In this document: piece after piece, positions 1 through 64,000 of the stretch
How positions within the stretch are numbered: the stretch's first letter is position 1
Layout: each line of letters starts with the position of its first letter
Source: Lepidodermella squamata
Taxonomy: Eukaryota > Animalia > Gastrotricha
NCBI GenBank assembly: GCA_047495785.1
Contig: JBLDXI010000042.1
Coordinates: forward strand, 2,232,001-2,296,000
Length of the DNA: 64,000 bases
Direction: 5' to 3'
Program-made: the position numbers and the translations under genes
The notes under the pieces: generated by a model
The model's input: the letters and a program-made list of their open reading frames with translations, nothing else
The model's database searches: none
What the model was told of the DNA's origin: nothing

Positions 1-1158
1 TCGGGGGCGATGCTGACACGATAGATGGCTGTGGCTTAGTCTCAGCCGCTGGTTGGGGGAATGCGGCCAATTCTACGCTGAAAAAGATCGATCTAAGAAT
101 TTATTCAAGATCTGACTGCATGGGGAATGGCGCTTACTCGAATTTGACGAGGATCCACGTTTGCGCTGGTCCGATTTCTAGTGGCAGTAGCAACCCAGAT
201 ACTTGCGGTGGAGACAGTGGCGCGCCTTTGATGTGCGAAAAAAATGGCCGGGTCCACGTGATTGGGGTAGTCTCTTTCGGCCAAATGCCGTGCGGAAGTG
301 GATGGCCGGGGGTTTATGCCCGAGTTTGCGAAGCTCTCCCATGGATTCGGGAAATTATGGGAAATTGGACCCAGGCTGATACCCGAACCCGGCTTCCACC
401 TATTGTGAGCTTATTTTCCTTATTTATTATTTTTTTCTAATATTTCCTTGTTAGTGCACCGTGCCAGATTTCAGCAACGGTTCTGCCTCGGATTCTGACC
501 TAGGAACCCCATTAGCTCCTATGAGTCGTGTAAATGTTGGCAAACGGGTTACATTTCGATGCAGGCCGAATTTCGGATTCTCAGAATCTCTAAACGACAC
601 CGCCACAACGAGCATGTGCATTTCGCCTGAAGAATGGGATCCACTTCTCAACTTCAAATGCATTCGAAACTGTGAGTATAATATAATATCTCCCCCGGTC
701 AAGTCTTTAGCCTTGAGATTTTGAATAGCTTGTGGACCTGTTCCTAATATTACTAACGGAAGGTTCGATAGCTCGAATGTTGATTTCACGGTTGGTGCGA
801 CGAGGCAACTTCAATGCAATCCGGGTTATGCTATGCCAAATGGTGGAGTTTTGAAATGTTTGGCTAACTTCACCTGGTCGCCATTGAATATATTTTGCGA
901 AAAAATAGGTAAGTAGAAATAATTGGTATTTTGTTTAAATTATTTTTCCTGCTTTTCTCCTGAAAAGTTTGCTCGAATTCAAAGCTTCCAGTTGTAACTA
1001 ATGGGTTCATTGAACCCGGGCCAATCGAAGTTGGCACAAGCCGGAGAATTACGTGTAAACCAGGCTATCAAATCACCGGAATCCCGACCATCACCTGCTT
1101 ATCATCCGGCAATTGGTCATCATTGACGAGCAATTGTTCAGCTATCATATTGCCTCAG
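1..1158 (+). CDS. Trypsin-family serine protease C-terminal half followed by three CCP/sushi domains (5' end outside window). Exons <1-404, 455-671, 729-908, 968-1158
   Basis: Frame 3 reads AAGWG...CAG...PDTCGGDSGAPLMC...GVVSFG.PCG..WPGVYARV, with the catalytic Ser motif and the S1 Asp. GT-AG introns with compatible phases join three C-x(n)-C-xPG[YF]/PNF-C-W-C sushi repeats (CTVPDFSNG..., CGPVPNITNG..., CSNSKLPVVTNG...). Confidence 0.9.
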
Positions 1159-1187
1159 GTTCAAAAAATGAAAATATATAAAAAATA

Positions 1188-1520
1188 GGATCGGTTCGCA
1201 CTTAAATAAGTAAACGTTTTTGTCTATTCGCACTTCCAGTAGCGGATAATTGAAAATTTCTTGCACAAAATATTCTACGCTTGAAACTAGGTATAAGGCT
1301 CATACTTCAACTGGTTGGAAAAAACGATTCCAGTGTATGCATTTTTAGCTGATAAAAGTAAGTGGAACCTTTCAGAAAGGTCGGGAAGCTCAAGATTCTG
1401 TTGTTGCCCGCAGTTTCAAGCGTAGAATATTTTGCGCAAACATTTTTAATTATCCGTTACTGGAACCCCTTCTAACTTCGAATAGTCAAAAAACCCGTAC
1501 TTACTCAAGTACGAATATCC
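1188..1520. mobile_element. MITE/foldback-like element, family 1 (intronic copy)
   Basis: Long imperfect inverted arms: ttccagtagcggataattgaaaa...aaaatattctacgcttgaaact versus agtttcaagcgtagaatatttt...aattatccgttactggaa. A related copy lies near 12.9-13.5 kb. Confidence 0.7.
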
Positions 1521-1631
1521 ACTCCGTAAAAAATGTTAGTAATAATTTTCAGCTCATCAGTAGCTCAACAATTTTTCCCAAGCTCAAGTTCTGTGAAGTA
1601 GTTTTATGATAACTTGGCAATTTTTTTACAG

Positions 1632-2429
1632 GGTGACGCTGAAACTGTTGGGCGCCAACTGGGTGATTCCGCTGCTAAGGGTGACTTCAAGTTTGTCAGC
1701 CAACTTCTGACTCAAAATCCCGATTTGGATGTTAACTGGGCTGACCCTCGCAATTTAACCCGTTGCCTGGTCAATGTTAGCCACGCCACGGCTTTGATTC
1801 GAGCCCTGCAATGCAACATCACTAGCGCGAGTAGGATTCGAGTTCTGAAGCTACTCCTAGATCGAGGAGCTTCACTTAATGTCACCGATGCTACTAACGG
1901 TTATTCCCCACTGATGTTGGCCGCGTTTTGGAACGATACCGATGCCGTAACACTGCTGTTGGATAAAGGGGCTGATGCAGCTTTCCAGCAGGAATTCGGA
2001 AATAAGCAAACACCGTTGATGATCGCAGTTATTAGGCAAAATGCTGACGTTGTCAAGTTATTGGTTGACAATGGAGCTGATCAAACTTTTGCTAGGCGAG
2101 ATATTAACGGAAGTACAGCTCTAAACTACGCCGTAATCAGCGGGTCGGATGATATTTGTGAATTAGTTCTAGGCGATACAGCGGCTGAATACGTTAACAT
2201 TCCTGATAATCAAGGCCAAACTCCGATAATGAATGCTATTCAAGTTGCGAAAAGTTACCAAATCGTTGATTTGTTGTTCACCTATGGCGCAGATAAGGTG
2301 ACTAAGCTGTTTGCGAATAGTTACCTGATTTCGGGCGGAGATCCGATAATCGCCGATATTCTGGCTAAAAATTCCGAGTCGGTTGACAAGGACGCTACGT
2401 CAAGATACGATAACTCAGTCTTGCAATAG
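1632..2429 (+). CDS. Ankyrin-repeat exon (about 6 repeats), probably the terminal exon of the protease-CCP gene
   Basis: Ankyrin motifs ATALIRA, GYSPLMLAA, QTPLMIAV, GSTALNYAV, GQTPIMNA and LLxxGA. A tttttttacag acceptor ends at 1631 in phase 0 with the CAG|gt at 1158, and there is no ATG for about 90 codons. Confidence 0.8.
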   Translation, partial: GDAETVGRQLGDSAAKGDFKFVSQLLTQNPDLDVNWADPRNLTRCLVNVSHATALIRALQCNITSASRIRVLKLLLDRGASLNVTDATNGYSPLMLAAFWNDTDAVTLLLDKGADAAFQQEFGNKQTPLMIAVIRQNADVVKLLVDNGADQTFARRDINGSTALNYAVISGSDDICELVLGDTAAEYVNIPDNQGQTPIMNAIQVAKSYQIVDLLFTYGADKVTKLFANSYLISGGDPIIADILAKNSESVDKDATSRYDNSVLQ

Positions 2430-2540
2430 GCAGTTTTTACTTAATGAAAAAAATCTAAAAAATAAATCATCTCATCCCCCTTAAACTAAATTTCGCTATC
2501 GAAATATTTTTCATAGAAGAAGAATAAATAATTATGAGTA

Positions 2541-2900
2541 TTAATCACTAATATTTATGTCATCAACATATTCAACCTTCTGAAATTTTTTCATCTTTTT
2601 GTCGTTTTTCGATTTTTTATCGCTGCTTTTCTGCTTCATGCGGCGCAGTTTTGCTCGCGTTTTTTCATCGCCGAATTCGCCCAGGCTTTGCTCGACGATT
2701 CTGTAGACGCCGGGGTTTTTCATCTGCCGAATGATTGAGCCCATGCTCCACACATTGGCTTGCTGGCTCTTCTCCTGGCTGTTCGCAATGTCGTCGGCTA
2801 TGTCATTGAGCGAACCAAACGCAAGAATGCCGTCTAAAATTGCATAAAAAATCGCCGTGTGGATCAGGTAATAAATCGTTGCGGTTTGAAGAGGTTTCAT
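2541..2900 (-). CDS. Small secreted protein, family A paralog 1 (119 aa, intronless)
   Basis: Hydrophobic signal peptide ending ILA, then FGSLNDIADDIA. Basic C-terminal half ends KMKKFQKVEYVDDINI. Homologous to three neighbours. Confidence 0.85.
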   Translation of the reverse strand: MKPLQTATIYYLIHTAIFYAILDGILAFGSLNDIADDIANSQEKSQQANVWSMGSIIRQMKNPGVYRIVEQSLGEFGDEKTRAKLRRMKQKSSDKKSKNDKKMKKFQKVEYVDDINISD

Positions 2901-3651
2901 TTTTTAATTTACAAAAAATCTAGAAAAATGCAGAGAACTATAAATTATTTTTTAGTGGAACACGCTTTGAAATAGAAAATGTTGAATGTACTAATAAATC
3001 GGCAACTAGACTCAGTGGGGGCCCTGAAAAGTCGACAATAAATGTATCTCTCATATTATGTCTCAGACCACCCGGCGTCACCGTTCTAATAGAGTGTTTT
3101 CAAATTGTTGTCGCAAGACAAAAAGTGCACTTATTGCTACTACATCCGCGTCCACTCCTGTTTTTTATTAAAGTGCGCTGATAAAATAATATGCACGAAT
3201 ATGCGTTACATGATGAAAAATTGAAATACGACACCTTAATTAATTTGACATTTGAATTCATAATCGCTGCCCTGGTTCATTGCAGTCGCTTATTATTCAT
3301 GATTTTTTCATTAATCATGCGATATACCTACCTAAAATGAGCAGCTATTTTTAGAACGACTCTCTGTCCCAAAATAAGGGGATTTGATAGGGTGAGATGC
3401 AAAAATCCCTGCGAAATCCTCCAGTCTACTTCCAGGTCAAAGATTTATTACGAGGAAGCTCGGCAGAAACAAAATCACCAACAAAAGCTGTCCTTAGCAA
3501 GGTTGTTTCCGAATGCGTGTGTTTCAACCTCCGCGTGGTGTGTCCGGTTTTGTTTTTAATAAAATTGCTCTGACATGTCGGCATTCTCCTGTTTACAGAA
3601 TGTTCAGTACGTTTGTATTAAGGTTTGCTCATTTCGTCGGATATTTCCAAG

Positions 3652-3812
3652 AGGCTATCCCTTTCGAACACGGACACTCCCATGGCTTTTTTGAGCAAAC
3701 CGCCATAATTGCATTCGATAAAAAGTCCAGGAGTAACGGGTCATAAATGAACAATATTCGTACAGTTGTGCAGAAAAGCTCATGGAGTGTGCGTTTTCAA
3801 ACGGGATAGCCT
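3652..3812. repeat. Short inverted-repeat (MITE-like) element
   Basis: aggctatccctttcgaacacggacactccatgg pairs imperfectly with catggagtgtgcgttttcaaacgggatagcct. Confidence 0.55.
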
Positions 3813-4488
3813 GGTAGAAAACTTCCAGAATATCGTTCAGCGGAACGAAATCTGCCTGGAACCAAGTTTTGGATAAGCCAGAGGTCGCTTTGAAGGAAAT
3901 TCATGAAATGTATGGATCCTGTAGTGAAGAATGCGTCTTATACAGAATTTTACGTTTAATTTGAATATGATTTATTTAAAAATTATGCCGATCAATCATA
4001 AAATCTTTGAAAGTATATCAAAGTGGTTTTAGGCCTATTGAAAAGTTCAACATATCGTTCCGCTACAGTCATATTTGGTTCTGCTAAAAGTAAGACCCGA
4101 AAACTTCCACAAGCTTAATACAAAAACCTTCATAAAAATATATTGAATAAGAGATGGAAGGATGTGAAATGTGAAATAAATTTGATATACGAATAAAATT
4201 GCACTACGACCTCGATTCAAAAAAGTTCATAAGAGATTTTGTGACCTTTTCATTACGACTGCCGTTAAATTTGATATCCTCTTAGATTTTCGAAGGAAAA
4301 ATGTGGAGTTCCAGCTCTGATCGGGAATTATCGATTCTTCTTCGATTTTCGAAAAAATAATAAGATGGTTCGAGACTAAGTATTCAACCCACCATATGCT
4401 CAAATTTATAATAACTCTGTTATAATTTTAGTCTATTTTATTTCCATTTTTTATTTGTTACTAAACGCAAGTTTCTAAGCTAATTTTT

Positions 4489-4881
4489 TTAGGCTGCAAT
4501 GTTTATATCGGCGACGTATTCGACGCGTTCGAATTTTCGCAATTTGCGTCTTCGAGGTGCCGCGCTTTCGATAGATTTTCCAAGCCCCAACTGCTGGCGA
4601 AGTTTCCTTAGCGCCAGTTGCCGACCAAGCTTGAGCTTACTGCCGAGGGCCTGCTGTACGAGTTTGTAGATTTTGAGATCAGAAGCTAGATGCAGGTTTC
4701 GGATAGCGTCCCAATTGTAGCGAACTGGGACAACTGGTTCCTCGCTGTCGCTTGGAGTATGATCCTCTTGGTTCTTACTCAAGGCGATGTCATCCGAAAT
4801 ATCGTTGAGAGCTCCGAAAGACAAGACAGAGCTTGCGAAGAAGCAAGTCGAGATAATTAAAGGCAAGTAAATCATCATCAT
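4489..4881 (-). CDS. Small secreted protein, family A paralog 2 (130 aa)
   Basis: Signal peptide ...ASSVLS, then FGALNDISDDIA, W...D.KIYKLVQQAL and RRRKLRKFERVEYVADINIAA. Confidence 0.88.
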   Translation of the reverse strand: MMMIYLPLIISTCFFASSVLSFGALNDISDDIALSKNQEDHTPSDSEEPVVPVRYNWDAIRNLHLASDLKIYKLVQQALGSKLKLGRQLALRKLRQQLGLGKSIESAAPRRRKLRKFERVEYVADINIAA

Positions 4882-5363
4882 CTTTAAAACGCGCAGATAA
4901 ATACTGACAAATTGTGGCTTAGTTTCACCGGTTTTAAACTGTCAGAAAATGCGCATCTGCTTAGTGTATATCCGACCCTTGAATTACTAGATTATAGAAT
5001 TTCGAATCATCGAGGCTTCACATAGATGCGCTGAAAGGACACCACGCCAACATGATGAAGAGATGAGTGTGAAATTCGTGCTCTATATTTGTCTGGTACA
5101 GCACTGATAATTTGTCTACATCTAGGATTCGTAACACGAGTTTGGGAAATCGGAGCATAAAACATCGTCTGGAGGATATGACTAGATCGAATGCGGAGAA
5201 TCCAGGCATATAGACGAATTGTATAGAATGACCTTTTCCTGAAACCCGATCACTATTGCCGTGATTCATCTTTACATCGATGAAATTCGCCAAACCCAAT
5301 ATTATTAACGGTCATTTTGTTTTATTTGTTACTAAAAAAACGAAAGTTTCCAGGCTTAATTGT

Positions 5364-5738
5364 TTAGGCTGCAATGTTTATATCGGCGACGTGTTCGACG
5401 CGTTCGAACTTTCGCAATTTTGGTTGACGAGTTGTTGTGCTTTTGTTAGGTTTTCCAAGCTGGCGAAGTTTCCTTCGAGCTATCAGTCGACTACGCTTGA
5501 GCTTGTTGCCGAGGGCATGCTTCACAAGTTTGTAGACTTTGGGATCAGATGCTAGATTCAGGTTTCGGATAGCGTCCCATTTGTATCGAACTGGGATAGC
5601 AACTGGCTCCTCTGAAGTAAGTTCTTCTTGGTCCTTACCCAAGGCGAGGTCTTCTAAAATATCGCTGAGAGATCCGAATGACAAGACCGAGCTTGCGAAG
5701 AAGCAAGTCGAGAATAGAATCGGCAAGTAAAGGTTCAT
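5364..5738 (-). CDS. Small secreted protein, family A paralog 3 (124 aa)
   Basis: Close duplicate of paralog 2: FGSLSDILEDLA...KLRKFERVEHVADINIAA. Confidence 0.88.
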   Translation of the reverse strand: MNLYLPILFSTCFFASSVLSFGSLSDILEDLALGKDQEELTSEEPVAIPVRYKWDAIRNLNLASDPKVYKLVKHALGNKLKRSRLIARRKLRQLGKPNKSTTTRQPKLRKFERVEHVADINIAA

Positions 5739-7305
5739 CTTTAAAAGGCAAATAGTACAGCCTCAAGTTTCACTCGGTTATAAATGGTCAGAAAATGATT
5801 GGATCATGATGATCTGCTCAGCCTATTTATTACCGACGCTTGGGTTGCTAAATGTTAATTCAATTAATTCAATTATAAAATTTCAAGTCACCGAAGCTAT
5901 TACCCTAATAATTCGGCTGAAAGGACACAAAGTCAACATGCAGAGATGAGTATATATGAAATCCGTGATCTATATTTGCCTGGTACAGCACTAATCAGTA
6001 GTCTCCATCTACGTTTCGTAAAACGAGAGACGCATAGTCTGGAGGAGATGTCTATTAGATCAAATCCGGAGAACCCAGACATATAGCCGACCTGCAAGTG
6101 CCATCAGAGTTGTGTAAACCGACAGGTAGAAAAGATCACCGGTATGGGTCTGGTCTCATTCAGGTCTCGTTGGAGCAAAAGTGACCGGGTTAACAGGAAA
6201 AGGACATCAAATCATATAATGCGATGATGTGTCAGTGTAATTTAAATTGCGATTCTTTGCTTTAACGATCGTCTAAATTATTCGCATTAAAATACCTAGT
6301 ACTTGATTTGTTGTCATTTACACGTCCTTTGAAAATCAGGTGAAAACATGTCGGTTTGAGTTGGGTCTATCAAGAAATTCCAATGCTGGAAAAAAACTAG
6401 ATGTTTCCATGTCTGAGTGCCAAATCGTTTTAGTGTCTTTGAAAAAGGCGGACTCAAGCTTGTTTTCGCCAGTTTTAAGGTGGTTGTTGGGAAGGGAAAC
6501 TTCTTTTTTCCTTGAGCAAAATTCCTAATTTCACCCAGTTGATCGCCGATAATTGGTAAAAATCGAAACTGGTCCCTGTCGTAAATCCTTAGAATTGGAA
6601 ATGAATCATAGGTAGCAATAGAATAAGCTGGCAAACAAAGTAGGTCACATGTAATTATGAGCAATTTTAAACTTGGCGCCATTTTCTGTCAGATAAAGCT
6701 GACGTTATCGACTGCTTCGAACGGCTTCGAAAATAACACTCATTTCAAGTGAATGACCTGCTTATTTCATTTCTTCAAAGATCCTTATGAAGTGCAATCA
6801 TAAAAGATGATCCAAGTTCCAAGTCGTTCTTGCAAAGATTTATCATGATCTTCAATCCTAGAGGAGACCTTAGCAGAACTCTACATCATATTAACCAGGG
6901 CATTAAATCCCTATTGGGGAAGTGGAGTTTATGAGACGAGTTTCGCTGGATATCCCTAAACCACGCTATGACTTGGGCCCACTTGCAACGAATTTGACCC
7001 AATTTTTAGAAAAACTCCAGCTCAGTCCGCCGATTTGCGACAGGGGCCTATATAAGATCGCCGCCTATAAAAAAGCCTAAAAGAATTCACATGGCTCGAA
7101 GCTGAAAGTGGCCGAAACCGAAAAATATACCACAGTGCGAACTTTTCGACGACTTGAACAAGTCCGAAGTTCAAATTAAATTAAACAATTCAGAAAAGTC
7201 ACGAATTATCCATAAAAATTAAGCCTGCGTAAAATTTTATTAATCCTTTTGAAAAATGTCCGATCCAGCGTAATATTTTCCAATCAATGGGATAAGGTTA
7301 AAGAT

Positions 7306-7686
7306 TCAGTGGGGCAAATTTATTTCTTCCACCATTTGAACGTATTCGAACTTTCGCAACTTTCGCCGCCGGTTACCATGCGGTGAAGTGGCGTTGAGTC
7401 GCTGGCGCAGTTCTTTCAAAGCTTTCTGCCGCCGCTGCTTTATCAACGTCTGCTGGTCGGCTAGCGAGTTCTGAACCATTTTGTAAACTCGCCGGTCTGA
7501 TGCGAGCAGATTCTTGAGCGATTCCCAATTCTCACGATACGGCACCGCCCCGTCGATGTCGTCCGTCGCGTCCGCAGAATTTCGGCTAGCTGCAATGTCG
7601 TCTGAAATGTCGTTCAAAGAACCGAAAGCCGAAACTGCGTAAACGAAAGCAAACGTAGTAAGGAAAAGTTGGAAAATCAAATGCAT
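7306..7686 (-). CDS. Small secreted protein, family A paralog 4 (126 aa)
   Basis: Signal peptide ...YAVSA, then FGSLNDISDDIA, W...LASDRRVYKMVQNSL and RRRKLRKFEYVQMVEEINL. Confidence 0.88.
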   Translation of the reverse strand: MHLIFQLFLTTFAFVYAVSAFGSLNDISDDIAASRNSADATDDIDGAVPYRENWESLKNLLASDRRVYKMVQNSLADQQTLIKQRRQKALKELRQRLNATSPHGNRRRKLRKFEYVQMVEEINLPH

Positions 7687-10266
7687 TTTTAACGAGACTG
7701 AGGTGATCTAACGTATATGACAGTCAAGTTCGTTACTCCTCAGACATAAACAGCTTAGATAATTAGATGTTAATGGTTCCTCGGCTAAAAATAATGCAGT
7801 GGAACATTATAATTAACTGTTCTCTTCCGTTTTTTCCGGGTTTTTTTCGCCGAACTTAGTAGAGCACATGACATGAATGACGAACATGGAGAGGATGCGT
7901 GGGTTTAGGTATTTAGGCAGCAGACAGGTTATCGATAAAATGGATCACGATCGCGTCGAGTTGTTAATCGCTATCGTCGTCGCTTTTTCAGGGATTTGTC
8001 GGAAGTGGCCGATCGGTAAACATCAGCTTTGATGAATGACTGAAAATGTCCAATTTTATCATTCTCACCTTGAATATCGGCAATTTTTCGGCTTTTTTTA
8101 GAACGAAAACTTTGAAGTTCCGACATTCTTATAAAATAATTCAGCCGTAAAGTGGAACAAAATTTGATGAAAATGGGTCCTGACGATTTGCCAGTCAGAC
8201 AAAGATATCTCGCAGGTTTAAACGAGTGTCACTCGAAAACGAAAATAATCACTTCTGTCTTGGGTTTCACTCAACTTCCGAACTTGTCATCCAGGCGTTT
8301 TTGCTCTTCACTTCATTTTAATTCAATTTCACGTCCTGCACTTCAATGATTACATGATTTTGATCTTCTTGAACATCTGTGCTTGCAAAAATCGGCTGTG
8401 ACCCATTTTGAGATTTGAGAAAATGTTCCTATATTAAAATGTCTTTCTACAGTGCAAGCATGAACGTGTTGCTGAGAAAATGGGCTTCAACGTTTACGGG
8501 TGAAAATTTAATTTCGAAAAATACGCGCTTAAAATTTCGCTTTTTATTGCATCAATTACCTAATAATTCGTCGCGCACTATTTTCTTATGCGCAATCAAA
8601 ATTTTTGAGGTAATCTGAGGTGAGAAATCTTGCTAGATATTCAAAAATTGGGATAGAATCAAGCTAGGCCTTTTCAGCGACACTTCGGGGTCTCCCGTCT
8701 ATGCGGGAGCTTCCTAGAGGTCTGAATTTTGAAAATTCCAATTCCTCAAGAAAAACTGGGAAGAACATCAAGGAATCCAATTATCGTCCCTCTTCGAGTC
8801 AACACACTTTCTGTTATTTGCTGTAAAATACAGAAAGTACGCCAAGCCTCACTTTTCACTTGTTAATAACGGTCATATTGAACTTTCGAGCATAAATTTC
8901 TGCTGAAAAAACTGGCAGTGCGGTTGATCGTGGAAATCAGCTGAGCGGTGAAAGATCCTAGAGGTTTAACCACGCATGAGTGGCCTCGATATATAAAGCC
9001 ACCTACAGTCAAAAAACCTGTGAGCGCAGTATTATACAGTATTACGTGCGATACGCTTTTACTAAAGGACATTTTTCCAATTTTGGTGTTATTACTGCGA
9101 AATTCAATAAACGACAGTTTTTTCTGAGTGACGAAAATACGCTCAAATTCGTATAATGATTATCTCATTTCGGAGGATGATTGATAGAAATAGCGACAAA
9201 ATCCAAATTAATTTTTACGGAATCGATCATCGTTGAAGATCTTCAAGGCTTGGAAAGTCAATCGATTTCAGGAAATCCTGCGTATTCTATAGGAAGTAAC
9301 AAGTTTACCTCGCCGATGAAATATGAAAACAACTTGTTTTGCCATTAGCAGATTGTCCCATATCAATTTGAAAAATAGATTTACCTACTTGTTTTTTGAC
9401 ACGCCTTCTTTGATGCTTTTTCGAGGGGGTTGGAGTAAACATCTTTATAATCATATATGTATCTTCATTTTAATCTGAGACTCAAAAATATTATTCCCAC
9501 ATGCCCATAGGTAAATTTTGTCAAGGAGAAACTGCGGACTTTTTATTTCAATTTTTTATGTTATTTTCACAGGGGTATGACCCTTTCCCGTCACCAAAAA
9601 GTGGCTCAAGATTGTGAGCGTGTGGGAATAGGATTACTCTATAGCTTTCCATGGATAAATATAAATACCCCCGATCTGGAACCTCGATTCATTCGGTCAT
9701 TCGTTCAGGGGAAGTGTGTCTGTATTCCGTGCCATCCAAGATTGCTCAATTCTCTATGGCTAGCCATAGAGAATCCCCATATTTCCCCCACACTGAGTTA
9801 TGAGATGCATAATTTTTTATTTTTTATTCAACAAGCCATGTTACTGCTTTACTTACTAACGGGTCATTTGTATAAATTATCACGTTTTTTTGTAGCTAAC
9901 TTGGATGACGCGGTGTTGTAAACGTTTCTGATTAGCAGGACAGCGAACTCCCTCGCAAACTCAAGGCGGTCGAACTTCAATTATATTCTGCTGGCACGAC
10001 GCACGTGGCTAATAACCTCTTGGCTAATTTTTTCTCTTCGCACCTCTTCCGCACGATTTGACGATGGTTCGATCACGCATGTTTTTTTTTTCTTAAAATT
10101 TAGCAACTCACCCTGAGAGCTATAAGCGGAATATCCGCCTTCCTTCCTTCCGCCACATTGTGTTCGTGACCTCGGAAATTAATTGCCGCTTTTTACAGGA
10201 ACCATACTATTTTATCATCCTTTAATTCGACACTAGGTTTTTTAAAGCAATTTATACCCACAAAAA

Positions 10267-10512
10267 ATGAGCTGTTCCATTGTTAAGCTGTGCGCCCTGT
10301 TCGTTGTTGTCGCCTCGCTAGCCATGTTTTCATCGCCGGAGGTTGGTGCCTACCAGCTGATGGCTGATCTGAAGGATGATCTCAGCCTGAACCAACCGGC
10401 AGCTGCGTCATCTCGAGCGCGACTGTTGATGCTGAAAAGTGGACGAGCCAACGCGCGTTTTCATCAACCCGGCAACCAGGCGCATCGCCTACAACAACGA
10501 AGCAGGACCTAA
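10267..10512 (+). CDS. Small secreted protein, family B paralog 1 (81 aa, short form)
   Basis: Signal peptide ending VGA, then YQLMADLKDDL. aaaaATG start context, ctataag at about 10120 and a downstream aataaa. Confidence 0.7.
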   Translation: MSCSIVKLCALFVVVASLAMFSSPEVGAYQLMADLKDDLSLNQPAAASSRARLLMLKSGRANARFHQPGNQAHRLQQRSRT

Positions 10513-12201
10513 ATTGTCGGCTATGATGGGCGCTACGCGTCACTAGAATGTCAATTGAACACATTTTCGGTTATTTTTTTTACCTGAAGCTACCATTTAT
10601 TATTAATATGTAAATAACACTTTGACCGGTGACACGGTGGCAGACGGCAGATAATAAATAATCATAGCCATGCTTTTGTTTTGAATACTGGATATAGCGA
10701 TGAAGATTTCCCAACTTGAGTTTGTTCAGTCTTATTCTATTTCCGTTTACGCCGAGCGACGAGCCTGGTTTTCCACGCGTGATAACTTATCAATCACCTG
10801 ATTTACTAAAATTCGCCGATTTTTACATAAAAATTCAGTTTTCTCATCAGTTTATTTGGCACGAAAACATTCTTTGGCACCCATGCTACAACCTCAATTT
10901 TTCCGCTTGATTATATCGATCGGCATTTTACCAGCTGATGGGATAATGAGCGTTGATATCTCGGAATTCTGGGACATCATGCGACAAATAAGTTTTCATC
11001 CACAGATAGTTTTCTCAACAGCAGGTTTCGAACGTCACAGGCTTCGAAATCTGTTGCGGGAACATGGTTTCATGGGGTAACTTGTCCGATTTTCCCGAGG
11101 AGAATGTTCGCTAAAATGAGCTCCTGGTGCAAAGCTGACCGATGAAAATTTGGGTATGAGAGTAGAACAGGTACCGCCTAGCCTCAGAAACCCGTTTTTT
11201 TGGCGAAGTTACCCCACACCACGGTATGAAGCTTTCAGTAAAAAGAGGATAGTTTGACGACAGGGTTAATACACTCAAAGATAAACCATCCAAATAACTT
11301 GAAGCAAGCATCAGTAATCAAGAGGAACTTGTTGCTTTCAAATCCCAAAACTCTTGTTAGATATTCAAAGATCCGTACTGCCCGAAAAGTTAGTCAGCCT
11401 TAAATAAAATTCGATCTCAAGTAAAAGACGGGGTCCGAAGGTCATTCAAAATAATAAAGGTCAGGTCGCCTACGCGTTTTATGTAGCATCATTTCCTGAT
11501 TTATCGATAAATTTCGAAATGGCTTATACAGGAATTTGAATTTTACTACGTCATCCTCATCATCGCCTTCTTTTCGGGTTAAAAACCCGAATAGAATATT
11601 CCCTTATACTGCTCTATAAATTGTGCTAAATGCAAAAAATGGCATTTTCAGCGCAGGTGTCGCTGTGTAAAACACACCATATTTCACAGAATTTGATCTT
11701 CGAGATCTCGAAATAAAGAGCCTTCAGCTGTGTCCGGGGGTAACTTAGCCCTTCAATGTTCTCCGATAGCCTCTTCAAAACCAATTATCCTTACCGGACA
11801 CGTTTTGGCAATTATCCTTAAAAAAATATATTATTCACCGATAATATTGTTCTAGATTAATGCGATAGTGGTTTTAATCAACTGAATTACCGCGCCATAT
11901 TATGTGTGCCATTCAATATTTTCATTGACGTTTTCATTTCATGTTTTCCTCGATAATTTTTTTCGCAGAGCTGGAATTATTTCGTATGAAGCGAGATAAG
12001 CCATCGGCAAAGCCGCCACGCTTCAATTAAATCGCACTTGAGTGAGATATTAGTCATATTCCCGCATTTTTTCCCGATTTCTCGCGATAATAAGGCTTAA
12101 ACATAGTGACATAGTGACGGATTGAGCGTATATAACTAGGTCGGGACCTCGCAATTTTTTCATAATTTTTTTGCAAGATTTTCTGTGACAAATTATTCAG
12201 C

Positions 12202-12606
12202 ATGGCTAGTTCTGGAAAATTCTGCCGGCTTCTGATTTTCATCAATATTTCGCTGCTGGGTGGCCTCTTCAAAGTATCACATGGATACATGATGCTAGCC
12301 GACATGAATGAAGACGCTTTGGAAAGTCCTAATGCTGATGATGAGCAACACGAGCAGACGATTCACGATTCATCTTTTTACCCGAATCAGATGGCTCGAA
12401 CCGGCAGCATCATGGCAAGCAATGGCATGCAAATGTACAATTCTTGGCGGATGAGTAAAGGCACCAATCAGCCCATGACGTCAGCAGTCCTCGACTACAG
12501 CTCGGGTTCGAGATCGAAAGCCAAGCCGCGCTTTAACATTAAGATTACCCGCAATGAAAGCTACAAATTACTGCCCAGAGTGGCTGCTATTAAACCTAGC
12601 TTATAA
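12202..12606 (+). CDS. Small secreted protein, family B paralog 2 (134 aa)
   Basis: Signal peptide ending SHG, then YMMLADMNED. C-terminal PRFNIKITRNESYKLL. TATATAA at about 12128. Confidence 0.82.
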   Translation: MASSGKFCRLLIFINISLLGGLFKVSHGYMMLADMNEDALESPNADDEQHEQTIHDSSFYPNQMARTGSIMASNGMQMYNSWRMSKGTNQPMTSAVLDYSSGSRSKAKPRFNIKITRNESYKLLPRVAAIKPSL

Positions 12607-12874
12607 TTAATGTGTTTGATAATTTTTAGAGTACCAATTGCCACCATATTTCTTTAGCTAATGGCTTCAGAAGTAAACAGAAATGCACCTATAAATTCCA
12701 TTTTTTGTTTAATGTTTCCGATTCTTTGACACTGATTTTTAAAATCGATACCAGAAATCGATATCGGCTTTGTAAGCTGAATTCCAAGTCGTAAACTGAT
12801 CGCTGATATCGAATCGGAGGGCGCGATCCGTGATCTGTGGATTATGCTAGGATTTATAGTAAAACATATTATAT

Positions 12875-13510
12875 GGAGTGAATATTCGTAACTTTAACGA
12901 GCTTTCGTACTTCGAAGGGGTTCCAGCAGCGGATACCTAATTAAAAAATTTTTGTTCAAAATATTCTACGCATAATAAATATGGCTAGTCTGACGTATAT
13001 GTTCCAAGAGACTCATCAGAGAGCTTAGTTAAGAAAGTTAACTGGCCACGCAATCCAGCATGGATCCCCATTAACTATTCGAAACCTTCTGACTAATTTG
13101 GAACTCAAACCAATGAACGTTTTTTTACGGTGGATGAGCCAATTGAAGAATGCAGCCTGGCCTCGAATCGCCCGAGGATTTCCAGCTGAGAGATACGCAA
13201 GGATGAGGAACCCGTAGAAATGATAAATATGGCTACGTATGAAATTAAGTAAGGCTCATACTTCACTTGGTTGGAAAAAATTATCTGGCTTTATCATATT
13301 TTCTGTGGAAAAAAGCTTATTTTTAGTTTGATTTTATTAACAACTGAATCTTGAGTTTCCCGACCTTTCTGAAAGGTTCCACTTCCTTCTCCACCTGAAA
13401 ATTCATCCACAGGAATCGCTTTTCCAACCAGGTGACCATGTTGAACATTTAAAATTTTACGTAGAATATTTTGAGCAATTAATTTTCAATTGTCCGCCGC
13501 TGCTGGAATC
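12875..13510. mobile_element. MITE/foldback family 1 copy interrupted by an insertion
   Basis: Shares arms with 1188-1520 (ttccagcagcggata...aaaatattctacg; aaggctcatacttca; cccgacctttctgaaaggttccact is the reverse complement of the 1360-1390 stretch). Insert 12988-13222 lies between ataaatatggcta direct repeats. Confidence 0.7.
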
Positions 13511-13762
13511 CGAACTGTCAAGAACGCGTGTGAAAATCATGCGAAAATCAAGTGCTGAAGCCTCAAAATTAGCACTACATTAGCTAAACAGCATTACAAA
13601 TCTTCTATTTATTGGTTCCACTCGGCACTCCCATCAGCAATTAGTATTTTAATTGAACTTTCATGACTATTTTGTGTGCCGAAACTTTCCGTCTAAAAAA
13701 TCAAATAGACTATTCGTAAAATGTTCAAAATACGCAAAAGGATATTCCTTAATGCTGCCTGA

Positions 13763-13967
13763 AGGCATGTGACGTAGATGTTGACGTACGCAGGACTACC
13801 TCGATTTTTCGCCTGAAAACATCGCGAAAAAGTGGCTCATTATCATGTTCGATTTATCATTGTTTTGATGCGCAGAGGTCGGCCTCGAATTTTGAATATT
13901 TGTTTTTCCAAGCTCAGGCAAAAAATCGGAGTAGTCCTGCGTCCGTCAAGATCTACATCACATGCCT
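13763..13967. mobile_element. MITE-like element with about 50-bp terminal inverted repeats
   Basis: aggcatgtgacgtagatgttgacgtacgcaggactac...cctga pairs with tcagg...gtagtcctgcgtccgtcaagatctacatcacatgcct. Confidence 0.75.
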
Positions 13968-14541
13968 AAAATAAGTTCACGACTCTACATTCATGCCGAG
14001 AAAAATTCGTCATCATTTTCAATTTTCGGCGGTGATTTTGAACCCTTGAAATCAAGAGTTCGTCCAGAATCCCGCCCTCTGTTATTTGTAGTTTTTTCGA
14101 AGTTCCCATCAGTGCTTTATGAGCATAAGCTAGCGAAAAAATGACCTATTTCCTCAATTCATAGCTTCTTGACTACTCTAATCAATTCTAATAGACCGGC
14201 TATAAGTCATGGAGCAGTTGCGTCTCAGGACGAAAATTGGCTCTTAGACTTATTTATTTAATCATCAATGATTTCCTGTTTTCATGCGAAACGCGTTTTG
14301 AAACTGATCGGCGGCTTTATATTTTTGTGGTAAATATATTTAAAAGCCTAAACCAATCAAACTTAGTGTATTTTTATATAAATGTACCTGAGACGAAATG
14401 TGGGTGGTTTGTTATCCGTCCGTTCGATTTTTCTAATAATTTCCGTGATAGATTTTCGTATATATATTTCAAGCTTTCAAGTTCGAATTTTCTAGGATTT
14501 TTGGGTCAAGAGCTAATTCTCGGTTTTTCACAACTTTAGAA

Positions 14542-14937
14542 ATGAAGATTCAATTTTTATTGGTAATATTTTGTCTCGCAGCTATCCGATCAAGTTCAAG
14601 CTACATGATTTTAGCTGATATCAACGACGCTGCGATGCCACCGGATAGCGGCGAATCGCTGAGTCAAACCGATGACGTTGAAGAGCCGCTTAATGTGGCA
14701 CTCCGAGCTGAGCCTAATGCTAGGGCTTCAAAATTATTCGCCAGGCTACCGACGACAACGCCGAAGTCTGAATTATCGCTGAAGAAAATGTTGGAGACGG
14801 TGAGACATTTTCGACGCACGCATTCATCTGCGACAGCCAGTGGTATTCGAAGGACCCAGCCACGCTTCAACATTACCGTTACTCATCAAGAAAATTACCG
14901 ATTACTTGCCAGAGGAGTGTCGAACAAAAATAAGTGA
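14542..14937 (+). CDS. Small secreted protein, family B paralog 3 (131 aa)
   Basis: Signal peptide MKIQFLLVIFCLAAIRSSSS, then YMILADINDA. C-terminal PRFNITVTHQENYRLL matches B2. TATATATA at about 14459. Confidence 0.85.
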   Translation: MKIQFLLVIFCLAAIRSSSSYMILADINDAAMPPDSGESLSQTDDVEEPLNVALRAEPNARASKLFARLPTTTPKSELSLKKMLETVRHFRRTHSSATASGIRRTQPRFNITVTHQENYRLLARGVSNKNK

Positions 14938-16847
14938 AAAAAATAGCGAGATTCGATTAAAATTAAGAATTATGTTTCAATGTGATATTTCGAAATTAAT
15001 TTCGCTAAATTAGCTGCGATAAAATCGAAGCAATGAGCCGGTATCATTATTGTAACTTCAATAAAAATGCGCTTTGCAAAATATTTTTTTATCTTTATTA
15101 CCGTACACATTACATTTTGCAGTTGCTGGATCGGTGGCTCAATTTGGTACTTGGACGCCTTTTTCTGTCTTGCGGCTGGTAGCGCCAGCTCTCTACCGGT
15201 ATCAAATAAAAAGTATTTTTAAACTTGGCGATTTTTCAATGAGTACTGTAACGTGGTATTTTGGGGGGGGGCCGTGTTTATACGTCTGTGTTTTTTCTAG
15301 GTGAATGAAGTATTCAATTGTAATTTAAAAGACGATTAATATCTCGATTTGGTAATCTTTGACTCTCGATAATGTCAAATATCACTGAAATTGACAAAAA
15401 AATACGCACATGATTAAATTGTATGCGCTCTTTCATTAGCGCTTCTTCCCACCCGTGGAAATCAATTGAAAAATTTAGGCGGCTGACTGGTCTTCGTTGA
15501 CTGGTTAATTTTCAAGTTTCAGTGTCATTTGAAAGAAGAATCGCGAGGCTTTTATTCTCCCTGGAGGAATAGAGATGCCCTTTATCATCGCGCACTATCG
15601 TTGGACAAAGGCTGAGTGGCGCATGCCCGCATAGTTCAGCTCACGGGTCTATGAACGCGCGCACTTTTTTGTTCAAAAATTGTTTTCAAAACTTGAAAAA
15701 ATTGTTCAAACGTGCTGTTCTTTCCTCCTCTCGCGCGCGCGAGTGAGGCAGGCGACCGCCCTTGCTCAGCTGAGTAAAATATTCGGTATTAGTAACAAGC
15801 TTAGACCAGTGTTGAAGAAAAAATCATTTTCAAAGTCCGAATGTTCGACCCCGTCCACAATATGAAGGCAGCGTGAAATTAAATTTTCCCTTGATTAAAA
15901 TCTCAAATTTAGATATAAAATTTGATTGAAAGCTAATGAAAACGTGGCTCTCGGTTTTTAAATTCGACATTTCCACTGGCAAAGTGAATCTAACACAAAA
16001 TTAGGATTGTAACTAGGGTATTAATCCGAAGGCCTGTCACGAGTATTATTTATGAGACTCTCTGGACTCGTGCAACAACTCGTCAAATGGTGACAAATTT
16101 TTCGACGATTTTTCTACCCTCCGGCGCACGCGATTTTAATCGGTTAATCCGGCCCATTTGACACTCTTTATCCGGGTACACACGTCCAACGCAGGCTATT
16201 ACTCCGCAATTCCGGAATTGCGTGTGCGACCAATCGTAGCCTAATCAAGCGCGATTGCTGACGACCAAGCACCTGCCAACACTTCTCGTCATCCCGGATA
16301 ATTACCCGGACGAAGAGTCAGGTCGCTGATCGTTAATGTAGCGGGCGGATGATCCGGCTAAAGGCGGCTTATGATAGCGATTGTGACCTAATATCACGGT
16401 TACAGCATCAATGATCGCCGGATCAGAGCGAGTGCAATAAATTCAAAGTGACATCACCATTTCGCAAAGTAGCGCAACGAGTAATCGAAAATCAAGAGCC
16501 GCTATAAATCAAATCATACGTCTCCAGACAGAAAGCGGCGCCTTGGCGGCGGAAATGCTGCCGGCTATTACTCAATAAGACGCGGCGCAATTAGTGCGCG
16601 CAATTGAGCCGAAAATGACCCTGTCTACAGACGCAATTAGCGCGTCATTATGACGGTTACTTTTTACGCAGGAACCACGACGGCTGAAAACCGTGAATAC
16701 ACCAACAAAAACGAAGAGTTGTCATTCCGAATGTTTATTCGATCATTCAATTCAATAAATTTTTCAATAAAACATGTGAACAAGTGAAATATTTACAGAA
16801 CAATAATATACAATAAATCGCAAATAAATTCGAATATTTACAACAAA

Positions 16848-17408
16848 TCACGCCAGCAGAAGGCGGCGAGAAGGGAACGGTCGGTCGAAAGCGCGAGCCG
16901 AAGACGAACAAGTCGCGACGGGAGATCGTTCGATCGGTGACGAAGAGCCGGAAGAAACGCCGGACGAAGAATTCCTCGAGTAGCAAGCCGGCTTGCTGGT
17001 AACAGCCAAGCTGGTCGACTTGACAGTGATAGACTTGGCGACTCTGCAACGAACAGCGTGAACCGGTGTCGGGTTGCACGGGCGTTCGATCGTCTTGACA
17101 GGCGAAACGGCCGAAGCACGAGTCGGCGTCGGGTTGCGAGGACGAGCCGGTGCCCAAGACGGGGTGAAATCACGGCTGCGCTTCGAAGCATCGAATCGGC
17201 TACGACGGCTCGAGCGGTTAACAGCCAGCGGCTCAACGGCAACGACCGGTGCCATGAAAATGGCAAGATCGCAGTCGTCGTCGTCGTACGCCGGCTCGTT
17301 GTCGAAGGACAGATCGTCGGAAACGAACGAGGCGTTGAGAACGTCGTCGTTGTCGTAGGCGAACATAGCGCGGGTCGGAGTCGGGTTACGAGGACGGAAA
17401 GCAGCCAT
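16848..17408 (-). CDS. Orphan intronless disordered protein (186 aa) with three RP[RC]NPTP repeats
   Basis: GC-rich codon-like block with an acATGG start at 17408, a TATA/CCAAT promoter immediately upstream, AATAAA downstream (tttatt at about 16735) and an internal peptide repeat. Confidence 0.75.
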   Translation of the reverse strand: MAAFRPRNPTPTRAMFAYDNDDVLNASFVSDDLSFDNEPAYDDDDCDLAIFMAPVVAVEPLAVNRSSRRSRFDASKRSRDFTPSWAPARPRNPTPTRASAVSPVKTIERPCNPTPVHAVRCRVAKSITVKSTSLAVTSKPACYSRNSSSGVSSGSSSPIERSPVATCSSSARAFDRPFPSRRLLLA

Positions 17409-17469
17409 GTCGATGATGAAGTTAACAATCGTTATAATGAAAATCAAATGCGAATGTAAATGCGAGTTA

Positions 17470-17575
17470 GCGAGTGATGCCTAACGAGGCGTTGTGCGCG
17501 CGCTTATATAGAGCGCAACCACGGTCGCGCGCTGTGATTGGCTGGAGCGTGCGCACGCCGTGGCCTGGCCAATGA
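17470..17575 (-). promoter_or_regulatory. Core promoter: TATA box, Inr-like site and two CCAAT boxes
   Basis: TATATAAG on - at 17503-17510, an ATCACT Inr-like site about 30 nt downstream, and CCAAT at 17537-17541 (-) and 17569-17573 (+) in a CG-rich patch. Confidence 0.75.
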
Positions 17576-18924
17576 GCGCGTGTGCGCGAGGCCTCGCAGC
17601 TGCTAAGCTCCACCCCCGCGCACAGTTAGACATTTTCGCGACCTGATTAGCACCTTGTAAGATTATCGCTTATCTCTAGCGAGTCAACGAATGACAAACT
17701 AAAAATTTCGTGCGGGCAAACTATTTAGCTGAATATGAAAAAATAATCCACCTTAATACGAAAGATATGAATGTCCTCCAACGTTATCGCCCAAGTTTTC
17801 GGTTCAACGTTACTACTGAAGTAAAATAAGATACAAGACCATAAACGTCAATCAAATTGTATACATTTTCACCAGCTGTGAATGTGAACCAGTCTTGAAA
17901 TGTAGTGCCGTTTTTCTGTCGGAAATACCTCAAATGTAATTACCAGTCGAAAAGTAAAGTGTCATTTCATAGAGATCATTTGATCGGTCGAACAGTGTAG
18001 TCACTCTTTAAATTGTATCAGCTTCCGGTTGATATTTGTATCTGCTTTTCTTGCGATATTTTCCATTTTATGTTGCTTTATTTCATGTTTTTTTACTCAT
18101 TCTATTTTTCTGCGCTGGATCCAAATTGTTTCCAAACAGTTTATTCAAGTGTATCAAATAACAGGTTCCATATCACGCTTCCACGGTGACTCGAAATTAA
18201 CAGGTGCGTGTGAGTTGTCGCGTGTTCCTGCTGGTGGTCGGCGGCGTAAAGTGCGCGGCGCTGTCAAAAACTTAAGGCGGAGCGGCACACCGCGCAAGAA
18301 ACGCTCACCTCCCCCCGCCACCTGCGCGCACCGTCTCGGTCGCGCCCTTTGCCCAGGTACGCACCGCCGGTTACACGCGCCGCGCTTGTAATTAACTTTC
18401 TTGCAACGCACACTCGGCTGGCGATTGCCATCAGTTATATCACCGATTTATTGCCTTTTAATTAAGGTGGATGGTTTTCTATCAAAAAACATTGTCCACG
18501 TTGTTGGCTGGTCAATGAAGCGTAGCTGTGTAACAATAATCAATATGAGAATCAGTGTCATCGTGAAGAGTGGACATCACCTGACAACACGGTTCCGCGT
18601 CCGCAGTTTTAACCGGACGAACGCGCGCGCACGCTCATCACACCGGGACGCTGAGTGACAATAATAAAATCGTACTGAGTGCGCGCGCGCATCATTCGAA
18701 CAATAACGCGCGCGTCAATGCGCACATGGATGAGTTTAACACCCCCACTCAAGAGCTTGGCTCAGCTCAAGAGAGCGTACAACAATCAGATAGTTATAAG
18801 CTAACTTTATCACGGTGATCTTTGCGAATTCTACAACTTTTAGTTTATTGCTAAGAAAATATTCGGTTTTTTCTCCAGGAATATTATACAGAATAGAAAA
18901 TATGTCCTAAAATAAGTTCGGGAA

Positions 18925-19233
18925 TTATTTCCTTCCAGGGAAAGATCGCTTCTGATAGAAAGAATCGAAGTGTTGAGAGCGGCCGCTCAGAAAACCGGGC
19001 AAAATAAGTCCATACTGGCCGAGCAGGTACATCTTATTTAGCGTGATTTCATCGAATTGACTCAAGAATTTTGCCTCGTCATCGGTGAGTGGTCGCTTGA
19101 GATTAGCTAGGTTGTAAACTGTCTGGCTGTCATCGATCCACTGGTTGGTAAATTCGTCGCAAATCGAAACATTCACCAGGGTGACCAATAGCAAAGCGAA
19201 GGCGGCGATATTGAGAGCGGCGCAACTTTTCAT
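18925..19233 (-). CDS. Secreted prepropeptide-like protein (102 aa)
   Basis: Signal peptide, two KR sites, a GR and a terminal GRK amidation-type signal. CTATAAAA about 70 nt upstream. Confidence 0.78.
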   Translation of the reverse strand: MKSCAALNIAAFALLLVTLVNVSICDEFTNQWIDDSQTVYNLANLKRPLTDDEAKFLSQFDEITLNKMYLLGQYGLILPGFLSGRSQHFDSFYQKRSFPGRK

Positions 19234-20202
19234 TATTTTTTAACGAAAAACTAGTAATTTCAAAGGAAAATTAAGTATCCTCCTAGTCTTGGATTACACC
19301 TGTTTTATAGCGTTTTTAGCGGGCACTTAATTAAGTTAATGCGGGCAGTCGTCTGCATCGAATTGGATTACAACAATTTGATGTTTAATTAAACAAAATT
19401 GAATTTCTGCAAAACACTATCGCATTTCATAATTTTTCTGGAGAGGCGTTACTTGTCTTTTTGGCACTATCATTCACTTAAAGTGAATTGATAGCAATCA
19501 TATAGACATCAGATTAGGTGAATGTGTAGGTTTACGTCATGGCGGAAGTCACATCGTTAAAATCAACGTTCAAGGTACAGTAAAATGTGTCGAAACCGGA
19601 GTTGTCTCAACCGGACGTCTAATGCGGATGGATTTCTTTCCAGCCGTGGCATAGGGGAGGTGGTACCATCACTGAGAAGGTTCAAGAGCTGTTAAAAGCC
19701 TTGATTTCCGTCAATATGGAGCTTCAAGTTCAAGTTTCAAGAGAGCTGAAATAGGGCTTAAATATAGGAAAAATATTTAATAATAATCCCCTAAATCCCC
19801 TAAAACTCCAATTGTTAATCATTTTTTCGGAAAAGCTAAGTTCACAATTTCAAGAAACCCAGGCAAAAAGGCAAAACATGACCAAAAAGGTTCGAAATTA
19901 GAGTTTTCCCGATTTCAAATCTTAAAAGCGGAAACCATTAAAACAACTACAATCGTAAAAAGCATCGAATCAATTTATATCTCTGGCTTAAATCAGGGCT
20001 TCAAAGGTGTGAAAAATTGTTTGGGCTAAAATTGTGACAGTCCTACTTTTTGAGTGCCTCGTGTCTCAAGAGTCGATTGCCGATGTGCCGAGAATAATTC
20101 AATAATATAACACTCCTAGGAGTGAATAGAAAAATCAGAATAATACATTTATTTTTGTAAATTGGAAAATTGATATATTCGATTTTATTATTATTATTAC
20201 TA

Positions 20203-23200
20203 TCAGTATCTGTCGTAAGTCTGACGTCGAGGCAGTGTATCTTCGCTGAATCTAATCCGCTTCGCACTAGGCGATGTAGGTTCGCCGCTATCAGACCTTA
20301 CATTTAGGTACAACATTGAAATGTCACTTGAGGTACTTTCCCGTATACTCGGGTGCATTGTCACGCTTTTCTTCGGCTGCGGCTGCTGAATTACGGCCAT
20401 TATACGGCCAACATTTGTGCCGCAATCAACAGAAGCGCGGCGGTTGTAGTTGGTTATTTTCAAAATGCTAGCTAAAGCAGCAGATCGGCTGTGATTCGGC
20501 GCGCTGAAGTTGCTACTGGTCGACGATGACAGAAAGCATAGGCCGGAATCTAAGGTTTCGTCACGTATCGGTGGCGCTGTGAAGGTAATAGGCGAGGCGT
20601 ACTCCGACTCGACTCTTGCTTCTAAAAATGGACCACAAGGTGACTCGAACTCATTCTCCGATTCAATTAGCAGCGACGGAGCGGGCGGTGGGAAAATAGC
20701 CGAACTTTCCGGTGTGAAAATTCTGATGTCATCAAAGTCGCGTTTTCGCCATATTTGAATACCAGGCCTCGGTAGCGCCTCCATTAAGGTGGACATCGCC
20801 GGCGAGGGTTCGTCGGTTCTGACAAAGTCTGGCCAGTATTTCTCGGGCACGAGTTTTCGCGTGAAAAATGCAAAAATATCCAAGTTGATCTTTATTAAAC
20901 AAAATTATAAAAAGATTAAATTAAATTAAATAATTAATTAAAATAAATAAATAAATTAATAAATATAAAATTGATTAAAATAGAGTGAGGGGAAGTCATT
21001 TTTGTCTGTTTCCAGACGGATTCGGAATTTCTCTCGATTTTTTACGAATTCAAGTTCAAGGCTGAATTGTGAAACTCCCAAGGCTGTTGCCTAAGAAAGG
21101 AGCTTCCTAATTTAAGATTTTCTAGATGTCCGAGCTTCAAAATGCCAAAAATCAGGAAAATAATAGAAAATTCTCTAAATTTCCAGCATCTAAATTCAGG
21201 ATCCGCCGTGCCCCTCTTTAGTTCAAATGTGAAATTTTTGAACTGATATTCTAGCTTCAAAAAGCTTTGAAAGTTTCCCCTGACTGCAATAGGGAAAATG
21301 TCATTTTTTCACCTGTTTGAACTCGGTCCTAAACTGTTTTCCAAGCATCGTGTAGAAAAAGAAGTGGCTCGAATGATTGAGGTAGGTCATGAAACTTTCG
21401 ACAGCTCGAATGAAGAACAGATACGCCTTTCCTTCGTTGCTTTTGTTCAGCTGAGGTTCGAAGTAAGGTCCAGATACGAGTAGGACAAAGGTCGGCGTGC
21501 CTAGCACGAGGAAGGCGGCTGATGATATGTAGAGCATGTTGGTTGTAGTCCGAAGCGTCGCCATATTTTCGACCCCGCTGCCTCTTCGAATACGGCCGAT
21601 GCCTCGGTGGATTCGATCGAGAAAAGATTTGCGTTCGAACAACTTTTTCGTTATAACAATATTCCCGGCTAGCACGATGCCGAAGGGTCCGACGATGTAG
21701 AAAGCTGCGATGAGCCAGCGGTGGAAGTTAATGGCGAAATATTCGGCGTTTTTGTCGATAAATTTGCATTGGTAACGAACGGGCGCGTTCAACAAAGACG
21801 GCTGAGTCATATTTACGGCCACGCTTCGCCGAACCAGAGACGAACTTCTAGTTACACCGGGCTCATCGGGAATCCAAGAAGGCGGCGTTGTTGAAGCTCG
21901 GGATTTTAGCGTCGTCACAGGTAACAAGCCGAAACCACTAGGAGTAGTCTTTAGAGCTAGCGAAGATCTTCAAAAATAATATAATTTTTTCTATTATTCG
22001 AGCGGAAAAACAGGACTTACAAGCTCGCAGCTTCGAGGCCAACACCGACGAGGACGAAGGAATTCAATGAACCGAAAAATAGCCATATCGAAGCAATGAC
22101 TATGAAAGCCACCTTAAATTTACAGTGAGATGTCAAATGTTCAAAATTATCAAAATTTCCTTACACGTCTTCGGCAAAACTTTTGAGCGTGAAAAGGGAA
22201 AACAACCGCTATTACGCGGTCAATGGTAATGGCAGCTAAAATCTGAAATAGAATATAATTTTTTTTTATAAAAATTAGCCAGAAAAATGGTATTGTTCAA
22301 GTTGAGGTTCCGCGGCCCTGTACGAATTTGTTGGGACATGTAGGTTCCTCTCTAATCTTTGATATCAAATGATCACTTGTGAAAATGGTAACTTGAAATC
22401 GATTCAAGCTGAAGCTGGGGCTGCTCAAAATTAGCCTAAACCCTAAACTAGCTTTTCAAAGATCTGGAAGATCAAACCTTTGTGAATGCAAGGCACTTTG
22501 TTCTTGGAAAATGGGCCTAATAAATATTTGGAACTAGTAAATTCGGTTTACTAGAAGCACTGAATTTCTAGCACTAATCTTTCCAGATTTTTCGATTGTG
22601 ATCAAGATCCCGAGATTTTTTCATGTTACCTGCCTTTCGCCCACAGAAACCTTTCTTTGTTAGCTTTCAAGCCTGCCAATATCGGGAAAATCGCTGATTT
22701 GTATAATCGATAACAGAAATCGATATCAGCTCTGCAAAACTAAACTATAGCTGACTGCTGATAGCGCAAAAATACGCTTACTAGTGAGATCTATTGGTTA
22801 GGAATGTTTGTAAAAAGTTGATGGTCCAACGTGGGCTTATACTCGAAAACACCATATTTGCTGGAACCCTGAATTGAGGTTGTGAACTTCGCAAATCAAG
22901 GACGCTTTCTTACCCAGTGAGAAGCATCGAGGCAGGTGTAGTGAGCGAATCTATGAACTTTGCACATGAAATTGGAAGTTTCGCGAACGTCAAAACGCCA
23001 CACGTTCTGCATCCATTTACGCGTGACGCCGATGAACAAGTTAACCGTATCGTGGACGCATAACATTTTAAGGTAGACAGCGCTGGAACCTTGCGCGGAA
23101 ATAATAGGCCGACACAGTATGACAAACGTGAGCACGTTTCCTAGCAGGCCGATGATCAACATCGGCGGGTAGAGATATCTCTCCATCCATATGCTGATTT

Positions 23201-23576
23201 GATACACGAGGTAGGACGATATCGGATCGTCGGTAACGCGATTCGTCCGCCGAGCGAGCTTCGAAATCGCAGCCAACTCCCCGGTTAAATACCGGTTGAG
23301 TTCCGCTGGCTGCGCGACGTTTAACAGCCGCCATTCAGCTCGACTGAGATGCTCATCCGCAACTTCTCGAAGCTGGTAAGTTGAATTAACCGCCATTAAT
23401 TTATTCATGGCATCTGAAGCAGCCTCGGTTTGGTAATCATCGTCGTAGCCGTAGTAGTAACTTGAAAAATTATCGGCCGGCTTGTTCGAGCCAGGCATGT
23501 CACGCTCGACTTGGTCGGCGAAAGATCGCCAAAATATGAATAATTGAGCGGTTATATTGAGAACGTCTTCGTGCAT
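20203..23576 (-). CDS. Rhodopsin-class peptide GPCR 1 (FMRFamide/sex-peptide-receptor-like orphan group). Exons about 23576-22914, 22242-22165, 22111-22020, 21956-21313, 20889-20203
   Basis: TM1 YLYPPMLIIGLLGNVL, TM2 YLKMLCVHD, ECL1 Cys MCKVHRF, TM3 W|ILAAITIDRVIAVVFP, TM6 FLVLGTP, TM7 YLNHSSHFFFYTMLGKQFR. The ORF at 20203-20883 has no ATG at its start and splices in phase (FKQ|INLDIF) as the C-terminal tail. Confidence 0.88.
22551..22883. mobile_element. MITE family 2 copy (GPCR1 intron)
   Basis: Core atcgg.aaaatc.c.gatttgta.aatcgata...aatcgatatcagctctgc...tagcgcaaaa and end gctggaaccc, shared with the 31.8 kb and 57.2 kb copies and a partial copy at about 12741-12812. Confidence 0.7.
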
Positions 23577-24525
23577 TTTTTTCACCTAAATTCTAATTTT
23601 CGAGAAAAATGAAAACGAGTGGGCTCCAAAATATTTTCCAGCTTTCGTTTTCGAAGTCCTGTAATCTGATTGATATGACGCCTAAATTCGATGTTGTGTA
23701 TAGATCAGCTAAAATCAACGAACTGGCTGCTAAATTGATCAGCAACAGGTACGATGAATACAAATGCAACGATATCTGCGTCATAAAAATTAGATTTACA
23801 TAAGCCGGCAAAATGAACTTCGTCGTATCTTTGCAGCTTCGTCACTCATTTTTTGGCATTTTATTTTCGTACGCTCATTTCTTCATTATTATTTGCGCTC
23901 ATATAATATTATTGTAAACACACGCCGTGAAATATCAGATGTAGAAGAATAGAATTAAAATAATCGCAATAATACAATACATATTTCTCACAAAAATATT
24001 TCTCCCCAAGTTGCGACAAGTTATACTCATTTTGATATCCGCGAAAATTACACGGCGGCGATGAAGAAATTATAGAAAAAATACACATATATATCATTCA
24101 ATAATGATAGATAATATTTTACGCGCTGTTGACAAATTATTCAATAATAATCATCATAAAAATGACAAAAGCAAAAGTGAGTGAGCAAATTTTAGTCATT
24201 AGTTTTTTTCTTATTTTTTTTATTGATCGGTGTCATCATCCTTCATCTGCATATAGCGCGCTGTTTCACTCTTCAGGTATTTCAAATATATAAGAATACA
24301 GCGACCACCAGGTGAATAAAAAATCGAAGAAAAAATGAGAAAAATAACAAGTCCGTCACCAGCGACATAGATGATACAGTTAAAATTCACCAGTTGAAAG
24401 CAGCCTTTCTTGAGACAACAGAATAAATTCAGAATATTCTAGAATATTTTTAGCAACATTTTTTTAATATCATTATTATACATATTGTGGCGACGTGAGA
24501 GTTCATCTTATTTTTTCCGCGCGAT

Positions 24526-27500
24526 TCATATGCACGATTCAAGCTCACATAAGATGACAAGCATCGCCGCATTATTGGACGTTGGCGTTGTTGTCAGCTT
24601 GGCTGCTGTAGTCGGCAAACAATCACCATCGACGCCGGTGGTTTCAACTAAAGGCCTCTTTAAGGGAGATTGCGAATTATTATTCAAATTTAAAATATAA
24701 TTATTATTATTGTTTTGATTATTATTATTATTACTGTTTTTCGATTGATTTTTTGTTCGCCTAAATTTAAGATTACAATCGTCACCTGCGTGTTTAACCG
24801 ACGACTCGCTACTCGCACTGCTAACGCCACTACTTCGCTCGCCGTCATCATCGCGGCTCGAAGTTTTTTCAGCAGTAGCATCTTTCACAGGCTCATTATT
24901 TATGTTTTCACTGGCTTTTCTCATCACTGGCAACATGGCGAACGACGCTGGCGGCTCGTCGGCGAAGTGCACCGATCGCTGGCGGGACAGCGTTGAATTG
25001 TAACTGCTTTCCGGCGGCTTCAACGGCGCTGCTTCTTCATTATCGGCCGATGAGACTACATAATTAATCGGCCGCCTTAGCAACGACCCGTTCCGCAGCG
25101 GGGTCGCGCCGCCGAATGACGTTTCGTCATTGATCGGCGCCAGGCGACTGGCGGACGGCGATGGCGAGATGCCGCCGATAGCGCTGTTTCGCCTCGGAAT
25201 CGACGAGCCGGCGTTCGACGGGACTCGGGTTACCCCGGACCTAACATTCGACGTCGAATTGAACTGCCGCTGGCCTACGGATTGTTTAAACCTCGGCGAG
25301 CAGCAGCGTTTGAACATGCTGATGAAATCGGCGCGGAAAATTTGATCGCTCGCCAGGTAAATAATGCCATTCACCGAGTACGTCAGCCCCGATATTGTCC
25401 TAGCGGCGAAGCTGAGGTTATTGAAAATATCCGTCGGCATTTCGGTGATTTTCGCCTTGGCTTGCGTCGTCGTCTGGCCGGGTTGGATGAAGTAGGAGTA
25501 AATCAACCAGACGATGAAGTACGGTAGGTTAAGCAGGATGAAGCAGGAACTGAGTACCAGCATGACAGTCAGCTTGTCTGGGACTAGACTCGACCCGCCG
25601 GAGACTACGGACATGATGCGGGTTCGGTTGTTGTTAGACGCGGTCGCTCCGAACTGGTCGTGGTGGTGCTGGTGCTGCTCGCGTTGTAAGCTGTTGGCCG
25701 TGCCTTTTCGCGAGATCGGTACCGCGTTGGAACCGCCGCCGCCGCTGTTCTGCGCCGAGGCGGTTGTTGGGGTCAGCAATTGGCCGTCGCGGTGCCGCAC
25801 GACGTAGAGAACGTTAAAGTCGAAGACGATAATTAATAGGAAAGGCAACAGCATAATGAAGACGCCGAAGTACAGCGTGTCGTAGAGCTCGCCGAATTTG
25901 CGAAATTCCGGCCGCACAACGCACACCGGGTTCGGCGTCGGCTCGCCAAGCATTGCGTCGATAAATTCGGAAGAATTCATGCCCTGGAAATAATGATAAA
26001 CGATTAATATTCGAAAATCAAGGATAAGAAAATCGCACAAAATCACGTCAATGATAACTAAGTTGAACTCAAGGAAAACTCTAGGCTAAAGATACATAAG
26101 GATAGATTCGGTTTCAAAGAACGACTAGTCGGGTTAGGAGATCAAACCTCAATAAAAAATAACTCCTGTAATTGCTTGTGATAATAATTTAAACATATGA
26201 AATAAAATTGAACTAAAAAGAGACATGACTAACGTAAATGAATTGAAATTTTTTATTTCATTTTAAATCGAGGATACTAAAGTGCTTATAGATCAAAGTG
26301 CTTTCGGGGTAACACGATATCAATTTCCGCGACTTTTAAAACGCGCCAGTGACATTAGGACTTTAACCTTTTGCATCAAATTTCAATTGATTTTTAGTAA
26401 AGCGAGTGAACCAGCTATCTTTGTTTTGAACATTCCCAATCAAATGCGATTATTCATAATCTAGCTAAATTATGCTCGTCTCTCTAAACTCGACTTTTTT
26501 ACTTCATCAAATAGGAACTCCAGTTCCTGTAACCCGTTGAAAAAAAGATATCGAAATAAAATTGGGTCAAGTTCAACTTACAGTGTTTTTATTGCCAGTA
26601 TTGCTGCCGAAAACATGAAGAAGAGCCTGTAACATGCGGTGGTCGACCTGTGTCGTCGTGATGGGCTTCGATTCGTCGTAGACGTAGCTGTAACTCGACG
26701 AGCCATTCCTCAGCGTTGCGTAGTCGCCGTACAGACTACTCGCCGTAGATCCAGGCGTTTGCGTCGCAACGCCCTCCGAAGAGGAATAGCTCGGCAGAGA
26801 CGCGGCCGCATTGCCGCCCGGCCAGTTGGACAGGTGGCTGAGCATCGCTTGGCGCGTGGCCACGTCGGCGTTGTAGTTGGGCGACGACGTCAGCAGTGAC
26901 TTGTAGTCGAAGAAAGAATCAGCCGCTTCGTAGTTGTACGTCGGCGCGGCGCCGGTTGTTGGCGACACCGCTGTCAGATCCAAGTTCAGCCGCGATTGCA
27001 TCAACGGCGGCTTGAGCGAACTTATCAGCAGGCCGCTTAACACCGTCATAAATATGAATATCCGCGTCAGCCGCGTTTGAAATGTCAGCCGTTTGAATGG
27101 AAATCGAATGCTAGAAACAAAAAAATTTAGCTGAATTTTTTCCGAACATTCTTCAGTCAAAGCTTTACCTGTAAAAGCGTTCGAAGGTGAAGAGAACCCG
27201 CAGCCAAGCGGATATGAAACGGGATGAATAGCTGAGGAATAGAATGGTGTAACACCGCCACGAATCGTAAACCGAATTCGAGAGGTATTTAGCCGACGGA
27301 TCGAGGGTGGTTATGCCTCGTTTTATCCATTCGGGAAAAACGTAAAACAACAGGACTATTGTGTCACTGATGCCTAGGCTGTAAAAAAAAAAATATAGGA
27401 GTATTAAAAATAAATATTCCTCCTTAAAAATGCAAAGCAAATTTAACCCAGATTTTCCCAACCTAATTATAGCAGCGCGCTTAAATTCTAAGCGTGGGTC

Positions 27501-28074
27501 ATCATAAAAAATAAAGCCAGTGCGTCGTAATAAAATGAATCAGCCGAAATCCCTGATTGATGATTTTTCATTTTTTTTTGGCACGCTTTACGGATTGCAT
27601 TTTTTGCGAATTTTTGAAAATTTAAACAAGACATACCAGAGCAAATACTGAGATCGAGCATATTTACTGCAACGGGATCCTGGTAAATTAAAAAGAAATA
27701 TTTAAATTAATTTTTAATAAACATCTAATGCTTCACATACCCCACATAAAGACGACAAGTGAAAGCAGATTGCCAACGAGCCCGAGGAAAATAAGAAATG
27801 GCGAAGTGTAGGCGAATAGGACGTTGCCGAAGACGTGGTTCGACGACGGCGCTATTGTCGAAGCGATAGTCGACGTCATCAGCGCCGTCACGTTCATGGC
27901 CGCGTCGAAATCAGCCATGGTGACGCTGCTGAGGCTCGACGGCGGCGTGCTGTTGGCGCCGCTCATCAGCGACGACATGAGGGCGGTGAAATAGCTCGGT
28001 TCGCCGCCGCCGCCACCGCCCAGCATGCCAGGCGTCGTGCTCGGCTTATCGAACAGCCTGTCCTCCGACGTCAT
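24526..28074 (-). CDS. Rhodopsin-class peptide GPCR 2. Exons about 28074-27741, 27679-27637, 27378-27169, 27110-26582, 25984-24526
   Basis: TM1 YTSPFLIFLGLVGNLL, a micro-exon giving SQYLLC|LGISD (TM2), TM3 SAWLRVLFTFERFY|SIRFP, ECL2 Cys, TM5 LLPFLLIIVFD, TM6 FILLNLPY, TM7 YSVNGIIYLASDQIFR and a long Ser/Asn-rich tail. Confidence 0.88.
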
Positions 28075-31000
28075 TTAAATCACGTTCAGCAAAAAATAAA
28101 AACGTTCTCTGGCCATTCTACGATCGAAAATCCTAGAAAATATATAGAATTATTTCTTGAAAAAAATGAATAATAAAATCGAGAATAGCAGCACGTGTTG
28201 ATCCTATAGCAGCCGTGCTAATTCTGTAATAAATGATCTGAGAGGTTTCAATGTTGGCGAGACAGAAATCACCTTTGAAAGGCTTATCGTGCAAAATTTA
28301 GACAGGATTAGAACAGAGGCAGATAGTACATAAGCATTAAAAGCAAGCAGTATTATCATAATTATACTGTTAAGTAGTATATAATGAAGATATGCGAAGT
28401 TGAAAAAACTGCCGACGTATGGTATTATTGCGGATATGATGCCTGCTGATGGCGATAGATAGATGGATGGTTGGCAACTTCGTTTGCACGTTTTTTCTTG
28501 TATTGCGCGGTGACATGAAGCGCATCGAGAAGCGCGCGCGCGCGCTATTTTTCATTAATATGGCCCGCTCATATACGCGCGTATTATCAGCGACTAATAG
28601 TCGATGTTGTTTTGCTTACAGCATGACACGCTGCTGAAGCGAGCACCGAAGATAGATTTTTCTGCCGCGCGCGTTTTTTCCGCCACGCCGCGTAACACTT
28701 TGTGCGCATTATCGCGCGCGCGCATGAAAAGTGAGCAGCGGATGCTGCGGATGAGAAAAAACTTTGTTAAAACTCAACGGCGCCGCTCAAGAGCGAGAAA
28801 GTACGAAATGAAATTATTGAATTTTACTCGTATTTTGCAGTGGGCATCGCCATTTTACCGATCATTACTGAAGCGTAATTGGATTCTTTGGCATCCGCGA
28901 TTGTAATACCTTGCGATGTTTGTGTTATTGTGTTCTTTGAGCTGAGTGACGAAATGTTATCGGATGCTGCTGTTATGTGGGCGATGAGGCGGAAACAGAA
29001 CATAACTCTTAGCGCACCTTTTTTCATCGATGGCATAGAAAAAGAAATATTCTGGCGAATAATCAAAAATTTCGCTTGTAATCCACTTCAGAAACAATGG
29101 GAATAATATAACAAGGTTATTCAGTTTTGCGAATTTTTAAAACCAGTTTATCTAGGATTACAAAAATCAATAGTTATCGGGAAAAAATTTCGGCCGCTAT
29201 TTTTAAATTTAAAGACATAGGTGGGATTTATGATAAAAATCGGGTAAGTTTTATATGGCCAAGCTTTCGCAAATATAAAAGGCAACAAATTCTAAATATG
29301 ACCGCAATAGCTTGTACTATACTGTATTGTGATAACCTAAGCCAAGACTTTTTTATTTTAGCAGTTAACGAGATAATAATGTAATCGTCGCTAAATTTTT
29401 CGCCAAACATGATTGCGCCGTTACGCAAAAAACTGCCGCATTTTTGATGTGTGTATATTGCGCGCCCTTTGTGTTCGAGCAAGGCCGATCGAGTGATGGT
29501 GAGCGCGTGGCGGAAGGAACTAGAAAATCAAAATTATCTGATATAAAAATTGACTTGCAAAGTGCAGAGATTGGCGACGCTAATTTCCGCTGCCTATCCA
29601 GCTGTGTTTTTCTCGTCCGCTGTTCTTTCGCAGCCGGCAGGCAGCAGCGCTGAGAGCATCCGCGCAGGTAGGTACATGCGGTAAAATTATCGTACTTTGC
29701 GGTGGCGAAAATCGCGGCCGCGTCCTCATAAGCCCTGCCAGAGGTCACTAATTTTTCGCAGATAAAAAAAATTACCGCCGGCGTTTGAGGTCGAAAATCA
29801 ATCAGGTCGGAGCATATTATAGGACGGAAAATAAAAATAAGTTTAGCTCAGGCTATATTCTACTTTTTAGGTAATAAGATAGCTAAACTGAAAATAAGAG
29901 TAACTAATTTGAAACTTCAGGTATAAGTCCGAGTGAGGGTAAACACGACATGCCTAATTTATAATGGGATTTAGTTTCTATCCTACCGCGCTATAACGTA
30001 GGTACTGTTGTTTGAGACTGCACGTGATTCCTACAATAATATATTAATCTGAAAATAGAATCATAAACAAAAGAAAATTAACTGTCCACTCTTGCGTGGA
30101 CAGACAGATATCCCCTGTATTTCGATTACAGCTTAGAGGAGCGCTGTTCCAAATTTTGAGAATAGGAGGTAAAAGGTTGACTAGTATCTTAAAAAAGTTC
30201 AAATTTGGTAGCGAAATAGGTTGAAACATCCAATATCGAAGGAGAATTGAAAATAACCATGTTAAAGCATTCGTCAGTTATATTCTTGTTTTATTGTTTC
30301 GAGCGTATAGCAGGCAGCTTTGAATCAACAAAAGAACTTGGAGGACAATATCTTGGCAACTGACCGCGCGCACAGAAAAATCGTTCGCTTAGGAAACAAT
30401 GCAATAGCAATTCGGTCAATAAAATGTGCGACTTTCTAATTGATAAACACTCAACGCGGCTGTCTATGTATGTATGTGGTTTTATCCGTCACCATCGGGT
30501 GGGTTTGCGTTGGTGCGCGTAAATAATTCGTTATATAGTTCGATACTGATAAAGGCTGACCGATTTGCAAAGAATGCAATGCAAAGAAAAAAATGACCAA
30601 CAGCTTGGATAATGTTCGAAATTCGAAGGCGTTTCAAGAGGGTTAAATGGAGATTTCAAGGACAATATTGCCTTTCAAAGGCTTGAATAAAATGTCCATC
30701 TTTAATGTGACCTATACAGAAAGGTGCGTTTAATGAGGCACAAGTGCTGAAAAACGAGAAAAGCGCCTCAGGTGAGGCGATTGACGTCTGCATCAATAGG
30801 GCTCAATTCATGCCTCATGCGAACTCTTAAATCCGTATACTGCCGAATCAAAAGGCAATAATTATGATGTTAGAAGATCAAAGTTTTAGATATACCCGGA
30901 AGCAGGACTGATTTGCTCTAGACACTCTTAATTAGGAGGGACCTGCTTTACTTTTCACGACTTAAAAGCAAGCTTAAATAATTCAAGTTTTTACCTCTTA

Positions 31001-31834
31001 CATATAGAAGAGAGTGAATTGATTATCTTATCAACTTCGAGCTCGAAGTATAATGTGTTTTTCTTTGAAGACCCGTAGAGGTAAACGAAGCATAGAATAA
31101 CAATGATACTGGTTTTTCTGCGCACAATCGCACGATATGTTATACATTTCGCGCTTTAGCTCTATATACTCATCTTAGATCGGGTAAAAAGTATCCAGCG
31201 TGAAAGAATGTATGGCAGCGAGTCTATTTTTTTTTCTAAACCGAGGTTATGCCGTCGATAGCTGCCGAAATATTGGGAAAAAATAATCAATTATGCCAGA
31301 TGTGAAAATCATCTTATTCCCAAGGATCGCCGCATCAGTCTGAAACACAATGGCCAAGCTCTCTTTTACCCACGCTTATTCAGAAGATTCGCAATAAAAA
31401 TATGAAAAGCAAATCAAACTGGAGTTTTTTGACGATTTAGGGTGAACTTAATAGATTTTTTTATAGACCTTCGGATAACCCTATTCATAACAATGTCATG
31501 CCTCTTTCCATTTTAGTGGTGTAGACAAAAAAATGATCCCGGAAACCATATAAGCTGGAGTAAATATTTGTGTACTACGGTTCAGAATTCGGACGCCGTC
31601 CGATTTCCATTATGAATTGATGGTTCGGCCTACAAAAATAATTACAAAAATTATGAAAATTATTAAGGTGGGCTTTTCTTTCGTTTTTATGTTATGAAAT
31701 TTCGATTAGGAAATGACAAACTGCGCGAACTTACGTATAATTGATGAATGTCTCATTCTGTAAAATTTATGGAATTTTATTATACGCCTTATTATTCTGA
31801 AATAAATAAATATTGGTCCAAATATTTGCACTTT

Positions 31835-32290
31835 GCACCACTAAAATGAGGTTCCAGCACTAGATTTAAGCGTCTTGGTACTATAAATGTTTCAAAGTCT
31901 TAGCGATTTCGTTGTTTTCCTTTTCCGATCGATACTGATGCCCTCCCTGAACATAGGACTTTTATTTTAGCAACCTGGCGCCCTGAGCTATTACAAAGAA
32001 AAATTAATGATGTTGGGTTCCACGACGGCTGAAATCGGAAAAATCACCGATTTGTAAAATCGATAATTGGAATCGATATCAGCTCTGCTGGCTGAAATGT
32101 AACTCATAAACTGACCGCTCATAGCGCAAAATACGTGCAATATGAAGATCTGTCGGTTAGGCATGCGATAACAAAAAAATAGAGATTTCAGAGAGATTTC
32201 AGAAGACATGATTCTTGAAAAAGCATATTTACATATTATATATAGTGCTGGAGTCTCAAATTTAGTGCTGGAACCCTACATTTACGGTGC
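31835..32290. mobile_element. MITE family 2, best-preserved copy
   Basis: Terminal inverted repeats gcaccactaaaatgaggttccagcact and agtgctggaaccctacatttacggtgc enclose the shared core. Confidence 0.75.
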
Positions 32291-33799
32291 GCACTTGGAA
32301 CACTCAATAAATACTAGAAAATATGAATCACCTGAAAAATTGGGTCATTAACCATGTCCATATGTCTCGATTTGCTTGCTAACAATGATTAACATTTCAT
32401 TATGGTGTGAATGATGTTATTTGAAACATCGCTTAATTCCGTAAGTTTTTCATAATTTATATAACAAGACGAACCCCATGAGTAGCCCTTCGCTATACAA
32501 CAATTCCGCAGATAGCATATCTAACACATTGATTACACTTATATGCACGTTCTCAGCAATATCGATTCCGAATCGATCAAAGTCTCTTTGTAGAAAAATA
32601 CAAGTCGACTCCATATATATTTTTTCGAATAACATTTTTTTATTGTAACAGCATCGTTCATTCAATAATAACGATAATATTATTATTACGGTTTATTCGT
32701 ATTGCTGTGTGGCACACTTTTCAATCGGAGCTATCAGACATCATTAAATACCATATATTTTTTTATCAGTAGAACATCAACTATGCCATAAAATTGCTAT
32801 GTAATATTTCTCTAGTTGTTCAAATTTTTTCACACGCAACTCTCGATCATTGTAAAATTGTGTACATATGGCAAGAAAGTTCCAGTTAATTTGGAAATAC
32901 GCTGTGAAATTTAGCAGTAAAAAGGCAAGATTAAAACTGTTTCCTATGTACAGCAGTATGATAAGAAATGATAAGAACAGGAAAATTCTGCGTTGGAAGA
33001 GCAATGACTCCAATAAATAATCGTCGTAAAAATCGGACCTAGTTAGTCCAGTTATATAACAAGAAAGCCACTCGTGTGAAAAAACCGCAGTAGAAAACGT
33101 GGAAATAAGTTTCAGCAAATGAGAGAGGAAAAAAATGCAGCGAAAATTCTCTGCGCATAATTATTTACACCGAAAAATATCAGCAGTTGCGATACGGCAA
33201 TACACGGCATCAAAAGGTAGAAGCAGTACGGGAAGATCGAATAAACACCACCAAACTCAGCGCATTATACGAAATTTCAATCAGCGGTTTTGTTTTTTTG
33301 CAGATGAAAAAATGAGATCCAGACGCATATCTTCGCGATGTATCAAAAAAGACCACAATAAAAAAATTCGATAAACGAAGGCAAGATGTGAAAAAATCGA
33401 ATGCTACTTCACCCTGTGTAATCATATAATTATTCATACGATAGTTGAAAAAATCACCGTCTATAATGTAAAAATTACTCGATATTGACGAATGATATAT
33501 TATATATAGGATGAGAGGCGCGTATATAGTCGGAAGAGGTGTTTTCATCATTAATTGAAGAAAAATTCACACAGCAGTTTTTGACAAGAAAAAATGGCTA
33601 AATTATATAATTCACTACCTGTACACCCGATCAATCAACGCGTGTCCCAAAATTTGAATTTAACTATAAGGAATGATTAGTTGCTGTTGATAATAATATC
33701 GATGTGATATATTATATTTATATATAGGAATGTTTTTTTATGATAGAAATATTTTATTAATAAAATGAGGCACAAAATTTGGCTGGTATAAATCAGCAA

Positions 33800-35488
33800 T
33801 CAGCACTCAGTCTTGATTATAGCAGCAGGCTCTTCCTCTTGTTCAGTTTTGACTGGCTCACATGCGGCGGGGGTATCATTTGACTCGACATCGATGTGAC
33901 CGTCAAAGGGCGAGTCGCCGTGTTTGTCTGAGGGTGATGTTTGAGGCGGCGTGAGGGGGCAATTTTTCACCGCATCCGCCGTCAGCACATCAGGCAGGGC
34001 GCCTAGTTCGGTTTCATCGTTGAGCGAAGAGGTTGACGTGGCTGTTTGGACCGGAGCGCCGTCTTCCGACCCGACAACCGGCTCATCTAAAAGAGGCGAG
34101 TTGAGTTGACCAGCCGCTGACGGTGACGACGCGCTGCCGTTGTGAGGCGCGTCAATGTCACCCAATTCACCGGGTTCACCGCAGTTTTCACCCATCGCCG
34201 AGGCGTTGACGTTTTTGAACTGGTAAACCAGCCGCATGCCGCCGACCTTGGCGAGAATGCCGCGAGCGTAGTAGTAACGAAGCGCCCGGCCCATCGTCTC
34301 GTAATTCATCGCCGGCTTGTTTTTGTGCTCACCCCACAGCCGCGATACGGCCTTGGAATCGACAAGTTTGAACATGCCACGCTCGCGGTCGACCCATTGA
34401 ATGTAACGGGGTGACGTTGCCGGGTTTTCGAGCAGTTGCATGAGAAATTCCCATAGGTACAAGCACTGGCCGGTACGACGGCGCATCCAAAATTTGCTGC
34501 TGCTGCCATTCGAAGAATTGGCATCGGGTGATGTCGATTGAAATTCGTCGAGCTCGTGAGATGACGCACGATCGCTCGGCAGTGAGACCGTTTTCTTGAC
34601 GTCAAGGTCGATGGCTGAGTCATAGGGTGAATAGATCTCGCCTAATAAAAAAAATTGAGCTTAATTTTAAATTTCGAATTTCGAAAATTGAATAAAGAAG
34701 CAAATTTGATTTGTTTGCTAATTTTTTGCCAATGCGGCTTAAACCTCCAAAAAACTAGGTCACGCGAAATTCACAAATTCAGTTTTTGGGACATTCTGCT
34801 CTAAAAATGAAAATTAATCCCGAAATTCATTTTTTATTTCAAACGAACCATTTGATCTTTTCCGGGATAGCGGAAGAGGACGCGGAGCTGGGACACCCCC
34901 TGAACCGGGTGATGTTGATGAGGGGCGAAGAAGGTGTGCGAAGGAGTTGGCCGGCGTCGTCTGGAGGTGATGAGCCGTCAACGGAAGGGGCGACGAGCTG
35001 TTCGAGGCCTGCATCGGTGACGCGGCTGTCGACGAGCCGTTGAACATCAACTGCTCGGCGGATGAACTGCCGTCCGGCTTCAAAGCACTCATGCATTGTT
35101 GGAGCAGCAACTGCTGTTGCAACAACTGGTGAATCAGCATCAGAGCCGCTACGCCGTTATTGCCACCGTTGTTATCCGCCGTCGAGCCAGCAACGCCGTT
35201 AGGAAGCAAACTCAGTAATGACATAGGAAGTTGGGGTTGTGACGATTGTTGTTGCTGAGCGGCCATGAACGAGGCCAAAATTTGCGGGTTTAACATCGAA
35301 GCCAAGCTACCGGGTTCGGTTTTCGGTAATTTTACCGGCGGAGGTTGCAGTAGTAAATTCTGAGGGCCAGAAGCCGGTTGTGGCGACAGATCCATGCCGT
35401 TACTAACCGAAGGTTTCCGGCCAGCCGGTTTATTACTGCCCATTAACATTAGGCAGTCTTGCTTTTTATTGCTTAAATCAAGCGCCAT
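33800..35488 (-). CDS. ETS transcription factor, E74/ELF subfamily. Exons 35488-34849 and 34641-33800; upstream exons possible
   Basis: ETS domain [10 protein letters not shown]...[46 protein letters not shown], where DSKAVS and [12 protein letters not shown] are E74/ELF-type. A phase-1 intron joins the Gln-rich N-terminal exon. Confidence 0.92.
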
Positions 35489-38400
35489 CTAGAAAATTCA
35501 GAAACAAATATCGGTGTAAATTACAGGATAAAAGAAATACAAGCATTATTCACTTCAAGATTTTGTACTCAAGTTTTTTTTTGTTAATTTGTACTAAGAA
35601 TGAGTTTTTTCTTCGGGAAAAATGATCATCGTCACCTTATATTAAGCACGTTGCCTTAATAGTAATATATTGAGATTTAAATTGGAAACGTAAAAAAAAT
35701 TGTTTACTAAGATGTGGTGGGTGCAATTTTTAGAGTCATAAAAAACACTACGCGCGAGAAAAAAGGCCGGGCCCAGGGCGGCTAACGGGAAACAGGCAGG
35801 CGTGGTGAGCGCGTGATTTTATTATTATTTAAAAGCACCGCCTTAAAAACAAACGTGCGGGTCGCATTATATGTATGTTACATAATAACGTTTTTTGTTT
35901 TAGGGCGGCACCGGGAGCGAGCAGGAGAAGGGCGGTGGCGCGACAAGGTGTTTAATAAGAATTAAAACCGCGTGACAGAATGCTCTGACTTCAGGGAGAC
36001 CACAAAATAACATCGCACTTCTTGTTGTTATTGTGCGATTATATGGGTGAAAAAAATTGCCGACGAATGTATAATAATATAACCTACAGCTTTCTGGCCA
36101 GTACAACGCACCGGCGTCGCAGAACAGATGATGATGAGTAGCAAGAACAAGGTAGGTATAAATTTGCGTCAAGTGTGTGACTGCCAAGACGGACGGCGTT
36201 GGTGTAGAGGTAGAGGAGGAGAGAGAAAAAAACGTGTTTCACTCACAAACATAATACTACTATTATTACTGTTATTTTTCAAAACAGCTCGTTAATACTA
36301 TGGAAATTTCTTCGACACAAAAGCCCAGGTACATTTTGCGTTATATAAGAAAAAAATAATCCAAAATAAAAAATGAGACGGTAAACATTTCTGTTATAAG
36401 ACGTGAAATGGAGGGAGAAAGAAAGGCTCAATATTATGGCTTCCTTATGCTAATATTATCGCGTTATTTAATGTACGGGTAGTAGTAGTTGAGGGCAGGT
36501 TATACAGCGCGACACACGATGAACAGCGCCTCGGTGCGCACAAAAAAACAAACGCGCTTGCTTGCGCGACATTTACTTTTTTACATTTGCACCGCGCGGA
36601 CGTGCATTTTTCATTTTTGACACACACAGAGCGAGTACGTAATAAAAAAGTAACAAGGATGATATTATATGTGTTTCCCGCTTTCTTCCCGCGCGCCTGG
36701 AAGAAGGTGAGAGATGACGAAAAAACAAACACTCCACTTATAATAATGGTGACGCATAGCTGTGTTATGATGCTTGCTTGTCATGCGGAAAAGGCACGAT
36801 GTATAGCGTATCATCATCAACAAGGGCTAACAGTTTTTTGTCAAAGAGGCTTGGCAGCCGTGCATGCTGGTCGTTTTTTCCGCCCTTTGACGATAAAAAG
36901 ACGCTGACTACCTACGCGAGCACGGCGCACAAAGGTAATAACAATAAAAGACATATAAATTATAAATATATTTCCCGCTTTTTTATAACCTTGTCTTATA
37001 GCAGCATGAGACAGCTATAAATCATGGCTGGAAGAAAATGAAATAATGCCGAAATACCATGCCAGAATTTAAGCTACAAATGAGAGTCGAATAATGAAAG
37101 CTGGCCGACTGACTGAAGGCACGCTTTTGCAAAGTTTGTTTAATCGAGCTTTGCCCTACTGCAAACTAGATTTTGTTTTAGCGCGTCGGTTGTCGTGGAA
37201 GCGGTAGTTAGACTCGCTCGCTATTATTATTATTATTATTATCATTGGTAGGTGTACAGCAAAGGTAGACTATGTATCTTGAGTGTAACTTTTAAGGCGG
37301 CGGTGTGGTCAATAGATGCGCGGTGATGACGCCGGCCCCCGAGACTTAAACGGTGTCCCGTTTCTTGTCTCTTTTTATATACTTACTCACCTATAATAGT
37401 AACGATGGCCGCTAGCGCTGTTTTATTTGGTGTGTGCGGACGCGACTGCTGAGGCGCTCTATATTACAAGGTGGACGCGCGATAACAAAACAGACAATTA
37501 GACCCGTCATTATATGCACTGGAAGAAAGTTGGCGTTAAATTTAGCCACCGCCGCAGATGCGAAATTGTTATCGTTTTCAGAGGGAGTTTTGCAGTATAT
37601 TCTATACGGAGTAATAATAGCGCGAGATAATAATAATAATAATTAAAATCCGACCGAGCGACGCTGTGCCGAGATAACAGCGCCCAAAGCGCCTCATCTA
37701 TTCTGGTGGAAGTAGCCTAATGTCAACTGTCTTGCCTCGGTACGCGGATTTCAGGTCACCGTTTCGAATAATTTGCCGTGCCAACAGACGCGACTCTATA
37801 AATTCAGCGCAGTTGCAAGAAAACTAGTCGCTAAAAAGGTAAATAAAACACAGGCGTTGCGGGTTATAACCCAGCAAGTGGCTTTGCTAAATATAATTTA
37901 CAAAATATTTTCAAAGCCAGCATGGCCAGTTGGCAAAGAAAAGAAGCGCGCTCTCACAGGTGCAATTACCGAGTCAGCGCTTGATGCGCCTAACAAATGT
38001 GAGAAAAGTGAAGTGATGCGCAAAGTGAACGAAGAAGAAAAAAATAACAAGAAGAAGGAATCTGTATTTAGCGCGATCACCGCCTTAAGTAGTTTCTGTA
38101 TAGGCCGAGTCTGAAGTGAGTGTGACGATGAGGACGTTTTGAGAGCGTTTTTCTGGTGGACCGCACACCTTATTGGCTATTTTGTTGATTGTTGATGGCG
38201 AGCCCAGAGCCAAACGGAGCAGCTTACGCTTCCGCACTTAACGATAAGAGACCAAGCTGTGCACTACAAAAAAATGCACTTATGATAAAGCAATACTATG
38301 CGTTTCTGCCTACGGACCACTACTCATTAAGACATCAAGGTGATTAATATAGGAAGTTAACTTGTGAGTCCGCCTAACTAGCCCTAAAAATCGTTGGATT

Positions 38401-40826
38401 CCTACAATTTTCGATGAAAATTTGAATATTCCTACTGAATTTCGAAATTTGGGTTTTAGGTAAGCTAATACTCATATTTTCTCAAATTTCAGGAGAGTTA
38501 TATAGACGAAAGATGCCAAGTATAAATTAAGATTTTTTGTCGTGAAAAATGAGGAAATAGCACAAAACGTGTCACATTGTTTGTAGCCCACATAACTTAC
38601 GATATATTATTATATAAAGACAACACGAGTTCAAAAAAATTTGCCTAGCTATTAAAGCTGGAAGAAATAATGGCGTCATTTCTTCTTCAACTATTCTTCA
38701 TTTCCGAAGGTGGTGTAGGATGTGGATGAATCACGGGAACCCCCATCCTATATCCTATCCAAGTTGAGAACATTTCTATTAGCCTTATCCAAGATCAACA
38801 AGATTCGGCTCTGTTGACATTTGAGGACACAATATTTTTGCAAGAAGTTATGTTGGTGGTGCGGAAAGTCGCGAAATATTTGCGCGAAACGCGTAAATAC
38901 AGCGCGCATTTCCGGGATGAAGCGCGCGTCGAAAATCACGTTTATGCCAAACATCATGTTGAAGCAATGATTTGATTTGGTCGTCGACTATATAGACGTC
39001 AGTATAATTGTCTCTCGGTAAAAGAATTGTTTGTTTATTGTTTCGCGACGTCGTAAAATTGTCACAAGTCGTGCCTGAGTGAATGAGATGAGTCGTGATT
39101 ACAATAGGCTTTGGAATAACAACAACAGTGTATAGAAGCTTTGTTGGAACATGGATATATATTTTCGGAGTAAGAAATGAAATTGCAGGGGGAGGGGATA
39201 GTAGCCCGCCGTCGTTTCACCTCACATCGCCAATTGAAGCGCCCAAAACTATAAACATGAAATGTCACTTTAGAAGGGCCTGTATTCTAAACAGCCAGCA
39301 GCGTCTCGTCATCCGTGTTGTTGTCATTATTATTATTATCATTGGCTGAGTTATTATCTGTTTAGATTTCGAGAAAGGAACGAACGAGACCCCATGAAAA
39401 GATGCGGCGGCGTCGAGGGGAAAAGGAAGCTATCAGGGCCCCCGCATTTTATCGCTCTTTTTCTTCTTTATACGCATGTAGCCGTTCAAAGAATAATAAT
39501 AATAATATTACGCTGGCCCGGTAGAGCAGGGAGAAGACGCCACACGGCGCCTTTGAATAAAACGCCCAGCCAATAACTGTCGCGCACCCGTGCACCCGAA
39601 AACGCGCATTATTCAAAAGTTGGATGTGTCTCATCCTAATACTTTCTCACATGGCCGCCCTCGAGCGGCGATGCGAACGCTTCATATTATCGCAGCTTTT
39701 GATGAATAGCGCCAAGCGGTTGTAATAATAATAATGATAATAAAACTACATGGTCAAAGAAGGTGCATCGACGTCCTCAGCCTATTTCGGCCCGGAATAA
39801 ATAGGGGGCGCGGGCAAGTTTTATGGGCGGAATTTCTGGCGTCGCCTCTCGACAACAATGCCATAAAAGCGTAAAGAAGGTGAAAAGACAGTAGCTAAAT
39901 TAAATCGCAATAATAAAAGCGGGCGCTCCATGTTGTTACCGACTGCTTTTATTACAGGCCGTCCTTATTGTATCGTGAGAGAAATCAGCGGCGTTCTTTC
40001 GTCGACGCGCCTCTTAGCATCTTTTTCAAGGGTGACTTGGCTTGGCTACAGCGCCGGCGCGCAATAAGGCCGTTTCTCATCACCTGGCTTTCGCGGCGCG
40101 GTGCGCACGCATGCTCGATCGGCGGAAAAGTCCTGCGCGTCTCGCCTCATTTGCGCGCCTTTCCGCACACGCGCACTCCCCGTTCCGATGTAAATTGAAC
40201 CTGATATCGCGCGAGAGGCGATAATCGACTGCGACCACCACTTGATATTTAAATGACCCAATAATTACACAACGCCAATTTTTCAGTCATTAATATAATT
40301 TTATTATATAATTCTCGTAATATAACAATAATCGGTATATAACAAGTCCAGGTGCATCCAGAATAGCTTGTTCCACATCCGTGATAATTGATGAAGGTTC
40401 AGAATCAAACACCGAGCGTGCGAAGAACAGCAGCCTCAGTACACATTATATATAGAATATTACTCTTTACCGAGATATAATATAAACATTAAGTATTATT
40501 TTTCGCTTTTTGTGCGGTTTTTTCTTTTTATAGTACAAAACGTACGCGCGATCTACAACTTTTTGGAAAACAGATCGGAAATATCAAAAAGGAGCAAAGG
40601 TTTTTTTTATTAAAAGCTGATTTTATTGTAATAATACGGACTCGTCACCGTTGAACAAAGAAAATAATGAGTTTCACTATCATATTTTCATGAGACTTTT
40701 GATCACTGATTTCTGGTGTTTAATACAACGCAAATAAGAAGGTTTCATCGAATATACCAGAGAATTCAATCTCATATAACTAGAAGTTATGACTACGGAT
40801 ATACGGGTTTTTTGTCACTCGTTTTT

Positions 40827-43684
40827 TCATTTGTTTTGTTGCTGAAATAAAGCTCGCATGTCAGATAAAGCTGCAGAGATTCGTTTGATCATGCGGTTTG
40901 AGTCGGTTTTGTGATCTTGCGCGCCCTGCTTCTGCTTCGACGAAACGTGGAAAAACAGCCGATTTTCACCGGCGAAAATGTACGAAACACCGTAGCCGTC
41001 ATCCGAAACCGGTCCAAAACCACCACCCACGCTCAGCTTATCGTGCAAGTACGTCAAATCAGGATACAGAATCGAGTCAGTGACTTGTTGCAATGGAGTT
41101 TGAGATGTCGAGAGTGTCCACGGCAGCGATAGGACTTCGGTTAGGAAGGGCATGTCTTCTCCGAGACCACGGCCGCAGACGTAGAGGGCGAACAAGTGAC
41201 GGTCACAGCCTTTTCCATTCATTGCATCGCGAGACAGGCGTTGATGGACCTCACACGCAGCGCTCATCTAAAAATTTGGAAAATGAAAATTCAACGTTTT
41301 TCTTCTAATTTAGCTCGTGGGACATTTTATATATTGCATTAGGATTTATGCGCTTCTATCGATTTTTTCGATTCAATAAGGACTTAGAATAATTCGCGCT
41401 GATAAGAACTTCCCACTTATCTCGTCTGAAAATCTTATCCCCGGACCTCTCAAGTCTCGTTTTCAAGGGTAAAAAAAAAGAAACATCGCGTAAAATTGAT
41501 TGGCACAATAACGTAATCTATAATTAATCGGACGAGCGTCATCTCTTGCATAATAAATAAGTACCACTGTAGCACAAAAAATCTCAAAGCCAAGAAAATA
41601 ACTTACCAATTTGCGCTTTTCTTCAATCGAAATATTTGAGTCGTCCATAGCAGTCAGAAAAGCATGGGCTTCTTGAGTAAGCGATCGGATAGTCTCAGTT
41701 CGACCATGCAGGTACAGCCGAGTCATTGAAGATTCGTACGTCAGGGCGAGACGGCCTTGATCGCGCAAAAACGCCAATTGCAGGGCCATTTGAACGAAAG
41801 AGTCCGGTGAAACCTTGCAGGCTTTCATCGCCCCTTTGCCGAACGCAGTGTGGTCAAGAAAGGCAAGGTGAACCTCGCTATTATTACGGCACGCGTATTC
41901 ATACGCGAATCGAATAGTCGATCGCAGAGAGCCAAGCGGTGAGCTATTCTCGGTGGATGATAGGGAGGACGAGGAATCGCCACCTCGGGACAACACCGGC
42001 TTAGTATCGTTACTTTCAACTGGGCCAAGATCGAAATGAAGACGTTCAGGTTGGGGCGGGCGAGCTTTCGCGGCGGCGCGGGTCAGATCGAAAACTGAGC
42101 CAGTCTGCTCATCGTACAACTTGTCCGAGATTTCCGAGCCGAGGAAAACTTCGTTAACATGGCCAACAACAGGGGCGTCAGACGGGGTGTGCTCGAAGTT
42201 CATACCAACATGGCCGTCGGCGAAAACGATTACTTCGATGGTTTTGTCGAACCAAAGAGTCCGGCCGTCACCGTGCAACACAAATTCACCGCGGCTTACG
42301 ACGTCAGAATACGAACGATGTTCGAGGACAATGGCGAAAATTGCGGATTCGATGCAAGATAACGCGTAACGATTAGCCTCGGATGAAGCCATTAGTTGAC
42401 GACGAGCCGCAGCCCAACGAGGTCGGTCAAGAGCGGTTAAAGCTGGTACCATGGCATCTTCAGATTCAGGGTCAATGGGATGGCTGTCGACCTCGCGGAC
42501 AATTGCGTCAAAAGTTTGCTCAAGCGCTTTCGCCTTGTAAGGATTGCCGTCGGCGTCAGCAACATCGACCCGGAACCAGCAGTGCTTGTAGCTAACAACA
42601 ATGTGGCGCGATTCTTTATATTGAACCATTTCGTCGAATTCATCGCCAGGAATTCGCACGGACGAGAAGATCTTTTCATATTGATTCATGCAAAGTGGCA
42701 CAGAATTGTGAATCAACATTGGCTCGAGGGTTTCATGCTCGATTCTACCCTTGAAGTCCATATAGCCAGCGGTTAATGCAGCAGCCCGAGCGGTGGGTTT
42801 GCAAGTCGGAACCCAGCTTTGAGCCGCGACCAAATAGAAATTTGAGTTATTTGGCAGTGGAGACCTCGATCGGCAGTAAACGTATTTCTCCCACCAATCA
42901 GAAACGTAATTCGGTGCCCACCAAGACTTCAGAATCAAGAGACGCTGGAAGCGTTTACCAGGTCCATTGACAAATTTTTCAGCTTCTTTCTTAATACGGG
43001 CAAGGTCATCAGGACGGTCATGATACAAAGGTTCAAGAGAGCGCAACAACCTGTTGATCGTTTCTTGCAAAGGTGGCACTGGCATGCGAGGCAAACTCAG
43101 TTGGCATGAATAGAGCGTTGGCTGAGCAAGACCGCTGATAATTTTCACTGCAGCACACCATGAAAACGTTTTCCAGTTTGATCTCGAATTTGGCGTGGTG
43201 TACATCCAGCCGCGATATGCCAGCAAACATCGAAGCAGCATTCGACGGGTATACAGAAGAACCACGAAGAAGAGAAAACTGGCCAAAATGGCCAGGAAAA
43301 ACGCGCGCAGGTAGAAAGGTAGACGGTCATCAATTGCGAAAAATTTTCCCACCCTCCACAGAAATTCGGTAAACGGGCGACTGAACGAAGGATCAACGAT
43401 CAAATACGTGAATATGCTGACAAAGGCAACTTTCAAGTTGTACAGTGTAGTAGGCCACAAGCCATTTTTCAGTTGGTTCCTGTGAGTAAATAACTGAATT
43501 ACTCATTAAGAAGAATACTATACCAGAAGACAAACCTCAGACGATAAGACTTTTTGACGAATGTATTCTTCCACTGGATGAAGAAAGCCTTGCTGACTTC
43601 CTTGTCCGATGGATGCTGGCTTTTGGTCGAAAATTCACGCGTATCGACATTTGCTAATTTGACGGCAACACGGGCTTCCGCCAT
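40827..43684 (-). CDS. CPT1: Carnitine O-palmitoyltransferase 1. Exons 43684-43536, 43479-41607, 41267-40827
   Basis: MAEA N-terminus, two TM segments, [20 protein letters not shown], catalytic EH (FEHTPSDAP), [41 protein letters not shown] and [16 protein letters not shown]. Confidence 0.95.
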
Positions 43685-44784
43685 TCACGATGCGAAATTT
43701 CTAAATACAAAAAGGAAAAGCCAACAATGACGTGAAGTTTGAACTTGCAGAGGTAAACTGTTAAGGAGCGATAGCTGTCTCGTCGCAATGTAAGGTGTGG
43801 CATACTAATACCCTAGTATACCAGATCTTCTTAATTTATATCTTCTCACTACTACTAAATTCGTGCTCACAGAGAAAACTTTGCAGCCATTAGAATGAAT
43901 AAAACGCCATGAATACGGAGGAACCTGAAGAATAAAGATCAAAACTGCCCCCATTCTCCACGCTCGCTAGAAGAGGCTAGTTCCGCGTTTCATTAGAACC
44001 TCATATTACACCTCAATCGCAAACGCCTTTGGGGATTGTCACTAAATAACTGATGGCTCGGAATTCACAGTCAAAATCGCAATCGCATCGGAGAGGCCAA
44101 TGCATTTAAATCAGCCAAATCGTAGAAAAGAAGCAGTGAATTTGGGAAATGAAATATAGAAAACTCCGCAGCAATAGAAAGTATATAAACGCACACCCCC
44201 TACCATGCCGAATGCGATTAGACTTTGAACTTGTGACATACACAAGCTTTGCTCGCCATAGGGCAACGGGCATTGCGCATTGCCAAGTGAACTTTGGACC
44301 CGAGCAACCGCAAAAGCTGAACCCGAAAGGGCGTGGACTTTGGACCAAGGAGAAATTTAGCGGCATTTCAAGAAATATTTTGTATTTAAAAATGTATAAT
44401 AAACTAATAAATTTGAAACTATTATATTTAAAAAAATATTATCTGCCTTTATTATGCGCCGCAGGTTTTCTCGTCCGTGAACCTCCAACTGGTTCGACGT
44501 TGGTGACCAACGTTTGCTCGTTTCATTTTGCTATTGATCGGCGTTTCGGCAATGCGCTGCAATCATTCGATATTCACGACGGACTCCCATCTCTAGTCAT
44601 CGATACAGTGGTGTTTCGAATCAATCAGCAGAGAAGAATCGGGAATTCATTCATCAGTTCACAACCTCTGGAAGATCACGCGCGTTTCATCGGTCACTCG
44701 CAAGCACTACATTATCATGATAATTACTGCGGCATGTTTGATTAGATCTAGAAGTTAGAAAGGATCGTAATAAAGTGGATTTTG

Positions 44785-44969
44785 GACCGGCATCTACACA
44801 GCCGAACAAAAAGGGGTGACATAAATTTCACGTTATTAACAGCCGAACAACGCCGTAAACTTTTTATTCGGCATTGTTCAGCTGTTAAAAACATATTGTT
44901 CGGCATTTTTCGGCTGTTAAACACGTGGAATCGATTTCACCCCTTTGTTCGGCTGTGTGGATCCCGGTC
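44785..44969. mobile_element. MITE-like element with internal subrepeats
   Basis: gaccgg..tacacagccgaacaaa..ggggtga pairs with tcaccctttgttcggctgtgt..ccggtc, and acagccgaa units recur internally in both orientations. Confidence 0.75.
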
Positions 44970-46429
44970 TCGGTAGTTTCCAAACTTCAAGTGGGATAGA
45001 ACTCGAGAAGTGATCGAAACATGCATCGAGCTTCATTGTCATTCGTTCTCATTCGCTTATCAAAGCAGGACGAAAAGGCTGTTATGAGCTGGTTTATCCA
45101 CGAGTGCAGAATCATCAAAGCTTCCCGAAAATTTGGCGGGTTTGGCGGCCCGTGGAGCATTATCTGATTTTTGTGCATATTTGTTGGCCAATAGTAGAAA
45201 GTCATATTTCTACAAGAAATCACCCATTTGCGACCGAAGCGCCATGCTTCAGCGAGGAATTTTCAATTTTCGTCCTGAAAATGAATGCTTCGAAATTCCT
45301 CGCTGCCGGGATCTGAAGATTCTGGATACTTGGACGTAATAGTAGGTACGCGTTGATTTACAACTAAATAAGGAAGTGAGCATTTTTTGTTGTCCACCCC
45401 ATTTTTTCTCGAAATTGTCGTAGGCATTGCACATCTGGACTTGGTTTGTAGTGCTGATAAGAACTATGAAATCAATTTACAGAAAAACTTCGGCCGCGAA
45501 ATAATCGTCTTACTAAACTTCAATTTTTCAGGTTCAAGGGTTTAAATACTTTGTCCCTAAAAATGACTGAATATTGGCGCGAAAGTATTGAAGACGATTT
45601 TTTGAACTAGTTCAAAAACTCGAGTCACGAGTCACACGCCGTCATGTTTCTTTCAAAATCTGAAAATTTTTATTGCGTGCTGTCTGGTTAAAGTTCATTC
45701 TATAATTATACTGGATATTATTTCTTGAACACCCTGTATTTATAGAATCGTTAGACCAGTCGCAAATATTGCTCAAGACGTGCCACTCATTTCGGGATTG
45801 TTTTCAAATCAGGCTTATCCCGAACGTTCTAAACAATGCATTAGATTGAATGATCGCTCAATGTGTTATAGGCTGAAATTCGCTCTTGGCCTATGACGCT
45901 GCATGGGCAGGCTTCCGATGTTTTGCCACTGGACCACGCTCAGTAGCGGCCACTAATTAATATCAGCTGGCAAATGATAATTCTCGCATTTCTTGAGGTA
46001 AATTGTCAGAAATTTGGCTCGCTTCTCGCTTCGCTTGCATTCTGATTTACCTGCTTCTTCTGTTATCTCATTTTTGTGCATATTTGAGCAAATCCGACAT
46101 TACTCATTTAGATCAAAGTAAAAGGCTATAAGCATTGGCGTCCATTCTCTGATTGAATGAATTTCGCGAATTGTAATGCCCCTCTTCAAAAGGAAAAACG
46201 AAGACGAAAAACTGAAAAAGCTTCCGTAAACTTTGTTGACAATTTCTTCCAGTACCGGACACTTTTGGATCACAAAAATTGGAGGACAGTACACGGCGAA
46301 AATTTGAACGCTACAATTATTTCTGTCGTTCTTGAGCTCTTTATTTCTTTGGCGTCTTACAAAATTGAGTGCAAAATGATTTAAATAACCGTGTAAAAAG
46401 CAGAATTAATAAAATCAACAAATGACATG

Positions 46430-49400
46430 TCATCGGGGAGGGGCGATAATCAAACCAGCAACAAGTAGAAGTCCGATACCAGCAGCTGCCGCTACCGAAC
46501 GACCAGGTTCAGGATCTACTGTTGGCGAAAGCGGATATAGTAATTCCCATGACGCAGTCATTGCCTGCAGTCTCTCTATGAACGTCGGTTTCGGTGCCGT
46601 TTGAGGGACCAAAACGAACTTCACGTGAGCTTTCAAAATCGTCGACTGTGTGTCCAATGACGAATCAAATAGCCAATCGTCAACGGAGAATCTTGAAAAG
46701 AAAAAGTCATTAAAATCGTGACCAATTAAGAATTTTTAATCGTACGTGATTGCGGCGCCAATTATTTCATTTTGAAGTGTTCCATCAGTCGCGCCAGATA
46801 TTGACCTGAATAACGTCAGTTGGATAGCTGAAGGAACCCTTTCGCAAATGCGCTTGGTTCCACAGGCCAATGGCCACGTGATATCCTAAAAAATAGATCG
46901 TCGAATAAAGTTTCCCATAATTAATCAGTTACTAACCGCTGTTCTGTTCACTTTTGTAGCGTTCGGGTTGCTTAAGGCGGCAAGCACTTCCGGATCAGAG
47001 AGGCGCAACAACGGCTGCCGACCGCAGAACGTGGTCGCATTGTACTTGCCACCAATCTTGGTAGAGAAGTAGAGCTTGGAAAATTCGTCCAACTGTCGGT
47101 AATATCTTGGATAACGCCCGACTGGTGGTGGGTTGTCCAAATTTCCTTGAACGCGGTTGCATTCCGGAGACGGTGTTGGAAATCGTCTATAAATAGGGCT
47201 GATATTAGATGTGAATAAACGAAAATTGACACCGCCAACCTCAACTTTTGAACTGTAATCCAGTCATTCGAGGTGTCGGCTCTCTGCCCAGAACTCGGAA
47301 AGGATGGGAATGCGTATCTTGATACTAATTCTGCCGGTATCATTTTTCTCAACGCTGCTATCGCCAATCCGCTAAAGAACAAATTTTAAAAATATTGAAT
47401 AAACTTGAATTTTAGTTTTCAGCTGAACTTACCGCAGATTGTCGCAGTCGTCAAAATTTACCTTCGAAAATTCGAATGGGCAGCCTGTTGAACTGCCGCT
47501 GCCAAACTTAATCGGCAACGGCTTTATACAGTTACAGCGCTGGCTGTTTCGCTCGCTTTGTTCTGGCAGATATTTGACATCATCTCCAAATCGGTACCAG
47601 TTCCACCTCGGTGGCTCGGTAGCGTCATTTCGGACGTTCCCTTTGGTGTTAACATATCTAACGGAGAATGTTTGCTCCACCGTGTCACCAGGCGCGGCAT
47701 TATCGGCTAATGTTATCGAAACTGAACTATTTTTAGCGTCTGTTCCGTTGCCAGACCAACCGAGAGACAATGAAACACTTTTCACGAAGTTTGAGCAGTA
47801 CCAGCCATTTGGACCTTGGCTTAAATTCGGAATAACAACCGACTTGGTCGGGCTGCTATCAGGCGAACAACTGCATGTTGAGGCACCGGATGGCTGTTGA
47901 GCAATGGCAGCGGGTTTAGGAGAACACAATGTTTCATTGTTGAACCGACATTCATACGGCTCTGTCGTCTTAGGTAGAGTTGAAGTTTTAGCGCAAGTGC
48001 AGGAAATATTAGCTAATTTTTCAGCATTCCCTGATTTATCCGTTCTGGCAATAACGCCATTTAGTGCCTCTGTAAACCTGGTCAAAGACAAATCCGCGGA
48101 GCATTGTTCACGAGTTTGCAGAGTAGTCGAACAGCTGACAACATCGCTTTTTGAAAGAAACCTCAGAGGCGCATAGCGCAAACACCGGCCATCAGGTCCT
48201 CGCCCAGGAAAGAACAACGCCGCTCTCAGTGGAGTATTTTGCATAGAAACGACTCGGCTATTTACTGTGGCTGGCGAGGTGGGTGTGAAAAGCAGGGGAT
48301 TTCCTTGACGATAGCCTTGGGTTGTAAAATCCGTAGCCGTGAAAAAAGGTGGACCGGTTGATGGTGATGCGACGGCATCAAGATAAGTCCGGTCGAATAT
48401 TGCGTCGTAAGTCAAATCAGTGTAGTATTTGCCTAAATAGGCCGTATTTCTGTACATAATACAAAGCCAGCCATGCGGAAATGAATTGTACACAGTAGCA
48501 AGTGAATATTCCATCTTTTGGCCACGCTTCAAGTCGGCGCAGTCATAAGGCGGCTCGGGTATAATCGGACTAGGTGTCTCCAATGGCTGAAGCGTATCAC
48601 CGACACAGCCAAATACTTCTTTTTCTCCCCTAGTGCAGCTTTGATCGCAGCAACAAAGGGTATCACAGACACTGGCTTTCAAGTCACAGGCGCACGGCGA
48701 TCTTTCGACTTGGGCTGGATTGGCAAACTGACGGAAAGTCTCGCGACCCGCCAGCGTATTCCATTCAGCGGGAACTAATGGAACGATTTTCAACCTAATC
48801 GTTGTACTATTGAGATTGGTTGCCACTTGTGATGGTATGCAGCAATAAATATCGATAGGAATTTCGGTATCAGGCAGTCTGCGTTGCGGTGGTGCAGCAT
48901 TTTGCCTTGGAGTTTGGTTGGGAAATGGCGTGATGTTTCCTCCAAGTAGAGTAGGAGGTGGTGAAGAAAGCAAGGGTAGGGTAGCTACTATGCTTTGAAC
49001 CGGACTAGGTGGCTGGAGAAATAGACTCAATTCGTAGGTTGGACTGCCAAACTGGAAAAAACTCTGTAACGACGGTATGAAAGAAACTTTTCAACTAACC
49101 AAATCGGATGATTTTTTGTTCTCTGGTTTTCTCAAAACAACTAGGTACCCCGTGTCTAGTAGAGGTGTGCTTGTGAACAACAAATTGAGATCTGAATGAG
49201 ATAATAATAGTTCAATCATCAGAAATGGTAGAAGGCAAACCTGCGTTTAGGCAGTCTTGTACAGCGTTAGACTTAATTATGCCGCAAATTGGCTGCAAGT
49301 CGGTCAAATTTTGCTCGATGTAGAACAAAAACTACATAAGTTCATTAGGACATTAATTCTAAAGGCGGTTGTCAACGACAGCATACCGAAAATGTGTAGT

Positions 49401-49567
49401 TTTCTGCGATGTGGGGCTGATACGGGGCATTGTAAAAGATGATTGAGCATTCGATAACTATAATTTAGAAGTTATTGCGAGTTTAATGAAACGAAAGCGA
49501 TCTTCTTACCTTGAATTATTATGGAATTGGTTAGTAGAAGTCGGAAGAAATTATTAGCAAACACCAT
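46430..49567 (-). CDS. Tectonic family ciliary transition-zone protein, TCTN2-like (about 9 exons, short introns)
   Basis: Signature CACDLKASVCDTLCCCDQSC, GYRQGNPL, C...P.RFL, PIKFG....GC, QTFSVRY and C-terminal WELLYPL plus TM. Small 5' exons from the ATG at 49567 splice in frame into the 533-aa ORF. Confidence 0.88.
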
Positions 49568-50540
49568 GCCGATGAAGTGTTCGTTCTCTCTTCTCAAATA
49601 TATGAATCAGCGACTGGATCAGAACATCTTTTCATTTAAGCACATCTAGGTATACAATAAAAAATAAGCTAGGCTAAGAACATCAAAAAAGTTGGACACA
49701 TCGTGAGAATGTTCATCACCTAGGTACTCTGTTCTACCCTCTACACCCTGATGATGAATAATGCAAGAAAGCAAGGGCTTTTGACAACAAGGAGAACCTA
49801 AATCAAGATCAATATAGAAAATGAAGAAAATGAAAATGAAGAAATAAGGTGCTCGGAGGACAAAGCAGAGCTGCGCGGCAATGTCTGCTAAAGCATTTCG
49901 GCCAGAGAAACTTGCAACACTTGCATTCTTGCTGTGCACTCCTTCAAGTGAAACACTGAATTCTCAACTAAATATGATAGCAGTAAACGATTCGAGATAG
50001 CCGAGTTCTGAGGAAAAAGCTGGAGAACAGCTTGGGGAAAAAAACAGCAGGAAACAGCGAAAGCCGGCTGGAGAAAACGACGCTAAAACTAAGTGATGTT
50101 TTACAAAGGCAATTTTAAGACTTAAAAAAATATTTCATATCTGTAATGTGTTTAACAAACAAATGTTGTGACTATCAAATAGGTGCAAATATAGCTGATG
50201 TGCATCCAATCGATTTTTTCTCAAGTGATGCGGCAACTAGACGTTTCCTTGTAACTCCGTCTGGCTTTTACCTGTTACCTGGACCTCTTTCTCTGCAACT
50301 TGAGCCTAGAGCTCGTCGTTCTACCCAAACGTCAAAGCTAGTGACTTCGTATTCTTGATTTTCGTGTTGAAATAGGGGTCAGTATTAGCTTGAAGCTTTC
50401 GTTTGCTAGAATTCGGGCTCTGATTGAGTATCTTTTGGGTACTTATCAACAAAGTGACTGCTTCAACCGGAATCAGATTATAACTTCCGATTTTTGATAT
50501 CTTTGTATTTATTTCTTCCAACACACTAGTTAGGTTGAAT

Positions 50541-51518
50541 ATGAGTTTACCTTTAGTTGCTTCGATTCTTGGTGGAGTTGCATTGTTGTTCGCAATTTCA
50601 ATTCATAAGATCGAAGAAGGTCATGTTGGCGTGTATTATCGAGGAGGAGCTCTTTTAAAGAGCACAAGCAGCCCTGGATTCCATTTTATGATACCATTTA
50701 TCACATCTTATAAGGCTGTTCAGACAACTCTTCAAACTGACGAGGTGAAGAACGTACCTTGTGGTACTAGCGGAGGTGTCATGATTTATTTCGACCGGAT
50801 TGAAGTCGTTAATATTTTAGCCCCTGGTGCCGTATTTGACATTGTCAAAAATTATACTGCAGACTATGACAAAACATTGATTTTCAACAAAGTTCACCAT
50901 GAGCTGAATCAATTTTGCAGTGTTCATTCTCTGCAAGAAGTTTACATTGCCCTGTTCGATCAAATTGATGAGAATTTGAAAAAAGCACTGCAGGCTGATT
51001 TGACGCAGATGGCTCCCGGTTTGTATGTTCAAGCTGTCCGTGTGACGAAGCCAAAGATTCCCGAACAAATTCGCCGCAACTACGAGCTGATGGAAGGCGA
51101 GAAAACCAAATGGCTAATCGCCACTGAGCATCAGCGCGTTGTCGAAAAAGAAGCTGAGACCGAGCGTAAGAAGGCTGTGATTGAAGCTGAGAAAGTTGCT
51201 CAAGTTGCTAAAATTCAATGGGAGCAAAAGGTCATGGAAAAAGAGTCCGAAAAGCGAATTGCTCAAATCGAAGATGAAACTCTCATTGCTCGTGAGAAAG
51301 CCAAAGCCGATGCTGAGCTTTATCGCGCTCAACGTGAATCTGAGTCCAATGTCAGATTAACTCCCGAGTACCTAGAGCTGATGCGCATTCAAGCTATTGC
51401 TGCGAATAACAAGATTTATTTTGGAAATTCTATTCCCAGCATGTTTTTCAACGGCGCGTTCGACTCTCTTCCCTCTCGTTCAGAATCGACACCTTCAGCT
51501 GCGAAGGCTAAAAACTAA
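50541..51518 (+). CDS. ERLIN: Erlin (SPFH-domain ER lipid-raft protein), intronless
   Basis: [45 protein letters not shown] and [10 protein letters not shown] are characteristic erlin motifs. Confidence 0.97.
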
Positions 51519-51653
51519 GATGCATATAACGCACTAGCTCGATTATCCAAGTGATGTCTAAATAATTCTATTCATGCATGTTTAATTGATTGATTTTGAG
51601 ATTGTCTTCAACAACATTTCTAATATTTTGCCATGCATTCCGTTTTAGACATT

Positions 51654-54600
51654 ATGTTTCGGAGTATTCGAATAACCAAACGCTATCTTTCGTCTTCGTC
51701 GGCTGATAATGAAATAACTAAAAACTGGCGGCAGTTCATCGGAATATCCAATGGCGCGAAGAGTACGAGAAAAGTTCTCGTTCCGGTGAATTACATTCCT
51801 GCCAATTCTCAAACACCTAGCCCACAAGTTATCGCTGATCTAAAATGGCTCATACAGAAAATCAAACTGAAGCAAGACATATTTCTCATTGGTCCGCCGA
51901 GCCGATATAGGAGCCAACTGGTACTTATGATGCTTGAACTGCTCGACCTCGAGTACGAATACATAATGCTTAACCGTGATACCAGTGAATCAGATTTGAA
52001 ACAGCGAAAAGAGCTGCTAACTTCAGCGATGTCTTCAGTCTACGTTGACCAATGCGTAGTTCGAGCCGCTGCAAATGGTCGCGTTTTGATTCTTGATGGC
52101 GCTGAGAAAGCAGAAAGAAACTTGCTGCCAATTATCAATAATTTAGTTGAAAATCGAGAAATGCAACTGGAAGATGGAAGATTCATGCTACCGCAAGATA
52201 GATACTCTAAACTTGTAAAAGACGGGGACTCGAAGATAGCGCTTGTTCCTGTTCACGGAGATTTCCGAGTTGTTTGTATCGGCCTACCCACCCCTCCTTT
52301 TAAAGGCCACAGCCTAGATCCGCCTTTCCGATCTCGTTTTCAGGCGAGAAAAATTTCCCATTGGCCTCTGCGAGACCAATTCTTGATCGCAGGTGCTAAT
52401 TCACCTTCAGCGGACCAACATCGATTAGCTAATTGGATATCGTTCGCAAACGCAATGGCTTCAGAGGAAATTCAGCGAAAGTCGTCTCAGTTGGAAACGA
52501 CTAGTGGAGCAGCTAAACCTGGCCGTGTCGATGATACTACGCCAAAAAAGTCTCTCCTCACTGGACCCCCGCCTTATTTTCCTGTTGACTCATCATTGAT
52601 TGCCTCAAAATTGCTAAGTAACTTCCCAGAGGTTGGGTAATTTCGCTGAAATTGAATCTCATCTAGCCAATGTATTTTCAGCTATCTGGTCCTGAGTTGA
52701 TCGAATTCGTGTATCCTACTCAGCTGTTAGAAGCTATGACTCCCGGTTGCGCTGACTTGGTGAAACAATTATCAGACAAATTTGAGCTGTGGGAGAAGCG
52801 GGCAACCTCAACTGTCGATGTTTCATACGAGATCGTTCGCGCCGAAAATTCTGCCGAAGTTAGGTTATCGCCAACTCAGCGATTTGAAGTCCCGTTTGGT
52901 AACGGAAAATTCGAGACAGTCTCGAGCGACTTTGTCGAAACCCCCGGGTCGAAGAAAACCCTGTTTCAAATGTTACTGGCGCATTCTGTCGGCGATTTCT
53001 GCCTGGTTGGTGCGCGAGGCTCTGGAAAAACGGCTACTATCACGCAGTTCGCGAGGCTTTTAGGCTATAGCGAAAATTTGACCACAGTTATGTTGTATCA
53101 GGACATGACTGGCAGAGATTTGCTTCAGCAGCGCGTTTCCCGTTCAGATGGATCGACGGGCTGGGAGTATTCCCCAATCATTCGAGCCGCGATTAACGGA
53201 GATCTTCTCGTATTGGACGGAATTCACGTGCTGAGTCCATCCACCTTGATGGTTTTGAAACGTTTGGTTGAAGATCGGGAGATCATCCTACCCGATGGCA
53301 GCCGCGGTTTAAGGCATGATCGCTACAATCTATTGAAAGCCTCGCAGAAGATGAGTGATGAGGAAATGAAAAAATCTGGTATTTTCCGTATTCATCCCAA
53401 TTTTCGAATGATCGGCGTCGGTGAGCCGCCAACTGCTTCGAAAAATGTGTCGAGTGCTACCCAGAAAAAGGGCTCAAGTGCTGGCGCCACTGCGAAGTCG
53501 TCCGCGCCCGGGCCTTGGCTGACCCCTGATATCAATGGGATGTTCCTTTTCGTCTCATTGCCTCAGCCTAGTGCTGAAGAAGAGGTGCTAATTCTCGAAA
53601 AATTGCGCCCTAAAATGGGCGATACCGTCAAAAAATTAGTCGGTCTATCGGGCAAAGATGTCGGTTTGTTGAGTTTGAGGCAAAAATTGCGAATTTTGAG
53701 CCTTCTCGAAGCTTACCCGCAACAATCTTTGTACGATGCCGTCACATCAGCCGCCCTTCATCGATTCATGTCTATGCCAGCGAGAACCGCGTTGAGCGAC
53801 TTACTGGCGAATTCGGGTATTAAACCGGTTGATAACACGAAATATGACGCGAAAATAACGATATCTGGCAATAAATTGACTATCGGCGATGTTACGACTC
53901 AAATCTACTCAAAATCCGAGGTCGAAGGCCATTCGACTGTTGATAACGTCGATGAAGCTATGCGAATCCCATCAGTGCTATTCTACGATAATAATCGGCA
54001 ATTGAGTTCAATGGCTTCGATGTTGAAAGCCTTGATAAGCGGCGAGCATTTGTTGGTTATTGGAAATCAGGGTGTTGGCAAAAATCGAATTGTTGATCGA
54101 TTACTAGAGTTGTGGCAACGACCTCGCCACTACGCTCAGTTACATCGAGATTCAACTGTCCAGTCGCTAACTGTCACGCCCTCGGTCACGGGCGGTAGGT
54201 TGCATTTTGAAGATTCGCCCCTGGTTAAGGCGGTGAAATCCGGCCATATTTTGGTGCTAGACGAGGCTGATAAGGCGCCGGTTCACGTCACCCGAGTTTT
54301 GAAGGGCCTCGTCGAATCAGGCCACATGTTGCTGCCTGATGGTCGCCGCATTTCTAGAACCGGCCACGGGCCTGATGTCATCCCGCTCCACCCTGAATTT
54401 CGGCTGATCGTCTTAGCTAACCCGCCAGGCTACCCATTCATGGGCAACAATTTCTTCGCATCGCTCGGTGATTTATTTTCGTGCCACATCGTTGATAATC
54501 CGGATTTTGAATCCGAACTTGAATTGGTGAAAAATTATGCGGGTAAACATTTTGACCTGGATTTATTAAGGCGGCTGACGGCTAGTTTTGCCGAGTTGCG

Positions 54601-57600
54601 GCTGAAGGCGAATGAAGGCCTGTTACCTTATCCGTACTCAACTCGAGAGTTGATCAATGTTGTGAAACATTTAGCAGCCTTTCCCGATGATTCCGTAAAT
54701 AACGCGTTGAGAAACGTTTTCGACTTTGATTCTTGGAACGAATCCGCGCTAGACGCCGCGACTACTGCCTTCGGTAAATATGGCATTAAAATCGAACGAG
54801 TTGATAAAAAGGAAGTTCAACAAAGAATCGCGAGGTTGATTGAACTACCTAAACCAGTCAGTTTTGGTAAATTGACCGCGAAATTCGACTCTATGCCAAA
54901 TATTGAGCTAGTCGCCTCGCAAACACTCAATTTTGACGGTCCGAAAAAGGTTGAAACGCATAGAATTGCCGTGGATCAATTCGATGGTCGGCTGTCGAAT
55001 TTCACGGAATTAACGCGGAGTTTTTCGCTTGATTTGCCCGACCATTGCACGGTCCAGGAAGCGACTCTAACCCACGAAAAATTAATCGGGGCAGATATGA
55101 TTCATATCTACACGGTAAACCCGGCTTTGTTAATTTCTTTCCCGTTGCGGTATGACACGAGAAACGGGTCGATGATAATGCTAGATCGGTTGTTGCATTC
55201 GCCGTTTTTGAAGTTGTACCCGTTTGAGGAGAGCCCGGCTGAAGCCAGTTCGAATTTGCTGCTTTTCGACGCGAGAAGCGGTTTCGCATCCACCTTAAAC
55301 ACCCAAACTGGGACGATGTTCACATTCGAACAGTCGTTTTCACCCCTGCAGAAGGTGGACGATAAGGCGGCGTGGCGGAGTGCGAAATTCCTCCCGTCAA
55401 ACTTGGCCGCCGAGCGACCGTACGCGATTTCTTACCGAATTGGCGACGATTTGGTTTCAGTTATCGATTTCGTAACTGGGAAAATGACGACTTTGAAGCT
55501 ACCGTTTCCGGTTAAATCGATTTCGCCCGCCTGGCAGAAAGACGCGGCGTGGCTGGTTATCGCAGATTCTGATGCTGAAATAACAGCGGCCCAGCTTAAT
55601 TTATCGACATCGCCTGATACGCCGTTAACCGCTTCGCTTCAAATTTTCAAGAGCCCGGCTCAAATAAGGGACCTATTGTCGCATTCAAGCGGTACAGTCC
55701 CCCTTAATCAACACCAAAGGGCGCTGCTGCCTGAGAGTAATAGTAATATATCAACCAATTACTACTCGATATTATCGAATAGGAACAAGGATGGCTCTGA
55801 AATTGAGATTTTGGGTGTTGAAAGAGATCGTTCTTTGTACAAGAATTTGAGTAGTGACCAACCGCTTGATAAGGTTGACAAGGAAATTCGTGACTTTTTA
55901 TCCGGCGATCCGGCTAATATTGAAGTGAATGACACGGTCTACCTTAATTCTCACTCGCTGATGGTTTCATCGCTGAGTAGCACTCGTCGCAATTCTATCG
56001 GAGCGTCGAGATTTCTCCCGCTAGCTTCGACTTCAAATCTCGACTCTGTAATTGAAATTGTTCACGTTCCGACTACGAATAATGAAAACGATAAGGCGAC
56101 GATTTCGCATCTTGCGATTGAAAATTCGTCGGCACTAAAATCTCGAGTTGCTCGGTTGTTACCTCTTGCGAATCAGGATATCGTGTCTGTATTAGCCAAC
56201 GGTCAAATTCGAGTTTGGGAGGTTGTTCAAGGTCGAATTCAGCAATCGCTAACCGCGTGGCAGCACCGTTTAGGCCTTCGTGATTCAAATTCAGCGGATA
56301 AAATTGAGATGACAATTTCTCAGCTGTTGAAGCAGAAAGCGCAGGAACGTTTAAATGCCCCGAATCCCGACTTTGCCGGACCGAAACACGGCAAAATCGA
56401 CCCGAATAACGACCCGCATGTTGGGGGTAATCAATGGGCGGGAGGAAGCGGTAAGCTGCTGATTATGACTGAATTTTAAATGGAAATGTAATTTTTCAAA
56501 ATTTAAAGGTGGACGGGATACTGCTGGAATGGGTGGAGCCGGCGGTCCTTACAGGCTAGACTCGGGTAACCCGATCACCCAGGTCCCAGACTGGGTCAAG
56601 GACCAAGTTCCTGAGCACATCAAGAAAGCAGCTCGAGAGGTCGCCCAACGCACGTATGCCGAGCGGCTGAAACAAATCAAAATGTCTCGATTCGACGCGG
56701 ATTTATACGAAAGATTCGCGTCGAAAGTGAAGCGAGAAGTGGCGTTGCTACGCAATATCATCGAATCGTTGCCTTCGACGAAAAACGAGCGAATTTGGTT
56801 GAAAAATCAATCGGATGGTGATTTGGATGAAAATCGCCTGATTGAAGGCCTCACCGGTGAGAAATCGGTCTATAAGCGTCGCGTTGAGCCGCAAAACGAG
56901 GAAGACCGCGACATGTCCGAGGACAAACCGCGCCTTCTCAGCCTTGTTGTCGACGTTTCGGGCAGTATGGCGCGGTTCAATTCGGTTGATCTGCGTCTCG
57001 AGCGCGAAGCCGCGGCCACCTTAATGGTTATGGAGGCGCTGGCGAGTCAGTCGGAGAAGCGGGTGGTCTATGAAATTTACGGCCATTCTGGTGATACCGA
57101 TTCGTTGGAATTCTGCCGAACTGATGGCCCACCGGCCAATGCGAAGGAGCGGCTTGATCTTCTTCAAACTATGCAAGCTCATACGATGTAAGTGCTCGCC
57201 TGTCAAGTTGATTTGATAAAATGGATCTAAATATTCGCACCATTAAAATGTGGGTTAAATTTAAGAATTCTAGCACTACTTTTCCGATTTTTTTTCGATG
57301 ATGATATAGAACCCTATAACCCTCTGCTTTATTTTAGCAACCTGGTACCCAAAGTATGTAAGGAAATTTGTTGGCTCCCTAGACTGCTGATATCGGAAAA
57401 ATCACTAATTTGTAAAATCGATACTTCGAATCGATATCGGCTCCGCAGAATGAAAGCATATCTCGTGAACTGACCGGGGATAGCGCAAAATATTCGGAAT
57501 AGTGAGGTCTATCCGTTAGGCAACCGGGACTTTAAACTCTAAAACCTATATTTTGGGGAATTTTAGGTCTGAAGCCTCAAGTTTAGCGTTGGAACCTTAT

Positions 57601-58042
57601 TTTTTGAGTTGCGCTATTGATATCATTTATATTTTTATATAGGTTTTGTTCATCGGGTGATTCGACCCTCAACGCTATAAAACAAGCCGTTGACCGAATT
57701 AAACGCCGCCATGCTGATACAACCTCGGAGAAATTTATTGTTCTGCTGAGCGACGCTAATTTGTCTCGATACGGCATTTCGCCTTCGAAACTAGCCGAAA
57801 CAATGACCCCAGCCGATTTACCGGCCGATACCAAAATTTTTGCGGTTATGATTGGATCGCTAGGTCATCAAGCTGAAAGGTATTTTATTTCGTTTAATCG
57901 TTTATTTTTTTTATTAATATTCGATTTTTTCAGCTTGGTCGAAGCTTTACCAGCTGGGCAGGGATTTGTTTGTTTAGAAACCTCCCAGCTTCCTCAAATT
58001 CTTCAGCAAATTCTCAGCACTACCCTATTAGCACAGGATTAA
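51654..58042 (+). CDS. VWA8: VWA8 mitochondrial AAA+ ATPase with vWA domain. Exons 51654 (or 51633)-52631, 52682-56450, 56509-57187, 57643-57879, 57934-58042
   Basis: QDIFLIGPP, RDTSESDLKQR, Walker A GARGSGKT and GNQGVGKN, PKHGK.DP.N.PHVGGNQWAGG|GGRDTAGMGG.GGPYRLD, MIDAS DVSGSM and SGD.T, LSDANL.RYGI. Confidence 0.96.
57237..57612. mobile_element. MITE family 2 copy (VWA8 intron 3)
   Basis: gcaccattaaaatg start, tttattttagcaacctgg, the atcggaaaaatcac...aatcgatatc core and ttggaacc end all match 31835-32290. Confidence 0.72.
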
Positions 58043-58152
58043 CTCAAGGCTTTCCTTGTTAAAAATTCGAATTTATTTTATCTTTCGATATAAATCGCTG
58101 ACGTGATTATCAAATTCATTTCTGTGAAGTAGGTTTTAATAGTAACATTGGC

Positions 58153-58926
58153 ATGCTGGCCGCTGCCATTTTGAACCGGCCGCAAATTTTCTCGGCCGCG
58201 CTTCGTTCGGCGTCCCGATCCGCCGGCCAACAGCAGCTGGTTCCCAAACGTTGCTTGACCTCCGTTCAAGCCAAACCAGTTGTCTACGTTTGCGGGCGCA
58301 ATGCGAGTGTAGTGCTGCCCAATGGTCGTGGCGTCCTCCTCATGACTGCCCGCGCCTCTCACGGCCATGGCATGGTGATTAAGGCGGGTCGCTACGAGTG
58401 GGACAAGTTCAAGGACTACGCGTTGTACTATTTCTGCTTGGGCCTCATCCCGGTCGGTCTGCTGGTCACTTACGTGAATATCTTCGTTGGCCCGGCTGAA
58501 CTGGCTGAAATTCCAGAGGGCTACCAGCCCCAAGACTACGAGTATGAAAAGGTAAATTTTTCTTTTTTTTTAAGTTTCAAATTGTTTAAATTCATAATTT
58601 AGCATCCGATCACTCGTTTCTTGGCGAAAAATGTCTTTGTAAGCCCGCAGCGAAACTATGAAAAAATGATGCACTACTGGTGGGAGGAGTCTGAAAAGCA
58701 ACGTTTCAGGTTTGATAAACTTTGTTTGAATTTGCGTTAAGTTTGATTTTTGCGATATTTTTTAAGGCTGCTTCGCCGTAAGGTCAACGAAGCCATGGCT
58801 CTGAATGAGGACTACAAATCGTGGTACTACGTACCGGCCGATACCGGCGCCTTGTCACGCAGCCGTGAAGCCAGCGAGCACTATTACGAGAACTTGGGCC
58901 AGAACATCACCGGGGCCAAGAAATAG
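58153..58926 (+). CDS. NDUFB5: NADH:ubiquinone oxidoreductase subunit B5 (SGDH). Exons 58153-58551, 58603-58709, 58767-58926
   Basis: Mitochondrial presequence, then KFKD....YFCLGLIP...NIFVGPAELAEIPEGYQP..YEYEK|HPITRFLAK and DYKSWYY. AATAAA at about 58954. Confidence 0.93.
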
Positions 58927-59721
58927 TAATAACGTAGATAATTCACTGCCCGTAATAAATAATCATAACAACCTCGTGATGATTGTATTGTAAAAACTGC
59001 GCCCTGCTAGAAGAATAAAGCCACCTCCTTTCATCCCGAAAGTTGTTTTTACTTCAGGTGTAAACACTGCTGAAACACCAATAAAAACGCCGATCGATTT
59101 CGAGAAATACGCTTGACTTTTATTATAATATTTTTCATATTCTTTCATATCGAAAATCCTGTAAAATCATCAACAATAAGAAGTGTAAATTCATGGAGCA
59201 AATAAGCTTGTGCGAGTGAGATAATGCTAGCGAATATTATTATTGGTCCGCCATTTCAGTATGTCACCTCAACCTCGAAGAAAAAGCCGTTTTAATGACA
59301 TGAATTGTAAAAAAAAGACGCGCGTCATGATTCATTGAAATGACAATTTTTATGCAAAATGTAAATTAGCTTCATTCACAACAACTGCGAGTAGATATAA
59401 ACAAGGAGAGATAAAAGCAGAGAAGCCAATAACAAAAACAAAACGAGAGAAAATTAAAGCTCGTTAAAATAGCGTTTGATCATTTCATCACACAACCAAA
59501 CTCAAATATCGCCAAGCAACTAACAACAGCAATAACAACGAAAATTATCCACTTTTTCTCCGTTATCAAAGCACCAGCGATTTTTTAGTGAAAAATGTAC
59601 AATTTTGCGCAATGACGCCAGATCATAAATATTTTTTCTTATATCAACTATTAGAGGAACAAAGCAGCAGTTCCCGCGAGAAATAAACCTAATTTTACGA
59701 AAAATTATTTAAGGAGGATTT

Positions 59722-62700
59722 TTACACCCACGAATCAGGTGCATTTGAATTGAGCGCTAGCATGAAAAGTTCTCTGTTCGCCGAAATCGGCCTCGACGAC
59801 CCTGTTTGTTGCTGCTCACCCGGCATTTCAACATCGACAGCGCGCTCATTCAACCCGACATTTTCACCGCCATCAGCCGAATATTCCTGCTGCTCGTCTT
59901 CGTCAACCATCAGGCCAGGGCCAAGCTGCGAGAGCGCAAACATTTCATCCTCGTTCTCATCGCCATTCTCAGCAACCACTTCACTGCTGTACTGATGATG
60001 ATCAGGCCTCATCGCACTTATGTTGACATAGTCGTGTTGTTGCTGCGCGTTGTCCTGACGTTGCACTGTTGACTCGGTTGTGTAGCTGCTGCTGCCCGCG
60101 ATCGACGACCCGTTTTCCGCCGGCGCTAGATTAAGATGGCTGGATGCGATCGCCACCAGGCTTCCGGTCACGTTACTACCGCCACCCGCCTGGTTCGCGG
60201 CAACCCACGACGAAGACGACGAGCCGCGACGTGTCTCTATCCTAGCCGCCGCGTCGTTTGTAGTCTGGCCGCTGCTGATGAGCCGCTCCTCAACCACCAT
60301 ATTATCAAGTTGGCTATTCGCCTGGCTTAGCATCACGGCGCCGTTGTCATAGGCGTAGACCCCACCACCGCCGCTATTGTTAAGGTGGCGTTCTTGCATT
60401 TCGACGGCAGTCGTGCCGTAGGTGGTATTAGGGTACATGTAGGTCTGCGATGCGAACTGCAGGCCGCTGTCGCTAACTGGCGTCATCAGCATGGTTGAGT
60501 TGCGTTGCTGAGTTGGATACGATGGGAAGAAGGCGGCACGGTCTATTCCGAGCCGGGCATAGGCTGGCCGCAACTCCTGGTGTTGCCAAAGTGTCGCAAG
60601 CACCTGAAAAAGAAAAAAAAGCTCAACTTAAGAAAATCGAAAAAATCAGAGATAATTCGGATAAATCGAATTAAGTTAGAAAATAGCTGAAATCAATATT
60701 CCCCTGCTAAAAAATCGTTTCAATGTTGAATTACTGCAGTTTGTCTCAAATCCGGAGAAGTTCTGTCTAACCAGGTAAAATAACGAAAAATACCGAACCC
60801 TTTACCATCGGGATTTTTCGGATTTTTTTCGGAAAATTTCAAATTTCCGTCGGTTCAACGGTGGATGAATAATGGAAAAAAGGATCCAGATAGTCGTAAC
60901 TTTAATGCATCCAATTTTGACGAAAAATTGAAAAATCCAAAAATAAATGCGCAACGCATGGGGCACAATGCAGTTGGAACTAACCTAATTTTTTGGTCAA
61001 GTAGTTATTATTAGTGAGTTTTGGTCAGGCAGTAATTGGACAGTTTTTTGGCTTTTCAAATCGAGAATCCATTCCATTATGAAATCGTCAATCTCAAATA
61101 TATCAGTAAAATTAGGGTAAAATCGAAAAAAGGAATATCTTTGAGCCTGTGGCGGAGCGGAATTCAAAACTTGGCCGCAAATGAAAAATATTTCGTAAGT
61201 AATTTTTCGATAAATTTGTAAAATCATTTTTCAAGTAATTCAGAGAATCAAAATTTTTTACATTCTTGAATTTTTGATGAGTCAGCAATGGATTCCCGAA
61301 AAGTTTGAAAAAAAATCATTAGGCGAATTAACTATCCAAGCAACATACCGCTGAGGCTAAGCGTTTGACTTGAGCATCGAATTGAATTTGCGGGAATCCG
61401 AAGCGTTCTGGGCGAACGAGGAAAAGCATCCTGGAGACGAGGCCGAGATCGGAAACAGCATGCAGCGCGAAGGCCGCCGGTGAAGACGGCGTCATGATTT
61501 GCTGATGGAACGCAGCCTGTTGCTGCTGCGAAAACGGCCCAATAATCACAAGAATCGCGGCTAAAATCGCGCAAATCGCCGCGTCAGACGCAAACGCGTC
61601 CGACAGCGCGGCATCGGCGGGCGTTGGCACCTTCTTAACCAGCCGGTCTAACGCCTGTTTTCCGATCAATTCTCGAATAACCAACACCCCATCGGTATCT
61701 GCGGCGCCTAAAGCGGTCGTCCCTAACGCGGCGAGGGCGGAGGCGGCAGCTCGAAGGACCCCATCTGAGGTTATAGCTAACAAATCAACAATAATTGGCA
61801 GCCCACCGTGGCGCCAAACTGCCTCTCGGGCTACATCACAACACCCTGGCTCGGCGACCAGGGACTGGAGGCTGTTCTTCATATCACGCAATTTCATTGG
61901 CATAGACGCTATGGAAACAACATTTCGAATCGTTCCGAGACCCGCCTCGAGCGTGGTCGGGTTTGAGCAATCAGCTAGTAGTGGAAGAAGGGCTTCGACT
62001 AAACTTCTCGCGCAGGGTGTGCTAATCAGCTGCTTATCGTTTTGATGCTCCAACTGCCGGCGATCGGCGCCACCTCGACCTGCGGCCATTAAGGTGGCTG
62101 TTTTATTGCTCTGCCGCGATAAACACCACTGGCTACCGACCAGGGCGCACCCTAACCCAGATCTTTGATTCTCCACGTCCGGGTCGGCTACGTTCGGGGT
62201 CGAACTCGCGCGTTTCATTTTCGCCTTTCGAGTCGCCTCAGAGCTGATAGCCGCCGTAATATTCTGCAGAAAACAAACAACATTTTCCACCGCCTTCGAC
62301 TCAGTATCTTGCTGGGTGACTGAAAACCGAACAGCCAACGTGAAATTTTCGATCAACAACCGTAATGGAGCTACCCCACTCGTCCCGTTAACTAGCGAAA
62401 CAGCATGGGCGAGTTGAGCTGTGCAGTTTCGAAGAACTCCGCTTGAATTTTTGAAATCAGTACACCACCCAGCCCAAGAATGTGACGCGTTGTAAGTCGC
62501 TTTTGTCGCGAATTGAATCGATGGCAGTAGAATAGCCCGAGATATAACATCTAGAACGCCGTCCTCAGTCAAACGGGTCACGATATCGCTGTCAACACTG
62601 ATATTCCACAAAACAGCCGTGGCCAGCTCCCGAACAGCTGTTTCTTCAGCCTCAATCGCCTGATGAGCGGCGATTACGTCTAAAAGCACGGCGAGATAGT

Positions 62701-63034
62701 TATTTTCAGGGTGGGTAATCGCCCGTCTCGCTGTTGAATCCGCCCCGCTACACAAATTTCGCAACGCCCCGAGAATCGACAGAGCGAAAATTCTCGGAAT
62801 TTGCGGGTTTCGATGATGAGTCGCGAGGAGAGCGATCAAGTGATGCGTAACGTTGAAAGAAGCCACCTCCGCCTTAACAAACGGGTCGAGGTACGTGAGG
62901 TGTTGCAGCATAACCGCGGCCTGAATTTTAACATCGAGCGGCATGGTCGGATCGGCGAGTAGATCGACAAGTTCCGACACGTGAACCGCGTCATTTTGAG
63001 GCTGGATAACTTGACTTTGGCCGGACAGCTTCAT
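59722..63034 (-). CDS. Divergent p120/delta-catenin/plakophilin-type armadillo protein. Exons about 63034-61349 and 60603-59722; 5' end uncertain
   Basis: AAVMLQHLTY, GALRNL, ELATAVLWNIS, N.SGVLRNC, SKAVENVVCFLQNI, CSNPTTLEA..G...N, GLPIIVDLL, ELIGK.A and SA|VLATLWQHQELR. C-terminal DSWV is a PDZ-binding motif as in delta-catenin. Confidence 0.85.
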
Positions 63035-63794
63035 CTGCAACTCGGCCACCGATTGGTGGTGGGCCGGCGCCGGCCAGTAAGCGGCTTGTTGGTCCAGTTT
63101 TCCGCAATAAAATTTATATAAATTATATATAACAAAAACTAAGAGAGAAATCAAGAAGAATATTATTGAAAAATCTCTTTTTTTCTGACAAAACACAAAA
63201 TATTTGCAGGTATCACAGTAAACATAAAGGCGGTATATTTTCGCTGTTTAAAAAATCGAAATTAAGGCCCATGTTTACTCCGATAATTATGTACATTTTT
63301 TGAACGAGAGAAACGAAGACTAGGCGTAGCAGAAGTGGGACTTTGGCGGGTATAGCAACGGCTTCAGAAGCCGTTCTGATAAAAATCTAAATTAGGAAAC
63401 TCGAAGGTGTGAGTTTTGTTATTTTTATTTGCTAAGAGCAGGCTAAATAAAACGAAAAGAGCGGTCGACAACAGATTGAAGAGAGCGCGAGTTGCTAATT
63501 TCCATCAAGGCCGCTAATTCAATTTCAATACTTGTACATACAGCAGTAATAGTAATAAACGGCGGGTTTCTGAAGAGTTGTGAAGGCATTGTTTTGTTTA
63601 TTTATCTCGCTCTCGTTTTCAAAATTATTAATCACCCATTCAAATATTTCACATCACAATAATGTGCGTGCGTTGCCATCATAATTGTTGTCGCGCGCGC
63701 ATATATAGAAACGCGACCTGTATATAGCCTAGATTCAGGCCAGCTAAAGGCTAGGCTATTAAATTACAAAGTGTGCTCGCATTTTGTTTGTCCT

Positions 63795-63995
63795 TCACCG
63801 ACAACACGTCGCATCGAGCTGCGTGATTTGCGGCAGCGCGAGAATAACGCGCCTGCGGTAGTTGGCGTCCGGCTCGCCGTCTTGCTGCCCACCTACAAAA
63901 TAGATCGGATTGTGCTCCAGGTACACTGTTTTCAAACTCGGCAACGCAGCTAGCACTTCAACATCGCCCCATCGGCTCACTTTGTTCGAATTAAA
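63795..63995 (-). CDS. PPP1R7: Last exon of protein phosphatase 1 regulatory subunit 7 (Sds22), partial
   Basis: tacag acceptor, then FNSNKVSRWGDVEVLAALPSLKTVYLEHNPI...NYRRRVILALPQITQLDAT (LRR cap). Confidence 0.85.
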   Translation of the reverse strand, partial: FNSNKVSRWGDVEVLAALPSLKTVYLEHNPIYFVGGQQDGEPDANYRRRVILALPQITQLDATCCR

Positions 63996-64000
63996 CTGTA

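Follow-up and report, generated by a model that had tools for sequence, protein, structure and literature searches.

A candidate lineage-specific superfamily of small, putatively secreted proteins sharing an acidic N-terminal motif in Lepidodermella squamata

Genes of the cluster

Seven small open reading frames (ORFs) were found in the window, which is the whole stretch of 64,000 nucleotides of Lepidodermella squamata DNA analyzed here. Four lie on the minus strand (family A) and three on the plus strand (family B), with the coordinates and strands given in an earlier note on this DNA. The note's count of seven holds for the window but is too low for the family, since an eighth motif-bearing gene (E1) lies ahead of the window start and more occur across the genome. 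The features are (window coordinates, strand, description):

-5201..-4914: E1, eighth motif-bearing gene, 4.9 kb ahead of the window start
1..2429, plus: 3' portion of a gene with serine protease, CCP and ankyrin parts (trypsin-like ORF 120-440, ankyrin ORF 1614-2429)
2541..2900, minus: A1, 119 aa; 27-aa leader, then FGSLNDIADD; a basic stretch and a conserved peptide form its C-terminal end
4489..4881, minus: A2, 130 aa; 21-aa leader, then FGALNDISDD
5364..5738, minus: A3, 124 aa; 20-aa leader, then FGSLSDILED
7306..7686, minus: A4, 126 aa; 20-aa leader, then FGSLNDISDD
10267..10512, plus: B1, 81 aa; 28-aa leader, then YQLMADLKDD
12202..12606, plus: B2, 134 aa; 28-aa leader, then YMMLADMNED
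14542..14937, plus: B3, 131 aa; 20-aa leader, then YMILADINDA

The ten-residue strings had been read exactly in all seven proteins, each directly after a hydrophobic leader of 20-28 residues, and none of the seven mature regions contains cysteine, as had been claimed. The genes are probably intronless, as proposed, because leader, N-terminal motif, C-terminal motif and stop fall within one ORF in every copy. B1 is a short member that keeps the N- and C-terminal modules, both of which align with B2 and B3, and has no middle part. Neither Rfam nor a tandem-repeat scan gave any match in the region.

Duplication of the cluster and selection on its genes

A block of about 30 kb carrying the cluster has an inverted second copy on contig C12 (window -5290..24820 against C12:39271..8773), and all seven ORFs, together with the eighth family gene, are intact in both copies. 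The duplicate of A1 (C12:31377-31724) is 92% identical, with a dN/dS of 0.14. The C12 duplicates of the other genes gave 94% and 0.47 for A2 (at a low dS, 0.06), 84% and 0.41 for A3 (with in-frame indels), 98% and 0.08 for A4, 77% and 0.46 for B2 and 88% and 0.22 for B3, while that of B1 is of equal length with a dN/dS of 0.21. Pooled over the seven pairs (per-pair range 0.08-0.47), there were 88 synonymous differences in 571 sites and 100 nonsynonymous differences in 1946 sites, distributed 59/34/95 over the three codon positions, and 10 of 10 indels between the block copies were in frame. Since the block copies are intact, the pooled dN/dS is 0.31 (p = 3e-13) and the length differences preserve the frame, the seven ORFs are genuine genes under purifying selection, not chance ORFs.

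It is very improbable that these ORFs are non-functional, or exons of larger genes. A search for sequencing runs with a 10-kb query, which may have hidden small transcripts, gave no RNA run, which is what such a reading would have in its favor; the one run that matched was of DNA, and its contigs cover genes and spacers evenly and are uninformative on expression. Against it, purifying selection is seen in every pair, and every ORF has its own ATG, leader and stop, most of the cluster genes also having TATA-like elements 45-85 nt upstream and AATAAA downstream (33 nt 3' of the stop in A2).

The C12 copy was also considered as a mere uncollapsed haplotype. This was ruled out, since Erlin is single-copy in the assembly and the block is internal to C12 with unique flanks; one end of the C12 copy cuts a GPCR exon. 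Erlin itself is so conserved that it does not help to place the animal: it is 80% identical to a metagenome contig with the same Erlin-VWA8 gene order and 78% identical to leech and fish.

The N-terminal motif and its leader

Across the family the shared motif reads hydrophobic-x-x-L-x-D-[IL]-N-[DE]-[DE], an acidic module of 10-12 residues right after the leader. When the A and B sequences were anchored at the predicted cleavage site, the mean BLOSUM62 score of the motif was 16.1, compared with 5.25 for the best pairing of any other segments, and a column shuffle indicated that the similarity is non-random (p = 5e-5). Elsewhere in the genome the back-translated motif had other matches, and of about 40 that were inspected none stood behind a signal-like leader.

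The earlier note had regarded a free aromatic N-terminus as the functional or sorting determinant. This did not hold over the 21 loci now available: 16 of them have F or Y at position 1 and the others have V, I, M, L or A, so that an aromatic residue is common and not obligatory. The conserved core consists instead of L4 (19/21, or 20/21 with D2 properly anchored), an invariant D6 (21/21), I/L7 (19/21), N8 (15/21) and acidic residues at positions 9 (19/21) and 10 (18/21). The hydrophobic positions 1, 4, 7 and 11 have the spacing of an amphipathic helix, and the A motif has a hydrophobic moment of 1.7-1.9 at 100 degrees, compared with 0.2-0.6 at 170 degrees. The AlphaFold model has a low-confidence helix across the N-terminal motif.

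The leaders are not conserved in sequence among members. They are 17-28 aa long with a hydrophobic core, with the exception of D4, in which only 9 aa separate the motif from the nearest ATG and the start is uncertain. In the 14 copies of the window and C12, residue -1 is always A, S or G and residue -3 small or aliphatic, which fits the (-3,-1) rule; of the 21 loci, 18 have S, A or G at -1 and 17 have V, S, I or A at -3. Judged by rules, the proteins qualify for the classical secretory pathway, which calls for an N-terminal signal peptide with a hydrophobic core, a small-residue (-3,-1) cleavage site and the absence of further transmembrane segments. We infer that signal peptidase would cleave just ahead of the motif; in several members alternative sites 2-4 residues upstream are possible.

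The wider family

A member of the superfamily was defined by a leader followed directly by hydrophobic-x-x-L-x-D-[ILMF]-[N/S]-[DE]-[DE] and by a mature chain of 50-130 aa that has no cysteine, an acidic N-terminal half and a basic C-terminal half. This combination was found in the seven window genes and at 14 other distinct loci; the count is at least 29 ORFs at 21 distinct loci. A four-gene family cluster lies on the same contig 2.4 Mb away, further copies occur on C12, C66, C1 and C6, and a second search with a core-only motif pattern revealed more genes with leader and motif on C66, C1, C6 and C12. At least five sub-families that do not align elsewhere retain this ten-residue module precisely where the new N-terminus is predicted.

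The proposal that A and B form one superfamily gained its support from a third family, D. Comparison with hhalign gave P = 5e-7 for B against D and P = 9e-5 for A against D, while A and B aligned at the motif only (P = 0.0098). These alignments support joining A and B into a single superfamily via D. Its members are small (about 80-150 aa), cysteine-free, probably single-exon and putatively secretory proteins that appear specific to this lineage, and all of them are built from modules in one common arrangement.

Searches for relatives

The claim that the proteins are lineage-specific and belong to no known family was supported by profile and sequence searches, none of which yielded an accepted relative. 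Pfam gave only sub-threshold noise for the seven genes, such as DUF3566 in the A1 leader (20.9 bits, the cut-off being 22.2). Word-indexed searches for homologues of A2 and of the B alignment found no matches, and an exhaustive hmmsearch of an eight-sequence A profile against 1.84 billion representatives found no accepted relative. Its sole match, a protein of 758 aa (P0001) with twelve GLRKLRQEIL repeats that match the basic helix, was rejected because the score was a summed low-complexity match. A scan of metagenome contigs with the A profile produced 600 pattern matches, none confirmed, and a full-text paper search for the motif strings retrieved surnames only. The ESM Atlas matches for A2, D1 and B3 (RxLR, SPACA7, PRAP1, UTS2B) were all below 0.9 and were discarded as generic small secreted proteins.

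Constraint, charge and processing sites in the mature protein

Between the block copies the first 12 mature residues differ by 4.2%, the last 20 by 5.0% and the middle by 12.0% (Fisher p = 0.001). The N-terminal motif and the C-terminal 20 residues thus diverge 2.5 times more slowly than the middle, the C-terminal module being as strongly conserved as the N-terminal one, in agreement with the variable middles described previously. The motif is followed by a fast-evolving, acidic, Pro-rich spacer and then by a Lys/Arg-rich helical stretch.

The described polarity from an acidic N-terminus to a basic C-terminus was also found: in the window the first 30 mature residues are net acidic in 6 of 7 proteins (B1 being +1) and the last 40 are basic in all seven, and over the 21 loci the corresponding figures are 19/21 and 19/21. 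This polarity would suit host-defence precursors of the antimicrobial type, comparable to frog skin peptide or cathelicidin-type precursors, in which an acidic pro-piece neutralizes a cationic amphipathic helix released on secretion. A Lys/Arg/Leu-rich helix predicted at residues 69-97 of A2, the rapid tandem duplication and the variable middles point the same way. On the other hand, B2 and several other members have no obvious cationic amphipathic helix, family A has a conserved extreme C-terminus of acidic or hydrophobic character, unusual in peptides of this kind, and Pfam FSAP was not matched by the seven genes. We consider a host-defence role improbable.

Both A and B have a junction in which basic residues are followed by an aromatic one (K-[LM]-[RK]-K-F in A, [PA]-R-F in B) and then a conserved tail of 14-25 residues. 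The invariant residues are K102, K105 and F106 in A and R108 and F109 in B; the junction is not conserved in the D-family alignment. In A the P1 residue is mostly Lys (RK or KK), which makes a weak site for convertases. Being small, putatively secreted and equipped with basic sites, the proteins could be precursors of neuropeptides or hormones in the classical sense, from which short bioactive peptides are released, and the presence of rhodopsin-type GPCR genes at 21.3-28.1 kb and of a peptide-precursor-like ORF at 18925-19233 could be taken in the same sense. That ORF carries GR, KR and GRK sites and has a sub-threshold 13-bit match to PF03032. However, conserved dibasic-flanked repeats and a conserved Gly-basic amidation signal were not found among the members, and there is no consistent cleavage site after the N-terminal peptide, K/R occurring at position 15 in A2-A4 only and not in B. 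A neuropeptide role is given a low probability.

AlphaFold2 models of A and B contained helices only, with pLDDT of 56 and 52, and are too poor to provide structural support.

Neighboring genes

The protease-CCP-ankyrin gene sits inside the cluster, between E1 and A1, and four secreted CCP-ankyrin genes come right after a second family cluster, cluster 2. The ankyrin parts of these neighbors share a pre-repeat signature (37% identity over 163 aa). Such an arrangement is consistent with a different reading, in which the proteins would be unprocessed small secreted ligands or partner-binding proteins, the amphipathic acidic N-terminal helix being an epitope and the neighboring extracellular ankyrin/CCP proteins a possible partner. 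It is also favored by constraint being strongest in the motif and at the C-terminus. The adjacency may nevertheless be due to chance, as a first look at the genome gave 3638 ankyrin-like candidates, and the family members on C66 have no CCP-ankyrin neighbor. This reading is unlikely, though less so than a host-defence or neuropeptide role.

Proposed role of the family

The combination of a common N-terminal module with selected termini and a drifting middle points to a shared handling step, whether sorting, processing or docking. Our best guess, which we give somewhat less than even confidence, is that the family consists of secretory precursors that undergo processing and share a conserved acidic module used as a pro-region or for sorting. 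Signal peptidase would expose this module at the new N-terminus, where all families may use it as a pro-region or as a tag for sorting or docking, and where it may balance the charge of the basic C-terminal half. The specific activity would reside in the C-terminal part that is particular to each family, and might require cleavage at the basic junction. Tandem and segmental duplication gave rise to the families, with selection holding the terminal modules while the middle drifts. Equally, the N-terminal cassette could serve as an epitope for receptor binding instead of as a pro-region. Of the secreted-effector superfamily suggested by the earlier note, the real genes, the apparent restriction to one lineage, the single superfamily and the variable middles stand, and the aromatic determinant does not.

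A bolder proposal, to which we attach little probability, is that the exposed L-x-D-[IL]-N-[DE]-[DE] is an undescribed animal sorting or docking signal that would route a whole repertoire of small, otherwise unrelated proteins to a single secretory organelle, processing enzyme or extracellular receptor. Candidate partners are the unusual secreted CCP-ankyrin and protease-CCP-ankyrin proteins whose genes adjoin two clusters of the family.

An orphan family is in itself unsurprising, because fast-evolving small secreted families are common in poorly sampled animals. Leader plus motif provides a simple sequence rule for listing the repertoire of this organism and of related animals. Should the motif turn out to act as a sorting or receptor signal, animals would have a new cell-biological tag; otherwise the family adds one to the lineage-specific families of secretory genes.

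Comparison with known systems

Frog skin peptide precursors (PF03032, FSAP_sig_propep) and conotoxin superfamilies are likewise small secreted proteins of multigene families that expand by tandem duplication, and likewise combine a conserved N-terminal secretory/acidic cassette with a fast-diverging, often basic C-terminal part. In the present family, by contrast, the signal peptide is unconserved and the first 10-12 mature residues are conserved instead, no clear KR site follows the acidic region, the extreme C-terminus is conserved and cysteine is absent. PF03032 was not matched by the seven genes (hmmscan, E <= 1).

Neuropeptide and prohormone precursors share the signal peptide, small size, basic residues before a conserved C-terminal peptide, clustering and, here, GPCR genes nearby. 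They differ in having repeated units, conserved Gly-Lys/Arg amidation signals and KR/RR sites, compared with mostly RK/KK (A) or PR (B) at the junction described above, and the Pfam, sequence and profile searches revealed no homology to any described peptide family.

In the RxLR-dEER proteins of oomycetes and the PEXEL proteins of Plasmodium a short motif also lies soon after the signal peptide of clustered, fast-evolving and otherwise unrelated secreted proteins, and RxLR clusters were the nearest language-model features for A2 (score 0.85, under the 0.9 lead threshold). Neither motif is present here, however, although an RxLR(-dEER) motif would be expected within about 60 residues of the signal peptide, and PF16810 had no match in the seven genes. 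The RxLR and PEXEL motifs lie 20-40 residues downstream, whereas the present one is at the predicted cleavage site, and the organism is an animal that shows no sign of being parasitic.

In cnidarians, nematocyst toxins and minicollagens carry short acidic propeptides directly after the signal peptide, common to unrelated cargo, ending in Lys-Arg and proposed to sort proteins to a secretory organelle. The module described here resembles these pro-parts in position and acidity and differs from them in sequence. If the sorting or docking proposal is true, the motif would be a functional analogue of the RxLR/PEXEL motifs or of the nematocyst pro-parts.

Seven genes of the window

The ORF listing matched exactly the description in an earlier note made from the sequence alone, with four ORFs of family A on the minus strand and three of family B on the plus strand.

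2541-2900, minus strand, A1
4489-4881, minus strand, A2
5364-5738, minus strand, A3
7306-7686, minus strand, A4
10267-10512, plus strand, B1
12202-12606, plus strand, B2
14542-14937, plus strand, B3

The two groups lie head-to-head, as the note had it, divided by a 2.6-kb spacer. Dispersed repeats were seen in this spacer at 8300-8850 and 9400-9775, where DNA-run contigs reach 10-30 times the flanking depth; a repeat some 340 bp long, which has inverted copies and was noticed from C12:40651-43195 (a contig of the same assembly), is also frequent genome-wide. Rfam and tandem-repeat scans detected nothing else in the gene region.

Each of the seven ORFs starts with a hydrophobic leader of 20-28 residues, with A, S or G at residue -1 and V, I or S at residue -3, in accord with the (-3,-1) signal peptidase rule. 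Cleavage is predicted from this rule to occur exactly before the N motif, an acidic ten-residue module. The mature chains of A and B were free of cysteine, as claimed. In a full-length alignment the A proteins showed 29-35% identity to A1 (n=4), and their invariant residues fall in three spots: the N motif (F, G, L, D, I, D, A), the W/Y-V-L helix at the centre and, near the C-terminus, the block K-x-x-K-F-x-x-V-x-x-V-x-x-I-N. The B proteins have in common an N-terminal Y-x-x-x-A-D and a C-terminal S-G ... R-F ... L-x-x-R; B1 is a shortened member in which both ends are kept.

A duplicated block and evidence for real genes

A profile search of the animal's own assembly (121 Mb, 151 contigs) revealed a second copy of each of the seven genes on contig C12. 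By BLAST the copies fall in a single block, collinear but inverted and about 30 kb long, window -5290..24820 (negative positions lie before the window start) against C12:39271..8773. Its nucleotide identity is uneven, from 80% to 96%, with many indels in the spacers and dS of 0.06-0.26 across gene pairs; this uneven divergence suggests gene conversion. The block sits internally in C12, its flanks there are unlike those in C42 (the window's contig), one of its ends cuts the last (C-terminal) exon of a GPCR gene (window 24526-24820), and the assembly has one copy only of Erlin, a gene located in the window 25 kb past the block. The block was therefore read as a segmental duplication and not as an uncollapsed haplotype; either reading yields two independent copies of each gene for comparison.

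Reading frames were intact in all seven window/C12 pairs, with dN/dS of 0.08-0.47 per pair. Pooled over 839 codons, dN was 0.053 and dS 0.173 (omega 0.31), corresponding to 100 nonsynonymous differences in 1946 sites and 88 synonymous differences in 571 sites (binomial p = 3e-13). Differences at codon positions 1, 2 and 3 numbered 59, 34 and 95, and all ten length differences were multiples of three. Most genes carry a TATA-like element 45-85 nt before the ATG and AATAAA 20-140 nt past the stop. The kept frames, purifying dN/dS, in-frame indels and TATA-like and AATAAA elements make it very unlikely that these sequences are chance ORFs, and that they are not genes at all is highly improbable. 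A search of sequencing runs with a 10-kb query, at which length small transcripts may have been missed, turned up one DNA run and no RNA run; contigs of that DNA run covered genes and spacers evenly.

Divergence between the two block copies varied along the proteins: 15.6% of amino acids in the leader, 4.2% in the first 12 mature residues, 12.0% in the middle and 5.0% in the last 20 residues. The difference between termini and middle (Fisher p = 0.001) indicates stronger constraint at both ends and bears out the variable middles described earlier.

The shared N motif and further members

The proposal that A and B have a common N-terminal motif was upheld. With A and B aligned from the predicted cleavage site, their first ten mature residues scored 16.1 on average in BLOSUM62, the best of about 190 alternative A/B sequence-window pairings reaching 5.25. 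When the columns of B's first 25 mature residues were shuffled, a score as high as the real one came up in 1 of 20,000 trials, and hhalign aligned A with B at the N motif only (P = 0.0098).

In searches of the assembly, the N-motif profile gave one extra weak match, 2.4 Mb off on the same contig. The back-translated DNA pattern [FY]xx[LMIF]xD[ILMF]x[DE]D matched at 117 sites and its reversed control at 47; among about 40 that were fetched, only C42:4665087 and C42:4667465 had a signal-like leader directly before the motif, the remainder having none there. A second, core-only pattern, with 98 matches to the control's 40, led to genes with leader and motif on C66 (two), C1 and C6 and at two other C12 sites. 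Three additional members lie on C12 just outside the duplicated block. The members nearest the window and in a second cluster, around the two C42 matches, are:

C42:4665024-4671585, plus strand, D1-D4, four genes with the N motif
C42:4671049-4671585, plus strand, D4, nearest ATG only nine residues before the motif
4.9 kb before the window start, beyond the protease-CCP-ankyrin gene, E1, an eighth gene with motif YQVLFDINDL, also duplicated on C12

A longer D4 ORF opens 58 codons upstream; D4 may start there, or may have a 5' intron. At C7:947453-951428 the motif occurs as TSYLQDLNDD and TSHLQDMNDD in two ORF fragments separated by 3.9 kb, neither of which has a recognisable leader in frame. 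The leader of these members may be interrupted by an intron, which would call for an upstream exon, or the fragments may be decayed copies.

The family comprises 29 or more ORFs, spread over 21 distinct loci, a lower bound since the pattern matches were inspected in part. The secreted lineage-specific superfamily of the earlier note stands, but seven was not its full size. On profile-profile comparison family D bridges A and B, aligning with B at P = 5e-7 (92% probability) and with A at P = 9e-5, values that are somewhat inflated because both alignments partly span the leader.

Residues around the N motif at the 21 loci
Position -1: S, A or G, 18/21
Position 1: F (9) or Y (7), 16/21
Position 1: V, I, M, L or A, 5/21 (D2 has V when properly anchored)
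Position 4: L, 19/21 (20 with D2 properly anchored)
Position 6: D, 21/21
Position 7: I or L, 19/21
Position 8: N, 15/21
Position 9: D or E, 19/21
Position 10: D or E, 18/21
Positions 11-12: mostly hydrophobic, uncounted

The free aromatic N-terminus had been taken as the functional or sorting determinant; F or Y in 16 of 21 loci is a preference and not a defining feature. The earlier note's interpretation is supported in part, the lineage-specific secreted superfamily being retained. Positions 1, 4, 7 and 11 are hydrophobic with acidic residues in between, the pattern of an amphipathic helix, and in family A the hydrophobic moment of the motif was 1.7-1.9 at 100 degrees against 0.2-0.6 at 170 degrees.

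The mature chain is cysteine-free at all 21 loci, and net charge is negative over the first 30 residues in 19 of them and positive over the last 40 also in 19. In many members the chain closes with a basic pair and, after it, a stretch of hydrophobic or beta-like character that includes acidic residues; examples come from family A (K-L-R-K-F-E-R-V-E-Y-V), C66 (I-R-R-I-V-I-T-D-A-F-D-V), C12 (I-R-K-I-V-V-I-N-D) and C6 (L-R-K-I-M-I-V). The D-family alignment showed no conservation of this ending.

Relatives and structure

No relatives of the proteins were found in Pfam, in word-indexed homology searches with A2 and the B alignment, in a metagenome-contig scan or in the literature, and every score in three language-model feature searches was below the reliability threshold. 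An exhaustive HMM search with the A profile against 1.84 billion representatives gave no accepted relative, its sole match, a repeat protein in which the basic helix matched twelve times, being rejected. These results agree with the view of a lineage-specific group outside known families. The animal's own proteins are absent from the searched collections (its Erlin has no self-match), so the lack of relatives applies to the organisms sampled, and the animal's close relatives may be missing from them. The best Erlin match (80% identity) is on an ENA metagenome contig of 5734 bp on which Erlin is followed by an AAA_5 (VWA8-like) gene, the order at window 50535-56479; this contig is probably from a relative of the animal. 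The window also contains ETS, rhodopsin-type GPCR, Tectonic, armadillo and VWA8 genes, which mark its source as a metazoan. AlphaFold models of A and B were of low confidence (pLDDT 56 and 52) and contained helices only.

Neighbouring genes and proposed function

D1-D4 are followed at once by four tandem secreted CCP(sushi)-ankyrin genes (C42:4665024-4678461 in all), and the window cluster likewise surrounds a protease-CCP-ankyrin gene. Ankyrin repeats after a signal peptide are unusual. Two other ORFs, both in the duplicated block, were noticed near the cluster:

18925-19233, minus strand, 102-aa ORF with a signal-like leader and GR/KR/GRK sites (at its end ...GFLSGR / SQHFDSFYQKR / SFPGRK)
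16848-17447, minus strand, 199-aa ORF with repeated R-P-R-N-P-T-P-T-R-A units and no Pfam match, kept in the C12 copy (C12:16190-16756)

The former looks like an amidated-peptide precursor; two rhodopsin-type GPCR genes (21301-23585 and 24526-28074) are found 2 kb away from it.

For the family itself, the data establish secretory-type leaders, conserved N and C modules, a variable middle, acidic-to-basic polarity, duplication and purifying selection. Our tentative reading is that the products are secretory pro-proteins, in which the common acidic amphipathic module would serve as a pro-region or as a tag for sorting or docking, and may counter the charge of the basic half, while activity would be carried by the family-specific C-terminal part, possibly once the basic junction is cut. 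It is rather unlikely that they are instead unprocessed ligands whose N-terminal helix is a binding epitope, perhaps for the adjoining extracellular CCP-ankyrin proteins. The sole basis for an ankyrin partner is that two clusters adjoin ankyrin genes; ankyrin matches number thousands in the genome and the C66 members have no ankyrin neighbour, and binding is therefore not claimed. We consider classical neuropeptide precursors improbable, and precursors of antimicrobial type slightly more so.

The window family belongs to none of the frog skin peptide, conotoxin, RxLR or PEXEL groups; on testing, the defining motifs and profiles of cassette precursors and of RxLR/PEXEL effectors were absent from it. 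Its layout works like that of the cassette precursors of frog skin peptides and conotoxin superfamilies, and it resembles the motif-tagged effector repertoires of the RxLR and PEXEL type.
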